From positions 36-64,035 of IMG/VR virus record IMGVR_UViG_3300031753_000005: a stretch of 64,000 nucleotides of DNA; one strand, 5' to 3'. The position numbers were made by a program, and so were the translations under genes. Below the pieces are notes generated by a model. The model did no database searches. It was given only the letters and a program-made list of their open reading frames with translations, and was not told where the DNA came from. The stretch is from a virus. Its lineage: Duplodnaviria > Caudoviricetes. Positions 1 through 64,000 of the stretch are shown here, piece after piece (within the stretch, counting starts at the first letter, position 1; every line of letters begins with the position of its first letter).

Positions 1-219
1 GCGCTCGATCGCGATCTCGCCTGCGAGGATCTGTTTTTCCTCCTCGTCTACGTTCTCGGCCGCAAAGACATCAATGCCGATTGGATAACTCAAGCTCCGG
101 GCCTGCCGCGGATCAAGCGGAATCCGGATTGGCTCTTCGATCGGTGTCGGGAAATCGAGGCAGCGCCAAACGGCTACCTCGATCTGTGGGCCCGCGAGCA
201 CTACAAATCGACGCTGATC
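1..219. repeat. Terminal direct repeat, left copy (identical to 63782-64000 except one base)
   Basis: Direct comparison: 1-219 equals 63782-64000 apart from A92 vs C63873 (codon CAA vs CCA). Confidence 0.97.
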
Positions 220-1491
220 ACCTTCGGCCTCACGATAAGGGACATATTGCGTGACCCTGAAATTACCGTGGGGATATTTTCTTACTCTCGGCCGATTGCG
301 AAAGCATTTCTGCGGCAGATCAAGCTTGAGTTCGAGGGAAATATCCGGCTCAAAGAGCTGTTTCCCGATATCTTATGGGAGGAACCTCATCGAGACGCTC
401 CGAAATGGAGTGAGGATGATGGTATTACGGTCCGCCGCAAAGGGAACCCTAAAGAGGCGACGATAGAGGCCTGGGGACTCGTCGAGGCGCAGCCGACCTC
501 GAAGCACTACAGATTGATGGTTTACGACGACGTGGTGACGGAAGGCAGCGTCACCAATCCGGACATGATCGCGAAGGTCACGCGCTCCTGGGAGGTCAGC
601 CTCAATCTCACAGCGCAAGGCGGTGCGGTGCGGTACATCGGCACCCGCTGGCACTACGCGGACACCTATCGCGACATTCTGGAGCGGGGCACGGCGATCG
701 AGCGTCGGCACGCCATCACGCTCGACGGCACGGCGAACGGGGAGCCGGCTTTCTGGACGCGGGAGCAGGTCGCCAAGAAGCGCCAGGATCTGGGCCGCGC
801 GGTGTTCGCCGCGCAGATGCTGCTCGATCCCGCGGCCGAGGGCGCCCGCGATTTCGAGGAAGAGTGGCTACGCTATTACGAAGAGAGCGGCAGCTATGGG
901 GAGATGAATAAATATGTTCTCGTCGACCCAGCAAGTAGCAAAAAGAAACAATCCGACTATACTGCCATGGCTGTTATTGGCCTGGGCTCTGACAATAATT
1001 ATTACCTCCTTGATGCCATCCGTGATCGGTTATCTCTTACTGAACGTGGTGATGCTTTGTTTGCTCTGCATCGCCGATGGCGGCCGCTCTATGTAGGCTA
1101 TGAGAGCTACGGCATGCAGGCCGATGTCGAGTATTTTTACGAGAAGATGCGCGAGGACAATTACCGTTTCGAGATCACCAAGCTCGGCGGCACGCTGGCC
1201 AAGGTCGACCGGATCCGCCGCATGGTCCCGGTTTTCGAGGCCGGGCGCTTCTGGTTGCCCGATCATCTCGAAAAAATGGATTATAACGGTCATATGATCG
1301 ATCTGACGCGCGCTTTTGTCGATCAGGAATACAAAGCGTTTCCGGTGGCGCTCCACGACGATCTGTTCGATACGATCTCGCGGATCGAGGATCCGGAGAT
1401 AACCCTGGTGTGGCCCTTGCCCGCGCAGGAAGAAGACCGCTATGCGCGAAAGCGGGACAGGCGTCGGCGAGCGACGTGGATGGCGGCATGA
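1..1491 (+). CDS. terL: Terminase large subunit (3' part; gene starts at GTG 63707 across the circular junction)
   Basis: Frame is open from base 1. Walker A variant WAREHYKST, Walker B LMVYDD, coupling motif IGTRWH, nuclease motifs VLVDPA...SDYTA and C-terminal HDDLFD. Confidence 0.93.
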   Translation, partial: ALDRDLACEDLFFLLVYVLGRKDINADWITQAPGLPRIKRNPDWLFDRCREIEAAPNGYLDLWAREHYKSTLITFGLTIRDILRDPEITVGIFSYSRPIAKAFLRQIKLEFEGNIRLKELFPDILWEEPHRDAPKWSEDDGITVRRKGNPKEATIEAWGLVEAQPTSKHYRLMVYDDVVTEGSVTNPDMIAKVTRSWEVSLNLTAQGGAVRYIGTRWHYADTYRDILERGTAIERRHAITLDGTANGEPAFWTREQVAKKRQDLGRAVFAAQMLLDPAAEGARDFEEEWLRYYEESGSYGEMNKYVLVDPASSKKKQSDYTAMAVIGLGSDNNYYLLDAIRDRLSLTERGDALFALHRRWRPLYVGYESYGMQADVEYFYEKMREDNYRFEITKLGGTLAKVDRIRRMVPVFEAGRFWLPDHLEKMDYNGHMIDLTRAFVDQEYKAFPVALHDDLFDTISRIEDPEITLVWPLPAQEEDRYARKRDRRRRATWMAA

Positions 1492-1670
1492 CTCCGGAGG
1501 AGTTGATCCTCGAGGCTGAGAGGCGCGCCATTAAAGGGGGCCGCAGCGTCGACCTCCTAACGGCCATTTGGGCAATTGTTGTAGCAGCAGAAGGCGGTTT
1601 AGAAAAGAAAGCTCCGACCGATTGGCATAATTGCCCAATCTGTGGCCTGCATCACCAAGCACTTGATTAG
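1488..1670 (+). CDS. Small hypothetical protein with C-terminal CxxC
   Basis: ATGA overlap with terL stop; NCPICGLHH. Confidence 0.5.
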   Translation: MTPEELILEAERRAIKGGRSVDLLTAIWAIVVAAEGGLEKKAPTDWHNCPICGLHHQALD

Positions 1671-1679
1671 GTCCTGACC

Positions 1680-1931
1680 ATGCCAGCAGCCGATGATGCC
1701 GCCGAGATCTGGCCGCGCCTGATGCGGCTGCGGCGGATCTGTTTTCACAAGCTCGAGTTGCCCGTCCAACAGTGCTGGTGCTGGAAGGCTGGCCCTGACG
1801 GGCAGCATATCCCGTGCTGCGAGGCCAACGATCCCACGGGCTTTGACCTTTTGGGCAAACCGGGCGCCGCGACACCGAAACTTACGGAGCGTTGGTACAC
1901 GTTCAACCTCCCTGCGACAGAAGAAGACTGA
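1680..1931 (+). CDS. Hypothetical Cys-rich protein
   Basis: Tightly packed ORF in the operon. Confidence 0.5.
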   Translation: MPAADDAAEIWPRLMRLRRICFHKLELPVQQCWCWKAGPDGQHIPCCEANDPTGFDLLGKPGAATPKLTERWYTFNLPATEED

Positions 1932-1934
1932 CCG

Positions 1935-2132
1935 ATGAAACTGGAATCATGGCAAAGCAGCGAAGACAAGCATCGCTGGAAGATCGTGCGCCGCGACAAC
2001 TTCGTCGACGTGCCGGGCGAAATCGTCAGCGCTGACGACGCGACCGGCGAATGCAGCATGCAGAACAACGGCGAGACCAAGACGCTCAGCTTCGGGCCGA
2101 ACGGCATCCGCATCGTCGGGCGCGCGCGCTAG
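1935..2132 (+). CDS. Small beta-rich hypothetical protein
   Basis: Packed ORF with typical codon usage. Confidence 0.6.
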   Translation: MKLESWQSSEDKHRWKIVRRDNFVDVPGEIVSADDATGECSMQNNGETKTLSFGPNGIRIVGRAR

Positions 2133-2872
2133 CCTATTCGCTCCTCCAGATACCCCGCGACGTGGTAACGCTCACGCAGGCGCTGAAGGGCTCTATGGCT
2201 TCGCCACCGAGGCAGCACATCTTCCAGGCTGATGATACGGGCGAATTCCGCTCGGTAGCCTAATTCGTGCTCGACGACCTCGCCCCATAACGCCACTGCT
2301 CCCCAAGCGCTGCGGTTCGTTTCAAGCGCTTTGTGAAGCGCTCGGGAGCGCTCTTTGAATGCCCAGACGCCTGCGGCGCCGTAATCGGTAGGATTGCCGC
2401 TCATCGGCTCATTCGGAGCCCATGTGCGGTCGACGCTGAAACTCTTTAGGTATCCGCCGTCGATCCGCCAGATGCGCCAGCCGACGATTTCGCCGACGCT
2501 TATGCCGGCGTTTTGTAGAGGCTCTTTAGGATGGTGGGTAACGGGGACGGCGCCGAGGGCTCCAGCAATGCCCCCGAGACAGCCGCCGCCGCCGCCGCCT
2601 CCGGCGCCATAAGCATAAGCCTGGGCAAGCAGGGCTTGCTGCTGCATTTGAGCCGCTTGGGCTCCGAGTCCGAGATTTCCTCCTCCAAGGGAATTACCGA
2701 GTGCCTGCGGAAAGGGTGGCCAATTTCCATTTCCAAGACCTCCATAGCTAAAAGTTGCGCACCGGAGTGGGGCATCATACCCAGGAAGATGGCGCGTTCC
2801 GCACCATTGACACTGGGGTAATCCTGCGATTGAGGGCGCTGGTGGCGGTGGTGGTGGCGGCACGCGAAACAT
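2129..2872 (-). CDS. Antisense accessory protein: low-complexity N-terminus plus conserved phage domain (GWRIW...GVWAFK...LWGEVVEHELGYRA)
   Basis: 247-aa ORF converging on the upstream gene with a 4-nt overlap; the C-terminal motif pattern resembles phage hypothetical proteins. Confidence 0.6.
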   Translation of the reverse strand: MFRVPPPPPPPAPSIAGLPQCQWCGTRHLPGYDAPLRCATFSYGGLGNGNWPPFPQALGNSLGGGNLGLGAQAAQMQQQALLAQAYAYGAGGGGGGGCLGGIAGALGAVPVTHHPKEPLQNAGISVGEIVGWRIWRIDGGYLKSFSVDRTWAPNEPMSGNPTDYGAAGVWAFKERSRALHKALETNRSAWGAVALWGEVVEHELGYRAEFARIISLEDVLPRWRSHRALQRLRERYHVAGYLEERIG

Positions 2873-2892
2873 TTCGAAGGAGATTATACCCG

Positions 2893-3402
2893 ATGGCCTT
2901 TTTCAGCGCTATGCCCGGTGCGATGACGCAGCCGATGGGCGGTCCGTCGCTTGGCGGCAGCGCCGGCGGCAGCCCGAGCGCGTTCACCTCCCCCGGGATG
3001 GATCCGATGATGCTCGCCCAGCTTTTGCGTATGCAAGGCGGCGGGGCGGGTCAATCTGGCGGCCCTGGTTTGCCCCCGCCCCCGCAAATGCCGCAGCCGC
3101 CTTCACCGATGGGCGGCGGCGGGCCAGGCGGTGGTCCGGGCGCTCTTGCAGCTATGATGGGTGCGGGTGCGGGCGGTCAAGGCGGCCCAGGTGGCGGCCA
3201 AAACCCACTCATGCAAATGCTGCAACAACTGGGCGTAGGGCAAGGCGGGCAGATGGGCGCGATGGGCGGCGGGCCGGGCGGCCAGCAAGGGGGCTTGCTG
3301 CAACTATTGCAGCAGCTCGGGATTGGTGCCGGCGGAGGCGGAGGCCTCGCCAACAATGTCCCCTTCGCAAATATGATGAATAACGCGCCCAATACGCCAT
3401 AG
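2893..3402 (+). CDS. Gly/Met/Gln/Pro-rich protein, possible internal virion protein
   Basis: Low-complexity ORF at the start of the ejection-protein block. Confidence 0.55.
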   Translation: MAFFSAMPGAMTQPMGGPSLGGSAGGSPSAFTSPGMDPMMLAQLLRMQGGGAGQSGGPGLPPPPQMPQPPSPMGGGGPGGGPGALAAMMGAGAGGQGGPGGGQNPLMQMLQQLGVGQGGQMGAMGGGPGGQQGGLLQLLQQLGIGAGGGGGLANNVPFANMMNNAPNTP

Positions 3403-3818
3403 TGCCGCGCTGCTGCGACGTTCCGATCGACCATATTCCCTACGTCTGGCCGAAGATAGAGCCGTTCCTCGCCAAATCGCTCAAATTCGACGACTGCGCG
3501 CGGTATCAGGCGGTCGACGTCTTCGAGCTGCTCCTCCAGGGCGGATCACGGCGCCTCTGGATAGCCTTTGACACAGAACGCCAGGAATTCGACGGCGCAG
3601 CCGTAACGGAGATCATTCAGTCGCCGCGGTGCCGGGAATGCCGCGCGTGGCTCGTTGGCGGCAAGAATCTACGGCTCTGGCAGGACGAGATGCGCGCGAT
3701 GATCGAAGCATATGCTCAAGCCGAAGGCTGCCAATTTGTCACCGGATCTGGCCGCAGAGGCTGGACGCGCATGCCCGGTTATGAAAGCGCAGGGATTTTG
3801 TTTCAGAAGGCGCTCTAA
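3402..3818 (+). CDS. GNAT-like protein typically preceding podovirus ejection proteins
   Basis: LWIA...GAAVTEI...AEGCQFVTGSGRRGW pattern and genomic position. Confidence 0.65.
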   Translation: MPRCCDVPIDHIPYVWPKIEPFLAKSLKFDDCARYQAVDVFELLLQGGSRRLWIAFDTERQEFDGAAVTEIIQSPRCRECRAWLVGGKNLRLWQDEMRAMIEAYAQAEGCQFVTGSGRRGWTRMPGYESAGILFQKAL

Positions 3819-4054
3819 GTTCGCAATTTCGCGCAAAACGCATAGAAGTCTTCTGCGTCGTCTGGGATTTCGACTTTAACTCCGATGTGATCTAGCCATT
3901 GAGCGAAAGTCTGAACGCCAGTTTGCCATGACATGCACGGATCGCCGTTAGTGTAACGGTTCTGCGCGCAGTTATAGGCATGAAGAATACCTTCGCCGGC
4001 GCACATGGCGTCGGCTAGTTCTTCAAAGCTTTCGTAAATCTTCTTCATAAGCAC
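3815..4054 (-). CDS. Antisense small hypothetical protein (moron)
   Basis: Convergent 4-nt overlap; lower GC. Confidence 0.55.
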   Translation of the reverse strand: MLMKKIYESFEELADAMCAGEGILHAYNCAQNRYTNGDPCMSWQTGVQTFAQWLDHIGVKVEIPDDAEDFYAFCAKLRT

Positions 4055-4168
4055 CTCTTAGCATAGGGACGCATATTTCGGCAAGGCTGACGGGCCACGC
4101 GCGCCGCCACGTTGAATCGTGGCGACATTTGGTACTGCCTCAGCCTGTTACACGAGAGGAATTACAGG

Positions 4169-4390
4169 ATGAGTTCTAATGAGATTCCAGGGGCATTATC
4201 CGCTTGGCAAACGATAAAGAGGATTGCCGATCGGCTTGAATCGCCGCACGCCGATAAGATCTTCGTGGGCAAGGATTATACTAAGGCCGACTTGCGTCGC
4301 GATCTCTTAGCGACGATTCCGGATTCTGTTAAGTCGCACACGAATTATACTGAGACCGCTCTGCGGCGCTTTTTGGAAGCGACAGAGTAA
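4169..4390 (+). CDS. Small protein with SPHADKIFVGKDYTKADL module
   Basis: Module shared with 16318-16599; GAGG upstream. Confidence 0.6.
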   Translation: MSSNEIPGALSAWQTIKRIADRLESPHADKIFVGKDYTKADLRRDLLATIPDSVKSHTNYTETALRRFLEATE

Positions 4391-4911
4391 TGGGCGGCAA
4401 AGCTCCCGGCGGCGGTTATAGCGGCGGGATGTCAGGCGGCTATGGCGGCGGCGGAATGGCCGGAGGCGGCGGCCAGGGAGCTGCCCCATGGGCAGGCCAA
4501 ACACCCGGCGGCAGCCAGTTCCAGACATCATTTCAGCCAGGCGCGCAAAGTCCCGCGAGCTATTGGACGCCGCAGCGAATGGCCGGCGCCTCACCTGATG
4601 CTGGCGGGATGATGCAGCCGCCTCCGGCAACGATGCCCGGCCCTGGCGCAATGCCGCCCGGACTCGCCGGAATGCAGGCAGCCAATGCCGCAGACCCCAA
4701 CGCCTACCATAACCTATTAGCCGGGATTTTGACGCCGCAGAACACCGGAACATTCGATCAAATGGTGCAAATGCACGCTCAAAACCCGAACGCGTACCAT
4801 AATTATTTCAACGCATTGCTGGGCGGCGGTCTCGGAGGCGGCGGCGGTATGTACGGCGGCCTCGGGGGCGGTATGTATGGCGGCGCCAGAGGCGGTCCCA
4901 TCGGAGCATAG
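4390..4911 (+). CDS. Gly/Met-rich protein, possible small ejection protein
   Basis: MGGK start, internal NAYHN repeat, position in the block. Confidence 0.55.
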   Translation: MGGKAPGGGYSGGMSGGYGGGGMAGGGGQGAAPWAGQTPGGSQFQTSFQPGAQSPASYWTPQRMAGASPDAGGMMQPPPATMPGPGAMPPGLAGMQAANAADPNAYHNLLAGILTPQNTGTFDQMVQMHAQNPNAYHNYFNALLGGGLGGGGGMYGGLGGGMYGGARGGPIGA

Positions 4912-4915
4912 ATGC

Positions 4916-5140
4916 TCAACTAAGCGCCTTGGGTCTTTCTCCGCAGCTGGGGCAAGGGTTTTGATACCTGTCATGCGGGCAATGTAAGCCCCACCATTTG
5001 GCGCCGCACATTTGGCAGCGCCGATAATAATGCCAAGCAGTTTCTGGCATGTTCTCATCGGGACTTTCCGGATCTGCCTGAAATTCGCAATTGCATTCGG
5101 CGCCAGGGATGATCGTGTCGTCGATCGGAATGACAGTCAT
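4916..5140 (-). CDS. Antisense small Cys-rich (Zn-binding) protein
   Basis: CNC, CQMC and CPSC motifs. Confidence 0.55.
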   Translation of the reverse strand: MTVIPIDDTIIPGAECNCEFQADPESPDENMPETAWHYYRRCQMCGAKWWGLHCPHDRYQNPCPSCGERPKALS

Positions 5141-5172
5141 AGCCGCTTTCTGTAGCACATTTTGGTGGGATT

Positions 5173-7269
5173 TTGGGCTCAAAAAACACGCCGGCAGGAA
5201 ATACTACAACCACCACCAATTCAGCCCCGTGGGCAGCACAACAGCCTTATTTGCAGGACATCTTCGGATCGGCGCAATATCTCGCGAAGAATCAGCCGCC
5301 CCAGTATTATCCGGGCACTACCTACGCGCCGCAGACGGATCTGCAGTCGCAGGGCCTCGCGGATATGGCGAATTGGGGCTCCGCTCTCACGAATTACAAT
5401 CCGGCGAATTATTTCAGCAACAAGCTGCTAGAAGGCACATATCTCAATTCCAATCCGGCGTTATCGGGTCTGGGAAATCTGGGTGCAAGCAATCAAGGAG
5501 TGGGCGGTCAAGGCTATGGCATTCTCAATGGTCTGCAAGGAGGCCAGTCGTATCTGAACCAGCAGATTCCCTACAATTCGCTTCAGGCTTACGGAAATCA
5601 GAACGCCGGATATAACAATCCGGCCTTGGGGTCGCTCTCCAATACGGCGGGCGGCAATATCCCTGGCCTCGGTTACGCGATGGGGCAGCTTCCCGGAGAC
5701 ATCTCCGGCATCAACAACCAGATCGAGGGCGGCACATTAGGATATGCCCAAGGACAGCTGCCCGGCGATATCTCGGGCATCAACAGCCAGACCGAGAGCA
5801 TATTAGGCACTGCGTCGGACCCACTTCATAGCTTGGCCGGCGGCGGCGCTACGCCGACCGGAGCCCTCTCTCAGCTGTCGCAATATGGCGGCGGCGCATT
5901 CGGCACCGGCATCAGTGGCGCTCAGAAGCAATTGGGCAATATCGCGAACGCTGGCGTGCCCTTGGGTTATGGTGCCCTGCAAACATTGGGACAGTTTGCG
6001 GGGGGACCAAACATAGCGGGGACCGGACAGAGTGCCCAGACGCTGCGCAACTTTGCCTCCGGCGCGATGTCCGGTAATCCTGAAACCGGGGCTCTGGCGC
6101 AAAGTGTGCTTTCAAGCGTCCTGCCGAGCATTCAGAAACAGTTTATCGAAGGTGGCGGCCTCTCTTCCCCTGGTGCGGCTTATGCCTCCTCTCAGGGTGC
6201 GACGGCCGCTCTGGCACCGACGCTGTATCAGCAATGGCAGCAAGAACAGGCAAACCAACTGGCCGGCGCGCAATCGCTGGAAAGCGCCCGATTGCAAGGC
6301 AGGGGCCTTCAACAGCAGGCAGCGCAAGCGCAGGGTCAGCAAGCCGTTTCGTCTGCAAACGCCCGCACGCAAGCCGCAAATGCCGCTGGCAATCTTGGCA
6401 TCGGCAAAGCCGGACTCATGTCGCAAGCGGCCCAAGCCGGTGGTCAACTCGGCCTCAGTGCTGGCCAGTTAGAGCAACAGGCGGCACAGGGTCTAGGTAA
6501 TCTTGGCCTCAGCGCAACGGACCAGATCAGTCGGAATACGCTCGGCGGACTCGGCTTGATCGGCAACCTGGGACTCGGGCAAGCGGACCAGATCAGTCGG
6601 AATACGCTCGGTGGATTGGGCTTGCTGGGCAATCTGGGGCTGGGCCAAGCCGGCGCACAAACACAGGCCGGGTCGACACTAGGGTCGCAGATCCTGCAAG
6701 GACAAGGATTGACTCAAAACGCCGCGCAAGCCGCCTTGCAGGGTGCCCAGGGAAATGCTGACCAAGAGCTGAAAGCCGCGCTGGGCCTTCAGCAAGGGCA
6801 GCTCGGCGGCCTCGGTCTGCAACAGCAGGCGCTAGGCTCTCTCGGCAACATTTACGGCCAAGGAATGCAGAACATGCTGCAAGGCTTAGCGGTAGCTCCG
6901 CAGACTATGCAGTCGACCTTGCTCGGCCCGCAAGCAGAGTATCAAGCGGGACAGCAGCAACAGGGGCTGCAGCAGCAATCGATCAATGATGCAGTGCAGC
7001 GCTGGAATTATTGGCAGAGCTTGCCTTATCAGCAGCTGAATCAATATCTCGGCCAAGTCACCGGCAATTACGGCGGAACGACCAGCCTGAATCAGCCATT
7101 CTACCAGAATACCGGAGCGAACATCGGTGCCGGAATATTAGGGGGTCTCGGCGCGGCAAATACGATCGGCGGCTCAAGCGGGATCTTTCCGGGTGCAATA
7201 GCATCATTGTTCGGCGGCGGTGGCGGGGGACTCCTTAGTTGGGCTGACGCCATACCTTTCATTATATAA
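5173..7269 (+). CDS. DNA ejection / internal virion protein (Gly/Gln/Ala/Leu-rich)
   Basis: TTTTNSAPWAAQQPYL N-terminus and PYQQLNQY C-terminal motif typical of podovirus ejection proteins; internal repeats. Confidence 0.75.
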   Translation: MGSKNTPAGNTTTTTNSAPWAAQQPYLQDIFGSAQYLAKNQPPQYYPGTTYAPQTDLQSQGLADMANWGSALTNYNPANYFSNKLLEGTYLNSNPALSGLGNLGASNQGVGGQGYGILNGLQGGQSYLNQQIPYNSLQAYGNQNAGYNNPALGSLSNTAGGNIPGLGYAMGQLPGDISGINNQIEGGTLGYAQGQLPGDISGINSQTESILGTASDPLHSLAGGGATPTGALSQLSQYGGGAFGTGISGAQKQLGNIANAGVPLGYGALQTLGQFAGGPNIAGTGQSAQTLRNFASGAMSGNPETGALAQSVLSSVLPSIQKQFIEGGGLSSPGAAYASSQGATAALAPTLYQQWQQEQANQLAGAQSLESARLQGRGLQQQAAQAQGQQAVSSANARTQAANAAGNLGIGKAGLMSQAAQAGGQLGLSAGQLEQQAAQGLGNLGLSATDQISRNTLGGLGLIGNLGLGQADQISRNTLGGLGLLGNLGLGQAGAQTQAGSTLGSQILQGQGLTQNAAQAALQGAQGNADQELKAALGLQQGQLGGLGLQQQALGSLGNIYGQGMQNMLQGLAVAPQTMQSTLLGPQAEYQAGQQQQGLQQQSINDAVQRWNYWQSLPYQQLNQYLGQVTGNYGGTTSLNQPFYQNTGANIGAGILGGLGAANTIGGSSGIFPGAIASLFGGGGGGLLSWADAIPFII
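6516..6650 (+). repeat. 69-bp in-frame tandem duplication (DQISRNTLGGLGLxGNLGLGQA x2)
   Basis: ggaccagatcagtcggaatacgctcgg occurs twice, 69 bp apart; a second duplication (QLPGDISGIN) lies at ~5685-5795. Confidence 0.85.
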
Positions 7270-7284
7270 AAGGCTCCCTTTAAT

Positions 7285-7506
7285 ATGCGACAGCTGCCCT
7301 CAGTAGGCTCTCGCATGGAGACTGGTGCCGTGCGATTTGGCGACGATTGGCCTGGAATCTTTATCCGCGGCGATAGCGCGCTTGGGAACGCGAGCATTCT
7401 CAGGACACTCGTCGAACGCGTCGACTATAAGCCCGCCAAGATCTTTCTCACCGAATTGGCTGAACTTTTCGAATCTTGCCAGATCCCGCGATCAGGGGGC
7501 CGCTAA
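7285..7506 (+). CDS. Small conserved phage protein (RMETGAVRFGDDWPGIFIRGD)
   Basis: Recognisable recurrent phage motif. Confidence 0.65.
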   Translation: MRQLPSVGSRMETGAVRFGDDWPGIFIRGDSALGNASILRTLVERVDYKPAKIFLTELAELFESCQIPRSGGR

Positions 7507-7709
7507 TGTTATATGTGAGTTACTATTATAAATCGCCTGGCAGAAGCGGCTTTGCTTGTCTTGTTTCAGAGGAGAAAGAGCCGAGAAGTGGTGACAATGT
7601 CAGACGATTGCGCGACATCGCGATAAAAGACGCTTTTGGTTGGCCTCCTCCTCCAGAAAGCTCTGCCTGCGTGCTTTGGTGGAAAGATTTGAATGGCAGG
7701 CATGTTTGA
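7506..7709 (+). CDS. Small hypothetical protein
   Basis: TAATG overlap with the previous gene. Confidence 0.45.
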   Translation: MLYVSYYYKSPGRSGFACLVSEEKEPRSGDNVRRLRDIAIKDAFGWPPPPESSACVLWWKDLNGRHV

Positions 7710-10104
7710 CTCCAGCGCGGGGCTTGACCCGCTCTCGATGCTGCTGCTCGGCGGTGCCGCCGGTCTCGGCCAGGCGGGTGCCACATCGCGGCTGCCGATC
7801 TCCGGTGCGCAGGCCTGGGGCGGGTTGGGGGCCGGCTTGATGGCCGGGAACCAGGCGGCGAATCTAGCCCAATTACAGCAACAGCAGGCGAGTAGCGAAG
7901 CGCTTAAGAACGCGCTCGGGCTCGAGGCGGTAAGGCAGCAGCAGGCCGTAATGGGCCAGCCGATTCCGACAATGCAGGATATCCGCAGCGGGAAATATCA
8001 GGGCTTGGCTCCGCTCTTCGCCAAGATGTATGCCGACCAGCAACAGCGTCTGGCGGCGCCGACGATACCTACGCCCACCGCGCAACAGAATACGCCGAGT
8101 CCCACTCCGGATGCGCAGCCTGCAGATTTCTTGCCTCCGGTTTACGCGCCTGGCTCCGTTGCGGCAAAGAATATAGCGAACAACAATCCGGGGAACCTGA
8201 AGACCGCGGACGGTGGCTGGATGTCTTTTCCAGACATGCCCTCGGGGATCGAAGGCATCGGAAATTGGCTCGATAGAGCTCAGAACGTGCATGGGCTCAC
8301 CACGGTCCGACAACTCATCGACGACCCTGTGCACGGATACGCGCCGAGCGCCGATCCTGGGAACAAAGGCAAAATGCTCCCCGAGGTGGCGGCCAATCGG
8401 ATCGGAGTAGGGCCGGATGACACGGTCAATCTTTCCGATCCCATGATGCGCGAGAAAATGACTCGCGCGCTCCTGCAGCAAGAGCAGGGCGGCAACGCGC
8501 TTTCAAAAGGGCGGGGGATACAGCTTGCGCAAAATGTGCCACAGGGCCAGCAATCCCAGCCGCTAGGCACCAGCCAGCAGCCGCAACCCGATACTTCCAC
8601 GCCTTTTGATCGCCTGCAGGCGGTAATGTTTGAGCGCGCGCAGCGATCCGTCGCTGGATTGCCCCTCACGCCGACCGAGCAAATGCTGATGGCGGCGAAG
8701 CTCTATCCACAGGGGAGCTCCGAAAACAAGATTCTGATGGGGCAGGCGCTCAAGAATTCCGGCATCGAGCCCTTCAAGGGCGGCGAGCGCCCAAATGCGC
8801 CGCTGATGGAATACGATCCTCAAGGGGCAATGAACGGGCAACCATATCGTGTCGTGCAGCCGCCCGGCTATACTCAAGCCGTTAAAGAACGGGCCGAAGC
8901 AGATGCCAGGGGGCGGGCGACGGTGGAGTCGCAAACGGTCGTCGACCCGGACACCGGCACCCCGTTTGCGACGAGTCGTGCGAATGCCTTTGCGCCAGGA
9001 GCGCCCCCGATTCAGACGGGGCTCTCGCCGGGTGCTCATGCGTATGCTGAGGCAGGCGGCAAGGCTTTCTTCGAACCGCCAGTCGAGACATTTGGACCCG
9101 GAGGCGTCCCGCGGCAGGTGCCGCGACAAAATCTGCCCGGTGCGTTCGGCCCGATGGCAACCGGCTTGCCGGCTCAAGGATCGTCGGCTCCTATCACGCC
9201 TCCGGCTGCCACTACACAGCCAGCACAAGCCCCCGAAGCTGCGGCACCGGCATTCCAGATGAATACGCCTGCCGGTCCTAAGCCCGTAGGACAAGTCCAC
9301 GTCAACGATATGTTCCCCAATGGGACCGGGATTCCGCAAGAGCCGCAACCGCCACCCGGAACAGGCTTCGGGCCACCTACGGAATATCAAAAAGACGTTC
9401 AAAAAGACGACGCTACACGTGTCGAGCAATATAATAAGGAACAGTCTGCGGCGCAGAAGCAATACCAGGATTTATTGCATTTGCGCGAAGTGCTGAATAA
9501 TGGTTTCAATACGAGCCGTGCGGCGCGGATCGGCGCTGATTTCGCAAACCTCGCGCATGCCTTTGGTGCCGATTGGGCGTATCCGCGGGGATGGGCGCCG
9601 GCAAGCGCGGCAGAGTTTGATAAGGCGTCAACCGATCTTGTCTTTGCGGCTCTCAAGGCTCTTCCGGGGCAGCCTCGCGTGTCTGAAATCACCGGATTGC
9701 AGAAGGCCAATCCGAGCCTAGCGATCCCGCGTGAAACAAACTTCAATATGATGAACGATATTCTTGCGTCGAATAAGTGGCAAGACGAGCGCGCGCGATT
9801 GGCGACGGAATTCAAGGTCGCCAATCCAGGAACGCCGTTATCGGTATTTGATTCGGCTTATAACCGGATGGCACCTCTTGTCGACGTCACGAACGAATAC
9901 AAAGGAGTTATGCGCCAGCACGGCGCGGTCTTTCCTGAAGAGACACCAGCCGGCGGCGCTGTAGCGCCGGCACCGACTAACCGCGCCGCACTTCCAAAGA
10001 CAGCGACGGGCCCGAATGGCCATAAGCTCTATTTGCCGCCCGGTGGCAGTCAGTGGATTGATACGGTGACCGGGAAACCCTATGTAGCGCCACCGTCACG
10101 CTAA
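7693..10104 (+). CDS. Large DNA ejection protein with putative muralytic NNPGNL domain
   Basis: 803 aa; NNNPGNLK...F..GI...YAP..D motif found in virion peptidoglycan hydrolase domains. Confidence 0.75.
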   Translation: MAGMFDSSAGLDPLSMLLLGGAAGLGQAGATSRLPISGAQAWGGLGAGLMAGNQAANLAQLQQQQASSEALKNALGLEAVRQQQAVMGQPIPTMQDIRSGKYQGLAPLFAKMYADQQQRLAAPTIPTPTAQQNTPSPTPDAQPADFLPPVYAPGSVAAKNIANNNPGNLKTADGGWMSFPDMPSGIEGIGNWLDRAQNVHGLTTVRQLIDDPVHGYAPSADPGNKGKMLPEVAANRIGVGPDDTVNLSDPMMREKMTRALLQQEQGGNALSKGRGIQLAQNVPQGQQSQPLGTSQQPQPDTSTPFDRLQAVMFERAQRSVAGLPLTPTEQMLMAAKLYPQGSSENKILMGQALKNSGIEPFKGGERPNAPLMEYDPQGAMNGQPYRVVQPPGYTQAVKERAEADARGRATVESQTVVDPDTGTPFATSRANAFAPGAPPIQTGLSPGAHAYAEAGGKAFFEPPVETFGPGGVPRQVPRQNLPGAFGPMATGLPAQGSSAPITPPAATTQPAQAPEAAAPAFQMNTPAGPKPVGQVHVNDMFPNGTGIPQEPQPPPGTGFGPPTEYQKDVQKDDATRVEQYNKEQSAAQKQYQDLLHLREVLNNGFNTSRAARIGADFANLAHAFGADWAYPRGWAPASAAEFDKASTDLVFAALKALPGQPRVSEITGLQKANPSLAIPRETNFNMMNDILASNKWQDERARLATEFKVANPGTPLSVFDSAYNRMAPLVDVTNEYKGVMRQHGAVFPEETPAGGAVAPAPTNRAALPKTATGPNGHKLYLPPGGSQWIDTVTGKPYVAPPSR

Positions 10105-11756
10105 TGGCTGACGCGCCCGATCTCCCGCAGGGATACACACTCGATCAAAGCGGCGAGGTGCCTGTTGCGCTACCGCCTGGTTACGCGCTCGATACGGGTC
10201 CAAAAGGTACATTGCAAAGCGGTCCAGCCCTGGTTGGGACCGGAGTATACCAAGGGCTGCTCCGCGATCCGCTAAATTCCGGCGCCGTTTTGCTGGCCAA
10301 GGGACTGAGCGCCCTCGCCCCGCAAGGATCTTCGCTCGAAAAATGGGCGAACGATCAACTCTCGTCGATAGAGCAGGCAAACGCCACAAACGAGTCGGCT
10401 TATTCAAAACTCGTGGGATCTAATCCCGGCGCAACGGCGGGGCGCACGGTTGGCAACATCGGCGCAACCCTTCCTTTTGCGGCAGTAATGCCGGGAGGCG
10501 CTGCGACGTCGCTGACCGGGCGGCTATTGCAGGGTGCGGGCCTCGGTGCCGCCACAGGGGCGCTGCAGCCCACACAACCTGATGGTAATTATTGGGGAGA
10601 AGTGGGCCGGAATATCTTGATGGGCGGCGCTGCAGGCGCTGGCGCTCCGGCCGTAATGTCTTCGGCCGCTTCGGCGATCGCCCCTTCCGCTTCCTCGCGA
10701 TTGGCACCGCTTTTGAAGGCCGGCATAACCCCGACGATCGGGCAGGCAGCTGGCGGCGCGATCAACAGGCTCGAGCAAGCGGCGACCAGCATTCCGCTTC
10801 TAGGAGACTTCGTCAAATCCGCCCGCGCCCGGGTCGGCGATCAATTCTATCGGGCCGCGGTCAATGAGGGATTGTTGCCTATCGGGCAGCAGCTTGACAA
10901 TGCCACCGCGTCAGGACGCGATGCGTTCACCGAGATGCGCGGCAAGATTCAAAATAATTACAACACGCTGCTGCCAAACGTCACGGCGACGATCGACCCC
11001 ACTTTCGCGGCAAACATCCAGAAGCTGGTCGGGCTCAGTAAATTTCTGCCGGGCGGCAGGCCAGCCCAGTTTCAAAATTTTCTTAGTAACGAGGTGCTGA
11101 ACAAATTCAACGCCCAAACAGGCAACATGACCGGCGAAACATTTAAGGACGTCGAAAGCGTACTCGGTCAGGAAGCAAACGATTATATCCGGGCACCTCA
11201 TCCTGATGACCGGAAATATGGCCGCGCCGTTCTGCAGTTGCAGGCAGAGATGCGCGACATGCTGGCGCGGAACAACCCGGATCAAGCCGCAGCGCTGTCG
11301 GCGAACAACGATGCCTGGAGTCGCATGCTGAGGGTACAGCGTGCCTCATCCTATACAGGTGCCGACGAAGGGGTATTCTCGCCGGCCCAGCTTCAGCGCG
11401 CGGTGCGGGCGATGACGCCAGAAAGCGTTTACGCGCAAGGCAAAGGCGTTATGCAGCCGCTTGCCGATACGGGCAAGAGCGTCCTCGGCAGCACGGTGCC
11501 GGATAGCGGCACACCATTCCGCAGCTTGGCGACAATCCTCGGGGGAGCCGCCCTTGGGCATGGCATGAGCCCGGAGATAGCGGCTGGAGCGGCCGCAGGT
11601 GGTATTGGTGCGGCGGGCATCTATTCGCCGCTCGGCCAGTGGTTGCTGACGCACGGACTCGTATCGCGGCCGCCAGGATCGCAATCAGTCGCCGCGATGC
11701 TTAGAGGCCTATCACCTTATGCCTCAGTAGGTGCGGCGTCTACGACCGCCCCTTGA
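10104..11756 (+). CDS. DNA ejection protein
   Basis: Ala/Gly-rich; GITPTIGQ and C-terminal VPDSGT motifs; TAATG coupling. Confidence 0.75.
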   Translation: MADAPDLPQGYTLDQSGEVPVALPPGYALDTGPKGTLQSGPALVGTGVYQGLLRDPLNSGAVLLAKGLSALAPQGSSLEKWANDQLSSIEQANATNESAYSKLVGSNPGATAGRTVGNIGATLPFAAVMPGGAATSLTGRLLQGAGLGAATGALQPTQPDGNYWGEVGRNILMGGAAGAGAPAVMSSAASAIAPSASSRLAPLLKAGITPTIGQAAGGAINRLEQAATSIPLLGDFVKSARARVGDQFYRAAVNEGLLPIGQQLDNATASGRDAFTEMRGKIQNNYNTLLPNVTATIDPTFAANIQKLVGLSKFLPGGRPAQFQNFLSNEVLNKFNAQTGNMTGETFKDVESVLGQEANDYIRAPHPDDRKYGRAVLQLQAEMRDMLARNNPDQAAALSANNDAWSRMLRVQRASSYTGADEGVFSPAQLQRAVRAMTPESVYAQGKGVMQPLADTGKSVLGSTVPDSGTPFRSLATILGGAALGHGMSPEIAAGAAAGGIGAAGIYSPLGQWLLTHGLVSRPPGSQSVAAMLRGLSPYASVGAASTTAP

Positions 11757-11936
11757 TCCCGACGAGAGAAAATGCAGCAAGCGTAAGAAGATCCAAAAAG
11801 GGATAAAAAACTGCCACGTTGCGTCTCCGTAGAACGCGAGGACATCCGGCAGAACAGCGAATCCCTTACCCGCCATTGCCCATAGCAAGAGCGGAATGGC
11901 GGCCAAAAACAAGATAATCTTTTCGCACCAGATCAT
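11724..11936 (-). CDS. Small antisense two-TM membrane protein (superinfection-exclusion candidate)
   Basis: Two hydrophobic segments and a basic tail; converges on the last ejection gene. Confidence 0.5.
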   Translation of the reverse strand: MIWCEKIILFLAAIPLLLWAMAGKGFAVLPDVLAFYGDATWQFFIPFWIFLRLLHFLSSGSRGGRRRRTY

Positions 11937-11988
11937 TTCAGAGAAATGTCCATGCCGCGTCAAAATGCAAGGCAACAGATAGCGAACA

Positions 11989-12876
11989 ATGGCTGATATT
12001 TCGGACTCCTCTTGGTCGGAAGTCGACGGCAGCAACACGGGGGCGCCCCCAACGGGCTGGCCCCCGAACATGCCGGCCAATCAGGTTGAGCCGACCTCCC
12101 GCGCCATGATGGGCGCAATCAAGCGGTTTTGGGATCGAAACAATGCCACGATAACCACGACCGGAGCCTCCGGAATCTATGTGTGGACGCCGACGAGCGT
12201 CGCCTTCCCGACTGTGCTGGTGCAGGGCGAGGGCTACGCATTTCGGGCACATCAAGCGTCAGTCGGAGCAGACGTCTTCAATCCTAACGGTCTTGGGCCG
12301 AAACCGCTTTATAAGCCCGGCGCTGTCGGCCCTGTGCCGATTGCGGCAAATGACTTCCAGACGGGAGGCATGTACGTCGCATTTTATGACGGCACGATTG
12401 GCGGAACCGGTGCTTTTCAGACCATATCCGGGGCTCTGCCGACCAACGTTCGCGGCCGGATATCGGGGATCGCGCCAGCCGCCGGGTTCGTTGGCGAATA
12501 TAAGAGCAGCATCGTTCTGGTTGGAAGCGCAGCAGTCGCCAATTCCAATACAAATACCGACATAACTACCCTTTCTCTTACGGCCGGCGATTGGGATGTC
12601 TGGGGTGAGATATGGGTTTCGCCTACTAACGCGGCAACAAAGGTCGTTGGCTGGATCAATACCGCGTCGGTCACAAATCCTGCCACCCCCGGAGATGGCA
12701 CGTCGCACGCGGGGCCATTCACTGACTTGGATTTTACTGGCAATACGCAATTCGCGCTCGCCCCCTGCCAGGCGTTGCTTAGCGCGACGACGACCTATTA
12801 CCTCGGAGCAAACGCCATATTGACGGCGGGAACCGCCAATCTCTATGGCAAGCTGTGCGCGAGGCGGCGCGATTAG
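11989..12876 (+). CDS. Tail fibre / tail-associated protein
   Basis: N-terminal GWPPNMPANQV..SRAMMGAI tail-attachment-like motif; C-terminal GFVGEY...LTAGDWDVWG...ARRR beta domain. Confidence 0.7.
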   Translation: MADISDSSWSEVDGSNTGAPPTGWPPNMPANQVEPTSRAMMGAIKRFWDRNNATITTTGASGIYVWTPTSVAFPTVLVQGEGYAFRAHQASVGADVFNPNGLGPKPLYKPGAVGPVPIAANDFQTGGMYVAFYDGTIGGTGAFQTISGALPTNVRGRISGIAPAAGFVGEYKSSIVLVGSAAVANSNTNTDITTLSLTAGDWDVWGEIWVSPTNAATKVVGWINTASVTNPATPGDGTSHAGPFTDLDFTGNTQFALAPCQALLSATTTYYLGANAILTAGTANLYGKLCARRRD

Positions 12877-12890
12877 TGGAGCGTGATCCA

Positions 12891-13055
12891 ATGAACCTAA
12901 CCCGATTTCGCGATCTAAGCGCAACCCAAAAGATCGAGATTGTCGAGCGAGTGCAGGAAGGTCAGCCCCGCGGACTAATATGCGGCGATTTGAATTTGAC
13001 AGAAGAGACAGTGCGACAGGTTCTGAGAGAAGCTAATGCTCTTCGCCGGCCATGA
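12891..13055 (+). CDS. Small HTH-like protein
   Basis: KIEIVERVQEG...ICGDLNLTEETVRQVL pattern. Confidence 0.4.
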   Translation: MNLTRFRDLSATQKIEIVERVQEGQPRGLICGDLNLTEETVRQVLREANALRRP

Positions 13056-13386
13056 CAACCCCACAATCCGCCACGCGATTATCAAGAAGCTCGATGTCGA
13101 GAGAGGTGTGGAAATCAATGACATACAGATCCATACGCACAAAGATTGCGTGCGCGTGGGGGTCCTGGCGATCCTCGACGGCATGGACTCGCTGATCGTC
13201 GACAGCCGGTTTGAATTACCGCTGCAATTCGAGCTGCGCCACCTTCATAACGAGCTCGACCAGATCGCCGAGCAGTACAAGGCGGCGCGACGCGACTTTT
13301 GGGCGAACGGGCGCACGATGGCCGGTTCGATCGAGCGGCGGCTTAACGGCACGGGATTGAGAGGGCTCTGGAGACACGATGGCTGA
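13036..13386 (+). CDS. Hypothetical protein
   Basis: 116-aa ORF with good codon usage. Confidence 0.6.
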   Translation: MLFAGHDNPTIRHAIIKKLDVERGVEINDIQIHTHKDCVRVGVLAILDGMDSLIVDSRFELPLQFELRHLHNELDQIAEQYKAARRDFWANGRTMAGSIERRLNGTGLRGLWRHDG

Positions 13387-13624
13387 ATTGAGTATCTGGA
13401 ATGACTTGGTGCCCGCAGGGTTGATGGTCTGCTTGGCCCTTTGGGTCGCCTATGCGCTGGGCTGGAAACACGCGATGCGACGGGCCGGACTATGGCCAAA
13501 ATGAGAATTACATTTCTGAGCCATGGTCTGCGGGGGGTTAGTCCAAGCGAGGCGATGGATCGCGTCCGAGAATGGATGGACGAAGACCAGCGGCAACGTC
13601 TAGCGCTGTTACGGCAGGAGCACC

Positions 13625-13855
13625 ATGGCTGACATTTCCCCAATGCCGAATGGCATGTACGTCGCGATTATAAGCCCGTCGCAAGCGCGCGACATTCAGG
13701 AATATCCGTCTTACGAGGAGGTTGTTGCGTGGGCTGTTGAAGATGGCGAGATGCCACCGAGCCGCGCAGAATATGAAGCAGACAAAGAAGCCTCCGCAAA
13801 ATTGCTTGGGAAACTGGGCACCTATCGCGGAGTAAGCATTATCAAAGATGGCTGA
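13625..13855 (+). CDS. Hypothetical protein
   Basis: AGGAG RBS; overlaps the portal start. Confidence 0.55.
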
Positions 13856-16175
13856 CGAGACCGAAAGTCTGCAGCCAGTTGATACCGATCGCGATATCGT
13901 CCCTGCGCAATTTCAGAGCGGCGTCGAAGACGATGACGACCCCCAATTGTTCGAGACGCTCAAGCAGTGGTATCGCCAGGATCGCGACCATTCGCATGAA
14001 TGGCGCCAGGAAGCGCGCGAGGCCTTTGATTTCGTCGCTGGCAACCAATGGTCGGACGAAGACAAGGCCACGCTCAAGGAGATGCTGCGCCCGCTCGTCA
14101 CGTTCAATCGCGTGGCGCCGATGGTCAAGATCGTTTCCGGCCTTGAGGTCGCCAATCGTCAGGAAGTCAGATTTATCCCGCGCCAGATGGGTGCAGCAGC
14201 AGCCGACGAGGTGCTTACCGAAGCCGGCAAATGGATCCGCGACGAATGCGACGCCGAGGACGAGGAGAGCGACGCTTTTCTTGATTGTGTCATCACTGGT
14301 ATGGGGTGCACCGAGACTAAGCTCGAATATGACCAGGATCCCGATGGTCAATTGGAAATTCTGCGCGTCGACCCGATGGAAATGTACTGGGACGCCTCGG
14401 CGAGCCGGAAAAACCTAGGGGATGCGCGTCACATCTTCCGAGTGCGCGATGTACCGCAGTCCGAAGCAGAGGAGATGTTCCCCGATGTCGAGATCGGGGA
14501 TTTGCACGCGGACTGGGCCGAGGATGTCTCGGCCAACGCGCATGAGCCGCATAACGCGCAACAAGCGCCGTTTTATCGTCAGGACCAGTCCGGCAAGATC
14601 GACAAGCAGCGGGTGCTGATCCGGCTCGTCGAGGGGCAATGGTGGCAGCACGAGACAAGCTGGCGCACGCTCGATCCATTCACGGGCCAGGAAATCTCGC
14701 TCGATGGTGCCAGCTATGGGCTGCTGCAACGGCGCCTGACGGCGATGGGGCACGGCACTCTGCAAGCCGTGAAGCAGCGGACACGGCGCTATCGGCGTGC
14801 CTTTCTTGGCCGGCGCGTCCTCGAGAAATGGGATGGGCCAAAAAAAGGAGGATACACCTATAAGTTTATCACCGCCGACCGTGACCGCAACAAAGGCGTG
14901 TGGTACGGCATCGTCCGGTTGATGATCGACCCCCAGAAATGGGCCAACAAATGGATGTCGCAGACAATGCACATCCTGAATACCGGCGCCAAGGGCGGGA
15001 TCATCGCGGAGAAGGACGCCTTTGCCGATCATCGGGCAGCACAGGAGGATTGGGCGCAGCCAGATTCGATCATCTTCGCCAACCCAGGCGCACTCTCACA
15101 GGGGAAGATCATCCCGCGGCCGCAAAACCCGATGCCGCAGGGTCTCTCCGATCTCTTGCAGCTCGCGATGTCCTCGATCCGCGATTGCACCGGCATCAAT
15201 CTCGAATTGCTGGGGATGGTCGAGAAAGAGCAGCCGGGCATCCTCGAGCACATGCGCAAGCAGGCCGGCATGACCGTGCTCGCCGGCATCTTCAACGCGC
15301 TGCGCCGCTACCGCAAAGAGCAGGGACGGCTGATGGTTTGGTATATCGTCAGCTTTTTGAGCGATGGTCGTTTGGTGAAAATCGTAGGACAAGAAGGCGC
15401 GCAGTATGTGCCGCTGATCCGCCAGCCCGACTTTCTGGAATACGATGTGGTGGTCGACGATACGCCGACTTCGCCGAACATGAAGGAGCGGGTATGGGCG
15501 ACCCTTGTGCAGATGATGCCGCTGTTGCGAGATATGCCGGTGCCTCCGCAGATGTACCTGGAGTTGCTGAAGTATTCGCCGCTCCCCGAAACCGTTGTCA
15601 CCAAGCTCGAGCAGATCGCGCAGCGGGCCGGACAACAGCAGCAACCCGATCCGCGGGCCCAGGCCGAGCAGGCGAGGGCCAAGTCCATGGAGGTGCGAGC
15701 ACAAGCCGACGTCGCTCGCTCTCAGGCCGATATCCAGATCGCCCAGATCGACCAGCAAACCGCCCAGGCGAAAGCGCATTCCGAAAATGTGCGTTCGCAG
15801 GCCGACGCGCAGAAGGTCATGCTCGACATCGAGGTCGAGCGCGCCAAGATCGAGAATCTGCGCGCCGCGGCGGTCGCCAGCCTCGCGAAAGCCGGCATTT
15901 CCCAGCAAGGGCAGAATACTAACGATATGCTTGCGATGCTCGAAACGCTCGATAAGATAATGGGCTGGCAGCAGGCGCAGCGGCAGCAGGCGCACGCCGA
16001 GACGATGGGGATGGCGGAGCATCAGCTCGCGGCGCAGGGGCAAGCGCAGGATCACTCCTTGGCGGCGCAGGGCCAGGCGCAGGCCGCCACGCAGGCGCAG
16101 CAACAGCACTCGCTCGCGACGCGGCAGCAACGGTTTACCGAGCAACAGCCACGGCAACCGAGGGCAGCAGCATGA
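13848..16175 (+). CDS. Portal protein (P22-like, with C-terminal coiled-coil barrel)
   Basis: F..GNQW...[18 protein letters not shown]...GIVR.MIDPQ...NK...YDVVVD..P.SP motifs; Gln/Ala-rich tail. Confidence 0.92.
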
Positions 16176-16317
16176 GATGGCTTCGGCTTTGGTGGTGGCG
16201 ACTCTTCAGCCCCTCAATGTCCGATGCTCGCATCGCTGAACTGCGACAAGCGATCATGAGTGCCGATCCTGGCGGAATTATATATCTGACGGAAGCGGAA
16301 TTGCGCGATTATCACCG

Positions 16318-16599
16318 ATGGCGGGAGCTACAGCCATGAGCGGGGCGCAGACAGCGTGGAACACGAAGGAATGGTACGAACACGACGAATTGGTAGTTAA
16401 CCGGCAGCCACAGACTACGCGGACCGTATCGCCCGAAAAGGCGGCCCTATGGAGTGCTGCGGCAGCGGAAGTCGAGAAGAGAAAAAAGATCGAAGCTCTC
16501 ATCGCGCGCTTAAAGTCGCCACATGCGGACAAAATCTATGTTGGCAAAGAATTTACAAAAGCCGATCTAATCCGTGAATTGGAACTTTTGCTCAAATGA
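16318..16599 (+). CDS. Small protein with SPHADKIYVGKEFTKADL module
   Basis: Module paralogous to 4169-4390. Confidence 0.6.
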   Translation: MAGATAMSGAQTAWNTKEWYEHDELVVNRQPQTTRTVSPEKAALWSAAAAEVEKRKKIEALIARLKSPHADKIYVGKEFTKADLIRELELLLK

Positions 16600-16684
16600 T
16601 CGACTTTCTGAGCTGGATTTGCGATCTCCTCTTCGGTGCCGTCGCGTGGTTCTTCCCGGGCGCCGATAGCGGGTGGTTCGGGGG

Positions 16685-16861
16685 ATGATTTACGGTGTAA
16701 CCATAACCTTCGACGGAACGCAGTGGCAGGCGTCGACAAAAGATGGACAGTATCGTGTCCGGGGCAGCAGTATTGAGGACGTACTGATCGAATTGCAAGC
16801 TACATTGGAAGCTCTCTTGCCTAATGCAGACGGCTCCCCCGCAGTGATTGCCCTCGGATGA
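16685..16861 (+). CDS. Small HicB-like fold protein
   Basis: beta-beta-beta-alpha pattern VTITFDGTQWQAS...RGSSIEDVLIEL. Confidence 0.45.
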   Translation: MIYGVTITFDGTQWQASTKDGQYRVRGSSIEDVLIELQATLEALLPNADGSPAVIALG

Positions 16862-17793
16862 TCGTGGATGTGAAGAAGGATTTTGGCTGCGTCGGCGACG
16901 GCGTTGCGCTTGATGGGGCAAATTTCCAGCGTGCCATCAGTGCGGTGATGGTGAGTCCATATGGCGGTGGCCGCGTGTTCGTTCCGGCCGGTCGCTATAA
17001 CCTGGCGGGCGGCATTATAGTTCCGAGCAACGTCTGGCTCGAAGGCGAACAGCGTAATTGCTCGATCCTACAGTCGCTCGACCACGACGGCGTTGTCGTG
17101 ACCGTCGGGGGCGGTAGCCCCAAGCTGACAGACCTCACGATCCTCGGCAGGGGGGCCGATGGCATGGCGCTGGCCACCCGGCATGCGCTGGTCGTGAACT
17201 CGGTCGAGGGGATCTTCCGCGATATCCTGATCGCTGGCGGCGCGTCCGCCATCTACGCCGCCGGCGTCGATAACACCTTCGAGAACATCAAGGCCACGCA
17301 GGGCACCGGTCGCGCGCTAGTGACCAGCGTCGGCGCCGACTGGTACGTCAGATGCAAGTTCGACGCGGCACCGGGTTGGCAGCAGCAGGTCGCCGGCATC
17401 TCGTTCCTTGACGGCGCCGGCGAGAACCACCTGACGCAGATCGACTTGTCGGGAAGCTTCGTCAACAGCATCGAGTTCGACGCGGGACCGCGCGCCGACA
17501 CTCCTCCTATCGTGGTAATTGGCGACAGCATCATGTCGGCCGGCGTCACGCTCATCCGTGGCGAGTGGTTCTGCATGCACCACTGCGAGCTCGGCGGCGG
17601 CGACGTCGCCGTCAACCCGTCCTACGCTGGAGGCGTCACGATCGACGGGAACCGCGCCTTATCACCGGTCCGGATACTGATCGGGTCGAGCCTCTGTCGC
17701 GGCGTCATCGCCAATAATGATCTGCCGGGATCACTAATCCGCCAGCAAGCGCTGAACACCAGCCTGGTCATGGGCGGCCAGAACCTTATTTGA
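16858..17793 (+). CDS. Pectate-lyase-3-like beta-helix protein (depolymerase / tailspike-like)
   Basis: VKKDFGCVGDGV..D..NFQRAI...GGRVFVPAGRY motif. Confidence 0.8.
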   Translation: MIVDVKKDFGCVGDGVALDGANFQRAISAVMVSPYGGGRVFVPAGRYNLAGGIIVPSNVWLEGEQRNCSILQSLDHDGVVVTVGGGSPKLTDLTILGRGADGMALATRHALVVNSVEGIFRDILIAGGASAIYAAGVDNTFENIKATQGTGRALVTSVGADWYVRCKFDAAPGWQQQVAGISFLDGAGENHLTQIDLSGSFVNSIEFDAGPRADTPPIVVIGDSIMSAGVTLIRGEWFCMHHCELGGGDVAVNPSYAGGVTIDGNRALSPVRILIGSSLCRGVIANNDLPGSLIRQQALNTSLVMGGQNLI

Positions 17794-17800
17794 TAGTGAG

Positions 17801-18814
17801 ATGAACAGAGTAGCTGTGATTCTTGGGCGCCGCATGAAAGAAGACTTCGGTGTTTTCCTCTCCTTGCTTATATTGCTTGGGTTAGCGTACTTTGCTGCGG
17901 TATTCCTCAGTTATAGCTGGGGATCGGCGTACGGACAGAGCGTCCCGGTTTGGCTACCGAACCTACAGTTCAAGATAGGCTCGATCGGCGAGTTCCTGGT
18001 GCAGAGCCGCTGTCCGGACGGCTCGCCGCCGAACAACTGCGACCAGCCGTATCAGATGACCGACGCGATGTCACTCACCTGGCACAAGCGCGATTGGCCC
18101 GGCCCCTACGACGGCCTGTTTAGCGACAGCGTGTGGACGGCCTCGGGAGGAGTGCTGTCGACCTTCAGCGTCGAGCCGGATCACCCATGGGTGCCGCCAA
18201 ACGACGGCGGGGACATCTACGGCATCGACACCAGCGTCGACCCCGTGAGGGTGCTCGTGCTGAAGACGCAGACGGGGGACATTCCTCACCCCTACTACTT
18301 CATCGGTGCGAATTGCGGGGGAACCGGATGGGTGCTGTTCGACGCGGCGCTTCCGGTGCTCCCGGCTTATTACTATGGCGGAAATGCCAAGTGGCGGTCC
18401 GTCACGGCGCAGATCGGCCAGGCCGATTCGCCGAGCGGGTGCGCACCGCTCTCGCCAGCGTTTACGCAGTATCACATGGAGCTTGTCGACGTCCCGTTCA
18501 TCATATTCGGCACGCACACCACGCTGCGGATTCCGACGATCATCAGCGAGCATTACGACGGTCCCTCGCCGAGCCAATCCGTGAACCTTGAGCGCTTTTG
18601 GTTCGCGCTGGGCTGGGGAAAGATCCGCTGGGATTTCTATTCGGCAGACCGGCCGTCGCGAGGCGACATTTCGGGTGCTTGCCCTCGCATGCCACCGTGG
18701 GATTATGTGCCCCCGTTCCCGGGCGCGCAGCTCACCGATTGCCGCGTCTGGACCAACATTACAGCTGCGGACGGCAGTTTTAAGCTCAACCAATATGGCT
18801 GGGGATGGCCATGA
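17801..18814 (+). CDS. Exported Cys-containing beta protein
   Basis: N-terminal hydrophobic segment with SAYG-QS cleavage-like site; ERFWFALGWGKIRW motif; several Cys. Confidence 0.65.
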   Translation: MNRVAVILGRRMKEDFGVFLSLLILLGLAYFAAVFLSYSWGSAYGQSVPVWLPNLQFKIGSIGEFLVQSRCPDGSPPNNCDQPYQMTDAMSLTWHKRDWPGPYDGLFSDSVWTASGGVLSTFSVEPDHPWVPPNDGGDIYGIDTSVDPVRVLVLKTQTGDIPHPYYFIGANCGGTGWVLFDAALPVLPAYYYGGNAKWRSVTAQIGQADSPSGCAPLSPAFTQYHMELVDVPFIIFGTHTTLRIPTIISEHYDGPSPSQSVNLERFWFALGWGKIRWDFYSADRPSRGDISGACPRMPPWDYVPPFPGAQLTDCRVWTNITAADGSFKLNQYGWGWP

Positions 18815-19041
18815 GAAGGCGCGGCATGGGATTTCATGGAGCTGGCCGCGGCGGCACGGCGCTCGGCGGCGCTCATGGAACGCCGGGGCGCGCCGCCCTG
18901 CGCTTGTGGGGGACGCCGACGGCAGGCTCGCCAGGCTTCACAGCCGCAGCCCCGGCGCCGAAAATCCCTGCGAGCATCGGCCCGCCGACGCCTCCGGGTT
19001 CGCATCAGCCCACACTTCCTGGCATCGCGAGACGGCGATGA
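18811..19041 (+). CDS. Small basic Gly/Arg/Pro-rich protein
   Basis: ATGA overlaps at both ends. Confidence 0.5.
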   Translation: MRRRGMGFHGAGRGGTALGGAHGTPGRAALRLWGTPTAGSPGFTAAAPAPKIPASIGPPTPPGSHQPTLPGIARRR

Positions 19042-19217
19042 CGAAAGCCTCACCGACGAGAATTGCCAAGCAAGCTAGGCGCTTATGCCTGCTTTGTTCG
19101 CAATGGATCGAAGAGGATGATCCTCATTCTCAGCCTTGCACGGCATTGGGGGCTATGTTGGACGAGGCTATCGCGCGAATAGAAGCCGGCGCGCAGGGCA
19201 TCATTGTCATCACCTAA
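19038..19217 (+). CDS. Small Cys/His protein
   Basis: CLLC...H..PC motif; coupled start. Confidence 0.45.
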   Translation: MTKASPTRIAKQARRLCLLCSQWIEEDDPHSQPCTALGAMLDEAIARIEAGAQGIIVIT

Positions 19218-19227
19218 GTTCGCTCGC

Positions 19228-19497
19228 ATGGCCCTTTGGTATCACTGGACCACACCAGAAAATGCGGAGGCTATCGCGCGGGAAGGCTTCCGCGCCGGAA
19301 CCTGTTTCGCGACATCGCCGACAGCCGCAAACCATCCGCTGTCTCGCAAAGATGGGGGCGGGGTATTGCTGACAATCGACTATCCCTATGAGCCGACGAA
19401 ATATCAGTGGCATTGGGGAATGACGCCTCATATTCCGCCTGAATATATCGTTCGCACCGACCAAAGCGCTAGGAAGGGCTCGGCCGAGTCCAGCTAG
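19228..19497 (+). CDS. Putative minimal ADP-ribosyltransferase-fold protein
   Basis: WYHWT...AEAIAREGF...CFATS...VLLTID...IPPEYI matches the HxT-type ART/KptA pattern. Confidence 0.55.
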   Translation: MALWYHWTTPENAEAIAREGFRAGTCFATSPTAANHPLSRKDGGGVLLTIDYPYEPTKYQWHWGMTPHIPPEYIVRTDQSARKGSAESS

Positions 19498-19539
19498 CGC
19501 GGCAGGAACGTAATTTCCTATCGTGTCGATGTTGAAGAG

Positions 19540-19700
19540 CGCTGGGGCAGCCTTTTAGGAGGTCTCAGACTTGGTTGTCCATCGGCGGACTCTTTAGGGA
19601 GTTTCTGCCGGTCCTCGGGCATGACCTAATTAAACTGCCCCGAAATCCGCCCTCCGCTAGCGCATAGCGGCCACAGCGCCCGGCTGATTCCGGGCTTCAT
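19540..19700 (+). promoter_or_regulatory. Structured leader upstream of the scaffold gene, with candidate H-type pseudoknot
   Basis: GGTC (19610-13) can pair with loop GACC (19623-26) of the GGGCA/TGCCC stem; flanking hairpins with TTAG loops. Confidence 0.45.
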
Positions 19701-19713
19701 CCACGGGAATGCA

Positions 19714-20691
19714 ATGCTCTCGACGCAACTTAGCGCCGACGATCAGGCTTTGCTTGATCAGATGCGCGACGACGACGCTGGCTCGCCCGGCGTCGACCAG
19801 CCCGAAACTGAGTCAGAAACGACTCAGCCGCGAGTCGAGTCCGAGTCGGAAACGACTCAGGCGCCGCCGGCGAAACCGCCGCGGCAAACGATGGTCCCTC
19901 ACCAGGCCTTGCACGAGGAGCGTGAGGTCCGCAAAGCGAGCGAACGGAAGATCGCCGAGCTCAGCGAGCGCTACGCTCGCCTCGAGGAACGCACCAACCT
20001 GCTCCTACAGCGAGCCGCTCAGCCCGAGCCCGCGGCCGAGGCGCCGATTCCAGAGCTCGCAACCGATCCGGTCGGGCATTTCGCCGGGCGCCTGAATCAG
20101 ACCGATCAGCGGCTCCAGGCCGCGACGCAACAAACCGGGCAGCAACAGCAACAGATCACGCAGATCCTGCAACAGCAGGCCATCCATCAAGCGGTTACAC
20201 AACGCGCGCAAAGTCTGGAACGGGAATTCGAAACCGAGCATCCCGACTATGGCGATGCGGTCAAGTTCGTGTCGAATAAGCGGTTTGAACAAATGGCGGC
20301 GATCGGCGTTCCGGCTGAGCAGCGCGCCCAGCAACTTCAGCAAGAGGGGTTTGCTCTAGCGGTTCACGCGATGCAGAACGGCCGCAATCCCGCCGACCTA
20401 ATCTATTCGCTCGCCCAAACTTATGGCTATGCGCCCGTTGACAATTCGCGCGGCAATTCTGGAACTGTTGACTCGGCATCGCAGCAACACCCCGGACCCC
20501 AGCCGCCGGCTCCGGCGCAGCGCCTGCAGAACATTGCGGCTGGCCAGCAGCAAGGGCGTTCGCTGAGCCAGGCTCGCGGCACCGGACCCGTACCGATGAC
20601 GGCCCAGCGGCTCCTGGAGATGACGACAAAAGAGTTCGACGCGTTTCAGACGGAGCACGCGGGCGAGTTTCGCGACATAATGGGGAGATGA
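19714..20691 (+). CDS. Capsid scaffolding protein
   Basis: Acidic N-terminus, VPHQALHEERE coiled coil, DPVGHF and PDY motifs; directly upstream of the capsid gene. Confidence 0.85.
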   Translation: MLSTQLSADDQALLDQMRDDDAGSPGVDQPETESETTQPRVESESETTQAPPAKPPRQTMVPHQALHEEREVRKASERKIAELSERYARLEERTNLLLQRAAQPEPAAEAPIPELATDPVGHFAGRLNQTDQRLQAATQQTGQQQQQITQILQQQAIHQAVTQRAQSLEREFETEHPDYGDAVKFVSNKRFEQMAAIGVPAEQRAQQLQQEGFALAVHAMQNGRNPADLIYSLAQTYGYAPVDNSRGNSGTVDSASQQHPGPQPPAPAQRLQNIAAGQQQGRSLSQARGTGPVPMTAQRLLEMTTKEFDAFQTEHAGEFRDIMGR

Positions 20692-21000
20692 TGTTTCGTT
20701 GCGTAAGGCCGGAGAATTGTGTTGCCCGGACAGTATCCACCGGCAAGACAATATGTCTCCGCCACGGATGCCAGTCGATCCAGGGTCGTATTCGAACCCT
20801 CGATGGCGCGGACGGAGAACCCGAAGCCGCGCAGAGGCGCGATTGAGCCCGCAAGGGAAAGACGCGCCTCACTTTTGACGCTTCGGCGTCTTCGGCCCAA
20901 CCCGGCCGCAACGGGTCTTCGCCAGTCCTGCCTGCGTAAAGGCGGGTTTCGTGTCTCGGCGCACCGAGGCATCGGATCCACTTTTTCATAGGCAACGGAA
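20692..21000 (+). ncRNA. Highly structured scaffold-capsid intergenic RNA (candidate leader or ncRNA)
   Basis: At least six stems, including GACGC-TTCG-GCGTC, CCC-GCAA-GGG inside GAGGCGCG/CGCGCCTC, and GTGTCTCGG/CCGAGGCAT. Confidence 0.5.
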
Positions 21001-21389
21001 ATGGCTGCCACCTCATATGGCACAAACGATCCGCTGGCGGTCAAATTATGGTCGCGGCGGCTTATCGTCGAAGTTCTGAAAAATACCTGGTGCTCCCGAT
21101 TCATGGGGGAGTCCTCGGGCTCGGTCATCCAAATCAAGGATGAGACGTCCAAAGGCCCCGGCGACAAGATCACCTACGGGCTGCGCATGCAGCTCACGGG
21201 CGCAGGCGTCATCGGCGACGGGACGTTGGAGGGTCAGGAAGAGGCTCTCACCACATACAACGACTCGCTCTTCATCAACCAGCTTCGGCATTCGGTCCGG
21301 TCCGCCGGCCGCATGACGCAGCAGCGGGTGCCGTTCAACATCCGTGACGAGGCTCTCAGTGGCTTGAGGGACTGGTGGTCCGACAGGCT
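21001..21389 (+). CDS. Major capsid protein exon 1 (N4-gp56-like / DUF4043 family)
   Basis: YGTNDPLAVKLWS...KGPGDKITYGLRMQLTGAGVIGDGTLEGQEEAL...INQLRH...MTQQR motifs. Confidence 0.9.
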
Positions 21390-22236
21390 TGAAGTCAGGC
21401 CCCTCGCGGCGTAAGTCGCGAGTGACAACGAGGTGAATTGCTGGAAACCCCTAACGTAAAGTCGAGGGCAATCAGCAGCCAAGCCTTGAATTGATATGGG
21501 ATTTCTGGTAATTTGATCGAATGAGAAACGATCAGTTACCAGATGGTATGAGATACGTTTTCGCTGACGGTTCGCCAGCGAGACGATGCAAAAAATGCGG
21601 AGATTGGAAGCCGCTTTCTGAGTTCCAGATGTACGATGTGTCCCGCGGGTGGCGTCGCCACGCATGCAGAACATGCAACACGGCTCGCATCGAGGAATGG
21701 CATCGGGAACACGCAGAAGAACGGAAAGCTAAAAATAGGGCTAAGTATGCGGCCGATCCGATCGCATACTGGTCGCCTCAACGCCGGAAAAGAGCCAATG
21801 AATTGGCCAAAAAACGAGCCACGGTGCTTCGCGAGCTAGTCTTGGTCGCTTATGGGCGCCAATGCATTTGCTGCGGAGAGGCCGAGCCGAGGTTTCTGAC
21901 GATCGATCACATCGAAAACGATGGGGTCATTCAGCGGAAATCACATGGCGTTGGCGCTCATTTCTGGCGCTGGCTTATCAAGCGCGGCTTCCCCGATGGT
22001 TTCCAAGTCCTTTGCATGAACTGCAATTTTGGCAAGGCCATGAACGGTGGCATTTGCCCCCATGTCGCCAAGGAAGGTTCAACGACTATCCCGTAAGGGA
22101 GTACGGCCAAGCGGCCGGAAGTGCCTCGGACCCTACCAGCCTAGCTGGAGGGCCGTGATATAGTCTGCTCTCACGGGAAACCGTGAGCAGTCCGAACGGG
22201 CGGTCGGAAAGTAGCGATCTCCGGCGAACATCAAGG
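21390..22236 (+). mobile_element. Group I self-splicing intron (IA2-like) in the major capsid gene
   Basis: P element AATTGCTGGAAA (~21436), Q element AATCAGCAG (~21470), R element GTTCAACGACTA (~22077), S element GATATAGTC (~22157), P7.1/P7.2 hairpins, P1 with U.G pair at the splice site, terminal G. Splicing restores WWSDRL-DFSFLNQ in frame. Confidence 0.92.
21521..22096 (+). CDS. Intron-encoded HNH homing endonuclease
   Basis: CKKC...CRTC Zn finger; CICCGE...LTIDHIENDG...QVLCMNCN HNH core. Confidence 0.88.
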   Translation: MRNDQLPDGMRYVFADGSPARRCKKCGDWKPLSEFQMYDVSRGWRRHACRTCNTARIEEWHREHAEERKAKNRAKYAADPIAYWSPQRRKRANELAKKRATVLRELVLVAYGRQCICCGEAEPRFLTIDHIENDGVIQRKSHGVGAHFWRWLIKRGFPDGFQVLCMNCNFGKAMNGGICPHVAKEGSTTIP

Positions 22237-22924
22237 CGATTTCAGTTTTCTGAATCAAGTCTGCGGGAACACCGCCCAGGTCGATACGCGGTTCACCGGG
22301 CTACAGGCGACGCTGATCCCGTCCGACACGAGCCATCAGGTTTTTGTCGGGAGCACGGGCAATGCCGGCACTGACCAGTCCATCTCGACAACCGAGACGT
22401 TTACCTTGACGGTAATCGACAAGGCGGTCGAGCGGGCGCGATCAATCTCGCCGGCTATTCGGCCTGTGATGATCGGCGGGCGGGCGTTCTACGTGGCGTT
22501 CCTGCATCCCTATCAGATCACCGATCTGCGCACCAACACCAATACCGGCCAGTTCATCGACATTCAGAAAGCGGCGATGACCGGCGGCGAAGTCGAAGAC
22601 AATCCGATCTTCGACGGCAGTTTGGGTATGTACAACGGCGTGATCTTGCACGGCGATTATCGGGTCAGTCTCGGTGTCAATTCATCAACGACAACCCTCG
22701 CAGTGGCAAGCACCCGGCGAGCGGTGTTCGCTGGTGCCCAGGCTGCGGTCTGCGCTTTCGGGCGCGACAACGGGCCGGAGCGGTTTACGTGGGTCGAGGA
22801 ACTCTTCGACTACGAGAACCAGCTCGGTGTCGCGGCGGGTCTGATCTTTGGTCTCAAAAAGGCAGTGTTCAATAGTGCTGACTTCGCGGTCATCACGATG
22901 GACACCTACGCCGCAGCCCACTGA
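22237..22924 (+). CDS. Major capsid protein exon 2 (spliced product 358 aa)
   Basis: Frame open from 22238: ...IRPVMIGG..YVAFLHPYQITDLR...NPIFDGSLGMYNGVILH...WVEELFDYEN. Confidence 0.9.
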
Positions 22925-22936
22925 GGAGGTATTGCA

Positions 22937-23449
22937 ATGGCTGTTCAGACTTACACCTGCACGATTGCCAAGAACCAGGTGCCGAAAGCCTACCAGGTGG
23001 GCGATCAGTCGGTGTCCGGCTACATCATGGAGTCGGGCGGCACCAATGCCGGCATTTCCACAGTGGGCGATATCCTGATCCTGTGCAAGATTCCGCACGG
23101 GGCGAGGATCGTCGACTTCTGGGAATATCACAGCACGGGCGCCACGGCGCAGGGCCTGCAATTCGGGCTCAGCAAGGGCGTGGCGGCGAGCGGTGGTGCT
23201 GGGCTTTCATGCCTCCTGGCCTCAAGTGCGCAAGCGACCATGAACCGGTTCAACGTCACGAACTGGAAAGCGGTTGCGGGCGCCATCGGGCCGCCGGTCG
23301 TGTCAATCTCGGATGCTGATACGACCAGATTTGCGCTGTTGCAGGCGCAGATCGTCAGCGGCACGACGACGACTTCGCTCAAGGTGTGGTTCAACATCAT
23401 CTATCGGATGGATGGGCCATACGAGACGCCGTCAGGCGCCGGCACGTAA
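22937..23449 (+). CDS. Capsid decoration / cement-like protein
   Basis: GAGGAGG RBS, immediately after the capsid gene; GDILILCKIPHGARIVD motif. Confidence 0.7.
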   Translation: MAVQTYTCTIAKNQVPKAYQVGDQSVSGYIMESGGTNAGISTVGDILILCKIPHGARIVDFWEYHSTGATAQGLQFGLSKGVAASGGAGLSCLLASSAQATMNRFNVTNWKAVAGAIGPPVVSISDADTTRFALLQAQIVSGTTTTSLKVWFNIIYRMDGPYETPSGAGT

Positions 23450-23450
23450 T

Positions 23451-23513
23451 CGACAGCGGCGTCGGCTCATCAGGATCTGAGACGCTCTCCTATGGGCCGG
23501 CGCCGCAACGTCG
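23451..23513 (+). other. Long RNA hairpin after the capsid genes (stabiliser or processing site)
   Basis: 15-bp stem GCGGCGTCGGCTCAT/ATGGGCCGGCGCCGC with G.U pairs; no U-tract. Confidence 0.5.
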
Positions 23514-23528
23514 TGATGAGGTAGGTAG

Positions 23529-23765
23529 ATGAGCATAAATCGCGATGGCTCCATAACGATAGACCACCCAATTCCAGACCCAGCTGATCTCGCTGAGTGG
23601 TACAAACGACAAATCGCCAGCGCAGAAGCGGATCTTAGAAATATTATGCATATCTGCCACCCTGACGGAGATGACAGGATAGACGCAATCGCGAGACTGC
23701 GGGCGGCATGGCTTTTTGCGTCTAAAATACTGGATGAGTTCGGCGGCATCACCGGGGAGTCTTAA
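23529..23765 (+). CDS. Small hypothetical protein (moron)
   Basis: GAGGT RBS. Confidence 0.5.
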   Translation: MSINRDGSITIDHPIPDPADLAEWYKRQIASAEADLRNIMHICHPDGDDRIDAIARLRAAWLFASKILDEFGGITGES

Positions 23766-23986
23766 TATGCGTGCTCATGAACCCATGGGTCATAATTTAT
23801 TTTAGTTATACCAGGAAGGCGCTTTTCTGAGAGAACTGCAAAAATTCCCAAGATACTATTCGTTGATTGATACCACTGGAGCCACACCGTTATCAGTTTT
23901 CCTTTCTCATCAAAGCCCACTCGCGTTGGCGTAAGCGCAAACACCCAGTGCCATTTTCGTGATTTATCTTTCTCTACAAAGATCAT
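23762..23986 (-). CDS. Antisense low-GC small protein (WHWVFALTP...VWLQW family)
   Basis: Recurrent phage motif; convergent overlap. Confidence 0.55.
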   Translation of the reverse strand: MIFVEKDKSRKWHWVFALTPTRVGFDEKGKLITVWLQWYQSTNSILGIFAVLSEKRLPGITKINYDPWVHEHAY

Positions 23987-24060
23987 TCTAGCCTCTCTAC
24001 CCAATCCTATAGGAACGCCTTGATACACCCCATTCGCGCAACTCACAAGGAGATGACTCA

Positions 24061-24333
24061 ATGTCCGCATCCCGCCGCCGCCCAGCGAGCGACGAACCCA
24101 AAGAGATTGCCTCAGCCGAAGAGCCGATACCTGAGCCGGTGATCGTGCCACACCCGACGCATGGCTTTGTCGGCGGCAAGGGACCACTGCGCCCCTGGCA
24201 GCCCGTGCGTCTCGGCCCTGTCGTGGTGGAGGCGCCAAAGGAGGAAGGCGCGGGCGGCGTGGCCAATCTTTCGGAATCCGCCCAGACGGAAATCCGCCAG
24301 GCGCATGAGGCCGAGCGAAAGGACTCTGAATAA
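24061..24333 (+). CDS. Small protein with GGVANLSExAQ module
   Basis: AAGGAG RBS; module shared with 44936-45178. Confidence 0.6.
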   Translation: MSASRRRPASDEPKEIASAEEPIPEPVIVPHPTHGFVGGKGPLRPWQPVRLGPVVVEAPKEEGAGGVANLSESAQTEIRQAHEAERKDSE

Positions 24334-24533
24334 TGACCATATATAACGGCATCAAGATCACGATGGAGTGTTTCGGGACCGGAACCAACCCGTGGACCGC
24401 AACGATCGATTTAGGGCCTAACGCTCGCGCAGGGGGCGGGATTCAAGGCCCCCAGACGGTCCTGACGGCAACGACATTATCGGCTCTCTGCACGGCAATT
24501 CAAGTCGTTACCGTGGCATCTGGCGTTACATAA
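24333..24533 (+). CDS. Small Thr/Gly-rich protein, probably virion-associated
   Basis: TAATG coupling. Confidence 0.55.
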   Translation: MTIYNGIKITMECFGTGTNPWTATIDLGPNARAGGGIQGPQTVLTATTLSALCTAIQVVTVASGVT

Positions 24534-24542
24534 GGATCCCGA

Positions 24543-25157
24543 ATGATGTGGAAATGGATTCGCCGGCTCGCTGTCTTATACATCATCTGGGAGGTTTTCT
24601 TATCCCCCGGCACTGGACTGATTCAGACGCATGCGCAGAGCGCTTGCACTATCGCGGGCAACCCTGGGGGGCAGCTTGGCACGCAGGGCACGTCGCTTGG
24701 CACAATGACCAATGAGCAGGTGGAGATTGAGGGCGGATGCATCGACAGCACGCCCATCGGTCAGAATACGCCCGCTGCAGGCTCGTTTACGACCGAGACC
24801 ACCACCGGCAATCAGACTGCGACCGGCGCGCTCAACACATTCGGCACCTCGACCAGCGCACCCGCGCACATCGGCAGTGCCCAAACTACCGCACCCGTGC
24901 CCACATCCTGCGGCACAGGCTCGCCATCGGTCGCCGGCAGTGATACCGCTGGCATCATCACGATGGGGACCAGCGCCACGGGCTGCATCGTCACGTTTAA
25001 CAGGGCCTACACTGGCACGCCGATCTGCTCGGTTGATTGGCAAACCAATCTTGCATCGATGGTGTTTACCGTTTCGCCGTCAGCGATCACACTGACGCAG
25101 ACCTCCGCCAGCGGCAATCTGGTGGATTATTTCTGTGTCGCGCCGGCCGGAGGCTGA
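24543..25157 (+). CDS. Signal-peptide-bearing Thr/Ser-rich fibre-like protein
   Basis: Basic-hydrophobic N-terminus ending THA-QS; C-terminal TSCGT..GSDTAG..C.VTF..Y...PIC domain; 6 Cys. Confidence 0.7.
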   Translation: MMWKWIRRLAVLYIIWEVFLSPGTGLIQTHAQSACTIAGNPGGQLGTQGTSLGTMTNEQVEIEGGCIDSTPIGQNTPAAGSFTTETTTGNQTATGALNTFGTSTSAPAHIGSAQTTAPVPTSCGTGSPSVAGSDTAGIITMGTSATGCIVTFNRAYTGTPICSVDWQTNLASMVFTVSPSAITLTQTSASGNLVDYFCVAPAGG

Positions 25158-25160
25158 TTA

Positions 25161-26570
25161 GTGGCGCGTCACAACGACCCGATCAACGAAGCGCAAGCGC
25201 TCATCGTCAAGGGCGATCCTGACAGCGCCGTTAGGATTCTGGCCGACTTTCTCAACACAGAGTTCTTTCACCCTAATGCCCTATTCCTGATTGGCTCATG
25301 CCTTCTGGGCAAGGGCCTTAACGGGTTTGCCGCAGCTCTGCTTTCCGCTGCGGTCGACGCGCGGGCGGCGAAAGATGAGACCTTCCCCGAGGCGATGATG
25401 AACCTCGGCTCGTGCTACAAATCCGAGCATCGGAACGAGGTTGCACGCCAGATCTATCTCGATGCCTTGAAGGTCGAAACCTTGCCGCGGGAACGGTCCA
25501 AAATCCTCGCGAACGTCAGCGGTCTCTACGTGAACGAGGGGCAGGCGCCGACTGCGATCGACTGGTGCGATCAGGCGCTGAGGGAGGATCCCTATAACGC
25601 CGGGGCCAAGGCAAACCGCGGCATGGCATGCCTCGAGCTCGGCCGCTGGCGCGAGGGCTGGGAGGGTTTCTACGCGACCTATGCGAGCGGCGACCGCTCG
25701 CGGCGCGTCTACGTGCCAAACGGGCATGCGAAGCCGCTTCCCGAATGGGAGGGCGAGGCTGGTCAGACGGTAATCGTGTTTGGTGACCAGGGTGTCGGCG
25801 ACGAGATCTATTTCGCCAACAGCCTCCCCGACATGATCGCGCGCTGCAAGAAGGTGATCCTCGATTGCCATCCCCGGCTCGAAAAAACCTTCGCGAAGTC
25901 GTTTCCGGAGGTCGAGGTCCATGGGACGCGGAAGGATCTCTCCGAGCTCGAATGGGTGCCCGAATGTGGCGCGGAATTCGCGATCGGGCTCTCCGATCTG
26001 CATCGGTTTTTCCGCAACTCGGATAAGGAATGGTGCGGCGCACCATATATCTCGGCTGGGGGCATTGTAATTAACGCCACATCGCGGCCGCCAAATTGGC
26101 CGCCACAGCGCATCGGCATCTCATGGACCGGCGGGGTGAAGCGGACGCGACAGGAGCTGCGCAGCGTCAGGCTCGCCGCGTTTCAACCGATAATCGAGTC
26201 GCTTCCCGGTGCACAATGGTTTTCGTTGCAGTACACCGATAACGCGGCCCGCGAGGTCTGCGAGTTCGAGGAAGCGACCGGGCTGCGCGTCGCGCATTTC
26301 CCGGGCAAGGTCGAGTGCTTCGATTACGACGAGACTGTCAATTTCATCGCTTCGATGGATCTCGTCATCACCGTCTGCACGACGGTTCACCATGTCGCCG
26401 GCGCGCTCGGCGTGCCGTGCTGGACGCTGGTGCCCAAGCAGGCCTCGTGGCGCTACAGCGGCATCGGCGAGCGACTTCCTTGGTATGATAGCGTTCGCTG
26501 CTTCCGGCAGACCGAGGACGGCGACTGGTGTGGACCGGTCGGCCGGATTGTTGAGGAGCTGAAGAAATAG
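25161..26570 (+). CDS. TPR-repeat + GT-B (GT9-like) glycosyltransferase
   Basis: N-terminal TPRs; W.GE...VFGDQGVGDEI, RIGISWTGG, SLQY, MDLVITVCTTVHHVAGALGVP, PWYDSVR motifs. Confidence 0.85.
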   Translation: MARHNDPINEAQALIVKGDPDSAVRILADFLNTEFFHPNALFLIGSCLLGKGLNGFAAALLSAAVDARAAKDETFPEAMMNLGSCYKSEHRNEVARQIYLDALKVETLPRERSKILANVSGLYVNEGQAPTAIDWCDQALREDPYNAGAKANRGMACLELGRWREGWEGFYATYASGDRSRRVYVPNGHAKPLPEWEGEAGQTVIVFGDQGVGDEIYFANSLPDMIARCKKVILDCHPRLEKTFAKSFPEVEVHGTRKDLSELEWVPECGAEFAIGLSDLHRFFRNSDKEWCGAPYISAGGIVINATSRPPNWPPQRIGISWTGGVKRTRQELRSVRLAAFQPIIESLPGAQWFSLQYTDNAAREVCEFEEATGLRVAHFPGKVECFDYDETVNFIASMDLVITVCTTVHHVAGALGVPCWTLVPKQASWRYSGIGERLPWYDSVRCFRQTEDGDWCGPVGRIVEELKK

Positions 26571-26897
26571 ATGGCACACCCGCAACTTCTCGCGATCACG
26601 AACACGGCCGTTCTGATTTCCAAGGTGCCGTGCCGCGTCAAGGCGATTTACGCTTTCAATGCGGCGAACGCCTCCGGGTTTTTGCAGTTATTCAACACGA
26701 ACGCCGCCGCGAATGTGACGCTCGGCACCACCGGGCCGGACGGCAGCTATGGAACGGCGACGCTAACCCCGATTTATCCGGATCTCGGCGAGGGGCTCGA
26801 TTTCCCCGGAGGGTTAGTCGCGGCCTGTACCACGACCTACAACGGCGCGGCTGCTCTATCGGCGAGCATGATCGTCAACTTTGTGATCGGTCCCTAA
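26571..26897 (+). CDS. Small beta-sandwich virion protein
   Basis: FN....FLQLFN...VTLGTT.PD...G..F..G pattern; paralogous to the next gene. Confidence 0.65.
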   Translation: MAHPQLLAITNTAVLISKVPCRVKAIYAFNAANASGFLQLFNTNAAANVTLGTTGPDGSYGTATLTPIYPDLGEGLDFPGGLVAACTTTYNGAAALSASMIVNFVIGP

Positions 26898-26898
26898 A

Positions 26899-27225
26899 AT
26901 GGCACGCGTCGGAATACAAGGCGGCCTTCTCGCTACGCCAGTGCAGGTCGCTCTGCAGAAGGCCAGATTAACCCATATGTGGGTTTTCAACCCCAGCAAT
27001 GCCGTCGCCTATGTGCAGATTTTCAATGCCCTGGCGGCCAAAGTGGTCGCGGGCACGACTGCGCCCGACATGAGTATCGGCCTCAATACCCTGATTTCGA
27101 CGTCGGTGCCACTAGGTACGGAAGGCCCCTATTTCGGCGGGGGCATCACGGCGATAGCGACTACCACTTACAACGGCAGCACGCCGCCAAACGTCGGCCT
27201 TCAGGTGCAGTTCGGGGTGGAATGA
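26899..27225 (+). CDS. Small beta-sandwich virion protein (paralogue of 26571-26897)
   Basis: FN....YVQIFN...VVAGTT.PD...TTTYNG shared with the previous gene. Confidence 0.65.
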   Translation: MARVGIQGGLLATPVQVALQKARLTHMWVFNPSNAVAYVQIFNALAAKVVAGTTAPDMSIGLNTLISTSVPLGTEGPYFGGGITAIATTTYNGSTPPNVGLQVQFGVE

Positions 27226-27737
27226 TGCTGATCAGCGAAGCGTACCGCGCGCAGCTTGCCGAAAAGCATCGCAAGTCCGCGACATTCGGCAATTCGGGTG
27301 CCGATTGGGCCGCCTTCGCCCACGATATGTGCCTCGCGAACGGTCTGCGTAGCGTTCTCGACTACGGGTGCGGGCAAGGGACGCTGCTCCTCGCGCTCCC
27401 CGAAAAGCGCCATTACACGGTTGCGGAATATGATCCTGCCATTCCCGGCAAGGATGGGCCGCCCGAGCCGGCCGACCTCGTAGTTTGCGGCGACGTGCTC
27501 GAGCATATCGAACCGGAATGCCTTGAGGAAGTGCTCGACGATCTGCGGCGGCTCTCGCTGAGAATGGCGCTGCTCGTCGTCGCCACAAAGCCGGCCCTGA
27601 AGCATCTGCCGGACGGGCGCAACACCCATCTGATCGTCGAGCCTGTGTGGTGGTGGCTGCCAAAGATCGCCTGTCGGTGGGTGATCAAGCACTTTCAGGG
27701 CAGCATGGGCGGATTTGTCGTGACGTGCAAAATATGA
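27222..27737 (+). CDS. Class I SAM-dependent methyltransferase
   Basis: VLDYGCGQG motif I; YDPAIP; DLVVCGDVLEHIEP. Confidence 0.88.
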   Translation: MMLISEAYRAQLAEKHRKSATFGNSGADWAAFAHDMCLANGLRSVLDYGCGQGTLLLALPEKRHYTVAEYDPAIPGKDGPPEPADLVVCGDVLEHIEPECLEEVLDDLRRLSLRMALLVVATKPALKHLPDGRNTHLIVEPVWWWLPKIACRWVIKHFQGSMGGFVVTCKI

Positions 27738-27752
27738 TTCGTATGGTCATTT

Positions 27753-27965
27753 TCATCCAGCGTTCCAAAAATCGTCGGCCTTTTTCCATATCGTCACACA
27801 ACAGATCCACCAGCCATCATCTTCATGTCGAATACGGAATTCCGGCTGTCCGCGTCCCGATGGCCGCTGTTTGAACGCATCCAAAATCCTTTGCCATGCC
27901 ACTTCGTCTGAGAATGGACCGAACCATCCCTCTCGTGGGCGCGCCATTTGCTCATTTCTCCTCAA
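27753..27965 (-). CDS. Antisense small Trp-rich protein
   Basis: GAGGAG RBS; ORF fills the gap. Confidence 0.5.
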   Translation of the reverse strand: MRRNEQMARPREGWFGPFSDEVAWQRILDAFKQRPSGRGQPEFRIRHEDDGWWICCVTIWKKADDFWNAG

Positions 27966-27984
27966 TTTTCGGCCATCCTATAGT

Positions 27985-28128
27985 ATGACGACCCGCGCCG
28001 TCATCGCGATTTTCATGCTGCTCGCGCTTCAGGGATGCGGGTTTGTCGGCATGACGGCGGCCGGGGCAATCGGCACCGTATTGGGTAATTTGGCTTCAGA
28101 CAAAATCGAAGGTAAAGCGTGCCCATGA
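27985..28128 (+). CDS. Small putative lipoprotein
   Basis: MTTRAVIAIFMLLALQG-C lipobox-like sequence. Confidence 0.5.
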   Translation: MTTRAVIAIFMLLALQGCGFVGMTAAGAIGTVLGNLASDKIEGKACP

Positions 28129-28433
28129 GAAAGACGTTCCGCGGTCTCTGCATTGGCGGTCCGCATGATGGGAAGATGATCGAGGAATCTGTGCCCTTTC
28201 ATCGAGCGATCGCGCGAATACCTATTCCGATATCATCTTTTCTTAACAACGATCCTGGCAGTGTCGTCGACGCGCCCTATGTCGATTACGTATTCGAGCG
28301 TTTGCGTTCTGCTCCAACAAAAGATGACCCGGGCGGTGAATTCGGGCTCTGGCGGCGCACTGATCAGAATATGACGGATATGATGGCCCAGCTAATTACG
28401 GGCTACCATCCCGCCATTGTAGATCGATCATGA
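28119..28433 (+). CDS. Hypothetical protein (IGGPHDGK motif)
   Basis: Recurrent phage GGP.DG motif. Confidence 0.6.
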   Translation: MPMRKTFRGLCIGGPHDGKMIEESVPFHRAIARIPIPISSFLNNDPGSVVDAPYVDYVFERLRSAPTKDDPGGEFGLWRRTDQNMTDMMAQLITGYHPAIVDRS

Positions 28434-29224
28434 GCGAAGCGCTTTCTGTCTTCATCGGCTATGACCAGCGCCAGGATGCGGCCTATCGGGTATGCCGGAA
28501 TTCGATCCTGCGGCGCTGCTCGCGCGATGTGCATATCGTCAAGCTGGCGCAAGAGCCATTGCGCGCCGCCGGGCTCTATTCCCGAGAATGGCGCGATGTC
28601 AATGGGCAGTGGATCGACTGCACTGACGGCAAGCCGTTTTCTACCGAATTCACTTTTACGCGGTTTCTTGTCCCGCTCCTGGCACTTCGGCAAGGCTGGG
28701 CACTCTTTTGCGACTGCGACTTTCTTTTTACCGCAGATCTCGCCTGCCTATTCGATCTCGCTGATGACCGATATGCCGTTATGGTGGTCAAGCACGAACA
28801 TAAGCCGCGCGAAAAAACCAAGATGACCGGCGCAGCGCAGACGTCATATCGCCGGAAAAATTGGTCGTCGCTGGTGCTGTGGAATTGCGAGCATGCGGGC
28901 AACAGAGCGGTGACGACATGGGGAGTCAACCATCTGGCCGGGCATTTCCTGCACGCGTTTAGTTGGCTCGGCGAGGCCGAGATCGGTGCCCTTCCGGCGA
29001 CATGGAACCATCTGAGCGGCGTCGGTCCGGCGTGGAAAGACGAAGATCCGCCATGCGGCATCCATTACACCTTGGGTACGGCCGATATGCCCGGCCACGA
29101 GGCGGCGCCGTTCGCCGATCTCTGGCTCGCCGAACGCGATAGTCGCCGCGGCCTCAACGGGCCGACCATGATGGAGCGCGCGCGGGCGCTCGATGCCAAG
29201 AAGGCAATAGCCGCGCATCCCTGA
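28430..29224 (+). CDS. GT-A glycosyltransferase (GT8/CDI-like)
   Basis: VFIGYD, STEFTFTRFLVP, FCDCDFL (DxD), RKNWSS, WNHL and HYTLG motifs. Confidence 0.88.
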   Translation: MSEALSVFIGYDQRQDAAYRVCRNSILRRCSRDVHIVKLAQEPLRAAGLYSREWRDVNGQWIDCTDGKPFSTEFTFTRFLVPLLALRQGWALFCDCDFLFTADLACLFDLADDRYAVMVVKHEHKPREKTKMTGAAQTSYRRKNWSSLVLWNCEHAGNRAVTTWGVNHLAGHFLHAFSWLGEAEIGALPATWNHLSGVGPAWKDEDPPCGIHYTLGTADMPGHEAAPFADLWLAERDSRRGLNGPTMMERARALDAKKAIAAHP

Positions 29225-29242
29225 GACAGAAAGGACATTCTC

Positions 29243-29698
29243 ATGGCTCTTCCAGCATCCCGCAGAGCAAACCGCGGCACCCGCGGCGGCTTGGCGGCCG
29301 GTTACGAGGGGGGTGCCGGCGGCACGCCTGGCGGCTCCGAGCACGATTACAGCGACGATCGGATCCGGGCTCGCGGGCGCGCCCCTGGCACCGCCAATCA
29401 TCAAACGATGGGCTCGCCGGCGAGTGTCGGCGCATCAAAAGGCCGCGGCCCCATCGCGGGTGCCGGCGAACAGCAATATGGTACGCACGGTGATCCGGGC
29501 CGGGCGGCGCGGGGCTATGCCGGCATGCCATCGGGCGCCTATCCCTCGCGCAAGACGCCCACTGCGGACGTCGGCAAGATCAGCGTCTACGAGTCCGGCA
29601 ACCCGCCGCCACGTGGATACAGCCAGGGCGGCGGCGGAATGCGTAGCGGCGCTTCCAGCGGGCGCATCGGGCGGACGAAGGCGAGCTCGACTTACTAA
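29243..29698 (+). CDS. Basic Gly/Arg-rich disordered protein
   Basis: AAGGA RBS; low complexity. Confidence 0.55.
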   Translation: MALPASRRANRGTRGGLAAGYEGGAGGTPGGSEHDYSDDRIRARGRAPGTANHQTMGSPASVGASKGRGPIAGAGEQQYGTHGDPGRAARGYAGMPSGAYPSRKTPTADVGKISVYESGNPPPRGYSQGGGGMRSGASSGRIGRTKASSTY

Positions 29699-29699
29699 G

Positions 29700-29900
29700 A
29701 TGCGGCGCCGGGAGGCCTACGCGGAAGTGGCGGCGCGCGAAGCGCCGCCGACCGCGCCGATCAGGGTCATCTGGAGCGAGCCGCCGCTTGCCAAGCCTGG
29801 GCACTGCCCACGCTGCGGCCAGCATTTCGGGCGCAAGCTCCGGGAGCACGCGCTGACGTGCCCACAGCCGCCGGGGCACATCTTCAGACCCCAGAGGTAA
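29700..29900 (+). CDS. Small Zn-finger protein
   Basis: CPRCG...H...C motif. Confidence 0.5.
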   Translation: MRRREAYAEVAAREAPPTAPIRVIWSEPPLAKPGHCPRCGQHFGRKLREHALTCPQPPGHIFRPQR

Positions 29901-29941
29901 GATAGCGTCGACCGCCGCGATCCACCGCCGCGCGACCCGCG

Positions 29942-30142
29942 TTACTCTGACCATTCAAGGCGCACCTTGTAACCTCCCCAGCGCTCGAGCTCTTTTAGGT
30001 CAAGCTCCAATCCAGGTCGCGGTATCGGGTTGAAGTTTTGGAACATTGCCGTCCATAGCTTTACCCCATCGCTCGCTCGGTAAATCGTTATAGTGGCCGG
30101 CTTTGCCGAGTTGGGATTTCCAAAAAACGGAATGAAATTCAC
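29942..30142 (-). CDS. Antisense small protein (moron)
   Basis: GGAGG RBS on the - strand before GTG. Confidence 0.55.
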   Translation of the reverse strand: MNFIPFFGNPNSAKPATITIYRASDGVKLWTAMFQNFNPIPRPGLELDLKELERWGGYKVRLEWSE

Positions 30143-30218
30143 TCTGGTTCCCTCCAGTGAGCTACCCGTAATCGGGCGACCAGCGTCATCTTGGTCTTTT
30201 TAACTGAGAAAATAACCG

Positions 30219-30950
30219 ATGTCGAGATCCGAAACTTATCTCAGCATGCAATTGACGATCGCCGACGAGCTCGGCGCGAGGACAGACTTGCTCAGTCCGC
30301 TGCCAGGCAGCAACCTGACAACGTCGCCGATCCAGAATGCAATCCAATCGGCGATCGCCAAATGGGAACGCGACTCGTTTTATTTCAATGAAATATACGA
30401 TACGAATTGGTTTACGACCGTAGCCGGGCAAGAATTCTACAATATGACGAATACCCCGGTCGGGGACGCGACTGAGATTGCGTCAATGCCCAAGATTCTG
30501 AAAGTCCATGCACTGGTAAATTCCCAGCGCTATTACCTCAATCCGAGGACATGGCAGTACCTTGAGGAGATCTCGGTAAATCCGAATGTGACGACGACAA
30601 TCCCGATCGATTTTGCCTATTTCGCCTCGCAGATTCGGCTTTATCCTATCCCGGTCGGCGCTATCCCGATGACGGTCTCTGGCAATCAACGACTGGTGTC
30701 GCTGGTAAACCCCACTGATGCGAATGTGTGGACGCAGGACGCCTTTGACCTGATCTGTTGCGAGTCTATGTTGTATCTGGCGCAAAGGGTGCTTCACGAT
30801 GATGCCTTGGCCAGTCGCATGAAGACCTTGATTTACGGCGATCCAAAAGCGCCATTCGTCAACCAGATGGCGTCCGGCTACTACAATGTTCTGAAATTCG
30901 AGACGGCCGATCGCACTGCCGGGCCCAGGATACGTCCGAGCTATTTTTAG
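30219..30950 (+). CDS. Head-tail adaptor / tail tubular protein A-like
   Basis: IADEL..R.DL...IQ.AI...FYFNE...TVAGQEFY...IRLYPIP...NVWTQDA pattern. Confidence 0.8.
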   Translation: MSRSETYLSMQLTIADELGARTDLLSPLPGSNLTTSPIQNAIQSAIAKWERDSFYFNEIYDTNWFTTVAGQEFYNMTNTPVGDATEIASMPKILKVHALVNSQRYYLNPRTWQYLEEISVNPNVTTTIPIDFAYFASQIRLYPIPVGAIPMTVSGNQRLVSLVNPTDANVWTQDAFDLICCESMLYLAQRVLHDDALASRMKTLIYGDPKAPFVNQMASGYYNVLKFETADRTAGPRIRPSYF

Positions 30951-30953
30951 CTA

Positions 30954-31202
30954 ATGAGTAAGATCGCATTCATTGGCGAGCATGTTTCGGTCGCGGCTCT
31001 TTTTGCTCAGATTTTGGAGAGAGAGAAGATGGAGGCGGTCGTTGCGGTCGTCCGGGTCGACGGCTGCTGGTATTCGACATGGAGCAGCGGCATCGATAAC
31101 GGCGGTCTTTCAATGGCGGCAATAAAACTGATGTCGGACGTGCAGGGCCGAATGCACGATGAGCCGCTGACCTGGAGCCCGACGCAAGGGGACGCCGCCT
31201 GA
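30954..31202 (+). CDS. Small hypothetical protein
   Basis: Packed between the adaptor and nozzle genes. Confidence 0.5.
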   Translation: MSKIAFIGEHVSVAALFAQILEREKMEAVVAVVRVDGCWYSTWSSGIDNGGLSMAAIKLMSDVQGRMHDEPLTWSPTQGDAA

Positions 31203-32740
31203 TGCCGACGCCGCCGCCGATCACTCTCCCGATCGCGCCCTACGCGCCTGACCAGCCGGGGGCGCCGGCAGCCCAGGCTGCAAAAAATGTGCGCGGCGTA
31301 TTTCCGCGGACCTCGACGAGCTATGGTGCTATGCCCCAGCCGACGCCGGTCTCTTCCGCGCTCGTCAATCAGTGCCAAGGCATGGGCACATTTCTGGGTT
31401 CGGCGGGGGTGGCGCATGTATTCGCCGGCGATCTGAGTCGCCTGTATCATATAGGGGGCGCCGGCACGACCCTCTCGTTCACCGATGCGTCAGCGGCCGG
31501 CGGATATAACGTCAGCCAGAATGATTTCTGGGAATTCGTTCATTTCAACGGCCAAGTGTTGGCTATTGAATATAACGATCCGATTCAGGCGTTCACATTA
31601 GGTGCCGGCACCCATTTCAACAATCTCGCGGCAGCCGCACCGAAAGCAAAGCATATTGCCGTCATCAAAAATTCGTTCGTGATGGTCGGCAACACGCAAG
31701 ATCCGACGAATGGCGCGAAGGAGCAGCGCGTTTGGTGGTGCGCGGCAGGTGATGCCTCGAATTGGCCAGTGCCTGGCAGCCAAGTGGCCGCTCAATTCCA
31801 GTCTGGTGCCATCGATCTGCTTGGCGATGCCGGGCCCGTGAATGCCCTACGATCAGATCTGACCTCGGCGGATGGTCTTGTTTTCCAGCAAGACTCGTTA
31901 AGGCGCATCGTCTATGTGGGGCCGCCCGCGATCTTCGATTTTCTGCCGGCGCAGAATGGGCGAGGCACCTATTCGCCCTATTCGCCTGTGGTGGTCGGGG
32001 GCAACTGTTATTTCCCGGCCTTTGATGGATTTTATTCGTGCGACGGAGCCAGCGTTTCGCCGATTGGCTCGGATAAAATAAATCGCACCTTCCTCGATGA
32101 TTTGGCCAGCAATTATGCGACTGTGCAGGGCGCGAAGGATCCGATCCGGCAAGTCATATGGTGGTCCTATGCTGGGCAGGGCAGCATAAATGGCGTCCAC
32201 AATAGGATCATCGGCTATTCGTGGCTTTTCGATCGCTGGTGCATTCTCGATGTCGTCGCAGAAGCTATCGGCAACGCCTTTGCTTTTGGCTACACGTTAG
32301 ATCAGCTTTACACGGTGCTCGGCTATACGCTCGACAATTTGCCCGCACCTTTGGATTCCCCGCTATGGCAGGGCGGGACGCAGGTGCTCGGGGTTTTCGA
32401 TAGTTTGCATCAGCTGAATTTCTTTACCGGATCGGCGATGGCGGCGACCGTGGAGACCCAGGAGATGGAGCTTATCCCCGGGCAACGCTCGCTAATTACG
32501 GGTGTGCGACCGTTGGTCGACGGCACAAACGTCCAAACGCCAACGGTGGCGATTCAGCATCGCGAGCTCGGCGAGACGGTGCCGGCCGTGACGCCATATT
32601 CCGCGATCAACTCTCTGGGCAAAGCTCCGGTGCGGACGTCAGGCCGCTATGTGCGGGCCTCGATCTCGATCCCGGCCGGCGGCGATTGGACGAACATTTC
32701 CGGCGCGGCGGTCGACGCGGTGCCACAGGGACAAAGATAG
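31202..32740 (+). CDS. Tail nozzle / packaged-DNA stabilisation protein (beta-propeller)
   Basis: YAPDQP...KNV...; WEFVHFN; RVWW; PIGSDKINRTF; RTSGRY motifs. Confidence 0.82.
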   Translation: MPTPPPITLPIAPYAPDQPGAPAAQAAKNVRGVFPRTSTSYGAMPQPTPVSSALVNQCQGMGTFLGSAGVAHVFAGDLSRLYHIGGAGTTLSFTDASAAGGYNVSQNDFWEFVHFNGQVLAIEYNDPIQAFTLGAGTHFNNLAAAAPKAKHIAVIKNSFVMVGNTQDPTNGAKEQRVWWCAAGDASNWPVPGSQVAAQFQSGAIDLLGDAGPVNALRSDLTSADGLVFQQDSLRRIVYVGPPAIFDFLPAQNGRGTYSPYSPVVVGGNCYFPAFDGFYSCDGASVSPIGSDKINRTFLDDLASNYATVQGAKDPIRQVIWWSYAGQGSINGVHNRIIGYSWLFDRWCILDVVAEAIGNAFAFGYTLDQLYTVLGYTLDNLPAPLDSPLWQGGTQVLGVFDSLHQLNFFTGSAMAATVETQEMELIPGQRSLITGVRPLVDGTNVQTPTVAIQHRELGETVPAVTPYSAINSLGKAPVRTSGRYVRASISIPAGGDWTNISGAAVDAVPQGQR

Positions 32741-33265
32741 ATGCCTCCCACTAATGTCGGCGTAATATATTCTGCCGGGCGAAAAATTCTCCGGCGCATC
32801 GTTGTTCCCGATACTGAGCCTCAGCCATTTGAATGGCAGCAACACACAGTACATCAGGAGAAAATTACCTTAATTCCACATTCTGGTGATTGGAGCCATG
32901 CAGGGTGCATACAAGCAATCGCGCATGCTGAAAATCTCGAAAATATTCCAACAGGTCGGTGCGCTGTTGTGGATAGTGCCGGAAATGTAGTGAGTGTTAT
33001 CTCGGCAGATATACATCTAGATGCCATAGATGGATATTCATTAATCGAATCTGATTTAGCCAATATAGCTGATCACTATAATGTTGAAATCCACAATGAT
33101 TTTTCACGCCGTTATGCGATAGTGAATACGGCTACTAGAATCGTCACAGCGATTTCTTACCTTGCAATCATTGGTGCTATGCCGCCGGATAGTAGTCATT
33201 TTTTAATTAATTCTAATGTATTACAAATTGGCGATGCAGTGCCAATATTGCTACATACTATCTAG
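32741..33265 (+). CDS. Low-GC protein, possible fibre chaperone
   Basis: AT-rich; two AVVD/AIVN..V..I units; precedes the Gly-rich fibre gene. Confidence 0.55.
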   Translation: MPPTNVGVIYSAGRKILRRIVVPDTEPQPFEWQQHTVHQEKITLIPHSGDWSHAGCIQAIAHAENLENIPTGRCAVVDSAGNVVSVISADIHLDAIDGYSLIESDLANIADHYNVEIHNDFSRRYAIVNTATRIVTAISYLAIIGAMPPDSSHFLINSNVLQIGDAVPILLHTI

Positions 33266-33268
33266 CCA

Positions 33269-34252
33269 ATGGCCCGCATTTTTATTCTATCCGGCACTTC
33301 CTGGCCAGTCCCTCCTGATTGGACCTCTTCTAATAGTATTGAGACAATTGGGGCTGGCGGCGGCGGCTCTGACACTGTAACCGGTGTAGCCTACGGCAAT
33401 GGTGGCGGTGGTGGGGAATATCGCTTAGCTAGCAACGTCGCTGGCCTTAGTGGCTCACTGACTATTGGCGTCGGTAGCGGTGGTTTGCATGGATCTGTTG
33501 CTGGGGGTGGGGGCGGTACTTGGTTCAACGGAGCAACACTCGGTGTATCTACTGTTGGCGCTAATGGGGGTGGTGGTGGCACTGATGCAGGCGGTGGCGC
33601 TCCCGGTATAGGTGGGACTGGAGGTCACGGAGGAACTATTAATTGGGATGGTGGTAGCGGTGGCACAGCGGCTCTAGCAAACGCCACAGGTGCTTCGGGC
33701 GGCGGCGGTGCTGCTGGACCATTCGGAGCTGGGCTAGCGGGCGCAGGGAACGCTGGTGCATTCCTTTCTGATACGGGCGGTGCCGGTGGGGGTGGAACTG
33801 GTGACCCAGCAAGTGGAGCGGCAGGGTCCGGGACTGCTGGAAGCATTATTCCAAGTAAGACTGTTGGTGGCACTGGCGGCAAAGGTGAGAATGGCACAGC
33901 GGGGGGGGTTGGTGGTAGCGGCGCAGGTGCCGCTGGCAGTTCTGGATCGCAGGGTTCTGGTGGCGGCGGTGGTGGAAGTTCAGGGACTACTGGGGGCGCT
34001 GGCGGCACTGGGGGCAATGGTATTGAATGGGATGCATCGCATGGGGCTGGTGGCGGTGGTGGGGCTGGCGGCGGCGGCTCTGCGTCGGATGGTGGCTTTG
34101 GCGGTGGTGGTGGCCTTTATGGAGGTGGTGGGGGTGGTGGTGGCTTTTCCGGGAGTGCAAACGTTGGTATAGGTGGCAATGGTGCAAATGGCATTATTGT
34201 CGTGACTTATACGCCTTCGGGTCTATTTCTCTACCCACAAGCCTGCATGTGA
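33269..34252 (+). CDS. Glycine-rich fibre protein
   Basis: SGTSWPVP...IGAGGGG...GGNGANGIIVVTY glycine-rich domain. Confidence 0.8.
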   Translation: MARIFILSGTSWPVPPDWTSSNSIETIGAGGGGSDTVTGVAYGNGGGGGEYRLASNVAGLSGSLTIGVGSGGLHGSVAGGGGGTWFNGATLGVSTVGANGGGGGTDAGGGAPGIGGTGGHGGTINWDGGSGGTAALANATGASGGGGAAGPFGAGLAGAGNAGAFLSDTGGAGGGGTGDPASGAAGSGTAGSIIPSKTVGGTGGKGENGTAGGVGGSGAGAAGSSGSQGSGGGGGGSSGTTGGAGGTGGNGIEWDASHGAGGGGGAGGGGSASDGGFGGGGGLYGGGGGGGGFSGSANVGIGGNGANGIIVVTYTPSGLFLYPQACM

Positions 34253-34279
34253 ACAGGCTCCGATACAGGGACTAGCCAC

Positions 34280-34639
34280 ATGAGAAATTCCCAGCGATCC
34301 AAAGAGTCGTATCTGCTGGTAGACCACCGTGCCAGTCCTGGATTGACGCCCGAGATGGCCCGTCGAATGGGCTATATTCCCGAGCTTGTCGCCGAGGGCA
34401 AGGTATTCGAGGCGCCGACGCTCACTTGCGCGCACTGCCGAACAATCGCGATCATGAACCTGGATCGGACGCGGGCGCGCGGTCGCTGTAACTACTGCGA
34501 CAGCTATGTTTGCGACGTATGCGCGCTGGCGATGATGAGCCCGGATTACATCCATTTACCCTGGCAGAAGCGTGTCGACGACCATATGGACGCCGAGGCT
34601 CGCCCGGACCCGTTCGTGCTGGCACCGATCTTGCGATGA
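34280..34639 (+). CDS. Zn-finger protein
   Basis: CAHC...CNYC...CDVC...H motifs. Confidence 0.7.
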   Translation: MRNSQRSKESYLLVDHRASPGLTPEMARRMGYIPELVAEGKVFEAPTLTCAHCRTIAIMNLDRTRARGRCNYCDSYVCDVCALAMMSPDYIHLPWQKRVDDHMDAEARPDPFVLAPILR

Positions 34640-35406
34640 CCCGTTCGCTCTTCGTCGCGACACCAATGTACGGCGGGCAATGCTACGGCGATTTTGCGGC
34701 TTCGCGGCAAAATCTGCTGGGGCCTTTGACGCAGCGAGGCATATCGGTCAGGACGTGGGGCGTTGCTGATAGCCTCGTCACTCGCGCCAGGAATTATTGC
34801 GCAGCCGAATTCATGAACGGCGACATGACGGATATCCTATTCGCCGACGCCGATGTGTCATTCGAGCCGCAGGGCGTGCTCGACCTGATGTCGCATCCCG
34901 ATAAGGATGTGGTCTGCGGCGCATATCCCAAGAAGGAGATCAATTGGGCTCTGGTGCGGGACGCGGTCAAGCTCGGATTTGCTGACGACGACCCCGCCGT
35001 ATTAGAGAACTTTACCAGCACGTTTTTCTTCCATCCGGTTCATCCCGAATTGCCTCATCAGATTGCCGATCCACTTGAGGTGCGGGAGACGGGAACGGGA
35101 TTCATGCTGATTAGACGGCATGTGCTGGAAGCGTTCCAACATGCTTATCCCGAGCTCTATTATTATTCAAATCCCGACGAGAGAGTGTATCAGGGGCAAA
35201 AAATTCCCTGTTTCTTCGATACCGAAATCGTCAATCATCGATACCTCTCTGAGGATCAGAACTTCTGTCGTTTGGTGATTGCGCTCGGGATGAAGGTGTG
35301 GGTTCTGCCCCACATACAGCTCACGCATTTGGGATATTACAAGTTTATTGGGAATGTCAGCGCAATAACGGCAGTGCAACAGGCTAAGGAGCAATCGAAT
35401 GAATGA
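34636..35406 (+). CDS. GT-A (GT2-like) glycosyltransferase
   Basis: VATPMYGG, SLVTRARN, FADAD (DxD), GAYPKK, GTGFMLIRR, SEDQNFC and L.H.G motifs. Confidence 0.88.
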   Translation: MTRSLFVATPMYGGQCYGDFAASRQNLLGPLTQRGISVRTWGVADSLVTRARNYCAAEFMNGDMTDILFADADVSFEPQGVLDLMSHPDKDVVCGAYPKKEINWALVRDAVKLGFADDDPAVLENFTSTFFFHPVHPELPHQIADPLEVRETGTGFMLIRRHVLEAFQHAYPELYYYSNPDERVYQGQKIPCFFDTEIVNHRYLSEDQNFCRLVIALGMKVWVLPHIQLTHLGYYKFIGNVSAITAVQQAKEQSNE

Positions 35407-35734
35407 TCATCTAGACGCAATTCGCGAGGCATTGGAAGAGTTTGTCCGCAAGCGCGATCCTGTGCCGCAACCCGCCGAAGAGGATTTTGCAAACCTCGAT
35501 GCGTACCATTCCGCACTCGCGGAATGGCTTGCCAGCAGGAGCGCGCGTCGGGACGCGGCCCTCAGCGATGACCTGCGGGGCGCCTTTCGCAACGTTGAAG
35601 ACCTGACTGCGTTTTTTGCCAATCCGCCAGATGTGTTGGCGAGATTGCCATTATCTCCAGAGCCGCCTTTGGTGCCTTCGGAAGCCGGCCCTGTAGTGCA
35701 ACCTGAAGGCATCAGAAATGAAGGACTCGACTGA
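35399..35734 (+). CDS. Acidic hypothetical protein
   Basis: Overlaps both neighbours. Confidence 0.55.
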   Translation: MNDHLDAIREALEEFVRKRDPVPQPAEEDFANLDAYHSALAEWLASRSARRDAALSDDLRGAFRNVEDLTAFFANPPDVLARLPLSPEPPLVPSEAGPVVQPEGIRNEGLD

Positions 35735-36252
35735 TGGCTAAAAGGCTATTTCAAACCAGCAACTGGACGCCAGCGTTGACGGCTGACGCCGCGACACTGG
35801 CGAATGCGTCGTACATGGCAGTAAAGGGCGGCACCACGACCCAATATCTCGATTTTCTCGAATTCTCGATCTCGGGAATGGCCGGCGCGTCGTCTCCAAC
35901 TCCGCTGACCTTCGCTCGCTCCTCGACCTTGGCAGTTGGGCCGAGCGCGTTGGCGGCCCCCGCGAGCGACGGCCCAGCCAATCCGTTTACTGCAGCCCTT
36001 GGCACGGCTCCCGTTTCATTTACGGCGGTCGCAACTACGGGGGGTCAGCGATCGGGCGCGACTACCGACGCTAAGCTGCAGCTCGGGATCAATGCGTTCG
36101 GCGGGATTCTCCGTTGGAGTGCCGCGCCTGGACAGCAGTTCAGCTCTTACGGCAACGCTGTGACGTCGCCAGCCGGCGAGTCATATCTGTCGGCTCAGAA
36201 CTACGGCACGGCGGGATTGATCCAGGCGTCTATAATATACGAGCCGATGTGA
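35734..36252 (+). CDS. Ala/Thr/Ser-rich beta-sandwich virion protein
   Basis: AAGGA RBS; INAFGGILRW motif; C-terminal IIYEP. Confidence 0.7.
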   Translation: MAKRLFQTSNWTPALTADAATLANASYMAVKGGTTTQYLDFLEFSISGMAGASSPTPLTFARSSTLAVGPSALAAPASDGPANPFTAALGTAPVSFTAVATTGGQRSGATTDAKLQLGINAFGGILRWSAAPGQQFSSYGNAVTSPAGESYLSAQNYGTAGLIQASIIYEPM

Positions 36253-36283
36253 GTTCCGCAACGCCGCGGGCCTGGAGTATGGA

Positions 36284-36526
36284 ATGATGAAGCACAAGTG
36301 GAATTCTGACTCCGTCTCATGGCTTGATGGTCCAGATGCTGTTCCTGCCCCAATGTGCTCTCTTCGCCTTCCATGTAAGTGCGGCGAGGTGGCTCTCTAT
36401 AAAGAGGCGGTCGGGAGATTCTACGTGGACTCTGCGACTCTCAAAAAAGGCACAATCAGGGTGGGAAGCGCCGAGGAAGCGATCAGAAGGTGGCATCAAA
36501 TTGAGGCGGGAAGCTCGTCGCAGTGA
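36284..36526 (+). CDS. Small hypothetical protein
   Basis: PCKCG...AEEAIRRW pattern (Lar-like Zn ribbon remnant). Confidence 0.45.
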   Translation: MMKHKWNSDSVSWLDGPDAVPAPMCSLRLPCKCGEVALYKEAVGRFYVDSATLKKGTIRVGSAEEAIRRWHQIEAGSSSQ

Positions 36527-39204
36527 CGTTCCGACCGCCGGTCATCGTTCCGCGATGGGAGGTCGATCCGGCGGGCATAACCCGCAAATCGCAGGATGGC
36601 GTCCGCGCCAATCTTCTGCTGACGACGCTGCGCTCGCGCGATCGTATCTACGAAGCTCAAGGGCAGGGGATCCCGCAATATGACTGGCCAACTCCGCCCC
36701 CGGCTCGCCAACCCGAGCGGTCATGGTCGTCAGGAGCTCTTGTCCTCTCTACCCTACAAAGCCGGGATACAATCTACGGCCCTCAAGGCAAGGGGGTTCC
36801 GCAATATGACTGGCCAACTCCACCGCCGGCTCGCCAGCCAGATCGCTCGTGGTCATCTGGCAGCCTCGTGGTCTCGACCCTATACGGTCTTGATCGGGTC
36901 TATGGGCCTCCAGGCGAGGGTATTCCTCAATATGATTTCCCCACCCCGCCGCCTGCGTATCAGCCCACGAGGTCTTTCGTTGCTCCGTTCAGGCTCGGAG
37001 CGGATGCGAAGCTGCTTAACCAGAATTATGATTATCCCACGCCACCGCCTCCTCTGCCGAGAGATAGGTTTTACGGGCAAACACTTGTTTCCCTTACTCT
37101 CAATAGTCAAGACGCAAGCACACGAGGAGCGCCGTTCTATGATTTGACGAATAGGGGTTTCGTCCAGCCGGATCGTTCTTATTCGCAGAATATACCCAAA
37201 CCCCTATATGGCCAACCACCATCGCCTTTTGCTCAATACGACTGGCCGTTGCCGCGGTCGCCAATACAGCCCGATCGGTTCTATTTTAGCGATCTGCTGT
37301 TCGCCACCCTGCTGCATAAAGACGCACTGATTAACGGCGCGCAATTTACTGACTTGGCGAAAACGCCCGCCCCGCCTGACCGGACTTATGTTCAGCCCGG
37401 AATCAAGATCAATCCAATACCGCGCAATCAATTTGATTGGCCTGTTCCCCAGGTACCGCTCCAGCCCGATCGCGCATACTCCCAGACGCTGAACTATTTG
37501 ACCCTTGCTAGCCAGGACGCCACTGGAGCCAGCGGCGGTCTATCCGGCTCCTCTGTTGGGCCAATGGAGTTGCCACGAGCGGCGTTACAGCCAGACCGCA
37601 ACTATTACACATACCCTCAGCTGTTCTCACTTGTAACTCCGCTCGTCGGGCCGATTTCTGGGGCGCCGATTTCATCTGGCCCAATCACCGGTAGCCCGCC
37701 GGGCCCGATTATCCAGATTCCGCTGCACAATGTTTCATTCGAATTGCCCCGCGTTCCGCTGCCACCGAATCGAGGCTATTCGCAAACTCTGTCATCAAGC
37801 ACATTGCTGCACAACGACAGGATGTTAGCCGGTCGCCAAACAAGCGAAATTCCCCAAACGCCTGTTCAGCCAAATCGATCGTTCATTTCATTCGTCAACC
37901 CGGCAGTCGTTGTGTTTCCGTTTTCTCAGGTGGACTGGTCGGTGCCACGGATAGCTCTGCAACCGGAGCGATCCTGGCAACAAAACCTTATCTCTAACAC
38001 ATTGCAGAATCGCGATACGCTTATATTCAGTAAGCAGGAAGCGGTAATGCCGCTGATCCCGGTTCGCGCAGTGCAGACGATTATGTTTCGGCCGTCGCCG
38101 GCGACGATTCCTCCAGTGCCATTTGCCCAGCTTGACTGGCCTCTTCCCAAGACAGCATTGCAGCCGGAGCGGTCGTGGTGGCAGGCTCTGGTCGCCGGCA
38201 CACTCAAGAGCCAAGATGCAGCGCGAGCCGTAGGTCAAGCCGGGGAGTTACCGCGCTCGGTCATTCAGCCAGATCGCAGCTACCTGCAGAATACGGCACT
38301 TGTTAGCTATGCGGCGCAAATCCCATTTGCTCAACTCGATTGGCCTATTCCAAAGGTGCCGCTGCAACCCGACCGCTCCTGGTGGCAAGACCTTGTCTTC
38401 GCGACGCTTTACAATCAGGACGCAAGGGTGGCCGGTGCTCAGCTGATTCAGGAGCTCGCGAAAAGCCCACTCCAGCCGGATCGCTCGTTTGTACGCGTCA
38501 CTCTCCTCCCCGCGATCAGCTTTCCTCCATCACCTTTTGCTCAGCGCGACTGGCCGCTGCCGACGAGAGCCGTTCAGCCTGAGAGATTTTGGTCGCAAGC
38601 TCTAATCTCGCTCACGCTGTTTGGTAAGGACGTAAGAATAATCAGCACACAATCCGCTGAATTGACAAATATAGGGACTCTCCAGCCGGAGCGGTTCTGG
38701 CAGCAAGATCTCATCATCGATACGCTGTTCGGCCAAGATGCGATAATTACCAGAGGACAGCTGGCTGATTTGGCAAACGGAACATTTCAGCCCGATCGCT
38801 TCTATGCGCGAGGGATGGATGCTCTCATATTTCAATTGTTATTCCCATTCCAGCCTCCCGCGCCGGCGCCGGCATTAGTGGTCACAGGATATCCGGCTGT
38901 GCCGCTATGGCAGACGAGTTCGCCTCAGACGTGGTCGGCGCGAATAGGCGACATCTTGAGCAAGGTCCAGCAAGGCAAGCAGAACGTCACGCTGAAAATC
39001 ACGCTGGCGGCCGGCACATCGACCGTCGTCATCGATCCCCGGATAAGCGCAACATCTGCGCTGACTTTCACGCCGCTGACGGCCGATGCCGCCGCAATCC
39101 TAAGCAGCATCTATGTGAGCGCCCAACGGGCCGGCCGGGCCACGCTGATATATAGCAGCACGGCGAAGACGGATTGTACCTTCACCCTACTTATTCAAGG
39201 GTAA
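36523..39204 (+). CDS. Pro-rich tandem-repeat protein with C-terminal tail-associated domain
   Basis: About 19 QP[DE]R-aromatic repeats, many preceded by Q.DWP.P; last ~90 aa (QGKQNV...TLAAG..T...DPRI...P.TA.AA) resemble a small podovirus tail protein. Confidence 0.8.
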   Translation: MTFRPPVIVPRWEVDPAGITRKSQDGVRANLLLTTLRSRDRIYEAQGQGIPQYDWPTPPPARQPERSWSSGALVLSTLQSRDTIYGPQGKGVPQYDWPTPPPARQPDRSWSSGSLVVSTLYGLDRVYGPPGEGIPQYDFPTPPPAYQPTRSFVAPFRLGADAKLLNQNYDYPTPPPPLPRDRFYGQTLVSLTLNSQDASTRGAPFYDLTNRGFVQPDRSYSQNIPKPLYGQPPSPFAQYDWPLPRSPIQPDRFYFSDLLFATLLHKDALINGAQFTDLAKTPAPPDRTYVQPGIKINPIPRNQFDWPVPQVPLQPDRAYSQTLNYLTLASQDATGASGGLSGSSVGPMELPRAALQPDRNYYTYPQLFSLVTPLVGPISGAPISSGPITGSPPGPIIQIPLHNVSFELPRVPLPPNRGYSQTLSSSTLLHNDRMLAGRQTSEIPQTPVQPNRSFISFVNPAVVVFPFSQVDWSVPRIALQPERSWQQNLISNTLQNRDTLIFSKQEAVMPLIPVRAVQTIMFRPSPATIPPVPFAQLDWPLPKTALQPERSWWQALVAGTLKSQDAARAVGQAGELPRSVIQPDRSYLQNTALVSYAAQIPFAQLDWPIPKVPLQPDRSWWQDLVFATLYNQDARVAGAQLIQELAKSPLQPDRSFVRVTLLPAISFPPSPFAQRDWPLPTRAVQPERFWSQALISLTLFGKDVRIISTQSAELTNIGTLQPERFWQQDLIIDTLFGQDAIITRGQLADLANGTFQPDRFYARGMDALIFQLLFPFQPPAPAPALVVTGYPAVPLWQTSSPQTWSARIGDILSKVQQGKQNVTLKITLAAGTSTVVIDPRISATSALTFTPLTADAAAILSSIYVSAQRAGRATLIYSSTAKTDCTFTLLIQG

Positions 39205-39214
39205 TGAGCTGACA

Positions 39215-40531
39215 ATGATGCTCCTCCTCCGCGTCCTGGCGGTTGCGCTCGCATGCCTATTGCCGTTTGGGGCAGAGCAGTCGGCGCGTGCAAAGCTATA
39301 CGATATGGTCGAAATGACCGTCGCGAGCGCGCCAGGGCTCGGCACAATCACACTCGGCACAGCGATTCCCCCATATCAGTCATTATCGGCGACCGCCGTC
39401 GCACCCGGCGAAACGGTCTCCTATCATATCGCTGATATCAATAACAACTGGGAAAATGGCCGCGGTGTCGTCACTCTCAGTCCGAACATAACGATCACTC
39501 GGGGCGTGATCAGCTCGAGCAACGCGAATGCGCTAATTAACGCGAGCGCAGGAGCCATCGTCTGGATTGTGCCGAACGCCGCCGATATGGTCATGACGCA
39601 ATATCCGTCGACAATTAGTGCTGCGGTTGCGGAGACTCCCTGTGTGCTAACATCCGCCGCTACCGTGACGGTAAGCGGGGCATGCGATGTTTATACGCTC
39701 ACCGTAGCTAATGATCCGGCTCTTCTCAGTAATCCCACGTCCACCTTGCTCGGACAGTGGCTTACGTTTTTTATCACACAGGACGTGACAGGCAATAGAC
39801 GAGTCCCGTTTGGCTCTAATTATATATTTTCCGGGGGATGGAATGCTGCGGTGCTCTCGACGGGAGCAGGGAAAACCGACGCCTTCGCTTGCAAGACCCT
39901 CGTCGCCAATGGCGCAATGTACTGCACCCCGCCAGTCGTAGATTTCTATGTTGGGTCACGAGAGACATGGAGCCCCACGCAAAAGAATGCCGTATTTACT
40001 CTTAGCCCCAACAATCAGACGGCAACCGCGGGCACCGTCGCGGCCGATTCCGTCGTATTGGGTTCTGCCGGCGTATCGGCAGGAAAGATTTTTTTTGAAA
40101 TAGACTATACGGGCAGCCAAGCCAATTGTTGCAACGGCGTGGGATTGGGCAATATCAATACAAGCACGGTGACCGGCCAGTATCTTGGAATTGATAACAA
40201 TGGCATTGTTTACAATAACCAGGGCAGCGTGGTGTCGAACGGGACGACCGTGGCGACAATCGCGACCTATACAACCGGCGCCCAAATATGTGTCGCGGTC
40301 AACCTCAATACTAATCTGCTCTGGTTCCAGCCACTCGGCGCTGGGCAATGGGATAATAATGGCACAGACAATCCCGCGACGGGGATCGGAGGCTACTCCA
40401 TAGCCAACGTTGCCGCTGCGGCAGTCGTTCCCGGCGGAACCGTCAATAACACGGGAGTGGCGTTCGTGCTTAAACCGAGCTTGGCATGCGCCGGCGTGAG
40501 CGGCCTTGCTGGCTTTGGTGTAATGCCATGA
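39215..40531 (+). CDS. Signal-peptide tail-fibre-like protein with C-terminal SPRY/B30.2-like domain
   Basis: ARA-K signal site; GTITLG...Y.I.D..WE.G.G...SSN fibre N-terminal domain; GKIFFEI..GVGL...ICVAVNL SPRY pattern. Confidence 0.75.
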   Translation: MMLLLRVLAVALACLLPFGAEQSARAKLYDMVEMTVASAPGLGTITLGTAIPPYQSLSATAVAPGETVSYHIADINNNWENGRGVVTLSPNITITRGVISSSNANALINASAGAIVWIVPNAADMVMTQYPSTISAAVAETPCVLTSAATVTVSGACDVYTLTVANDPALLSNPTSTLLGQWLTFFITQDVTGNRRVPFGSNYIFSGGWNAAVLSTGAGKTDAFACKTLVANGAMYCTPPVVDFYVGSRETWSPTQKNAVFTLSPNNQTATAGTVAADSVVLGSAGVSAGKIFFEIDYTGSQANCCNGVGLGNINTSTVTGQYLGIDNNGIVYNNQGSVVSNGTTVATIATYTTGAQICVAVNLNTNLLWFQPLGAGQWDNNGTDNPATGIGGYSIANVAAAAVVPGGTVNNTGVAFVLKPSLACAGVSGLAGFGVMP

Positions 40532-41823
40532 TAGCGCGTATGGCTAAAATCTCAGCAGTCATTGGCCTGCTGGCTGTCCTCGCTATTCCGGCCGAGCCTA
40601 GCATCGCGCAATTCACGCCTCCGTTACTATTACAGAATACGATTGCCGCTAAAAAACCAAAGCCACCACCGCGCCCGCCTGCGTTCGACGCGGTAGCATA
40701 TAGTCCAAATGCGAGTAACGCAGTTATAGGATTGACGACGACGACAGCAGCATTTCCGCTGGGCTGGCAAACCTACGGAACTACGTTTTCTTATAACACC
40801 ACAACGTTTCGCGATCCCGAGATACTTACCAATCAGCAAGGGGCGGCTACTAAAGTAAACGGGCATTATTGGTTGGCCTTCACTGCGATCTCCGCTGCTA
40901 ATTTCAACAACGGCAGCGAACAAGCGTCGTCTTTCGGATTGGCATATTCTGATGATCTAGCTACATTTACCTTTTCACAGTTCGTATCGTGTTTCTCGTC
41001 AGTTCCTGCGACTCCTATCTGCTGGGCACCAAAGGGTTATATCGACAATTCTGGAGGGATGCACTTTATCGTGTGCGCTGGGACCAATCAGAATTTCGGC
41101 ACCCAGGACATGCAACCAACAGAGGTGCATCCGCTCACGTCTGACCCCAACGGGGCATGGTCAGTTCCCCTGACCATTACTGGCACAGCACTCCCAGCCG
41201 GCGGTTTTGATTACCGTATCCAGCAAGATGGATCAGGGACGCGGTATATGTTTTATGTAGTCGATGCGCCGCCCGGCGGTGGAGAATTTACGGGGTTAGT
41301 CAGCAGTGCATCTGATTTCTCAGGTTATAATACGCTGATATCTTCCAACGTGGTTGGTAATCCCAATACGCAATCGTTTGAATCGCCGCAAGCCTTCAAG
41401 CAAGGGAACGCATGGTATCTTTTTGGTTACTGGAATGTTAACACTTCCTATGCGACATCATCAGCTATTTCTGGCCCGTATTCCGCACTGACGCAGCTTG
41501 GGCAAAATTCTCAAGTTGACATGACCGGAATCTTTGCCGGCCCGCTTGCCCCGACGTACGTCACATTTGACACCAACCCGGTAAGCGTGCCCGATACGTC
41601 GGCGCTACACACCGCCGTCACTGGCGTCACGGTCGTCGTGCCTGGCGGGCCACCCTATCAGGGAACGCCCACTGTGCAGTCCTGCTCGCAATCGCCGTGT
41701 CCGTTTGGGATCACGGGCTCGACGGGCAACTGGTCGCTCCAGACGATTTTGAACCCGAGCGGCGGTACTCCACCCACTCTGACGGACGTCAACAACGCAA
41801 CTCTGGTGATTAATGCGCCGTAG
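40528..41823 (+). CDS. Signal-peptide protein with GH43-like beta-propeller
   Basis: SIA-Q signal site; RDPEI, WAP, ESP and WYLF motifs of five-bladed glycosidases. Confidence 0.65.
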   Translation: MIARMAKISAVIGLLAVLAIPAEPSIAQFTPPLLLQNTIAAKKPKPPPRPPAFDAVAYSPNASNAVIGLTTTTAAFPLGWQTYGTTFSYNTTTFRDPEILTNQQGAATKVNGHYWLAFTAISAANFNNGSEQASSFGLAYSDDLATFTFSQFVSCFSSVPATPICWAPKGYIDNSGGMHFIVCAGTNQNFGTQDMQPTEVHPLTSDPNGAWSVPLTITGTALPAGGFDYRIQQDGSGTRYMFYVVDAPPGGGEFTGLVSSASDFSGYNTLISSNVVGNPNTQSFESPQAFKQGNAWYLFGYWNVNTSYATSSAISGPYSALTQLGQNSQVDMTGIFAGPLAPTYVTFDTNPVSVPDTSALHTAVTGVTVVVPGGPPYQGTPTVQSCSQSPCPFGITGSTGNWSLQTILNPSGGTPPTLTDVNNATLVINAP

Positions 41824-42958
41824 CATCCTCCTCGTCATCGCGACGCTCGGGCTCGCGCTCCTCTCCGTCCTGGCCCACGCCGTCACCGGCACTCTAACCT
41901 ACAACATCACGTCCGGCGCCGGCACTGTCGCCTGCGATCTTGGACCCAATTACATCGGGTCCATCCCGGCCGGTGCGCAGGCCGCAGGTTTCACGCACTG
42001 CGCTGGCAACTACGATTTCACCCAATCAACGCCGTTCACGTACATGGGACAAACAGTAACGTGGTCTAACACGCCCATCTGGCTTCAATGCACAGGCCAG
42101 GTTCCAGCAAATCCTTTGTGGTATGGGTATAGCGAAAACGGCCCGACGACACCGTGCAGCGATTACCCGATCATGATTGACAACAACGGCGATGCCGGCG
42201 CAAGCGGCGGTCAGGTGTTAGGTGTGATCTTCACCCAGGCGGACTTTAACAACAACGTTCAGGTGACAAATCTCGCTACGGCGAACAACCAGAATTACCC
42301 GAACCCGGCAGGCACGTCGTTCCCAAATGGGGCGTATCTCGAATGGGTGGCGCGCATGACGAATGCCACTTATGCGAGCCACCAACCCAAGAACTATTTT
42401 TTCAACCTCTGGGAAAGCAGCCCGCAGGCGCAGTGGGTCGAATTTGATCAGATGGAGATATTCGGAACCGGTGTAGGCGCCGGGGCCGGCTTTGGGGAGC
42501 ATGGATGTAACGGCAGCTTCGGGTGCCCAGGCTACCCGGCGCTATCCCACGTCAGCGATAGCTCGATTACCACCTGGGATCCTACGAAATATCAAAATTA
42601 CGGCTGGCGATGGACGCATGATGCGAATGCCAATTTCGGAGCCTGCGTCTACTGGAACGGCACGCAGATTCCCCCACAGCAAGGCGGCACGCGCCAGCCT
42701 TGCGATAGCGGGTCATACTTCAACGGAGTTTCCGATCCTGCATTCACGAGCCAGCGAAACCAATTGATAATCTGGTCAGGGCCGAACGAAAACTCCACTA
42801 CAGCCAATTGCTCCGATGATGGAGTAAACCTTGTTATCTGTAACCCCCCCGCTGGTGGAAACGTTACCTTAGTGCAACGGGTGACGGTCTGGGTGCCGCC
42901 CTCGTGTATATGGCAGACGCAGCCGTGCATTACCACTGTGGATGTTGGCGCCCCATGA
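41813..42958 (+). CDS. Signal-peptide Cys-rich protein, GH16/ConA-like
   Basis: AHA-V signal site; EFDQME (ExDxxE) motif; YQNYGWRW...YWNG. Confidence 0.65.
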   Translation: MRRSILLVIATLGLALLSVLAHAVTGTLTYNITSGAGTVACDLGPNYIGSIPAGAQAAGFTHCAGNYDFTQSTPFTYMGQTVTWSNTPIWLQCTGQVPANPLWYGYSENGPTTPCSDYPIMIDNNGDAGASGGQVLGVIFTQADFNNNVQVTNLATANNQNYPNPAGTSFPNGAYLEWVARMTNATYASHQPKNYFFNLWESSPQAQWVEFDQMEIFGTGVGAGAGFGEHGCNGSFGCPGYPALSHVSDSSITTWDPTKYQNYGWRWTHDANANFGACVYWNGTQIPPQQGGTRQPCDSGSYFNGVSDPAFTSQRNQLIIWSGPNENSTTANCSDDGVNLVICNPPAGGNVTLVQRVTVWVPPSCIWQTQPCITTVDVGAP

Positions 42959-43677
42959 AGTGGGTCCGCGGGCCGTGGTGGGATGGGTTCTGGTTGCTTA
43001 GCGGGCTGCCGATCGGGCTTGCGCTGGTGCTGACTTCAAATGGCAGGGGCATTGGTCCGATAATCGCAATGACGATCATGGTTCTGGAAACTGCCCATGT
43101 CGTGACGCCGATTGCCCTGGCTTTTGTCCGCCGTGAACTGGGCGATATCGTGCTGAGAAAGCCGATTAAGTGCGTCGGCGTGCCGCTCGCTCTTGTCGCC
43201 GCATCGCTTGTCGCCCCAGCGTCCTGGTTCGCCGGTCCCTATTTCGCGTGGAATATCTTTCATTTCGGGATGCAGAACTTTGGAGTGCTCTCGCTCTATG
43301 GCATCATTGGAGATCGAGTGAAGCGCGGCGCGCTGTGCCTTGGAGTAACCGCTCTCGGGATGGGGCTGCCGGCTCTGGTTCCCAATCAGTATTACCTCAT
43401 GTTCGGCGTGGGATTCTTCGGGTTTAATCATTGGCTTGCCGACATCGGTCTGTCGAGCCGAGTCGTGCGTTGGCATTGGGGATTTATCGTCATGGTGTTG
43501 GCTATCGGTGTCGGATGGCTCTTGCTGCGCAATGGTCCACTCTCGGCGCAGTTGGCGCCCCAGATAATTGCGTTCCGTTATGCCATAGGGATGGCGCATT
43601 TCATCTTGGAATCGGAGTTTTGGAAGTTCAGCAACCCGCGGGTGCGGGCGACGATCGGGAAAGAGTTATTTGCATGA
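42955..43677 (+). CDS. Polytopic membrane protein with four His motifs
   Basis: About 7 hydrophobic segments; TAHV, WNIFHFGMQN, FNHW and AHFILESEFWK motifs. Confidence 0.7.
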   Translation: MKWVRGPWWDGFWLLSGLPIGLALVLTSNGRGIGPIIAMTIMVLETAHVVTPIALAFVRRELGDIVLRKPIKCVGVPLALVAASLVAPASWFAGPYFAWNIFHFGMQNFGVLSLYGIIGDRVKRGALCLGVTALGMGLPALVPNQYYLMFGVGFFGFNHWLADIGLSSRVVRWHWGFIVMVLAIGVGWLLLRNGPLSAQLAPQIIAFRYAIGMAHFILESEFWKFSNPRVRATIGKELFA

Positions 43678-44120
43678 GGCTGATCAACGATGCAGGCCGG
43701 GCGATCATCAAGGAAAGCGAAGGGCTGAGCCTCACCGCCTACCACGACTTCGCCAAAGGCGTGCTGACGATTGGCTGGGGCCACACCGGCCCCGATGTGT
43801 TCGAGGGAGAGACCATCACCGAGGCGGTCGCCGAGCAGCTTCTCATCCAGGATTTAGCCTACACATGCGGCCAGGTAGCCGGCATGATGCCGTGGGCAAA
43901 CGACAATCAGTTCTCAGCCTGCGTCAGCCTGGCATACAACATCGGTGTCGCGGCGTTTCAGACCAGTTCTGTGCTGAAGGCATCGCGCGCCGGTGACCGA
44001 ATCGGCACCGCCAGAGCCTTCCTGCTTTGGGACAAGGCCCATGTCGACGGCCATCTCGTCGAGGTAGAGGGCCTTTTCGAGCGCCGAATCGACGAGGTTT
44101 CCCTTTATCTAGATACGTGA
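43674..44120 (+). CDS. Endolysin, GH24 lysozyme
   Basis: ESEGLSLTAYHD...TIGWGHT...NQFSACVSLAYNIG...W.K...GL..RR..E. Confidence 0.92.
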   Translation: MRLINDAGRAIIKESEGLSLTAYHDFAKGVLTIGWGHTGPDVFEGETITEAVAEQLLIQDLAYTCGQVAGMMPWANDNQFSACVSLAYNIGVAAFQTSSVLKASRAGDRIGTARAFLLWDKAHVDGHLVEVEGLFERRIDEVSLYLDT

Positions 44121-44137
44121 GAATGCCCCGATCTGTC

Positions 44138-44500
44138 ATGAAAGCTTCGGCATTTGCCGTCGCAATTCTAACCTGCGGGGGAAGCTGGGTCAAAGACGGC
44201 TACACTAACGACCCGAACATCCTCTGCATAAACGGTCATCCAGCACCAAGGCGCCCCCACGTCACCTACGGCCACTTGCCAACCAAACCCTGCTGTGAAC
44301 GCGACCACATCTGCCCACTCGGCCTCGGATGCCCAGATACGCTCGACAACTTGCAGTACCAACCTTGGCTAGAAGCGCGCGTAAAAGATGGCGACGAACG
44401 CCGCGCAGAGCACACTTATTGCAAAAACCCAAGTCCAGCTCTTCTCGATCGATTACGCTCAACATTCACTCGAACTTACCCGTTGCAAGGAAAACAATGA
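44138..44500 (+). CDS. HNH-like protein with hydrophobic N-terminus
   Basis: ERDHICPLGLG..D...NLQYQ...KD..E motif. Confidence 0.55.
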   Translation: MKASAFAVAILTCGGSWVKDGYTNDPNILCINGHPAPRRPHVTYGHLPTKPCCERDHICPLGLGCPDTLDNLQYQPWLEARVKDGDERRAEHTYCKNPSPALLDRLRSTFTRTYPLQGKQ

Positions 44501-44934
44501 TCGAACCGACCCTACTGATAGCGATCATCGTCGCGGTTTCCGCGATCATGCAAACCATCCTCAATAGCTGGCAGGCGAAAAGAAGGCAAAAGGCCGATTG
44601 GCGTCGTCAGGATGGAGTCGCCGAGAAAGCGGAAGAGACCGCGAGTCTGCTGCTAAAAACCCAGAAAGAGAACATCCGCCGGACCGACGAGGTCGCCCGC
44701 GTCGCGGCCATCTCGGCGAACCAGACGCATGACCAGCTAAGCGAGATCCATGGTCTCGTCAACAGCGACATGACAAAAGTCCTGCAGGCCGACCTCGATC
44801 AGACTCGCGTCACGTTGGCGCTCCTCCGCAAGCTGGGAGATCCAGATATGGATTTGCTGCATACTACTGAGTGTCGCATAACCGAATTGGAGCGAGTGCT
44901 CGCCACCCGTCCTAAAAGTGCGAAAGGGATTTGA
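44497..44934 (+). CDS. Single-TM coiled-coil protein (holin/lysis-associated)
   Basis: N-terminal TM; IHGLVNS motif. Confidence 0.6.
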   Translation: MIEPTLLIAIIVAVSAIMQTILNSWQAKRRQKADWRRQDGVAEKAEETASLLLKTQKENIRRTDEVARVAAISANQTHDQLSEIHGLVNSDMTKVLQADLDQTRVTLALLRKLGDPDMDLLHTTECRITELERVLATRPKSAKGI

Positions 44935-44935
44935 A

Positions 44936-45178
44936 ATGAACGTTTCTAAAGTCGACATGGAAGCCGCCCAAGGGGCGTGGGACGATGTTTTCGGCCATCT
45001 GCCGGGCAATCTCCCACTCGTTGTCAGATTGGCGCAGCATTTTGCGGATCATCGGTCGAAGGCGGCCCACGATGCGAAGCCTAAATCGGAAGAGCTAGGC
45101 GGCGTGGCGAACCTGTCGGAAGCCGCCCAGGAGGAAATCCACGAGGCTGAGAGAGCCGAGAAAGCGGAGAAGGCATGA
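44936..45178 (+). CDS. Small protein with GGVANLSEAAQ module
   Basis: Module shared with 24061-24333. Confidence 0.55.
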   Translation: MNVSKVDMEAAQGAWDDVFGHLPGNLPLVVRLAQHFADHRSKAAHDAKPKSEELGGVANLSEAAQEEIHEAERAEKAEKA

Positions 45179-45369
45179 TATTCTTGACCTGGCTGGGGGC
45201 TCGCCTTAGCGAGTCGACCACTTGGCTCGGGATCGCCTCCGGTTTCGGCGCGCTCGGGGCAGCGCTTGCCGCAGGCGGCCTCGTCCAGACAGGTCTTATC
45301 GTGGGGGCTCTCGGAGCGGGCGCCGGTGGCGTGGGTGCGTTCATCACGAAGGAGAAGGGCAGTGCGTAG
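45175..45369 (+). CDS. Putative holin
   Basis: RLSESTTWLG motif, two TM segments, charged C-terminus. Confidence 0.7.
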   Translation: MIFLTWLGARLSESTTWLGIASGFGALGAALAAGGLVQTGLIVGALGAGAGGVGAFITKEKGSA

Positions 45370-45997
45370 GCTGGCGTTCGTGGCGCTTCTGGCGCTCGCT
45401 GGCTGTGCAACTGGTCCGCAGCCTCCTCCGCCGGGCCCGACGCTGGCGGATATCGACGCGACGTGGACGCAACTCGAGACGACAGCGGTCCCTCCCGAGG
45501 CTATCCTGGCTATCGGCTCGGCGCTCGACGACGTCTCGTGCTATGGGTGGCTCGACCAGCAGATCCTCGGCTCGCAGCAATCGTCTGCCCTACAGGGGAT
45601 ATTAGGCGCGGGCGGCGGCATGGCCGCTATCGCCGGTGGTCCGGCCGGGATGGGAGCCGCGGCCGGCGCCGGGTTGCTCTCGTCGATACTAGGCGTCGCC
45701 CAGGCAAATTCACCGATAGGCAACGATCCGGTGGCGGCGTATGGGCTCGTCCTAAAGATGAGACAGACGTGGCAGGCCGGGGCGGGCATACCAATGACGC
45801 GCGAGGCGGCATGGGCGTTCGTCCAATCGTATCACGAGCTCTGTAGCCTTAGCGGCATACGCTTGGCGATGCATATGGCGGCGCTGACCGCGCCGGTGTC
45901 GACTGCCTCGTCGGGCACGGGTTTTGCGGCTTCAGCTATGTCCGGCCGGCAAAGGCCGCCCGTTGTCATCGTCGGGGCACCCCTGGCGCAGCGCTGA
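45362..45997 (+). CDS. Lipoprotein (spanin-like candidate)
   Basis: GTG start; LLALAG-C lipobox; end of the lysis cassette. Confidence 0.65.
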   Translation: MRRLAFVALLALAGCATGPQPPPPGPTLADIDATWTQLETTAVPPEAILAIGSALDDVSCYGWLDQQILGSQQSSALQGILGAGGGMAAIAGGPAGMGAAAGAGLLSSILGVAQANSPIGNDPVAAYGLVLKMRQTWQAGAGIPMTREAAWAFVQSYHELCSLSGIRLAMHMAALTAPVSTASSGTGFAASAMSGRQRPPVVIVGAPLAQR

Positions 45998-46060
45998 CGT
46001 CTCGGCACCGGCCGGCTCGCAGTTCGAGCTTGAAAGGCGGTCCTCTAGCCGAAGGCATCT

Positions 46061-46225
46061 TTAGGGGAGTTTTTGCAGAAGCTGCAACAATTCGGGATCG
46101 TGGGAGACGTCGAAAAATCTCAGCAGGATTTGGAGCCCGCGCTCTAATGCCCTCACGCGACGCTCTAACTCATCGACTTTTTGAGAGGCGCTGAAGCCCC
46201 AATTCACTTCGGAAAAGTCGCTCAT
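46061..46225 (-). CDS. 54-aa coiled-coil protein
   Basis: Manual translation: MSDFSEVNWGFSASQKVDELERRVRALERGLQILLRFF... Confidence 0.45.
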   Translation of the reverse strand: MSDFSEVNWGFSASQKVDELERRVRALERGLQILLRFFDVSHDPELLQLLQKLP

Positions 46226-46239
46226 TCATCCCACCCGAT

Positions 46240-46281
46240 AGCCGGCCGATCTTTCCTTCGGGATGGATCGGCCGGCTTTTT
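46240..46281 (+). terminator. Intrinsic terminator at the convergence of the late and leftward operons
   Basis: AGCCGGCCGATC...CTTCGG...GATCGGCCGGCT followed by a T-run. Confidence 0.8.
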
Positions 46282-46286
46282 GCGTT

Positions 46287-46745
46287 TCAGGGGCTCGCGT
46301 ACTGCTGAGTCGCCGACGCTTGCGGCTGCCTGCCTGCGGGCCGGTTGGCCCATGCATAGATCTTGCCGTCACGCTCCATAGCGAGATTGCTCTTCTTCCA
46401 CCTGTTGATCGCGATGCCGAGGTGGTTTGCCCGCATGCCGGGACAGGCCTTCAGGACCGCGTCCCGGGTTATGCCCGACGCCCCGGCCGAGATGACCTGA
46501 TTCAACGCCTTAGCAAATGATGTCTGTTTCGCGACCTCGCCGTTCGACTTCGCCATCGCCGTTTTCGCCGGCCGGCCGCGGCGACGCATCGGCGTTGCGG
46601 CTGACTTGCTGGGCGTCGGGCTCGGGCCACCAAATCTGGCAAAGACTTTCTCTGCCGCCTCGAGCTCGGTCAGCTCGCTCGTGAACTTCGCGATTTGTGT
46701 GGTAAGGTACATTTTCCGTTCTGTGATTTGGGCTTGGGTCGTCAT
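46287..46745 (-). CDS. Putative nucleoid-associated protein (coiled coil + AT-hook + wHTH)
   Basis: N-terminal heptads, RRRGRP, C-terminal GITR....L...DGKIY winged-helix pattern. Confidence 0.6.
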   Translation of the reverse strand: MTTQAQITERKMYLTTQIAKFTSELTELEAAEKVFARFGGPSPTPSKSAATPMRRRGRPAKTAMAKSNGEVAKQTSFAKALNQVISAGASGITRDAVLKACPGMRANHLGIAINRWKKSNLAMERDGKIYAWANRPAGRQPQASATQQYASP

Positions 46746-46912
46746 AACCTTTCTCGCTTGATTGGTTGATCGGGGTTGATCAACGTCTGGCGCGATTTAA
46801 CAGCGTGGCCGCGGGTTTGCAACTGGCGAGCGCGGTATCCGACGCCATTTGGTCAGAGCCAAGCTTCCGCTTATGAGCCGTGCGCCGGTCGCGACTCCAA
46901 GGCTCTGCGCGC

Positions 46913-47116
46913 TCATGGTTCCCTCCACGGGATTACCTCGCGTACCGTCTTGATGATGTGAATCTCGCCGTTGCCTCTGTCGTAGCCGTAGCCGAGACGG
47001 GCGAGTGCCTTTGCCTCAGCAAGTGCCGCCTCCATCGATCTTGCCGTCGTCGAACCGCCATATCCGCCGTCCCGCGGCCACCATACGGCGACCTGATAGG
47101 TCGTGCTTTTGCTCAT
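46913..47116 (-). CDS. Small hypothetical protein
   Basis: AAGGAG RBS; coupled to the upstream ORF. Confidence 0.5.
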   Translation of the reverse strand: MSKSTTYQVAVWWPRDGGYGGSTTARSMEAALAEAKALARLGYGYDRGNGEIHIIKTVREVIPWREP

Positions 47117-47337
47117 CCCGGCTCCTTCAAGACTCCCGGAAATGGGCATATTGCGCTGACTGTTGGGGCATTCCCATAGAGCACGCACTCCCCGACATTC
47201 ATCATGAGGTTCATCGAAATTAGGAGTCCCGCGAACAGTCCGAGCATGATGAGAAGGAGAAGCCACAATCCGACCACATCGCCCCTTCCCGGTTTTGCAA
47301 CCCCGTCAGTAACCTCTTGATATCTGGTAGAGCGCAT
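47113..47337 (-). CDS. Small single-TM protein
   Basis: Long hydrophobic stretch. Confidence 0.5.
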   Translation of the reverse strand: MRSTRYQEVTDGVAKPGRGDVVGLWLLLLIMLGLFAGLLISMNLMMNVGECVLYGNAPTVSAICPFPGVLKEPG

Positions 47338-47505
47338 TAGAACTGTTTTGCAGAAAGCGCGGCTCTGGCGTTACGTTTCCATATGATTTGAAGTCCGCGC
47401 GAGCCACCGGACCCGGTACTCTTCCGTCGTTGTTGTAGCTCATGTTTTCGGCGCCGCGCGAGAATTGTTTTGCAGTTCAACCGGCGGCGACGCCGGAGTT
47501 TTGCA
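47292..47505. promoter_or_regulatory. Putative attP region with integrase arm-type repeats
   Basis: GTTTTGCA at 47292, 47345, 47467 and 47498, two on each side of the tRNA fragment; AGAA(C/T)TGTTTTGCAG occurs twice. Confidence 0.7.
47385..47425 (-). tRNA. selC: 5' half of tRNA-Sec (attP core fragment, not a complete tRNA)
   Basis: GGAAGAGT AC CGGGTC CGGT GGCTCG C GCGGA CTTCAAA TC: 8-nt acceptor strand, 6-bp D-stem with 4-nt loop, UCA anticodon; truncated just after the loop. Confidence 0.85.
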
Positions 47506-47772
47506 AACCGTTCTGGATTCGATCGCTTGACGAATTTCGGAGGCCGTAAGCCCGACAGCCGACAATTCCGCTTGATCCTCGATCTTCCCCGCTATCGCTG
47601 CGCACCGCTCCCGCTCCTCCTGCCGACCCTCCTCGCGGACCGTAGCGGATAGCTTTTCGCAGCCGGCTATCAGTGCCCTAAATGCCTCAGCCGAAATATA
47701 GGCCTGACCTGGCGTGGCCAACCATTCATCCAGCATTTCCCGGACCATCTCGCGCTCGGTCGGCTCGATCAT
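47440..47772 (-). CDS. Hypothetical protein (ERERCAAIA motif)
   Basis: Recurrent phage motif; coupled. Confidence 0.6.
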   Translation of the reverse strand: MIEPTEREMVREMLDEWLATPGQAYISAEAFRALIAGCEKLSATVREEGRQEERERCAAIAGKIEDQAELSAVGLTASEIRQAIESRTVCKTPASPPVELQNNSRAAPKT

Positions 47773-47954
47773 TTCCTCTTCCTCGCCTCCTCAGCAATCC
47801 TGTCGAGAAGGCGGATCAGAAAGTTAACCTCATACACGCCGAGAATTTGCAATTGTGCCGGGTGTAGCCTGGACTCCTCGCCCGCGCGGTTCCGAATGGT
47901 GCGTAGCGTTTCATAGTCCTTTTTGCCAATTAGATTTTGCAGCGGATCGATCAT
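47769..47954 (-). CDS. Small hypothetical protein
   Basis: ATGA overlaps. Confidence 0.55.
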   Translation of the reverse strand: MIDPLQNLIGKKDYETLRTIRNRAGEESRLHPAQLQILGVYEVNFLIRLLDRIAEEARKRK

Positions 47955-48595
47955 TTCCCCTTTCCCGTTTCGGCCCGGCTGAAGGCGTCCATCCTCGCGC
48001 CGCAGCGAGCAAGGATGTCATAGTGTACCGGGTGGAGATGTCCGTCCGGCAATCCGTGATCGTGGGCATAGATAGCAGCCCAAGGAGCGCAGAACGCGAT
48101 CACGTCTCGCCGCAATTCCTTGATCTCCTCAGCGGCTTCCTGGCGGACCTCCTCGCGGGCTGCAGCAATGCGACGCAAGAGGCAATCTATGTCTTTATTC
48201 GACCAAGCGTCGGGCGTTTTCATGCGGCGATCGCGGATCAGCAGCTCGTCGCGCGCGTCGGTTTTCGGCGGCCAATCCTCGCCATAAGCGCGCGTGATCG
48301 CCTCCTCGGTCGTTCCAAGCAACTCCGCTATCTCGGCATTGCGCGGGTCGGTTTCCGCAGTCTCTGCGGGAAGGGCCCCGGAGAGCCATAGCCGATGAGC
48401 TTCGCTGGCACCTTCTTGGCGACCCCCCTCGCGGGCGGCAGCGACGGCCTGTAGGGCTCGGCGCATATAAAGTGCCAACCGAATAGACCACCAATGCCCT
48501 GAGTCGCTTGGCAACTCGGCGTGACTGAAATCCTCCTCAGCGAGATTCTCTGCGTTGTCGATCATCTCACGGTCGCGGTCGGTGATCTTGGTCAT
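47951..48595 (-). CDS. Mosaic hypothetical protein
   Basis: AAAREEVRQE-type repeats; coupled to the integrase stop. Confidence 0.6.
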   Translation of the reverse strand: MTKITDRDREMIDNAENLAEEDFSHAELPSDSGHWWSIRLALYMRRALQAVAAAREGGRQEGASEAHRLWLSGALPAETAETDPRNAEIAELLGTTEEAITRAYGEDWPPKTDARDELLIRDRRMKTPDAWSNKDIDCLLRRIAAAREEVRQEAAEEIKELRRDVIAFCAPWAAIYAHDHGLPDGHLHPVHYDILARCGARMDAFSRAETGKGK

Positions 48596-49674
48596 TTCCT
48601 CTTCCTCGCTTGATCGAGCAGCACCACAGCGGCGGCGGCCCGACGCCTTCGGTCTGTCCCTCGGGAATAATGCTCTGCCATGGCCAAGGTCTTGTCTCCC
48701 AGCATCGCGGCGATGGTGCGCTGATCCACGCCCAGATCGCCTAGCCTTGACGCCGCGGTGCTTCGTAGGCCGTGGAAGGTCAGCCCCATGTCGACCCGCG
48801 CTTGGCGTTCCAGCCGCGCTATAAGCGCCCTGAAAGCTTTTGCGAGGCCGCCCTTGTATGGACGACCATCTGTGCTGGTGACGATCGTAGTGGCAACCCG
48901 CGGTGTTTCGGCGAGGATTTCGCGGAGGTGCGCCGCGATCGGGATCACGTTCTCGAGGTCATTCTTGTGCTTCCAGGTAAGCGTCGTCCCGTCAGGCGAG
49001 ATCGCTGACCAAGTGATGCGGCGCGCCATGTCGATCCGGAGTGCGGCGAACATGCCGAGCGCGATGGCGGTCCGCAACCCGCCGGTTGCCTCGGCGAGCA
49101 CGACCTCGCACTCGTATTCCGACCATGCCCGGTGAGGCGTAGCGCGAGCCAAGCTTTTGATACTGCGAGCGGGATTGAATGGCAAAAAACCGCGAGGCAC
49201 GCCCCAAGAGAACAGCAGCCGCAGGACGTCGCGCACCCGATCGGCGAAGCGGCGCTTGCGCGTCTCGAATGCCTTATCCCGGATGCGCAGCACGGCCGGC
49301 GCGTCGATCTGCGACACCGGCATGCCGTTGAGCGGGGCGAGCCAATCGAAGACGGCGGCGTAATCGGAGCGGGTGCGCGGTGCTAGCGCGGCGTATTCGG
49401 GAGCCGCGCGGTAGGCGGCGATCAGCGCGCCCAGTGTGCCGGGCACATGGTGGGGAGCGGCCTTAGCCTCTTGAGCGGCGAGGCTCCGCTCCCCTGGTGT
49501 CGGGCTATCGGCCCCCGGCTTTAGCCAAGATCCAGTCTCACGTATCGCGCGCAACTCGTCAAGGAAAGCCTCGGTGCCGGGCGCGGCCTTGATGCGCGTC
49601 TTGGTCGCGCGGTCGTAGTAGTAGGTCCGCCCTTTGGCGTTGACCTTGTTGATGCCGCGAATCTTCACGTACAT
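48592..49674 (-). CDS. int: Tyrosine integrase
   Basis: N-terminal KGRTYYY arm-binding domain; catalytic R (AALR), K, HGLR and Y (EHYS). Confidence 0.92.
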   Translation of the reverse strand: MYVKIRGINKVNAKGRTYYYDRATKTRIKAAPGTEAFLDELRAIRETGSWLKPGADSPTPGERSLAAQEAKAAPHHVPGTLGALIAAYRAAPEYAALAPRTRSDYAAVFDWLAPLNGMPVSQIDAPAVLRIRDKAFETRKRRFADRVRDVLRLLFSWGVPRGFLPFNPARSIKSLARATPHRAWSEYECEVVLAEATGGLRTAIALGMFAALRIDMARRITWSAISPDGTTLTWKHKNDLENVIPIAAHLREILAETPRVATTIVTSTDGRPYKGGLAKAFRALIARLERQARVDMGLTFHGLRSTAASRLGDLGVDQRTIAAMLGDKTLAMAEHYSRGTDRRRRAAAAVVLLDQARKRK

Positions 49675-49695
49675 TCCATGAAGGCTAGCACCGAT

Positions 49696-50124
49696 CTATA
49701 TGCCTGCGTATCGCCTATGCGACGCAGGCGGCTTGATGCCGAGTTTTCGATTCTCCTCAGCGATCCGATTGCGTCTCCGATTGATTTGATTTTTACGAGC
49801 GCGCGAGGCTGGCGGCGGGATCTTTGTCCTCGGGCCGTCCTCCCGCAGACTGAAGAAGGTCGGCTCAAGATAGGAGCGTGCCGCATCAGTCCCTTCCGTC
49901 TCTCCAATCGCATCAAAGTCACGCAATAACCTGATCGCATTGCGAGGCAGCCGCCAGCGGTAGCGCCATCCTTCTTTCGTGAAAGCACACCCCGCACCAT
50001 CGACTAGGACATATCCGTGACCACCTAGATCGAACTGGCGATTGAGAGCGTTGGCGATAACGCAGCGGCGGCGATTGCCGCAAACAGCCTTCATAATGTC
50101 CTCTTGGCTGATTTCGAGCTTCAT
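49696..50124 (-). CDS. Hypothetical protein (CVIANAL motif)
   Basis: GGAG RBS; recurrent phage motif. Confidence 0.6.
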   Translation of the reverse strand: MKLEISQEDIMKAVCGNRRRCVIANALNRQFDLGGHGYVLVDGAGCAFTKEGWRYRWRLPRNAIRLLRDFDAIGETEGTDAARSYLEPTFFSLREDGPRTKIPPPASRARKNQINRRRNRIAEENRKLGIKPPASHRRYAGI

Positions 50125-50152
50125 TCGATCATCTCCATAGTGATGAAGTGCA

Positions 50153-50389
50153 TCATTCGACGCCGAGCTTCCCGATCCACTCGTCGAGCGATCGGGTATC
50201 GGATGCCGTGCCGCTGCGGCTGTCAACCCAGCGGTCGAGAGCGCTGACATCCCAGAGCTTGAGCCGGCCGATTTGTAGCGGCGGCGGGACGGAAGGGCGC
50301 ACGTATTTGTCGAAAGAACATGGACTGATGCCGAGGCGGCGTGCAGCTCGCTTACGCGACAGCAGCCGCGGATCGTCGCCTCCGCTCAT
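50153..50389 (-). CDS. xis: Excisionase-like HTH protein
   Basis: PRLLSRKRAARRLGIS...LWD..ALDRWVD; upstream of int. Confidence 0.75.
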   Translation of the reverse strand: MSGGDDPRLLSRKRAARRLGISPCSFDKYVRPSVPPPLQIGRLKLWDVSALDRWVDSRSGTASDTRSLDEWIGKLGVE

Positions 50390-51489
50390 TTTTCCCCAAG
50401 CCTTTCGCGCAGTTGCCGCTCGATCTCCCCACTCTCCATGTTCCATTCTTGCCAGAGTGAACGGTTGGCGTTGCGCAAGCCGTCTATCGTGCGAGCGCTC
50501 TGCTGGCGTAATACATCGAAATCTTCAGGGCGCTCGATCTGCTTGGCGCGAGCAATCATTGCGTTTTTAGTCGCTTTCCAATCGAAGCCGCGACCGCCCG
50601 GACCCCGCTCGACGGGCGCTATGGCGAAGGAAGGTGCGGGGGCGCCTCCGCCGCTCGGCTTCGGGTCAATGACCGCTGCCGGCTTGGGATCCTGCATCTT
50701 GCGCTTCTTCGCCATCAGCGCGTTGATGGCCTTGGGATAATCGTCGACCCGAATGTCCCGGAGCGCCGCGACGTTCATAAACCGAAGAAAGGCGTCCTGA
50801 TCCGCTTTGGTTTCCTGGATCAGATCCGCAAGTTTGCCGATTTGATCAAAGGTGATGAGTTCCGTCCCGCCGCGCACGCCATCGTCATCCTCGCCCTCGG
50901 CCACGATGTTAAGACCGGCGCACATGGTGTACCGCTTCCCGTAGGTTAGGCTTGATCCGTAGGCTTGCAGGTTATTTTTGCCGCCGCTCGTATCTAACGG
51001 GATCGGCATCGACGTCTGTTTTGAATGCCCAGCTTTATGGCTCAGAATATGAATGACGATCAAACCGCCTCCATCGCCCGCCCGAGCCGAGGTATCCCAA
51101 GACTGTGAAAAACCCTCCTCCTTCAAAAGTGGGCGTATCGCCTCGTCGATATCCTCGAATTTCAGGAAGGTCGAAATCTTACGCTTCGGACCGTCCGGAT
51201 TCTTGGGATCCTTCGGATATTCGAGGGTGCCGTTTTTCTTTACCCGCGGGAGGCGCGGCTGCAGCCGGGCAAAGGCTTCGTTGAAGGCTGTTTCCCGTTG
51301 GCGATTTTCGAGCCGCTCCTGCATGTCAAGGAGCGCGCCAAGTTTTTGGACATCAACCGCTGGGTCTCTCGCCATCCGCACGATGGCGGTCAGCAGGGAC
51401 TCCGGATTGTCGGCGAGAACGACGTTGGTTTCGGTTTTGCTCCGATCGGGTTGCCCACTTACAATTTTCGGGCTCGTAATTGCCGTCAT
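50386..51489 (-). CDS. erf: ERF-family single-strand annealing protein
   Basis: [16 protein letters not shown]...L.HKAGH...[13 protein letters not shown]...EDDDG. Confidence 0.9.
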
Positions 51490-51540
51490 TGTCGATCCTT
51501 TCGATTGTAAGGTGAGGTAATGGTTTACGACCCATGTCGG
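51410..51540 (-). pseudogene. C-terminal relic of an HNH homing endonuclease overlapping the erf start
   Basis: [39 protein letters not shown] in an alternate frame. Confidence 0.75.
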
Positions 51541-51556
51541 TTCGCGGGGTTGTCGC

Positions 51557-52270
51557 TCACGGTGTCTCTCCCAAATAATCGTGCAGATCGCGGCCGAGGC
51601 TCTTGGCCTGATCGTCGGTCGAGGTCAGCAGCCGCTGGCGCTCCGCGAAAAATCCCGAGGCGCGAACCCGCGCAAGCATCTCGTCCTTCTCATCGGCAAA
51701 CCGCTCTAGCGCATCGGCCAATTTTTTGATGTAAGGCTCATCGCGTGCCGAGCGGTCGTGGATCGGCATCATCCTCGGGTGGAAAGAGTATCTGTCCACT
51801 TCCTCGAATTCGCCGACATAGCATTGTCCCTGTACCTGCGGCCGGTAATCCGCTCCGAACCCCTCGAAGTACCATTTGAGGTGTGTGAACGGCGCTGGGC
51901 ACTTCACCTCAACCGCTCTGTACAGAGGTCGCCCGACAGTCACTACGCGGTCAGGGCTACACCCTATCCGGCCGTCATCAGTCGTAATGAATCCTATTGG
52001 CTCCGTCGAGATATCTTGCTCGAATTCGTATAGCGCGACAGCCTGCGGCTCTAATTCTTTTCCTCGCTCCATATGCTCAGTGGTAAAGAGACTGTCCAGC
52101 GATTCATTTAGCAGCGTTTCGGCAATCAAACGATAAGCATACTCTCTAGCTTGTATGCTGTATTGTTCGGTCTTTGGAGTCAGAATTTTGTGAAAATTCG
52201 AGGCAGTGGGAATGCCAATTCTGGCGGCGAGCCATTCGCGGCTACCCTGCGGGAAATTATGAATTCTCAC
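51557..52270 (-). CDS. YqaJ / lambda-exonuclease family protein
   Basis: QGSREWLAARIG.PTAS...GKELEP...GCSPDR...EVKCP...QVQGQ. Confidence 0.92.
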   Translation of the reverse strand: MRIHNFPQGSREWLAARIGIPTASNFHKILTPKTEQYSIQAREYAYRLIAETLLNESLDSLFTTEHMERGKELEPQAVALYEFEQDISTEPIGFITTDDGRIGCSPDRVVTVGRPLYRAVEVKCPAPFTHLKWYFEGFGADYRPQVQGQCYVGEFEEVDRYSFHPRMMPIHDRSARDEPYIKKLADALERFADEKDEMLARVRASGFFAERQRLLTSTDDQAKSLGRDLHDYLGETP

Positions 52271-52430
52271 TCTGTTGCTCCTTTGTAAGCAGTTCATGTA
52301 AGCGAGCCAACTGCGTGAGTGACGGTCCCTCGATCGCGACAAGCTGTTTCACCAAGGCCTCAGTGCAATCGAGCCATGTCCGCGCTTGGTTGAGGGCGCG
52401 ACGGATCTCGGCCAGACGTTCTTCAATGCT
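52257..52430 (-). CDS. Small hypothetical protein
   Basis: AAGGAG RBS; packed. Confidence 0.5.
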   Translation of the reverse strand, partial: SIEERLAEIRRALNQARTWLDCTEALVKQLVAIEGPSLTQLARLHELLTKEQQSENS

Positions 52431-52740
52431 CATGCGTTGCTCCTTTTCGCTGGCGGGGGCGCAGATGCACGCCTCTTCTCTCAAGGGAGTTGCATATCCC
52501 CTCGCCTATGGCGTGGATACCAATGGGACCTATAATCACAATCGCGAACAAAAGTAAGAAGAGGAATAGCCCAATGATCATGGCCATAGGCCACGGACAA
52601 GGATTATCAGGGCCTCTGACCAATTGAAACCATTGTGCGAAATAATAATCAGGAACGAGAACTGCCGCCACGACGACTGTCCCCACGATCGTTTCCGTTA
52701 TCTCACGACGAGGCTCACGGAAAATATTTGATAGCGCCAT
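52423..52740 (-). CDS. Two-TM membrane protein
   Basis: Hydrophobic segments; GGAG RBS. Confidence 0.6.
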   Translation of the reverse strand: MALSNIFREPRREITETIVGTVVVAAVLVPDYYFAQWFQLVRGPDNPCPWPMAMIIGLFLFLLLFAIVIIGPIGIHAIGEGICNSLERRGVHLRPRQRKGATHEH

Positions 52741-52800
52741 GTATTTCACTCCTCTGCTGGCAGTCATTCCATGCCGCTTGCAGGCGGCATGGCGAGGCTG

Positions 52801-53184
52801 TCAGCGGCCGGCTAAAGGCAGCGGAATGATTGGGGAGACGCCCCTAATAGAAAGGACTTTCCCTGTATCGAGGTCGCAAAGTTCGTCGTTTGGCTGAGCC
52901 AGGGCCATGACAGAGCGGTTGTTATCGATGGCCGATTGGAGGCTTAGCAATAAAGCGTCTGCCGCCGGCGTGCCAACCGAATTGAAGAACACCCCGTAAA
53001 CATGCGTGTGATCGCTGGGGAATGTCACATGATAGCAGTTTGGCCCGGTGCCTCCAAACACGGGAACGCCCGTCGCGCAGATATATCCACTGGGACAGGC
53101 GGCATTTGCCGCGCTCGATCCGAACGCAGCGAAGGCTATGCCCGCAGCGAAGGCGCCGGTTTTGATGATGGTTTTCACAAGCAT
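52801..53184 (-). CDS. Exported small protein in the early leftward operon
   Basis: Signal peptide ending ANA-A; 4 Cys; AGGAG RBS. Confidence 0.65.
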   Translation of the reverse strand: MLVKTIIKTGAFAAGIAFAAFGSSAANAACPSGYICATGVPVFGGTGPNCYHVTFPSDHTHVYGVFFNSVGTPAADALLLSLQSAIDNNRSVMALAQPNDELCDLDTGKVLSIRGVSPIIPLPLAGR

Positions 53185-53327
53185 TGTCTCCTGAGTTTGC
53201 TCAGAAACCGCTGAGCGCGGATTTCTTCATTGCGGCCTCGCGGTGCCGCAGTTTCGGCATTTCACCCGAATGAAACTGTTGCGCCAGCCGCAGCGGCACA
53301 GCCAATGATCAACGAAGGTGATCAGCG

Positions 53328-53510
53328 TCACGTCGGCACGACCCACGCGACGACAGCCTCGATGGCTGCGACGAGCCCTTGCGCGAGCAAGAAACCAGCC
53401 GCAAGCGCCCCAGCAACCGCGAATGCGGAAATCAGCAGGCCCTCGCCGCGGAGAATGGCCCGCGTCGGTTTCAGCGCGCCAGATAGCATCAGGCGATCAA
53501 GGCGCGACAT
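53328..53510 (-). CDS. Small membrane protein
   Basis: Hydrophobic C-terminal half. Confidence 0.45.
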   Translation of the reverse strand: MSRLDRLMLSGALKPTRAILRGEGLLISAFAVAGALAAGFLLAQGLVAAIEAVVAWVVPT

Positions 53511-53715
53511 CGAACAGATCTCGCGGGATGAGACTTGCTATACAATAGATTGCCGACTCGCCCAGCAAGCCAATGGTGACGAGGATTTCATCCGCGCCAC
53601 GATCCCACCTCGCGGAGCACGACATCAGCTGCTCACTGGCGCATCCGGTCGCTATGAGCAGACTCTGGTGAACGGTCCTGGCGTTCGCGAGGGCGACAAC
53701 GTCACGCGGGCTCAT
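53497..53715 (-). CDS. Small hypothetical protein
   Basis: Coupled chain of ORFs. Confidence 0.45.
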   Translation of the reverse strand: MSPRDVVALANARTVHQSLLIATGCASEQLMSCSARWDRGADEILVTIGLLGESAIYCIASLIPRDLFDVAP

Positions 53716-53957
53716 TTGGTCTTCTCCCGGAATTCCATCTTTTGCAGCTTGTTGGCGAGGTTCGTGAGTATCGCCTTCGGTATCTTGTCGAGCAGTGCCG
53801 CAGACTCATTGACGAGGTGGGTGCCGAGATAGCCGGCGGTATAGCGATCCATTCCCAGCCGCATCAACGCCAACAGGGCGCCCATCTCAAATAAGGTAAG
53901 CTCCAGCGTCACCGCGATTGGATCGATCAGAACGTCGGCGTCGGGCTCGGTGGTCAT
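53712..53957 (-). CDS. Small hypothetical protein
   Basis: GGAGG RBS; ATGA overlap. Confidence 0.55.
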   Translation of the reverse strand: MTTEPDADVLIDPIAVTLELTLFEMGALLALMRLGMDRYTAGYLGTHLVNESAALLDKIPKAILTNLANKLQKMEFREKTK

Positions 53958-54184
53958 TCGATCCTCCCTACTATCTCAGCGCCCGGCATCAGCTCGGGCT
54001 CGTTGGTCGATGCCTTCAGACGGCCATCGACCCGGTACACGAAGGCCGGGCAGCGATGCACTGTGGCCAGCCGGATCGCCTCTTCGGTCGCTTGCTCTAG
54101 CGTGATGCAGCGGGCCTGTTCGTCGGCACCGACATCGAAGGCCATGCTCGCACTGAGCGCGCGGGCGAACGCGGACGGCCTCAC
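53954..54184 (-). CDS. Small hypothetical protein
   Basis: GTGA overlap with a short upstream TM ORF (54181-54285). Confidence 0.5.
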   Translation of the reverse strand: MRPSAFARALSASMAFDVGADEQARCITLEQATEEAIRLATVHRCPAFVYRVDGRLKASTNEPELMPGAEIVGRIE

Positions 54185-54325
54185 AACATCCCCAGCGCGC
54201 CGAAGAACGCGAGCGCCGCAGTGCCGCCGGCGAGCATCACGGCGAAGACTGCGCCCCAGCTGATCTCTGATTCTGTCCTGGACATTGGGCTCTCTCCTCC
54301 CACCGGGTGACCGACGATGGGGAGA

Positions 54326-54377
54326 GTGTTACACCTAGAGAAACCTATGTCAACAACAAAATTACGCTACATGGAAC
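54326..54377 (-). promoter_or_regulatory. PL-like promoter with two 17-bp operators
   Basis: TTGACA on the - strand (54348-53); operators GTTACACCTAGAGAAAC (54328-44) and ATTACGCTACATGGAAC (54361-77). Confidence 0.7.
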
Positions 54378-54423
54378 CGGGGGGGGGCGGCGTGGACGAT
54401 AATTTAGAATCGCGCGTCTCGAA

Positions 54424-54705
54424 TCAGGGGCGACGGTCGCGCTGATCGAGAGTTTGAAGGAGCGCGATTGAGAGGTGATCCGGGGGACCGATAAGCAACC
54501 AAGCGGGGTCGACGTTGAGGACCCTGGAGATGCCCTCTAGCATGTCCTGTGTGTATGCCTGTTGGAAACTCTCAAGCCGAGTAACTGAGGCTTTTGAGAT
54601 ACCTACACGTCGCGCGAGTTCCGATTTAGACAGGCCTCTATGAACGCGCCACTCGGTGATGAAGTGCCGACGTCGCGGTCCTTGGCTCTTCACCCGGATC
54701 GGCAT
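54424..54705 (-). CDS. XRE-family CI-like repressor (no peptidase domain)
   Basis: FITEWR..RGLSKSELARRVGISKASVTRLE...L.VDPAWLL; divergent from cro. Confidence 0.85.
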   Translation of the reverse strand: MPIRVKSQGPRRRHFITEWRVHRGLSKSELARRVGISKASVTRLESFQQAYTQDMLEGISRVLNVDPAWLLIGPPDHLSIALLQTLDQRDRRP

Positions 54706-54715
54706 TAGGGCCGAT

Positions 54716-54811
54716 GTTACCTAGGGCGGAACGGGCGAGTCTTGGTTAAGAAAACGAGGTCTCGCTAGGTGAAACGAAGGGCTTGACACCGGGTTTCCCT
54801 AGCTGTAACTC
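54716..54811 (+). promoter_or_regulatory. PR-like promoter with three 17-bp operators
   Basis: TTGACA at 54783-88, 17-nt spacer, TAACTC; operators at 54716-32, 54759-75 and 54793-809 (GTTWC-N7-GWAAC-like). Confidence 0.75.
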
Positions 54812-54820
54812 ATACTCAAC

Positions 54821-55021
54821 ATGAGTGAGCATCCAGTCAGGCGGTACCGAGAACAGCATGGCCTCACGTCAGAGGCCCTTGCTGGGATGGTCGGTGTCAG
54901 CAAAGCGACGATTTCTCGGATCGAGAATGGCGCGCAGACACCATCGCACGCCCTTATCCAGCGCTTTATTGATCGCCTGGGATTGAAAGCCGAGGACTTC
55001 TTTACCGGCGTGGCTGCATGA
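54821..55021 (+). CDS. Cro-like XRE regulator
   Basis: HPVRRYR..HGLT..ALA..VGVSKATISRIENG. Confidence 0.85.
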   Translation: MSEHPVRRYREQHGLTSEALAGMVGVSKATISRIENGAQTPSHALIQRFIDRLGLKAEDFFTGVAA

Positions 55022-55446
55022 CCTGGTTCCTCCTTCACTGGCTTTTGCTGTCCGTCGAGGCCGGGCTGGTGCTCGGCGCGGCGATCGCGTGGGGCATGCG
55101 GTGATGCGATTACTCCCATCCGCAGTGAAGACAATTCCAGATCAGAATCCGGGCGCGCATTTCCTTCCGGCGCGTTCGGACGCCCGAGAGCAGGTTCAAT
55201 CCCCGGTCCCCCAGACCCTGCCTGCTCTCGGGCGATCCATTCGGGTGCCGAGAGGCGCCCGCTCGATCTCGCTCCTGAAGTCCACGGAGCGAATCTTGGG
55301 GGAGTGTCGGCGCGGGATAGATAGCTGTGCAGAGGGGAGCTCCTGGTGCTGTAGGGGAGTTCTGCTCAGCCTGACCCGCGCCGATTTCCTCTTCTGCATC
55401 ATCGTCGCGTCGTGCCATGCCTCAAGGCTCGCACGAGATCCCCTAA

Positions 55447-55803
55447 ATGGCGATAGCCAGGAAGCGCAGTAATCTTGCAATTGAACGCAACATATTTGCG
55501 CGAAATGCGGGTGCGGCTCTGGAGCTCTTGGTTAATGAGCCGCACCGCGACAAGCTCATTGCGCGCATGTTCGGCGTCAGCATTCGCATGGCCCAATATC
55601 TCAGAGCCGGCAAATGCTGGACGGTTGATCGCCTGTCGACCGCGAGCGCGGTCCTCGGGGAAGAGTTCGACCGGCTGCTCATGCAACGAATTCTTCCGCC
55701 GCCGACCGAGAAAATTCATGAGCGCATCGACCGCCTCGAGCGGACGATCGCGCGGGAGCTTGCCGAGCTCAGAAATGAGATCCGGGGGAAAAGTGACGAA
55801 TGA
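55447..55803 (+). CDS. CII-like HTH regulator
   Basis: KLIARMFGVSIRMAQYL..G; position after cro. Confidence 0.6.
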   Translation: MAIARKRSNLAIERNIFARNAGAALELLVNEPHRDKLIARMFGVSIRMAQYLRAGKCWTVDRLSTASAVLGEEFDRLLMQRILPPPTEKIHERIDRLERTIARELAELRNEIRGKSDE

Positions 55804-55890
55804 ATTTTATCCGACGCTGGCTTGCCACGTTGTTTCTAGCCGCCGCCCAACTGGGCGCGTGGCTCGCGCGCAAGGTCGCGCCGGCTCGTC

Positions 55891-56100
55891 GTGATCAGCC
55901 GCAGCGTCGTCTACGAGGCCGTTGACGTCGGCCAGGAGCAAGTCGCTTGGGCTATGGCTCAAGGCTGGATTTCACCAGATCTGATCGTCGCGCCGTTTGG
56001 CGAGCATGCCCACTCGCCTGAAGAGGCGGCGCTCGTCATCGCTCGTATTTGGATGGGGTTGTCGAGGAGCCGGAAGGAGAGCCGGCAAGCCGCGAACTAG
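55891..56100 (+). CDS. Small hypothetical protein
   Basis: Packed ORF. Confidence 0.45.
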   Translation: MISRSVVYEAVDVGQEQVAWAMAQGWISPDLIVAPFGEHAHSPEEAALVIARIWMGLSRSRKESRQAAN

Positions 56101-56280
56101 GAAGCGGCGGCGGCCCAGGAGAAGGCGCCGCCGCCTCCCGCTCGTGGACTCAACACATCTCCGGGGGAGTGAAGACATGGAGTCATCGCCAAATAATAGC
56201 GAATTTAACGCAAATTTCAAGGGTTTGACGGTTACGGTTGTATTACGGGCCGGCTCTCGATGCTTGGGGAGGGCTTGGCG

Positions 56281-57138
56281 ATGACCGCCTATCCTTGGCT
56301 GAAACTTTGGATCGGCACCGCCGATGACCCGAAGCTGCGCGCCGCGGCCCGGATGGCCGGGTGTCATAAAGCTATCGCCGTGAACGCCTGGATCGCCGCG
56401 TTGGAATATGCGGGCGAGCACCAGGACAGGGGATCAGTCAAAGGCCTTCTGCCGGAAGTCCTCGCCGAGATTTGCGATACTACCCGCGAGATTGCTGTCC
56501 GCCTCTTCCAGGCGTTTCGCGAGCTCGGGATGCTGCTCGGCGAGCGCATCGCGAAGTGGACGAAGAGGCAGACCGATAAGCCCGAACGACCCCGGACGGC
56601 GAACGCCGAAGCCGTCGCCCGGTGCAGGCAAAGAAAGGCCGAGAAGGACGCCCAGGGCGCGCTCGATTTCGCCATGCCGGCATTTCAAACCATTTCACCG
56701 GCATTTCAAAAGACCATTTCACCGGCCGCAGATACAGAAGAAGAGAGAGAGGAAGACTCCCCTTCGGGGATTTCAGAATCTAACGATTCTGAATCTATTC
56801 CTCAGCGACGCAAAAAAAGCGAAGCCGAGTTTCAGGGCTTTTGGGATCAATGCCCAAGGAAAGTCGAGAAAACGGCGGCTCGTAAGGCCTATTGGAAGGC
56901 CAGACAGAGCGGCGTTGATTGGAACAGCCTTGTCTCCGGCATGAGGCGATATGCCAGCGACTGCGCCGGGAAGGATCCTCAATACATCAAGCACCCCGCT
57001 ACTTGGCTCAACAAGGGATGCTGGGCAGACGAAGAGAGCAAACCGAATGAACACGACAGAAACGTTTCCGTCCCACAAACACCAAGCCAAGCTGAACTCG
57101 ATCGTAGCGAAAGGCGATTACTCGGTCTTGAGCGCTGA
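56281..57138 (+). CDS. Phage replication initiator (replisome organiser-like)
   Basis: WLKLW....DPKL N-terminus; FW..CPRKVEK..A.KAY.KA...IKHPATWLN...W.DE C-terminal domain. Confidence 0.8.
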   Translation: MTAYPWLKLWIGTADDPKLRAAARMAGCHKAIAVNAWIAALEYAGEHQDRGSVKGLLPEVLAEICDTTREIAVRLFQAFRELGMLLGERIAKWTKRQTDKPERPRTANAEAVARCRQRKAEKDAQGALDFAMPAFQTISPAFQKTISPAADTEEEREEDSPSGISESNDSESIPQRRKKSEAEFQGFWDQCPRKVEKTAARKAYWKARQSGVDWNSLVSGMRRYASDCAGKDPQYIKHPATWLNKGCWADEESKPNEHDRNVSVPQTPSQAELDRSERRLLGLER

Positions 57139-57481
57139 CGACAAACTTGCGTGGCATACTTACTCGTATGCATTTTTGAGACACTACGGGCTTAAAGATG
57201 GTCCGCCAGTGACGCGCGACCCGAAAGGCGAATTTTTCAAGCCGCAGCTCGTCCAATTCGCTTTGGACGCGCTGTATCCGAAAAAGCTACGCACGCCGGA
57301 GATAATCCCCGCCGACCAATACGCCAGAAAGGGCGACTACGAGATGGCGGAACACTGCCACAAGCAAGATGCCGAGCGGGCTGCCGCAGCACACCTGTCC
57401 GACGCTGAGTATGCCGCCCTCTGCCTACGCCAGGTAAAGCACAACGTCCTGATTTTCGAAGAAAGGAGCAAACGCCGATGA
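57047..57481 (+). CDS. Hypothetical protein
   Basis: ORF between the replication gene and the next coupled gene; start uncertain. Confidence 0.45.
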   Translation: MNTTETFPSHKHQAKLNSIVAKGDYSVLSADDKLAWHTYSYAFLRHYGLKDGPPVTRDPKGEFFKPQLVQFALDALYPKKLRTPEIIPADQYARKGDYEMAEHCHKQDAERAAAAHLSDAEYAALCLRQVKHNVLIFEERSKRR

Positions 57482-57723
57482 CCGATCGCAAGCCGCGTCC
57501 GCCGATCGCCTCGCGCGATCCCGAGATCCAGGCGCTTTGGGCGCAGGGTCTGCGAAAAACAGAAATTCTCCGACGCCTTGGTTTGAGATGCCCCACGGTC
57601 AACGTGTTCGGATTCCCCGATCGACACCAGCCGCCGGCACCAGCACTACCAGGCGAAACCCCCGAAACCCGCGCTTTCCGCCGCTTCCCGATCAACACGC
57701 ACAAGCCTGGAGATATGCGATGA
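57478..57723 (+). CDS. Small protein with GcrA-N-like HTH
   Basis: IQALWAQGLRKTEILRRLG pattern; AAGGAG RBS. Confidence 0.45.
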   Translation: MTDRKPRPPIASRDPEIQALWAQGLRKTEILRRLGLRCPTVNVFGFPDRHQPPAPALPGETPETRAFRRFPINTHKPGDMR

Positions 57724-58034
57724 CCGGTCATCCGCTGCGGCGCACCAAGGGAAACGAGGAGAAGGGCATCCGACCGAAGCCGGTGCTCCCGAGCGCTAAA
57801 GACATGGCGATACTGCGGCGCGCCGCTCAGGGATACATCTTCGCCACACAAACCGAAGACGGTCCGGAATTTCGCTACGACGACGGCGCTATGGTGTCCT
57901 TGCGCGACGGCGCAAAAGGCGGGCGCCAGTTCGCCCGGATGATCGCCGAAGGCTGGCTGATCCCCGACAAACACGACTCGTTGCTCGATAATGGCCCGCC
58001 GCAGCTTTACCGAGCCAGGAAGCCCGGAATCTGA
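57720..58034 (+). CDS. Hypothetical protein
   Basis: GGAG RBS; coupled. Confidence 0.55.
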   Translation: MTGHPLRRTKGNEEKGIRPKPVLPSAKDMAILRRAAQGYIFATQTEDGPEFRYDDGAMVSLRDGAKGGRQFARMIAEGWLIPDKHDSLLDNGPPQLYRARKPGI

Positions 58035-58157
58035 GATTACCACCAGCATGCTGAGCGTGAGATCACTGCTGCGACGGCACGGCGCTCGGGCGGCGATCAT
58101 CGCGGAGTGCGCAGTCTTGGCGCTGATCCTGCTGTTGACGGCGTATTGAATGCGAAG

Positions 58158-58481
58158 ATGTCCTACCGCCGGCACCCAACCAATCACCGCAATGGCTCGC
58201 GCCCGCGGTTGTCGTTTGAAGATTGGAAAGCGGTAGTCGAGAGCGCCCGAGATTACCGTTGGCTGGTCGATTGGCAGAGCACGAATAATCTCAGCGATCA
58301 GGAGGCCGCCGACGAGACCGCGCTCTCGGTAGCAGCTTATCGTCGACAGAGATCCGGGCGAACGCCGGTCTCGCGCCAGACAGCGGCGCTGGCTTTAAAG
58401 TCGATGGTCGATCTCGATAGAATGCTGAAAGTAGCCAAAATGACTATCTATCTAATAGAAATGAGTACTAATCGCCGGTAA
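58158..58481 (+). CDS. HTH-like protein
   Basis: LSDQEAADETALSVAAYRRQRSGRTPVS. Confidence 0.5.
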   Translation: MSYRRHPTNHRNGSRPRLSFEDWKAVVESARDYRWLVDWQSTNNLSDQEAADETALSVAAYRRQRSGRTPVSRQTAALALKSMVDLDRMLKVAKMTIYLIEMSTNRR

Positions 58482-58600
58482 TCTCGCCATGATTTTCCAT
58501 ATACAAGAGATTACTTGACGGATGGATAAGAAATGTGTTAGCTCCTGAAAATATAGCTTCTACATTTTCCGTCTATGGCCATTGTCGGCCTAGGGATCGA

Positions 58601-59173
58601 ATGGCCAAGCGCGGCAGGCGGAGGCGGGGCGATGTAGAACGCTATCCCAACGGCGAGATCAAATCAGAAATCGTGTTGACGCCGGAGCGGCATCAGCACG
58701 GCGGCGTCGAGTTGATAGAGCGCCCGATAGCTGACGATGCCGGCCGCCCATCCCACCCTTATCGTTGCGTCGACAATCTTGCGATAATGGAGCGCCGCGG
58801 CTCGATCACCTCCGGGATGCGGGCAGCTGGCGAGGATTTCCGGGCGTGTTTTGCGAGAGCCCGACTTGACCCGCTCAAAGCTGCGGATTTCTCCCGACCG
58901 ATAGTCAGCGGCGGCCGATCTCAAAGCGATAACGGTCTGCGGGTCGAGAACGCGCGCGATGATGTCTGGCGCGCCCTTATGGGGACCGGCGGCGCCGGCT
59001 CGCCCGCCGGCTCATGCCTGTGGCACGTCGTCGGCTGGGAGCAGTCGTTGAGGGAATGGGCGCTCGAACAGGGCTGGAGCGGTCGCCGGGTCAGCCAGGA
59101 GGCGGCTTCCGGTATCCTGATCGCGGCACTCAGAGCGCTCGAGGCCTACTACGGCGGGGCTCGGCGGCGATGA
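58601..59173 (+). CDS. DUF6456-like protein (putative late regulator)
   Basis: L..MERRGSIT....AGEDFR..F..A...LWHVVG.E.SL..W...A.GIL.AAL..L..YYG pattern. Confidence 0.75.
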   Translation: MAKRGRRRRGDVERYPNGEIKSEIVLTPERHQHGGVELIERPIADDAGRPSHPYRCVDNLAIMERRGSITSGMRAAGEDFRACFARARLDPLKAADFSRPIVSGGRSQSDNGLRVENARDDVWRALMGTGGAGSPAGSCLWHVVGWEQSLREWALEQGWSGRRVSQEAASGILIAALRALEAYYGGARRR

Positions 59174-59390
59174 CGCTTGATCCCAAAACTATTGGCGCGC
59201 TTGGCGTCACTGTTCTCATAATCTGGATTTGGGCGTCGGCGCTGCTGGGCCTTTGGCGATGACCTCGACGCGACGCTCCCTCTGGGTTCGGCGAATCATT
59301 TTTCAGCCGTGGATCTATCCGCTGTGGGGTCCATTGAGCCTGCGGTTAAATCGCTTGAAGAAGCTAGGTCACTGGTAATCGAAGCCGGTT

Positions 59391-59452
59391 CACACCGTCA
59401 GAGGGTCGTATCCCTGAGTAAACGGTGACTATAGTCCCCATTGTCAGAGCGA
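59391..59452. promoter_or_regulatory. Candidate res/crossover site for the serine recombinase
   Basis: Imperfect palindrome CACCGTCAGAGGG-TCGTAT-CCCTGAGTAAACGGTG plus a second GTCAGAG half-site just upstream of the gene. Confidence 0.5.
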
Positions 59453-59463
59453 AACCATAGGAA

Positions 59464-60195
59464 ATGCCTCAAAAACCGCCAGCGCAGCCCGCCGGCGGGC
59501 AGATAGCGGGTCGATTGTACGTGGCGTACATTCGGGTCAGCACAGATATGCAAGGCCGTAGCGGTCTCGGGCTCGAAGCCCAACAGGTAGCCGTAGCCTC
59601 CTACATCGCCTCATTTGGCGGCACGCTAATTCACGAATTCAACGAGGTAGAGACCGGAAAACGGAGCGATCGACCGCAGCTTTTGGCAGCGCTCGATCTC
59701 TGCAAATCCCGCCGCGCGACGCTTATCGTGGCGAAGATCGACAGGTTGGCGCGCAACACGGCGTTCCTTCTCTCTATCGCGGAGGGCACTGGCGAGGCAG
59801 GCGTGGTCTTTTGCGATTTGCCGATGTTGCCGCCTGGGCCGATGGGCAAGTTCTTCCTCACCCTCATGGCGGCGGTCGCGGAGCTTGAGGCTGGGCTCAT
59901 CTCGCAGCGCACCAAGGCAGCGCTCGCAGCAGCCAAGGCCCGCGGCGTCAAGCTCGGAAACCCGAATCTGCTGGCCCACGGTGCGGGCCCCGCCCGCCGG
60001 CGGGCTGCGCGGAGGAAAGCTCGCGAAGTTGTTCCTTACATCCGCGCAGCTCGAAAAGCCGGGTGCGTCACACTCACCCAGCTGGCCGAGGCACTGACGA
60101 ACCGAGGAATCAAGACGCCGGGCGGAAAGAGTGAATGGGGGGCCGAGCAGGTGCGCAGGATCCTCAAGAGGCAAAGCCAATGCCAGATGACCTAA
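59464..60195 (+). CDS. Serine recombinase (resolvase family with short recombinase domain)
   Basis: YIRVST..QG.SGLGLEAQ; ETGK..DRPQL; KIDRLARN; ISQRTKAAL..AKARG.KLG. Confidence 0.93.
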   Translation: MPQKPPAQPAGGQIAGRLYVAYIRVSTDMQGRSGLGLEAQQVAVASYIASFGGTLIHEFNEVETGKRSDRPQLLAALDLCKSRRATLIVAKIDRLARNTAFLLSIAEGTGEAGVVFCDLPMLPPGPMGKFFLTLMAAVAELEAGLISQRTKAALAAAKARGVKLGNPNLLAHGAGPARRRAARRKAREVVPYIRAARKAGCVTLTQLAEALTNRGIKTPGGKSEWGAEQVRRILKRQSQCQMT

Positions 60196-60365
60196 AAACC
60201 CACATTGATCAAATGGACTTCGCTATCGAGGAGATCACTCAGCTCGGCGCGAATCAGGATTCCGGAGAGGGGATCAGTGATACCAGCCTCATTGCCAGAA
60301 GCATCAGGGAGCTGTGGAACGGCACTTTCAAGCCATTGGTCCAGGCATGGCTGCCAGCGAAATGA
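60180..60365 (+). CDS. Small hypothetical protein
   Basis: Packed ORF. Confidence 0.5.
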   Translation: MPDDLKTHIDQMDFAIEEITQLGANQDSGEGISDTSLIARSIRELWNGTFKPLVQAWLPAK

Positions 60366-60531
60366 ACGCGCTGTGCGGTCCCAAATTCTTGCGCGGTGTA
60401 AGCGCGCCTTGTGATGGATCCTGTTGTGGGCTCGGCAAGGACGGTAAGCCCGATCCCGAATTGACCGAGAGGGTCAATAGGCGTGTCGATGCCTGGCGGC
60501 GGATCGCCGCAAATGGAGCAGGTCCACCTGG

Positions 60532-60810
60532 ATGAAAGCCGAGCCGCTGACCGCCTGGGATGAACCCGCCGGCGACGACGGCTGCGCTTATATCGTCGAG
60601 AATGGCCACATCGCTTCGTGTGGCGAACCGACATTGCCTGGATCGAGTTATTGCCTGGTTCACCACGAGGTCTGTTATCTGCCTCGGGGAAGTAGGGCAG
60701 AGACCCGCAAGATCAGCTCGATGAATTACCTCGGTTTGGCACTCTGGGCGCCGCGCGCCGCGCCGACCGATGAAGAGCTCGACCGGATCGAGCGAGCGGG
60801 GACGCGGTGA
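60532..60810 (+). CDS. GcrA C-terminal-like Cys/His domain protein
   Basis: CAYIV......CGEP...GSSYCLVH...CY parallels GcrA C.WP.G....FCG....G.PYC..H...AY. Confidence 0.6.
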   Translation: MKAEPLTAWDEPAGDDGCAYIVENGHIASCGEPTLPGSSYCLVHHEVCYLPRGSRAETRKISSMNYLGLALWAPRAAPTDEELDRIERAGTR

Positions 60811-60814
60811 CCGA

Positions 60815-61000
60815 ATGAAATTCCAGCAATTGACGCGACCGGACAGCTCCCCGGTCTATCTGTCGTCGGCGGGCAGCGTGATGTCGGCAAAAGACGAAGG
60901 CGGACCGCCCGGCACCAAGACCAGGGTCTTTTTCGCTGGAGAATTGCACTTCGTCCGTGAGGATGTGGCCACGGTCGTCACCATTTTGAGCGAGCTCTAG
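60815..61000 (+). CDS. Small FlbD-like beta protein
   Basis: LTRPD.SPVYL....T.V...G....VRE....V pattern. Confidence 0.5.
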   Translation: MKFQQLTRPDSSPVYLSSAGSVMSAKDEGGPPGTKTRVFFAGELHFVREDVATVVTILSEL

Positions 61001-61097
61001 CCAGATCGAGAGAAGCTCGTGACACCGATAGATTTCATGGCCCTGAGTGCGGCGATTTTTCTGTTCGTGCTCGGCGTGGCCTTGTCGTAAACGTGCT

Positions 61098-61295
61098 CTA
61101 AGCAGGACCCTTTTCGGAGGCACCCCCGTTGTCCATAGGACCACCAAGCAGGAAGCATCCAATTCCAGAACCGTCTCGCCCGCATCCCGCGCCGCGCCGG
61201 CGCCCGCATGCCGGGCATACATCGGCAGCACGCCTTGCAATCGCGCGCGGGTGATCCCCAACGTGGCGCTCGTCAACCTCGATGTCGTCGCTCAT
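61098..61295 (-). CDS. Small hypothetical protein
   Basis: GGGGAG RBS; CPAC motif. Confidence 0.35.
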   Translation of the reverse strand: MSDDIEVDERHVGDHPRAIARRAADVCPACGRRRGAGCGRDGSGIGCFLLGGPMDNGGASEKGPA

Positions 61296-61386
61296 TTACT
61301 CTCCCCAATCCCGCGGAGGTGCCCCCGTTGCAGCGGGGCCTAACCTCTGACTAGTACCGCAGCGGCCATCGGCATGGACCGGATCA

Positions 61387-61402
61387 CGTTACACGTGAAA
61401 CA
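61387..61402. promoter_or_regulatory. parS-like site
   Basis: CGTTACACGTGAAACA vs consensus TGTTNCACGTGAAACA (one mismatch); lies in an intergenic region. Confidence 0.75.
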
Positions 61403-61414
61403 TCCCTAGCGAAA

Positions 61415-61441
61415 TAGCAAAAGTAGCAAAAATAGCAAAAG
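61415..61441. repeat. 9-bp tandem repeat TAGCAAAA(G/A) x3
   Basis: Seen directly. Confidence 0.9.
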
Positions 61442-61566
61442 CCGGCATCCGAGGTTTTCACTCGGCCTAAGGGCAGCCAGACAAGGAGCTATCTCAAGCT
61501 CAGCACTTCAGCCTCTGGGGTGCGCGAACGCTGTCCTGTTACCTGCCGCCGGCCAAGCGCCGAGGG

Positions 61567-61603
61567 TTTTGAACATTTTGAACATTTTGAACATTTTGGA
61601 ACA
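61567..61603. repeat. 9-bp tandem repeat TTTTGAACA x3 plus one variant
   Basis: Seen directly. Confidence 0.9.
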
Positions 61604-61651
61604 AAGTAGTAACCATTTCTGCTGATCCCGGGATGCGGAGGAAACGTGGGT

Positions 61652-61915
61652 TCATTCGTCTAGGCCACCTCCTTTACCGGCGGCGTCGGGTGTGGCGTCG
61701 TTGCGGGATGATTCTGCGGTTGCCATGGTATGCCGCTTAGTAAGCCGGCTTTCGAGCGCTTCGCAGGCGAGTTCGATAACGCGCGGGATTTGGTACAGGC
61801 CTCGCGCGCCCTCGTAGTTATTGACCGTGTCGAGGCTGAGATCGAGCGCCTCCGCCAACTGCGCCCGGGTCATCCATAGGCGTTTCCGAAAGGCGCGGAA
61901 GTCGTCGGCGGTCAT
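61652..61915 (-). CDS. XRE HTH regulator
   Basis: MTADDFRAFRKRL.MTRAQLAEALDLS..TV.NYE...IPRVIELAC. Confidence 0.8.
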   Translation of the reverse strand: MTADDFRAFRKRLWMTRAQLAEALDLSLDTVNNYEGARGLYQIPRVIELACEALESRLTKRHTMATAESSRNDATPDAAGKGGGLDE

Positions 61916-62133
61916 GCCGCATAAAACCACGCAACGAGTGACTCGCCGCGCTTGCCGGAATCATATTCCGACAACAATGTCTCGGACCAATTGTCGAGCA
62001 TTGATTTTGAAGCGTCGTCTCCGTCTTCCAGCGCATATCCGCCGTGGCTGGTGATTTGCTCCCATGCCGAATTCAACTCGGTGAGGTCGGCTGCGTCATA
62101 ACCTTGGGTATTGTCTTGGCGAAAGCGGGTCAT
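61912..62133 (-). CDS. Small hypothetical protein (F.QDNT.GY...DL.ELN motif)
   Basis: GGAGG RBS; AT-rich promoter region with TTGTAAAATTTACAA palindrome upstream. Confidence 0.65.
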   Translation of the reverse strand: MTRFRQDNTQGYDAADLTELNSAWEQITSHGGYALEDGDDASKSMLDNWSETLLSEYDSGKRGESLVAWFYAA

Positions 62134-62219
62134 TGGTTCCTCCGTTCTGATGATCTGAATATAGACCCCGTTTGTAAAATTTACAAGTCATATTTGCCAG
62201 ATAGAAACATTTTTCCTGC

Positions 62220-62585
62220 ATGCCCAGAGGATCAGCACCAGGCGAACGCCGCGGCGGCCGTCGCAAGGGCTCAGCGAATCGCCGCACCATTCTGCGCGAG
62301 GAAGCGATCAGGCAAGCCGACATCTCCGGCGAGGGCGATGCGGTCGATTTTCTCACCCGGGTTTATCGTAATCCGGAAATTCCGCTAACAGAGCGGATAC
62401 ATTGCGCGGCGATATGTGCTCCTTTCGAGCGCCCGCGGCTGACGGCGGTGATGGACCGGGAGGGCCGGGATCTGGCGCAGACGCTTCTGCCGCCGGCGCA
62501 ATACCGGCTGTGGGCCCGGCAGCAGATCAGGGAGGCGTTCGGGATGCCGCCGCTGACGATCGAGCATCAGGCCGAGGAGGAATAA
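62220..62585 (+). CDS. Putative terminase small subunit
   Basis: PGERRGGRRKGSANR.T...DFL..V....P...R..AA...APF..PRL pattern; upstream of terL. Confidence 0.65.
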   Translation: MPRGSAPGERRGGRRKGSANRRTILREEAIRQADISGEGDAVDFLTRVYRNPEIPLTERIHCAAICAPFERPRLTAVMDREGRDLAQTLLPPAQYRLWARQQIREAFGMPPLTIEHQAEEE

Positions 62586-62590
62586 AAGTC

Positions 62591-62830
62591 ATGGATTATC
62601 TGCCAGGATTAGGATCGTACTACACGGCGCTCGGTCTGCAAGCGCCGCTGGGTAACTATCCAGCTAATTTAGCCCATCAAGCGGCGCAAATGGCCGTGCT
62701 TGGCGCTCAAAACGCCTTGGCAAATTATGACAATCGCAAGCATCTCGCTGAATACGAGCGCCAACGTTGGCGCGCCTCGGTCTCGCAGAACTGGCTGAAC
62801 GTGATGCTCGACCAGGAAATCGGAGCATAA
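62591..62830 (+). CDS. Small hypothetical protein
   Basis: GGAGG RBS. Confidence 0.5.
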   Translation: MDYLPGLGSYYTALGLQAPLGNYPANLAHQAAQMAVLGAQNALANYDNRKHLAEYERQRWRASVSQNWLNVMLDQEIGA

Positions 62831-63043
62831 ATGGCCCCACCGAACAAGGCGCGCCGCCGGGTGCTCGCGCGGGAGGGCAAGGCCGAACCCGGCGGCGGAT
62901 ATCCTACCGACACCCCGGGCCGCGCCGTCGCCGCGAAGGCTTATTCGACGCAGGCGGTGCGCGCCGGCCGCATGTCGAGCTCGAAGAAAGCCGAGATCGA
63001 TCGGCGCGCGAACCGCGAGCTCGGGAAGAGCCGCAAGCGCTGA
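62831..63043 (+). CDS. Small basic protein (YP.DT..RA..AK motif)
   Basis: Recurrent motif near packaging genes; GGAG RBS. Confidence 0.6.
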   Translation: MAPPNKARRRVLAREGKAEPGGGYPTDTPGRAVAAKAYSTQAVRAGRMSSSKKAEIDRRANRELGKSRKR

Positions 63044-63240
63044 TGCCCCGCCTAACGCCCTCTGGCAAGAAAACCAAGCTCGCGGATTTCGAGGACCAGC
63101 TGAAAGGCACGATGCCTGATCATGAGCTGTACGCGATTGCAAACAAGGAAGGGCTGATGCACGGCAACAAGGCGACGCGCCGGGGCGCCCGCGCTGCCAC
63201 GTTCGGCGGTCGCAAATCGAGGAGCCACACCGGCAAATGA
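63043..63240 (+). CDS. Small basic protein
   Basis: TGATG coupling. Confidence 0.55.
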   Translation: MPRLTPSGKKTKLADFEDQLKGTMPDHELYAIANKEGLMHGNKATRRGARAATFGGRKSRSHTGK

Positions 63241-63710
63241 CCATGACCCGCATCGAGATCGAGCAATATGGCCACACTTGGCGCGCCGAGGTCGAGGGCG
63301 GGACCGGCTTGCTGACGCGGAAGCGGCATGTGCAGGCCGGTGATTTTCCGGGAATGATCGCCGCGGTGGTTCAGGCCTGGGCCGAGGTCAATGATCGGGA
63401 GCCGATCGTATTTCTTCGGTCGACCGGTGAAATTCTGAGGCAGCATGAAACCGAAGCGGTGTCTCGCCGAGAGCGGCTACTCGACGAGCGAGCGGAGAAC
63501 GCCAACCGGATTTATGACGACCTCGGCAACGAGGAGGCACCGCCGACGTTGCGGCAATATCCGCGGCACCCCGAAGAGCAGACGCGGGCCGAGATGGATG
63601 CCGATTTTGCGCCGCACCATAAGCCGCCGGTTCCGATCGAGCCCCTTGCCGATGAACCGCCCCGCCGCGGGGTCGGCCGGCCGCGCAAGGAAGTCGCTGC
63701 TGAGAAGTGA
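63237..63710 (+). CDS. Hypothetical protein with C-terminal AT-hook-like GRPRK
   Basis: Coupled on both sides. Confidence 0.6.
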
Positions 63711-64000
63711 GTGCTCGGCTCGACGCGATTGCCGCCTATGACCGCCTGTTCGCCGGCGTCGAGAAGCGAGAAGAGAAGGATGCGCTCGATCGCGATCTCG
63801 CCTGCGAGGATCTGTTTTTCCTCCTCGTCTACGTTCTCGGCCGCAAAGACATCAATGCCGATTGGATAACTCCAGCTCCGGGCCTGCCGCGGATCAAGCG
63901 GAATCCGGATTGGCTCTTCGATCGGTGTCGGGAAATCGAGGCAGCGCCAAACGGCTACCTCGATCTGTGGGCCCGCGAGCACTACAAATCGACGCTGATC
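63707..64000 (+). CDS. terL: Terminase large subunit (5' part)
   Basis: GTG start overlapping the previous stop; open frame [11 protein letters not shown]...[12 protein letters not shown] continues into bases 1-1491. Confidence 0.9.
63782..64000. repeat. Terminal direct repeat, right copy
   Basis: Matches bases 1-219. Confidence 0.97.

Follow-up and report, generated by a model that had tools for sequence, protein, structure and literature searches.

Structures of rope-plus-bead ("chain-like") fibres are available for the phages GP4, VP1, Bas63 and A1002 (PMC13730344; PMC12609058). In A1002, a Pseudomonas podophage (PLoS Biol 2026), the nozzle-rope protein gp39 (620 aa) ends in a nozzle-like anchor at its C terminus and offers 11 docking sites to fibre dimers of 147-171 aa, namely gp40 (147 aa) and gp41 (171 aa) (PMC13730344). 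In Fiber-1 of the Ralstonia podophage GP4, gp80 dimers sit on a rope that has its own gene, with a small Ig-like adaptor between fibre and tail (PMC13730344; PMC12609058), and these chain-like fibres extend upward from the tail to the capsid, on which they dock (PMC13730344). In the myophage Bas63 (Sci Adv 2025), an N-terminal rope extension of an Ig-like collar protein bears dimers of gp5, "such as beads on a string" (PMC12609058). A preliminary description of the locus analysed here held that no described family fits it; the fibres already solved in these four phages have overtaken that view.

The locus lies in 64,000 nt of viral DNA (the window). By analogy with the systems above, we propose that an 893-aa protein encoded there serves as the rope in a chain-like (beads-on-a-rope) fibre on the virion of an uncultured short-tailed phage, a reading to which we give roughly even chances. 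The features concerned are as follows.

31202..32740, + strand: tail nozzle protein, 512 aa (phrog_3287, E 1.2e-61)
34280..34639, + strand: Zn-finger protein, 119 aa (C-x-H-C...C-x2-C-x4-C-x2-C)
34636..35406, + strand: glycosyltransferase-like ORF, 256 aa from the ATG at 34636 (phrog_1574, E 2.4e-44)
35399..35734, + strand: 111-aa ORF between the glycosyltransferase-like and 172-aa genes (weak PHROG scaffold-like match, E 0.00097)
35734..36252, + strand: predicted 172-aa all-beta jelly-roll, candidate bead (AlphaFold2 and fold neighbours)
36284..36526, + strand: 80-aa Cys-containing ORF between the candidate bead and rope genes (ORF list)
36523-39204, + strand: candidate rope gene, GTG start, 893 aa (ORF list)
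36523..36657, + strand: N-terminal head of the candidate rope, residues 1-45 (motif M-T-F-R-P-P...R-W..DPAG...LL.TL...D)
36658..38880, + strand: repeat region, residues 46-786 (about 11 DWP-led super-units and 19 QPxR-type motifs; predicted to be disordered alone)
38881..39204, + strand: C-terminal folded domain, residues 787-893 and stop codon (profile A3, E 1.9e-39)

In the PDB, the nozzle gene product matches "nozzle gp16" of phage VP1 (8zkk_O, E 1e-14), and its tblastn matches carry the annotation nozzle or phage stabilization protein. VP1 bears chain-like fibres, and the kinship of the two nozzles counts for the rope reading. The Zn-finger, glycosyltransferase-like and 172-aa genes upstream of the repeat gene are all present as first described. 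Seven residues of the Zn-finger protein are invariant in nine aligned sequences (C50, H52, C53, C70, C73, C78 and C81). The glycosyltransferase-like ORF falls in a PHROG family of unknown function, and its Pfam matches (Anp1, E 0.004; Glycos_transf_2, E 0.012) are both below curated cut-offs. Two small ORFs of the run, at 35399-35734 and 36284-36526, were missing from the earlier account; the second has zero matches in Pfam, PHROG and NCBIfam.

Across uncultured phages, a Zn-finger homologue lies immediately 5' of a homologue of the 172-aa protein at every one of the 11 other loci, and a Pro-rich repeat protein is encoded within 5 kb of the latter in 10/10 informative loci, which represent about eight lineages; the repeat gene comes next after the 172-aa gene in L005, L014 and L016. 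Starting from the repeat protein, the 172-aa and Zn-finger genes are present in five of the six informative loci. Thus, the genes for the repeat protein, the 172-aa protein and the Zn-finger protein form a conserved three-gene linkage, as had been anticipated, and this linkage counts for the rope reading. L020, a 4.75-kb contig, has the repeat gene with no 172-aa or Zn-finger gene on the contig, which counts against the rope reading. The glycosyltransferase had been counted as a member of the cassette, a claim that does not survive the comparison: none of the six loci checked (L004-L009) has a homologue, and the abutting Zn-finger and 172-aa genes of the 11 loci leave no room for one between them. 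Judged from this gene order, the ORF is a local insertion outside the conserved cassette. The 111-aa ORF also has no homologue in the same six loci, and in L014 and L016 the 172-aa gene abuts the repeat gene without the 80-aa ORF.

Proline makes up 12.8% of the 893-aa protein. The strict motif QP[DENT]R.[WFY] occurs 16 times (mean 0.01 and maximum 1 in 2000 shuffles), the relaxed motif [QPL]P[DENT]R 19 times (mean 0.39, maximum 3), a count to which the earlier figure of about 19 copies corresponds, and D[WFY]P.P nine times, against a shuffle mean of 0.08 (2000 shuffles). Repetition so far beyond chance counts for the rope reading. Inter-motif spacings are 42, 42 and thereafter mostly 30-36 alternating with 58-68, so the units are alternately long (DWP..QPxR..L..TL..D) and short. 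Eight aligned super-units of 68-74 aa each, in which P, R, L, T, L, D, P and R are invariant, agree with this pattern, which had been noticed before. The 126-nt period reported for the first three repeats is likewise recovered, both as an exact motif spacing of 42 aa and by TRF (36656-36882, period 126 nt, 1.8 copies, 81% matches), with nucleotide identities of 73% between units 1 and 2 and 52% between units 2 and 3. The N-terminal motif is found in 14 of 65 repeat-bearing homologues, and also in the repeat proteins of L014, L016, L004, L006-9 and L017.

AlphaFold2 (54-row alignment) gives residues 1-789 a pLDDT below 50, with a single 4-residue helix as the only DSSP element, and a confident fold to residues about 800-893; the ESM Atlas model (mean pLDDT 0.38) leaves residues 1-790 unfolded too. 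The claim that the repeats form no folded fibre by themselves thus holds for these monomer models, which counts for the rope reading; that such predictors often fail on trimer-only fibres counts against it. This disorder is also what would be expected if the protein were simply an extended Pro-rich whisker or linker, attached to a surface polymer of the host or holding its terminal domain at a distance, the 172-aa and Zn-finger genes being nearby through shared module inheritance only. Globular N-terminal domains (lectin-like by eye) on some family members, such as P0137 and P0007, imply that the repeats can act as a spacer, and L020 fits the same explanation. Nonetheless, a spacer needs no invariant D-W-P-x-P and Q-P-[DE]-R, yet both are kept across proteins that are 25-30% identical, and linkage in about eight lineages with differing genome contexts argues for a functional unit; we consider the linker explanation improbable.

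Since monomer predictions are uninformative on trimers, a serious rival to the rope reading is a homotrimeric fibre, in which the repeats would fold into a shaft only as three chains. The C-terminal beta-sandwich would act as the nucleus, as happens in tailspikes and many other fibres, and the 172-aa jelly-roll would then be a separate protein and not a multi-copy bead: either a single distal knob on the N-terminal motif, whose retention in 14/65 homologues could mark a single docking site, or a neighbouring receptor-binding protein. We regard this as possible but unlikely. The high Pro content, and about 740 residues near-devoid of strand or helix in two predictors, speak against it, as do conserved positions that are short polar/aromatic motifs (DWPxP, QPDR) and not a regular hydrophobic pattern. 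Moreover, the repeat type is very variable beside similar 172-aa proteins: L005 has a different Pro-rich repeat, yet its 172-aa homologue is 53% identical.

The C-terminal domain bears on both readings. Profile A3, from 37 stand-alone proteins of about 100-120 aa, matches the last 107 aa of the repeat protein, and a profile search found this fused copy to be the sole A3-type domain within the window genome. In the three loci that have both genes (L001, L010 and L011), the gene for an A3-type stand-alone protein is directly 3' of the nozzle gene, which upholds the suggestion that the last ~90 aa are a small tail protein otherwise standing alone after the nozzle. Of 154 listed proteins, 88 carry the domain and 50 are stand-alone (about 100-120 aa), whereas 38 of the 88 exceed 135 aa and have varied N-terminal extensions, with other repeat types and globular domains (lectin-like by eye); the combination of DWP repeat and A3 domain recurs in P0018, P0057, P0081 and P0137. 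A common C-terminal end with varied N-terminal cargo fits an anchor, and we infer that this domain fixes the protein to the virion.

The AlphaFold2 model of the domain (pLDDT 81-96) has six strands and two helices, at 801-816 and 854-862. Its best fold matches, over residues 818-893, are C-terminal beta-sandwich domains of tailspikes and depolymerases (Z 6.8-7.9, rmsd 2.4-2.6 Å over 65-71 residues, 16-25% identity): K64-1 S2-4 (9k4a, Z 7.9), K1 lyase (7w1c, Pfam PF24146, Z 6.9) and the Pam1 tailspike (7eea, Z 6.8, 25% identity; Foldseek E 3.2e-3, 24% identity). Pfam K1-lyase_C weakly matches four of 38 A3-family members (best E 0.0026), and a Pfam search with the window's own domain gave no match. 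Tailspikes and depolymerases with such C-terminal domains are trimeric. This likeness favours a homotrimeric fibre and counts against the rope reading, and the modelled fold would suit an anchor and a trimerising tip equally well. In tailspikes and depolymerases, however, a long beta-helix enzyme terminates in this domain at its distal tip, whereas in the window's family the domain is either a separate protein encoded after the nozzle or the end of a disordered repeat protein.

The 172-aa protein, first described as a beta protein, is predicted to be an all-beta jelly-roll (pLDDT 92.0, pTM 0.88, 13 strands, zero helices) and belongs to a family of 157 clusters (163-207 aa), none with an informative name. 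Its fold neighbours are jelly-rolls with best Z of 5.5-7.1; every Z is below 8, so the matches show a common fold only. They include C1q/TNF-like trimers, fibre-tip types (BclA, the 7-7-1 fibre and the Bd2133 fibre) and capsid cement and turret proteins (HFTV1 turret, Z 7.0; KHP40 cement, 6.7; GP4 8h89_J, 5.7; Pam1 7eel_H, 5.5), of which the GP4 and Pam1 chains are, we presume, probably cement proteins. C1q/TNF-like jelly-roll knobs are common as fibre tips, which would suit a homotrimeric fibre. GP4 Fiber-1 is absent among the best 50 fold matches listed.

The capsid-type neighbours raise another alternative, that the 172-aa protein is a cement- or turret-type head decoration and the repeat protein an extended strap or tether touching many of its copies across the capsid surface, or a head-tail tie. 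The cassette of L005 lies among head genes, between those for portal/minor head proteins and those for protease and capsid, which favours this alternative and counts against the rope reading; the chain-like fibres of GP4 do dock on the capsid (PMC13730344). Even so, head decoration seems improbable, given that the cement and turret Z values are tied with those of non-capsid jelly-rolls, that the cassettes of the window, L004, L007 and L017 are amid tail and tailspike-like genes, and that the window has another candidate cement protein by position, a 170-aa gene (22937-23449) directly 3' of the capsid gene. The product of that gene has no match in a PDB sequence search and an hhalign probability of 0.06% against A4, the profile of the 172-aa family.

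Returning to the rope reading, the window resembles A1002, as far as the source describes it, in being a podophage with a nozzle comparable to that of VP1, in having a long protein that joins a folded C-terminal tail-attachment part to a rope-like part (with 11 docking sites in A1002 and many putative ones in the window), and in the adjoining genes for small beta proteins of about 150-170 aa. By contrast, part of the nozzle itself (platform and propeller blades) forms the anchor in A1002, whereas the window has a full-length nozzle and a domain from a separate small post-nozzle protein. The putative docking unit of the window is Pro/Trp-rich and, at about 35-42 aa per motif, longer than that of A1002 (about 268 aa for 11 dimers), which counts against the rope reading; the description of A1002 mentions no Zn-finger partner. 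The A1002 beads, as described, resemble GP4 gp80, unlike the predicted helix-free jelly-roll of the window.

In the GP4 genome (MH638294), the gene for the bead gp80 is followed by that for the repeat-bearing gp79, which is presumably the rope; the tight bead-then-rope order of the window matches this, which speaks against a homotrimeric fibre. In both systems, as the sources have it for GP4, several beads would serve each rope and a small beta-domain would join rope to tail, although rope and anchor are separate proteins in GP4 and fused in the window. By our own reading, gp79 is rich in Gly and Ala and contains about 10 strand-like repeats, unlike the Pro-rich protein of the window. Neither phrog_240 (gp80) nor phrog_19041 (gp79) was found in the window genome, and hhalign gave probabilities of 5% for A4 against gp80 and 0.07% for A3 against gp77. 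Bas63, as described, has the same polarity, an N-terminal rope extending from a small virion-fixed folded C-terminal domain, but with only two dimers per rope, GP4-like beads that have a helix at the N terminus and a sandwich that is incomplete, and a position at the neck of a myophage, not the tail of a podophage. The sequence difference between the 172-aa protein and Gp80-type proteins, and its helix-free model, count against the rope reading.

We propose that the C-terminal 107-aa domain replaces the small post-nozzle protein of related podophages and would thereby fix the chain to the tail. The Pro/Trp-rich part of about 740 residues, with no fold of its own, would offer docking sites in about 10 super-units with two QPxR-strand motifs apiece, and copies of the 172-aa jelly-roll would bind these sites as beads, making the thread a fibre. 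The Zn-finger protein might, more speculatively, help assembly or cap the chain. Because there is no detected sequence relation to the known systems, and the top fold matches of the candidate bead are jelly-rolls, unlike known beads, the window cassette is most likely an independent version of the design of GP4, VP1, Bas63 and A1002, one in which fibre length would be set by repeat number.

The window covers nearly all of a 64,035-base IMG/VR record (completeness 100% by CheckV), and the phage is a podophage whose closest isolates by nozzle and portal are podophages of Rhizobium, Bradyrhizobium, Paracoccus, Microcystis, Pelagibacter and Methylophilales, at 27-44% identity. The genes that anchor the analysis are listed below; we refer to the 893-aa Pro-rich repeat protein as the rope, to the 172-aa protein encoded upstream of it as the bead, and to these two genes together with the Zn-finger gene as the cassette.

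Landmark structural genes and cassette genes of the window
1-1491, large terminase
13848-16175, portal
21001-21414 and 22406-22924, major head protein, in two pieces
31202-32740, nozzle (phrog_3287, E 1.2e-61; PDB 8zkk_O, 'nozzle gp16' of phage VP1, E 1e-14)
34280-34639, Zn-finger protein
35734-36252, bead
36523-39204, rope

The two pieces of the head protein correspond to positions 1-130 and 192-380 of phrog_334 and are separated by an HNH/endonuclease VII-like ORF (21521-22096); a group I intron match at 21355-22187 is sub-threshold (RF00028, E 0.001; its 25 bits fall short of the gathering score, 50), and the capsid gene is probably interrupted by a homing-endonuclease intron. Between the capsid and tail genes lie a TPR protein and a methyltransferase (25161-27737), and phage MW202512 (locus L010, 1124-4557) has TPR, endonuclease, methyltransferase and galT-like genes in the same order as the window; this block may be a conserved modification module within the structural region. 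Large proteins of 698, 803 and 550 aa are encoded between terminase and portal (3402-11756), the 803-aa protein having a lysozyme or tape-measure-like segment. In relatives such as MW202512, large ORFs that we took as putative ejection-protein genes come after the nozzle and the small protein that follows it, and this module appears to have been relocated in the window phage. Between a 174-aa ORF that follows the nozzle gene and the gene for the Zn-finger lies an ORF of 327 aa (33269-34252) whose product consists almost wholly of Gly-rich GGxGG tracts and has no family match in Pfam, PHROGs or NCBIfam. Directly 3' of the rope gene, ORFs of 438, 445 and 381 aa stand in a row (39215-42958), their N-termini signal-peptide-like by eye and the 445-aa ORF having a sub-threshold match to GH43 (E 1e-4); such secreted-type proteins are unusual content for a virion module.

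The preliminary description had drawn attention to an array of DWP and QPxR motifs in the rope, and motif counts far above those in shuffled sequences bear this out. In this protein, which is 12.8% proline, QP[DENT]R.[WFY] occurs 16 times (shuffle mean 0.01), the relaxed pattern [QPL]P[DENT]R 19 times (shuffle mean 0.39) and D[WFY]P.P nine times (shuffle mean 0.08). The first three motifs stand exactly 42 aa from one to the next (126 nt, a period also detected in the gene by TRF), after which spacings of 30-36 alternate with spacings of 58-68. Long and short units do alternate as described, and they are two halves of one super-unit, in which a DWP-led long unit is followed by a short unit, each with a QPxR-type motif. 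Eight super-units of 68-74 aa were aligned, with P, R, L, T, L, D, P and R invariant and the consensus PFAQxDWPLPxxPLQPDRxWxQxLxSxTLxxQDA...ELxxxPLQPDRSY. In support of the start codon, homologues share an N-terminal motif, M-T-[IV]-F-R-x-P, which is present in 14 of 65 ropes. No match to the 893-aa protein was found in Pfam, PHROGs, NCBIfam, PDB sequences or, by tblastn, phage records.

AlphaFold2, run with a 54-row alignment, left rope residues 1-789 without secondary structure (pLDDT below 50) and gave pLDDT values of 81-96 for residues ~800-893; the ESM Atlas model has a mean pLDDT of 0.38, and its C-terminal part alone matches anything. As a single chain, the repeats are thus predicted by neither method to form a solenoid or fibre fold. 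These models would also be compatible with a fold that depends on trimerisation or on binding to a partner. Tandem docking-like sites without a globular fold of their own, here 19 motifs of the QPxR type spread over about 11 super-units, are what characterises the rope of a chain-like fibre.

The end of the rope is a distinct domain. A profile built from 37 stand-alone members of the post-nozzle small tail protein family (~110 residues; alignment A3) matched rope residues 787-893 over profile positions 3-110 with E 1.9e-39 (hmmsearch), and had no second match in the six-frame translation of the window. A stand-alone gene of this family lies directly 3' of the nozzle gene in all three fetched loci having both nozzle and domain (Bradyrhizobium phage ppBeUSDA76-2, L001; MW202512, L010; MW202481, L011), and the preliminary description had correctly likened the rope end to a small tail protein that is usually encoded by itself behind the nozzle. 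The window differs from these loci in that the domain is fused to the repeats and the rope gene starts 3.8 kb past the end of the nozzle gene; the ORF directly after the nozzle encodes 174 aa.

When 1.84 billion representatives were searched exhaustively with phmmer, 534 proteins matched at E <= 0.001. We tallied domains and repeats in 154 listed proteins from this search and one other: 65 have at least three repeat motifs, 88 have the C-terminal domain, and five have both (the window protein, P0018, P0057, P0081 and P0137). Fifty of the 88 domain-bearing proteins are stand-alone (<=135 aa), and the other 38 are longer, with diverse N-terminal extensions, among them repeats of other types and globular domains, lectin-like by eye. 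Among the listed proteins, P0017, P0024, P0052, P0088, P0112, P0127 and P0025 carry the post-nozzle domain C-terminal to many other parts: several unrelated types of repeat, some of which are Gly-rich 20-residue strand-like units recalling gp79 of phage GP4, and globular domains, lectin- or SPRY-like by eye. The domain appears to behave as a general attachment module. Since it is conserved and syntenic, and its N-terminal fusion partner varies, we infer that it serves as the virion anchor of the rope. An internal or ejection-protein role, an idea that drew on the gene order of T7, is less favoured in view of the globular, by eye lectin-like, domains at the N-terminus of family members.

The best fold matches of rope residues 818-893 are the C-terminal beta-sandwich domains of tailspikes and depolymerases: K64-1 S2-4 (Z 7.9 over 71 aligned residues, rmsd 2.5 A), K1 lyase (7w1c, Z 6.9) and the Pam1 tailspike (Z 6.8, 25% identity; Foldseek E 3.2e-3). 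Since all Z scores are below 8, we treat this likeness as a lead and not as a family assignment. The window domain matched no Pfam family at E <= 1, including K1-lyase_C (PF24146), which was matched weakly by four of 38 post-nozzle family members (best E 0.0026). The A3 profile had no match among PDB sequences at E <= 10, and its comparison with GP4 gp77 gave an hhalign probability of 0.07%. The modelled likeness to distal tailspike domains would allow the opposite polarity, with the domain placed away from the virion. A homotrimeric fibre nucleated by a tailspike-like C-terminal domain would account for that likeness, and its repeats could remain unfolded in single-chain models; we regard such a fibre as rather unlikely, though as a serious rival.

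The association of the repeat gene with the bead and Zn-finger genes extends well beyond the window. Eleven other loci have a bead homologue (L004-L009, L014, L016, L017, L018 and L021), and in all 11 a Zn-finger homologue is immediately upstream of it. A Pro-rich repeat protein is encoded within 5 kb of the bead in 10 of 10 informative loci, L018 having been left out because it ends 569 nt past the bead gene. The bead gene of the window ends 271 nt before the start of the rope gene; the two genes abut, with the rope directly 3' of the bead, in L005, L014 and L016, and are separated by 0.7-1.7 kb in L021 and L017 and by ~3.5-3.8 kb in L004 and L006-L009. When loci were assembled from the rope side (L004, L014, L015, which is identical to L019, L016, L017, L020 and L021), bead and Zn-finger were both present in five of the six informative loci; L015 begins within the rope gene and is uninformative. 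A metagenome scan with the repeat pattern added just two loci. L006-L009 are mutually close, as are L014 and L016, so the loci represent about eight lineages, window included. The one informative exception, L020 (4,750 nt), has a rope with neither bead nor Zn-finger. A rope acting as a bare tether would match this arrangement and would leave the linkage in the other loci to be explained; we consider it improbable.

The Zn-finger protein keeps the pattern C-x-H-C...C-x2-C-x4-C-x2-C in all nine aligned sequences. The glycosyltransferase-like gene that the preliminary description placed in the same set does not belong to the conserved cassette. The glycosyltransferase matches of this ORF (34636-35406) are all sub-threshold (Anp1, 17.1 bits with a cut-off of 28.8; Glycos_transf_2, 16 bits with a cut-off of 23.3; phrog_34859 'glycosyltransferase', E 0.0044), and it has no PDB sequence match. 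Together with two small ORFs, it has no homologue in L004-L009, and because Zn-finger and bead are immediate neighbours in each of the 11 other loci, these three genes cannot separate the pair elsewhere. The interpretation first offered is partly supported: the string, its putative anchor and the co-occurring subunit are retained, and the glycosyltransferase is dropped.

The position of the cassette and the end of the rope both vary. The cassette adjoins tailspike-like genes in the window, L004, L007 and L017, and lies between portal and protease genes in L005. Ropes end in the post-nozzle domain in the window and four other clusters, in the tail KPEWAA..NQLLGP...QPETH on two different repeat proteins in L006-L009, in a second, LAEW-type repeat in L014 and L016, and in a charged tail in L004. 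L006, L007 and L009 each encode two Pro-rich repeat proteins (602/603 aa and 294/295 aa), and L008 the 294-aa ORF only; the ~25-aa tail common to this lineage, KPEWAA[DN]SNQLLGP..QPETH, looks like a shared attachment peptide. The ropes of L014 (2599-4233) and L016 (9449-11122) are composite, with DWP/QPDR units like those of the window in the N-terminal half and a ~14-aa repeat of the type L-x-E-W-x-x-G-x-R-x-D in the C-terminal half.

The bead family comprises 157 clusters of 163-207 aa, none with an informative name or a Pfam domain. The bead itself had no match in Pfam, PHROGs, NCBIfam or the PDB, whether searched as a single sequence or as a profile, and none by tblastn in 50,697 phage records; none of 47 family members matched a PHROG at E <= 1. 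Two scans of 185,579 species, each represented by a single genome, gave no match in the first and one MAG contig in the second. The predicted structure (47-row alignment; pLDDT 92.0, pTM 0.88) has 13 strands and no helix, and the 50 matches listed in a wide comparison with the PDB are all jelly-rolls (Z 5.1-7.1); the bead, as modelled, is a jelly-roll. The listed neighbours include the nucleoplasmin core, the HFTV1 turret, a nanovirus coat, Ena spore-appendage subunits, the KHP40 cement protein, C1q/TNF domains, BclA, GP4 and Pam1 capsid chains and fibre tip domains; GP4 Fiber-1 is absent among the 50 listed. Foldseek against the PDB gave weak jelly-roll capsid rows only (E >= 6.8e-3), and BFVD gave uncharacterised phage proteins only (TM 0.5-0.64). 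Comparison with cement and decoration proteins (KHP40, GP4 gp1, Pam1 gp6) gave Z scores of 6.7 (7dou), 5.7 (8h89_J) and 5.5 (7eel_H), as might be seen for a jelly-roll in a capsid-related role; these scores tie with those of nucleoplasmin, Ena pilins and C1q/TNF domains, and such a role seems to us very unlikely.

To our knowledge, rope-and-bead fibres have been recognised only since 2023, from few cryo-EM structures, all with Gp80-like beads. The podophage A1002 has a 620-aa 'nozzle-rope' protein with a C-terminal nozzle-like anchor and a rope of ~300 A, on which 11 sites dock dimers of 147- and 171-aa fibre proteins; five gp80 dimers are strung on a separately encoded rope in GP4, and VP1 has similar dimers (PMC13730344, PLoS Biol, November 2026). 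The myophage Bas63 is described as having the same design, its rope being an N-terminal extension of a small collar domain; Gp80-type beads consist of an N-terminal helix and an incomplete sandwich, to which the rope adds the missing strand (PMC12609058). From its ~10 strand-like Gly-rich repeats, we infer that the GP4 rope is gp79. The window shares with these systems a folded C-terminal tail-protein domain, a long motif-bearing chain that is predicted to be unfolded alone and a small beta protein just upstream; as in chain-like fibres, the small bead-type gene adjoins the rope gene, and in GP4, too, the bead gene (gp80) comes before gp79. Since the layout is that of the A1002, GP4 and Bas63 systems and the gene order that of GP4, we read the cassette as most likely encoding a rope-and-bead fibre, a reading about as likely as not.

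Several differences suggest that it is not simply another Gp80-type member. At E <= 1, nothing in the genome matches the gp80 family (phrog_240), which is also matched by none of the 47 members of the bead alignment (A4), whose comparison with GP4 gp80 gave an hhalign probability of 5%; the gp79 family (phrog_19041) is absent from the window genome. Gp80-type beads are described as having an N-terminal helix (PMC12609058), which is missing from the bead model, and the repeat, rich in Pro and Trp, has about twice the length per site. The window cassette includes a Zn-finger partner, and none is reported for the solved systems in the portions consulted of the two accounts (PMC13730344; PMC12609058). 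If the rope-and-bead reading is right, the cassette is an analogous system built from different parts. We tentatively propose, as a plausible but far from assured account, a convergent second beads-on-a-rope fibre, in which beads with a jelly-roll fold and no relation to Gp80 would bind to the linear DWP/QPxR motifs of a disordered, Pro-rich rope. One bead oligomer per super-unit would give ~10 per rope, and one per QPxR-strand motif, two per super-unit, up to 19. The Zn-finger protein would assist as a dedicated assembly or capping factor, and the mobile three-gene cassette would fit different virion sites by exchange of the terminal anchor of the rope, here the post-nozzle protein.

If a second, unrelated bead/rope pair exists, this design evolved more than once, and repeat number, if the proposal is true, would offer phages a general means of controlling the length of a fibre and its receptor-binding valency. 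So far, the cassette is known only from uncultured phages, as judged from the phage records and the single MAG contig; for this reason the proposal, if true, would give a testable role to three 'hypothetical' families, those of the bead (157 clusters), the rope/anchor (534 representatives) and the Zn-finger. The post-nozzle small protein would then be an attachment module with exchangeable cargo, which would aid the annotation of many podophage tails.

Follow-up and report, generated by a model that had tools for sequence, protein, structure and literature searches.

The window, i.e. the whole 64,000-nucleotide stretch of viral DNA analysed here, derives from a temperate short-tailed soil phage: it contains genes for an integrase, Erf, an exonuclease, and a repressor, and its nozzle protein (31202-32740) is related to the nozzle proteins of other podophages. 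Three consecutive genes on the plus strand, g1 (39215..40531), g2 (40528..41823), and g3 (41813..42958), are translationally coupled to M (42955..43677, plus strand), which specifies a polytopic membrane protein, and then to the endolysin gene (43674..44120, plus strand), which encodes a phage lysozyme (PF00959, E 3.4e-31; phrog_7). The genes from the one preceding g0 through the endolysin gene are packed with overlaps of 4 to 11 nt, including ATGA overlaps between g1 and g2 and on both sides of M, the endolysin start overlapping the M stop. Promoter-like and terminator-like sites were not enriched, and no strong Shine-Dalgarno motif precedes the start of g1, g2, or g3. Directly upstream of g1 lies g0 (36523..39204, plus strand), the start of which overlaps the preceding gene by 4 nt. 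Its leaderless product of 893 aa contains a single cysteine and ~18 short QPDR[S/F][W/Y] repeats, and no match was detected among protein families, the PDB, or GenBank phages, i.e. it has no detectable relative. By its position, g0 is a tail-module neighbour and, speculatively and by analogy, a docking 'rope' for g1. Two other fibre candidates, both leaderless, are present in the window, at 11989-12876 (phrog_11393) and 16858-17793 (pectate-lyase-like).

Leaders were called with a rule-based scan of our own, and a leader was regarded as Sec-type (signal peptidase I) when a basic n-region preceded a hydrophobic h-region of ~7-15 residues and positions -3 and -1 were both occupied by small residues. 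The scan flagged 10 of the 97 ORFs in the window. Four of these, all on the minus strand within plus-strand gene blocks, were judged to be non-coding; the remaining six are the five genes to which a sequence-only reading had assigned leaders (g1, g2, g3, 24543-25157, and 17801-18814) and one additional ORF (52801-53184, minus strand). By both direct reading and the scan, g1, g2, and g3 carry Sec-type leaders of 26, 27, and 23 residues, with predicted cleavage at ARA|K, SIA|Q, and AHA|V, respectively, as described in that reading; the g1 leader occupies 39215..39292 (plus strand), and its residues 2-14 are modelled as a helix. The leaders are kept in homologues. Equivalent leaders are present in the g1 relatives P0002, P0003, P0029, P0032, P0067, and P0134, and the N-termini of P0002 and P0003 differ yet are equally leader-like before a conserved ALYDMVEMTV segment. 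In the g2 leader region, 25 of the first 35 positions are kept in the single relative (P0008), compared with 41% identity overall, and a leader is present in all 16 aligned g3 relatives (16 of 18 matches were used; P0013 and P0026 were left out for low coverage). The sequence of the leader drifts among homologues while its character stays. Internal starts are available in g1, namely an in-frame TTG at codon 16 and ATGs at codons 31 and 34; because both ATGs come after the conserved KLYD, initiation further downstream would remove part of the domain that follows, and the possibility, raised together with the leaders, that the true starts lie downstream is very improbable. Cleavage is predicted 0 to 3 residues ahead of the point where leaderless relatives begin.

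Behind its leader, g1 consists of a tail-fibre N-terminal domain (N-domain; residues 27-130, 39293..39604, plus strand; pLDDT above 90), a middle part, and a C-terminal domain that may be SPRY-like. The N-domain, which also occurs in tail fibres and tailspikes that have no leader, has 3467 representatives at E<=1e-3. Among the best 150 relatives, it lies within the first few residues in 144 and follows a leader in six, and its start at residue 27 of g1 is unlike the extreme N-terminal placement usual in the family; the proposal that mature g1 begins with the N-terminus of leaderless phage tail proteins is thus confirmed. The leaderless relatives listed match at phmmer E 1e-19 to 1e-11 with 39-56% identity over ~100 residues, and they (P0005, P0028, P0030, P0056, and others) carry tail-fibre or tailspike distal domains. 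Matches in BFVD include annotated tail fibres of the Burkholderia phages DC1 and BcepMigl. The best solved match by two methods is 8jov_1, from the portal-tail complex of phage GP4, with a Foldseek E of 5.2e-4 and a VIA Z of 8.3, a value close to the 7-8 at which noise usually lies. The domain is single-copy in this genome, on g1, and in a second genome (G003) it is also single-copy and also located behind a leader. In the distal part, residues 248-415 match phrog_10080 (E 1.4e-9), and residues 251-375 weakly match the PRY-SPRY domain of TRIM67 (phmmer E 0.008); the AF2 model of the C-terminal region is unreliable (pLDDT 30-50).

The product of g2 comprises the leader, a GH43-like five-bladed beta-propeller, and a conserved C-terminal segment of ~60 residues. 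It matches Pfam GH43 (PF04616) with an E of 1.1e-4 and 22.1 bits, under the cut-off of 32.2 bits, and all 10 Atlas rows listed for its model are GH43/BT_3657-like (TM 0.54-0.64). The modelled fold is that of a five-bladed propeller, and g2 is accordingly predicted, from sequence and model, to be a GH43-like glycosidase. The g3 product combines its leader with a predicted GH16-like beta-jelly-roll (AF2 model, pLDDT 73, pTM 0.78). A Foldseek search of the PDB with this model gave 103 matches at E<=1e-3 with GH16 enzymes at the top ranks, the best being 6t2o (E 4.7e-6) with a modest TM of 0.38 by query and 0.55 by target. An ExDxxE sequence, EFDQME (residues 210-215; 42440..42457, plus strand), is located at the place of ExDx(x)E, which we take to be the GH16 catalytic motif; D212 and E215 are invariant in the 16 aligned family members, and E210 is present in 14. 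Neither Pfam and NCBIfam nor a 16-sequence profile compared with PDB sequences at E<=1 yielded a sequence-model match, and g3 is therefore called GH16-like rather than a family member.

The mature parts of g1, g2, and g3 contain 8, 5, and 12 cysteines (1.9, 1.2, and 3.4%), respectively, compared with 0.43% in the 18 head and tail proteins without leaders that the window encodes, in agreement with the cysteine richness previously ascribed to them. In the best 150 of the 3467 members of the fibre-domain family, cysteines account for 38 of 1673 residues after the N-domain (2.27%) in the six leader-bearing proteins and for 205 of 36245 (0.57%) in the 144 leaderless ones, 49 of which have no cysteine at all; the enrichment is limited to the leader-bearing members (Mann-Whitney p 1.8e-4). 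Even cysteine counts were found in all six of these members, and in 22 of 23 leader-bearing proteins, versus 31 of 95 leaderless relatives. The cysteine richness and even counts of the leader-bearing proteins argue for real export and disulfide bonding. Together with the preservation of the leaders, they make export and disulfide-dependent folding outside the cytoplasm, as judged from sequence, a well-supported interpretation.

A leader-bearing run is found at the same place in three other phage contigs, L005, L006, and L064, where it comprises 8, 3, and 5 genes, respectively. In each, tail genes are followed by the run, which includes g3 and M, and in L005 and L064 the lysis genes come after it. 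All 19 cassette proteins of the four phage contigs have leaders, and their cysteines (153 of 6914 residues, 2.21%) are even in number in 18. The related cassettes, of up to eight genes, carry CBM_6 (CBM6), BNR_4, and ArabFuran-catal (GH54-like) domains, and the fibre N-domain was not found in the runs of L005, L006, and L064. The two outlying genes for which leaders had also been claimed fared less well, even though both were flagged by the scan. The gene at 24543..25157 (plus strand; 204 aa), in the head-gene region, has a leader-like N-terminus ending in THA|Q and followed by six cysteines, but its core holds a Glu, and it satisfies the Sec-type definition weakly. The gene at 17801..18814 (plus strand; 337 aa), downstream of 16858-17793, begins with a hydrophobic stretch of ~25 residues, again followed by six cysteines, which may be a signal anchor or a long leader and is more like a membrane anchor. 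No family or homologue was found for either gene.

M belongs to an unnamed family: no match was found in Pfam, NCBIfam, or PADLOC, and Atlas gives only 'hypothetical' clusters. The family alignment contains 33 invariant columns, including four invariant His at positions 65, 120, 176, and 232 (numbering of the 42904 ORF). A g3-family gene neighbours M in all eight M-holding loci, abutting it in seven and lying 790 nt away in L061. Two of the eight are on chromosomes of Alphaproteobacteria MAGs, in O-antigen/EPS loci with genes for Wzm/Wzt, Wza, GT2, GT4, and GtrA-GT2 as neighbours (the GtrA-GT2 gene in locus L003 only), and the M proteins of phage L005 and chromosomal locus L003 share 73% identity. 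None of g1, g2, g3, and M matches GtrA, GtrB, GtrC, or acyltransferase-3 models in Pfam or NCBIfam, and PADLOC gave no matches for g0, g1, g2, g3, M, 17801, 24543, or 52801.

The best explanation of these data, to which we give roughly an even chance of being correct, is that g1-g2-g3-M is a late exported cassette acting on the envelope sugars of the host. What was observed directly is that the leaders are present and conserved, that cysteines show a distinctive pattern, which folds the models adopt, how the operon is arranged, and that g3-M also occurs in cellular polysaccharide loci. The four genes would be transcribed late as one unit ending in the endolysin gene; the three soluble proteins would be exported by the Sec system, lose their leaders to signal peptidase, and form disulfide bonds as they fold in the periplasm. 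In that compartment, or after being freed by lysis, they would bind and cut the O-antigen, capsule, or EPS of the host itself, and they would probably be absent from the particle. In this scheme, g1 would bind as a fibre-derived lectin-type protein, g2 would cut as a GH43-like glycosidase, and g3, working with M, would cut or transfer as a GH16-like glycanase or transglycosylase. The phage would probably gain in two ways: progeny would pass more easily through the sugar coat, and the dying cell would lose its receptors. Ordinary secretion signals would then take a sugar-binding protein that resembles a tail fibre, and two enzymes that cut sugars, out of the cytoplasm, where the parts of tailed phages are supposed to be built.

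The sequence-only reading had proposed that the exported proteins either join the virion at or after lysis or remodel the host surface. Its premise of folding outside the cytoplasm is favoured by our results, and of the two fates, surface remodelling fits better because g2 and g3 are glycosidase-like, because g3 and M also occur in chromosomal polysaccharide loci, and because related phages carry up to eight leader-bearing genes, with CBM6, BNR, and GH54-like domains among them. Several points count against a role in the envelope. The degradation of plant polymers is another setting in which GH43, GH16, and CBM6 are typical, g2 scores under the Pfam GH43 cut-off, and g3 matches no GH16 sequence model and has modest TM-scores to GH16 structures. 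In addition, the repeat-rich tail-module protein g0 precedes g1, and it is not obvious why an enzyme purely of the envelope should have kept the conserved fibre N-domain.

In the main competitor, which is less probable, g1, perhaps also with 24543 and 17801, is exported to acquire disulfides and joins the cytoplasm-built particle via its N-domain at lysis, possibly as dimers on the g0 repeats; g2 and g3 could act as unattached enzymes even so. The N-domain is common to the 144 leaderless proteins with fibre or tailspike distal parts, has a GP4 portal-tail chain as its best solved match, and is single-copy and leader-bearing both here and in G003; the nozzle is related to those of other podophages; and the phages GP4, VP1, and A1002 are described as hanging fibre dimers on a multi-site 'rope' (PMC13730344), to which the ~18 repeats just upstream of g1 may correspond. 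However, the runs of L005, L006, and L064 do without the N-domain, it is difficult to see where a particle would accommodate the eight different exported proteins of one phage, other fibre candidates, without leaders, are encoded in the window, and for g0, which lacks a detectable relative, the 'rope' role is an analogy alone. Slightly less probable again is a combination of both fates: g1 would be a tail-fibre subunit that passes through Sec, forms four disulfides in the periplasm, and, at the opening of the cell by holin and endolysin, loads by its N-domain onto the ~18 g0 repeats of finished particles, while g2, g3, and M simultaneously clear the sugar coat. If true, this would represent an extracytoplasmic last step of tailed-phage assembly.

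We consider it unlikely that the cassette serves lysogenic conversion or superinfection exclusion, i.e. that prophage expression of the cassette changes or hides the surface receptor glycan and thereby keeps related phages from adsorbing. The phage is temperate, counterparts of g3 and M are found in cellular O-antigen/EPS loci, and receptor-modifying genes of temperate phages are often located near tail genes; however, the cassette shares overlaps with the adjacent genes, that of the endolysin among them, with no separating promoter-like or terminator-like signal, and no Gtr, acyltransferase, or defence-family match was found. A role as auxiliary metabolic genes, in which the exported enzymes digest environmental polysaccharides of plant or fungal origin and so nourish the host during infection or lysogeny, is more doubtful still. 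GH43-, GH16-, and GH54-like and CBM6 modules, all present here or in the related cassettes, are typical of hemicellulose and beta-glucan degradation, and a survey of prophage CAZymes with signal peptides reads them as carbon-cycling genes (PMC13507307). Against this, the cellular g3-M pairs are in O-antigen/EPS loci and not in sugar-utilisation loci, tail and lysis genes are coupled to the cassette, a fibre domain is present in g1, and a preprint ascribes much of the soil-virus CAZyme signal to core viral functions (10.1101/2024.12.20.629349). Finally, although the starts lack strong Shine-Dalgarno motifs and internal TTG and ATG codons are available in g1, it is very improbable that the leaders are not functional export signals, whether through downstream starts or another role of the hydrophobic N-termini, since their character is kept in independent homologues, KLYD precedes the internal ATGs, the predicted cleavage sites closely precede the start of leaderless relatives, and the cysteine enrichment and parity would be left unexplained.

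The preferred reading, of an exported cassette acting on envelope sugars, has partial counterparts in several known systems. Leaderless fibres and tailspikes share the N-domain with g1, followed by exchangeable distal domains, but they start with it and are cysteine-poor (0.57%), whereas g1 has a Sec-type leader and apparently paired cysteines. Periplasmic or secreted glycanases of the ExoK/ExsH, AlgL, and VexL types are encoded in EPS and capsule loci. With its Sec-type leader and GH16-like predicted fold, g3 resembles them in occurring, together with M, in polysaccharide loci of the ABC-transporter type in two Alphaproteobacteria MAGs; it differs in that its family matches no GH16 sequence model, in its His-rich membrane partner of an unnamed family, and in being carried by phages beside lysis genes. 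In the podophages GP4, VP1, and A1002, small fibre dimers are reported to dock side by side on the 'rope' protein; the N-domain match and the g0 repeats recall this arrangement, but these fibres have no sequence similarity to g1 or g0, and secretion signals are not reported for them in the available part of that work (PMC13730344), whereas g1 has a leader. Signal peptides were predicted on 5% (3261 of 64,678) of prophage CAZymes in the soil survey, which resemble g2 and g3 as phage-borne glycoside-hydrolase-like genes; as far as its available text goes, that survey is a catalogue and describes no tail- or lysis-coupled cassette, membrane partner, or fibre domains (PMC13507307), and the preprint cited above argues that much of such signal in soil viruses reflects core viral functions. 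A cellular precedent for an exported fibre-derived protein is WceF of Pantoea stewartii, a tailspike-like EPS glycanase that is described as exported by Tat and as keeping a P22-like N-terminal head-binding domain (PMC7949094, which also cites a periplasmic capsule depolymerase). As is predicted for g1, WceF is exported and derives from components of phage tailspikes, among them an N-terminal domain of the kind by which phages attach such proteins to the particle; its gene lies with polysaccharide genes, and the enzyme cleaves the EPS of its own cell. WceF is chromosomal, with a Tat signal, a beta-helix trimer, and a P22-type head-binding domain, whereas g1 is phage-borne and, as predicted from its sequence, combines a Sec-type leader with an N-domain of another family, a SPRY-like distal part, and a putative role on the sugars of the host envelope.

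Three consecutive late genes, g1 (39215-40531), g2 (40528-41823), and g3 (41813-42958), encode proteins with Sec-type leaders of 26, 27, and 23 residues, respectively, in which basic N-terminal residues are followed by a hydrophobic core and an A-x-A end (predicted cleavage at A26|K27, A27|Q28, and A23|V24). The assembly of tailed phages is wholly cytoplasmic in textbook accounts, and to our knowledge late phage proteins are not expected on the Sec route, with the exception of lysis and exclusion proteins. The leaders, which had been proposed from the sequence alone, were confirmed by a comparison with homologues. Two close relatives of g1 carry different leaders of the same kind ahead of a conserved ALYDMVEMTV sequence, 25 of the first 35 positions are retained in the sole g2 relative found, compared with 41% identity overall, and a leader is present in all 16 aligned g3 relatives (16 of 18 matches were taken, two of low coverage being left out). 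Their retention in homologues establishes that the leaders of g1-g3 are translated. A Tat signal was also considered for g3, the product of which starts with MRRS, and was rejected on account of its strongly hydrophobic core and the KK found in place of RR in its relatives.

A rule-based leader scan flagged 10 of 97 ORFs in the window (ORF set chosen by a length-based gene picker), of which six are plausible genes, i.e. the five named in the sequence-only reading and a minus-strand gene at 52801-53184. Among the five, the leaders of g1, g2, and g3 stand, but the other two are less typical. The N-terminus of the 17801-18814 product, with a hydrophobic stretch of ~25 residues, looks more like a signal anchor than a leader, and the leader of 24543-25157 contains a Glu within its hydrophobic core. 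No homologues of either gene were found, and a search of four related records for homologues of 24543, 17801, and g0 (36523-39204, the leaderless gene directly before g1) found none. The gene directly upstream of 17801 (16858-17793) encodes a leaderless protein of 311 aa that contains 6 Cys and whose N-terminal part resembles pectate lyases (tailspike PHROGs). The 52801-53184 product (127 aa, 4 Cys) has a classical leader (ANA-A) and may serve in exclusion or conversion; its gene is flanked by those for the exonuclease and the repressor in the early/lysogeny region.

The mature part of g1 starts with a tail-fibre N-terminal domain (N-domain), and the only copy of this domain in the window is the leader-bearing one. 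A search of 1.84 billion representative proteins with g1 residues 27-135 returned 3467 matches at E<=1e-3. Among the best 150 of these relatives, 144 are leaderless, the domain beginning in their first few residues, in agreement with the earlier recognition of the mature g1 start as the N-terminus of leaderless tail proteins. The distal parts of the leaderless relatives are Peptidase_S74, pectate-lyase-like, and tail-fibre or tailspike PHROG domains. The leader-bearing six (g1 and the homologous proteins P0003, P0029, P0032, P0067, and P0134) all have the A-x-A site 0 to 3 residues ahead of the domain. Judged from these sequences, at least three groups with distinct sequences among the best 150 relatives of this widespread domain have apparently gained leaders. 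No close g1 relative was found among viral contigs, a metagenome scan with the homologous protein P0002 gave 0 matches, and the N-domain was absent from the region of Bradyrhizobium phage ppBeUSDA76-2. The AF2 model of g1 is reliable for the N-domain alone, for which the pLDDT is above 90. Among solved structures, the N-domain model is most similar to chain 8jov_1 from the portal-tail complex of phage GP4 (VIA-align Z 8.3, just above the usual noise of the tool; rmsd 2.7 over 104 residues), which is also the sole Foldseek match at E<=1e-3. In BFVD, the matches of the model include proteins annotated as tail fibres in Burkholderia phages DC1 and BcepMigl. The distal part of g1 matches phrog_10080 and, weakly, a PRY-SPRY domain.

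After the N-domain, Cys accounts for 38 of 1673 residues (2.27%) in the six leader-bearing proteins and 205 of 36245 (0.57%) in the 144 leaderless ones (Mann-Whitney per protein, p 1.8e-4). Even Cys counts were observed in 6/6 leader-bearing and 31/95 leaderless members of the family, 49 more leaderless members having no Cys. The Cys-richness noted earlier for the leader proteins extends to 19 cassette proteins, which contain 153 Cys in 6914 residues (2.21%) compared with 31 in 7210 (0.43%) for 18 leaderless head/tail proteins of the window, and the count is even in 18 of the 19. In the pooled set, 22 of 23 predicted-exported proteins have an even count (Fisher test against the leaderless set, p 1.7e-8). 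Since paired Cys are found only with a leader, as folding in an oxidising compartment predicts, export and disulfide folding outside the cytoplasm are well supported by the sequence statistics as predictions for these proteins.

The g3 model (AF2, pLDDT 73, pTM 0.78) gave 103 Foldseek matches at E<=1e-3 with GH16 enzymes in the top ranks, and an ExDxxE motif is conserved. We refer to g3 as GH16-like because its fold matches GH16 but no GH16 sequence model does. For g2, a GH43 match was obtained below threshold, and GH43-type propellers occupy 10/10 rows for its Atlas model. Conservation between g2 and its sole relative is far higher at the two ends (the leader plus the few residues after it, and the final ~60 residues) than in the intervening propeller. 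In a PDB sequence search, the g3 profile had 0 matches and g2 and g0 gave noise only; PADLOC and NCBIfam searches also returned 0 matches.

The source virus record contains 64,035 bases and is rated complete by CheckV. The window codes for a terminase large subunit, a P22-like portal, a major head protein in two pieces, a nozzle-type protein (31202-32740), and a phage lysozyme, and its opposite strand codes for an integrase, an Erf-type annealing protein, an exonuclease, and a repressor; on the basis of this gene content, the virus is classified as a temperate short-tailed phage. No near relative was detected among 50,697 GenBank phage records, and region 31000-46000 of the window, g1, its N-domain, and g0 had 0 matches in GenBank phages. 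In the region of 21001-21414, 21521-22096, and 22406-22924, the gene for the major head protein (phrog_334) is divided into N-terminal and C-terminal parts that flank an HNH endonuclease gene. Positions 21355-22187 weakly match the group I intron model RF00028 (25 bits against a gathering score of 50; E 0.001). The capsid gene is probably interrupted by an intron carrying a homing endonuclease.

The start of g0 overlaps the preceding gene by 4 nt, and g1 starts 10 nt past the g0 stop. ATGA overlaps join g1 to g2, g3 to the gene for a polytopic membrane protein (M, 42955-43677), and M to the endolysin gene (43674-44120), and g2 and g3 overlap by 11 nt. As the genes are tightly packed and the promoter/terminator scan found no enrichment of promoter-like or terminator-like sites, the segment from g0 to the endolysin gene looks like a single late operon leading from the tail into the lysis genes. 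Three genes downstream are likely further lysis genes: 44329-44934, encoding one N-terminal membrane helix (homologue after M in phage contig L005, 32% identity); 45175-45369, encoding a 64-aa protein resembling two membrane helices; and 45266-45997, with a lipobox-like LAGC (homologue after M in L005, 51% identity). This layout is repeated in three other phage contigs, the leader-bearing genes numbering eight in L005 (including CBM_6 plus g3-like and a 915-aa protein), three in L006 (GH54-like; BNR_4 plus g3-like), and five in L064 (two g3-like), and lysis genes follow M in L005 and L064. The fibre N-domain is absent from all three contigs. The original observation is real and more general than was first seen. 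One phage lineage conserves a late cassette whose predicted products are exported, disulfide-bonded, and active on glycans.

M has four invariant His, and an Atlas search assigned it to no named family. A g3-family gene adjoins M in all eight loci holding M, abutting it in seven and lying 790 nt away in L061; two more g3 loci are too short to judge for M. In addition to the window copy, M family members are located at 10894-11517 in L005, 9491-10354 in L006, 5209-5850 in L064, 15210-15947 in L003, and 8034-8789 in L004. Two of the eight loci, L003 and L004, are on chromosomes of uncultured Alphaproteobacteria, with Wzm/Wzt, Wza, GT2, GT4, GtrA-GT2, and PMT_2 as neighbours, and the M of phage contig L005 is 73% identical to that of L003. 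An alphaproteobacterium is the probable host of the phage. The g3-M pair also marks a two-gene module, as yet without a name, within the O-antigen/EPS loci of bacteria. Ahead of the pair, both chromosomal loci encode a ~440-aa protein (L003, 12881-14215; L004, 5719-7026). A Laminin_G_3 (ConA-like) domain is present in the L003 copy, and the L004 copy has no Pfam match; in each, the last ~80 residues are similar to the C-terminal end of the 915-aa leader-bearing protein of L005.

The weight of evidence favours export of the cassette and, at about the time of lysis, an action of its products on the envelope polysaccharide of the host itself, the function that we infer for g1-g3. This reading poorly explains why g1 retains a conserved fibre N-domain and why it is placed after g0, a leaderless protein of 893 aa with ~18 QPDR[S/F][W/Y] motifs at 30-42-residue spacing and a C-terminal ~100 residues that look globular. 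No family, PDB sequence, or GenBank phage match was found for g0. The loading of exported g1 onto g0 after lysis is conceivable, because in podophages GP4, VP1, and A1002 small fibre dimers are attached to a rope protein with multiple sites (PMC13730344). The first ~30 residues of the A1002 fibre protein gp41, a stretch that might be a secretion leader, are absent from the map, and the authors suggest their proteolytic removal (PMC13730344). If g1 joins the particle, virion assembly would have an extracytoplasmic step. If, as we favour, the proteins act on the host sugar coat, they would constitute an accessory arm, not previously described, that serves phage exit or destroys receptors, and they would also provide stable depolymerases in secreted form.

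In the text covered by a full-text literature search, no description of Sec-leader tail fibres of tailed phages was found, nor did PMC9658697 and PMC13412088 contain relevant material; such a description may nevertheless exist. Signal peptides have been reported for 5% of prophage CAZymes, which, in the part of that report available to us, were not analysed as cassettes (PMC13507307). The nearest described case is cellular: WceF, an EPS glycanase resembling a tailspike, is exported by the Tat route and retains an N-terminal attachment domain of the phage type (PMC7949094).

Follow-up and report, generated by a model that had tools for sequence, protein, structure and literature searches.

A candidate lambda-type attP carrying the 5′ half of tRNA-Sec in a temperate phage, with reversed polarity towards host selC

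Introduction

The locus described here raises the question of why a complete phage genome should carry, downstream of its integrase gene and between repeated motifs, the 5′ half of a selenocysteine tRNA gene, and what would become of the host gene if the phage integrated there. An earlier note on this DNA took the 3′ part of the gene to be the usual cargo of tRNA-targeting elements, which agrees with the Islander survey (3760 islands with a 3′ tDNA fragment versus 159 with a 5′ fragment; PMC4383910) and with a study of the Pf phages, in which attP is the 27-bp 3′ end of tRNA-Sec (PMC7549136). In two further sources, recombination with the tRNA 5′ region is called "considerably less frequent", with Zhao and Williams 2002 and archaeal cases cited in support (PMC6563490), and cases involving the 5′ region are described as rarely met in bacteria (review PMC8371274).

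The window, meaning the whole 64,000-nt stretch that was analysed, is nearly all of a 64,035-bp IMG/VR virus record with a completeness rating of 100%, and encodes a portal, a virion protein, an endolysin, a replication initiator, an ERF recombinase, a YqaJ exonuclease and a tyrosine integrase. The att region lies inside the record, between phage genes to its left and right, and the record is therefore in the unintegrated form. From comparisons at the sequence level, we consider it very probable that a 214-bp region at 47292-47505 is a lambda-type attP that recombines with host selC at or beside the anticodon loop, in reversed polarity: the 5′ half of the gene would come from the phage.

Results and Discussion

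A tRNA-Sec 5′ half identical to a host selC

The minus strand at 47425-47385 reads GGAAGAGTACCGGGTCCGGTGGCTCGCGCGGACTTCAAATC and has all of the tRNA-Sec hallmarks claimed for it in the earlier note, namely an 8-nt acceptor strand, a 6-bp D-stem with a 4-nt loop and the anticodon loop. In order from 47425, the acceptor strand is followed by 2 nt, the D-arm (two of the six stem pairs being G-T), a 6-nt anticodon-stem strand and the loop CTTCAAA (47393-47387), after which comes TC. ARAGORN called no tRNA anywhere in the 64-kb window, and the Rfam tRNA-Sec model RF01852 scored the half at 20.9 bits (E 0.3; gathering score 47), a low value that is as expected for half a gene. Since the Rfam score is below threshold, ARAGORN made no call and the continuation matches the 3′ half of the host gene described below at 16 of 53 positions, which is background, the element is a fragment and the phage has no tRNA gene here. 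A possible vestigial 3′ half at 47335-47326, which Rfam paired with the acceptor strand, was judged a chance match given its one mismatch, the many positions available for such a pairing and the poor agreement with the host 3′ half.

An exact search of metagenome contigs with the 41-mer returned one contig, L056, on which the gene order is selD-selA-selB-selC and the encoded proteins are an AIR-synthase-type protein (consistent with SelD), SelA and SelB. The selC gene of this contig is complete (4311-4400, 9 nt past the selB stop), scores 68.3 bits with RF01852, well past the gathering threshold (47), and ARAGORN likewise annotates it as tRNA-SeC, so that the match to a bacterial selC that the earlier note had sought exists and is to a genuine 5′ half. 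Phage and contig are identical over 42 of 42 nt (47385-47426, minus strand), which comprise the 41-nt tRNA-Sec 5′ half and one base preceding it and constitute the core identity block of the putative attP. Identity stops 2 nt past the anticodon loop, as the earlier note had stated for the similarity to tRNA-Sec; the next 10 nt match at seven positions before agreement falls to background over the rest of the 3′ half, and the other flanks are unrelated. With host genes immediately before an intact tRNA, L056 is an empty, unoccupied attB and contains no junction.

The same 41-mer had also been expected to suggest the host. It did lead to a real selC, but the organism behind L056, the one attB contig found, can be placed only as a probable member of the Pseudomonadota, the phylum of most of its SelB look-alikes. 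No exact match to the 41-mer was present in a genome collection of 185,579 species or in IMG/VR, where the record of the window itself is possibly absent from the scanned set. Likewise, 46000-50000 matched none of 50,697 phage records by blastn.

Arm repeats and the layout of the putative attP

The motif GTTTTGCA occurs as four exact copies in the window, all of them within 47292-47505, while shuffled sequences contain 1.9 copies per whole window. The copies form two nested pairs around the tRNA half with spacings of 122 and 206 nt, in keeping with the earlier report of four flanking repeats, as all four window copies lie there and both sides of the half are represented. The inner pair consists of the 15-mers AGAACTGTTTTGCAG on the P′ arm (47339-47353) and AGAATTGTTTTGCAG on the P arm (47461-47475), and the outer pair of the 12-mers GTTTTGCAACCC on the P′ arm (47292-47303) and GTTTTGCAAACC on the P arm (47498-47509), all given on the plus strand. 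The two P-arm repeats are candidate arm-type integrase sites, and each pairs with one of the P′-arm repeats. Between the P′-arm repeats, at 47310-47322 on the minus strand, lies a weak motif, one of three matches in the window, resembling the IHF consensus. In sequence, the layout of repeats and core is that of a lambda-type attP, and the repeats containing GTTTTGCA would be arm-type sites bound by the integrase.

The integrase gene (48592-49674, minus strand) encodes a tyrosine integrase of the lambda-Int type (PF00589, 43.1 bits; PF22022, 25.8 bits; PHROG 1). Its family profile matches full-length lambda Int (1z1b) with an E-value of 1.1e-13, and the match starts at profile position 54, leaving an unassigned N-terminus of a length suiting an arm-binding domain. 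The resemblance to phage lambda thus covers the Int profile match, a core of ~200-240 bp with repeated arm motifs on both sides and one IHF-like motif; in contrast to lambda attP, the target here is a tRNA gene, whereas that of lambda is intergenic, the arm motifs differ, and the arm sites of the window are putative.

The earlier note had placed three genes, about 1.2 kb, between the integrase gene and the site, and the measured distance from int to the tRNA half is 1166 nt, occupied by three minus-strand ORFs of 214 (47951-48595), 61 (47769-47954) and 110 amino acids (47440-47772). The last of these runs into the P-arm repeats at its 3′ end and stops 14 nt short of the tRNA half. Searches of Pfam and PHROG gave no family match for any of the three, and tblastn against eight related loci (L001-L006, L008 and L009) found no counterpart of them, the 214- and 61-aa ORFs among them; accessory genes may have been inserted here, separating int from its site. 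Nothing near int could be identified as an excisionase. On the P′ side the first ORF encodes a hydrophobic protein of 74 amino acids (47113-47337, minus strand), which in a lysogen would lie directly downstream of host selDAB and the displaced host 5′ half.

We propose that the lambda-type integrase would exchange strands with host selC at or beside the 7-nt anticodon loop. The phage would contribute the acceptor strand, D-arm, 5′ anticodon-stem strand and loop of selC, and the host the 3′ half. The attL junction would then consist of host selDAB, the host 5′ half and the phage P′ arm starting with the 74-aa ORF, and attR of phage int, the three ORFs, the leader and 5′ half and finally the host 3′ half, putting the working gene on the int strand, 1.2 kb downstream of int. 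With 42 of 42 positions identical in the shared block, a wild-type tRNA would result. We infer that integration takes place, at which point strands are exchanged and how the rebuilt selC is transcribed.

Related phages carry the same half at the equivalent place

A search with the single integrase protein found no relative in genome contigs or viral contigs, and a profile built from 35 integrase homologues yielded 55 viral loci. A regular-expression scan of these loci found a tRNA-Sec 5′-half look-alike downstream of int and on the int strand in L001, L002, L003 and L005, which are four of the five loci closest to the window integrase (44-47% identity). In L001, L002, L003 and L005 the distance from int to the start of the half is 762, 163, 499 and 312 nt, respectively, compared with 1166 nt in the window. 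These four phages have flanking repeats of their own (GTTTTCCA or TGGCAAAC), spaced 119-120 nt and either 206 or 143 nt apart. The five phage halves differ from one another, with all differences preserving the structure: across the five phages all 30 D-stem cells pair, five of the six pairs are changed on both sides, and the covariation score was reached by none of 500 shuffles. A degenerate selC-5′-half pattern run over IMG/VR recovered four contigs, all four being these same phages.

These observations bear on the reading that the tRNA-Sec resemblance is a product of chance, or marks a stand-alone regulatory RNA with no role in integration. The marginal Rfam E-value and the silence of ARAGORN would suit such a reading, which is nonetheless in practice refuted by the sequence comparisons: the match to a real selC is complete over 42 nt, the D-stem covaries across phages, and within IMG/VR the pattern hit nothing outside this integrase clade.

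The fifth close locus, L004, has intact arm repeats and an integrase that barely differs from the L003 and L005 enzymes, and at the homologous position (~8310-8360) contains a degenerate tRNA-Sec look-alike with an unpaired D-stem and an altered loop; its core may be a decayed or retargeted attP. Within close pairs, the tRNA half was compared up to the loop. L003 and L005 agree at 983 of 1029 positions of int DNA, 54 of 108 of the P arm (where the arms differ in length), and 100 of 100 then 198 of 200 of the P′ arm, and at 22 of 33 of the tRNA half; L001 and L002 agree at 975 of 1067, 77 of 85 and 78 of 100 positions of int, P arm and P′ arm, respectively, and at 22 of 32 of the half. In these pairs the half is far more divergent than the surrounding phage DNA, and this therefore suggests that it is renewed from hosts. 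The leader of the window (47427-47464, minus strand) also resembles L056 4272-4309, which comprises the 3′ end of host selB and the selC leader, at 21 of 38 positions in register and in another reading frame, a score equalled or beaten by one of 11,283 host windows and two of 9,127 phage windows. Host DNA captured in the past may have left this likeness to the end of selB. We infer that the tRNA half and leader were acquired from hosts, probably by recombination in lysogens. Separately, the window leader repeats a 9-mer of the tRNA half, CTCGCGCGG.

A further reading of the locus is that an aberrant excision left the tRNA half in the phage as a passive remnant of host DNA, with the true attP elsewhere. 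Captured DNA could be expected to resemble the host selB-selC junction as the leader does; the site is 1.2 kb from int; and no attL or attR junction and no lysogen of the window phage or its four close relatives emerged from the exact 41-mer searches of the genome collection and IMG/VR, from the degenerate-pattern scan of IMG/VR or from scans of viral contigs with the P-arm and P′-arm sequences of the relatives, which returned only contigs already known. We regard this reading as very improbable, however, since aberrant excision from an ordinary 3′-half lysogen would yield a complete tRNA and no half, and since int overlaps or abuts its neighbouring ORFs, leaving no other non-coding site beside it. 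Moreover, in each of the five phages the retained 5′ half ends at the loop and is framed by repeats of conserved spacing, and half-tRNAs occupy the equivalent place in relatives of the same integrase family.

L002 additionally encodes a complete tRNA-Arg(TCT) at 11054-11130, 4 nt past the integrase stop and 83 nt before the tRNA-Sec half, and a second tRNA-Arg(CCG) at 12934-13010. In this phage a rebuilt selC would stand in tandem behind a phage tRNA.

Polarity within the integrase family

Scanning for T-arm and D-arm signatures within 1.6 kb past int covered 51 of the 55 loci, with L050 and L053-L055 set aside as partial integrase matches; ten further loci had less than 70 nt of sequence past int. 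A tRNA 3′ half without a 5′ half was found in 26 loci, in 22 of them on the strand opposite int and in four on the same strand, and anticodon readings assign these halves to Phe, Met, Gln, Lys and His. The 3′-half layout of these relatives is the ordinary polarity. Similarity to complete genes begins 2-3 nt before the anticodon loop for Phe (L006 compared with L007) and Gln (L030, L033 and L034 compared with L023 and L027).

A maximum-likelihood tree of the window integrase and those of 42 loci (43 integrases, midpoint root), from which L011, L019, L029, L037-L039, L042, L047, L050, L051 and L053-L055 were omitted as near-duplicates or short matches, groups the window with L001-L003, L005 and L004 (support 97/95). 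Under midpoint rooting, on which the placement depends, this 5′-half clade is nested among carriers of 3′ halves. Reversed polarity is accordingly best read as an inherited trait of one integrase clade within a family of normal polarity.

Reversed polarity also appears in a distant clade (27-30% integrase identity), at tRNA-Gln. L043 has a complete tRNA-Gln (10968-11041) on the int strand 67 nt past int, at the edge of a provirus, and so represents the integrated state, while L044, L045, L046 and L052, which are in attP form, have only the first 22-24 nt of tRNA-Gln within ~100 nt past int; the L043 leader matches that of these four loci. The boundary in the tRNA-Gln clade is the D-arm, with the acceptor strand and D-arm carried by the phage, unlike the anticodon loop seen at tRNA-Sec.

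For the window phage, the position of strand exchange is predicted to be at or beside CTTCAAA (47387-47393, minus strand), the putative 7-bp overlap region, because the loop is unchanged across the five phages and the host selC, the identity block ends 2 nt past it, and the 3′ halves of relatives begin near the anticodon loop. Williams 2002 is said to define an anticodon-loop sublocation class of tRNA att sites, and the identity block is bounded at the anticodon stem-loop as in that class. The central claim of the earlier note, that a crossover in the anticodon loop would rebuild selC from a 5′ half supplied by the phage, is strongly supported by the 42-nt match to L056, the four relatives, the arm repeats and the anticodon-loop sites of the family.

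Comparison with known reversed-polarity elements

Reversed tDNA polarity is already known and is rare, and the window phage is an unusually well-documented case. Integrative elements with reversed target orientation in bacteria were reportedly described by Zhao and Williams 2002 (J Bacteriol 184:859). These elements and the Islander 5′-fragment islands resemble the window phage in that an element with a tyrosine integrase carries the 5′ portion of a tRNA gene, so that the 5′ end of the rebuilt gene and the DNA upstream come from the element. The present case differs from the reversed-orientation elements in being a complete temperate phage in attP form with a matching empty attB, and in its selC target, its boundary at the anticodon loop and its polarity, which would be a clade trait within a normal-polarity family.

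The pTN3-like or TKV4-type integrases of Thermococcales also have the 5′ half of a tRNA gene as attB, and the rebuilt gene is expressed from a promoter of the element (PMC8371274). The review describes pTN3-like integrases as "suicidal", with the att site inside the int gene and the Pfam assignment PF16795, whereas the window int is intact, belongs to PF00589/PF22022, has its site 1166 nt beyond the int stop and is from a phage of a bacterial host. The filamentous Pf prophages of Pseudomonas aeruginosa share the selC target but use its 3′ 27 bp (PMC7549136), compared with the 41-nt 5′ half here. In the literature searched, we found no phage attP carrying the 5′ half of selC.

The window thus pairs a complete phage attP with its exact empty attB for a rare mirror image of tRNA-gene integration. 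It makes three questions accessible to direct test: the determinants of polarity in a tRNA-targeting integrase, the expression of a tRNA gene once its promoter side has been replaced by phage DNA, and any effect of lysogeny on selenoprotein synthesis. The ends of such prophages will escape annotation tools that seek only the 3′ parts of tRNAs.

Transcription of a rebuilt selC

Integration as proposed would cut selC off from the selDAB operon that it normally follows. The earlier note had suggested that the phage brings a replacement promoter, and part of this stands: a candidate -10 box, GCTACAAC (47432-47439, minus strand), lies 6 nt before the tRNA starts, in a register occupied in the host by GCTAGACC. 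The box fits GCTANAWC, the alphaproteobacterial -10 consensus. The remainder of the suggestion fared less well, as the best -35 partner of the box matches at four of seven positions, a sigma-70 scan of 46200-48700 returned no sites, and relaxed promoter scans of the five phages revealed no shared upstream element. We give a promoter dedicated to the rebuilt selC slightly less than an even chance.

Read-through from the upstream ORF followed by processing is an equal candidate. Under this explanation the site is still attP, and the rebuilt selC would be transcribed from the int-proximal operon or from a promoter further upstream, and not from GCTACAAC, an outcome to which we give slightly less than an even chance. 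The 14-nt spacing of the tRNA half behind the 110-aa ORF mirrors the 9 nt between host selB and selC, and the empty sigma-70 scan and poor -35 partner point the same way. The position of the L002 tRNA-Arg between int and the Sec half implies transcription through that region, and there is an archaeal precedent in pTN3, where the integrase promoter is used (PMC8371274). Against this, the -10-like box is in register with host GCTAGACC, and its distance to the tRNA start suits a promoter. Lysogens usually keep early phage operons repressed, and read-through alone under such repression would starve the cell of tRNA-Sec, yet the half has been kept host-perfect.

A lambda-type attP rebuilding selC might place host selenoprotein synthesis under prophage control, as the earlier note proposed. 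A bolder and rather unlikely extension is that the half and leader form a swappable, host-matching cassette, renewed in lysogens from the selC of each host, which would set the hosts that can be lysogenised without loss of selenoproteins and put the supply of tRNA-Sec on phage signals. If this were true, the prophage would gain a handle on the host selenoproteome.

On L056, selC is followed at 4404-4440 by a hairpin of a C-run and a G-run with a T-rich stretch, a likely terminator that would stay with the rebuilt gene after integration. Convergent to selC and downstream of it is a gene for a two-domain cold-shock protein (4455-5102, minus strand).
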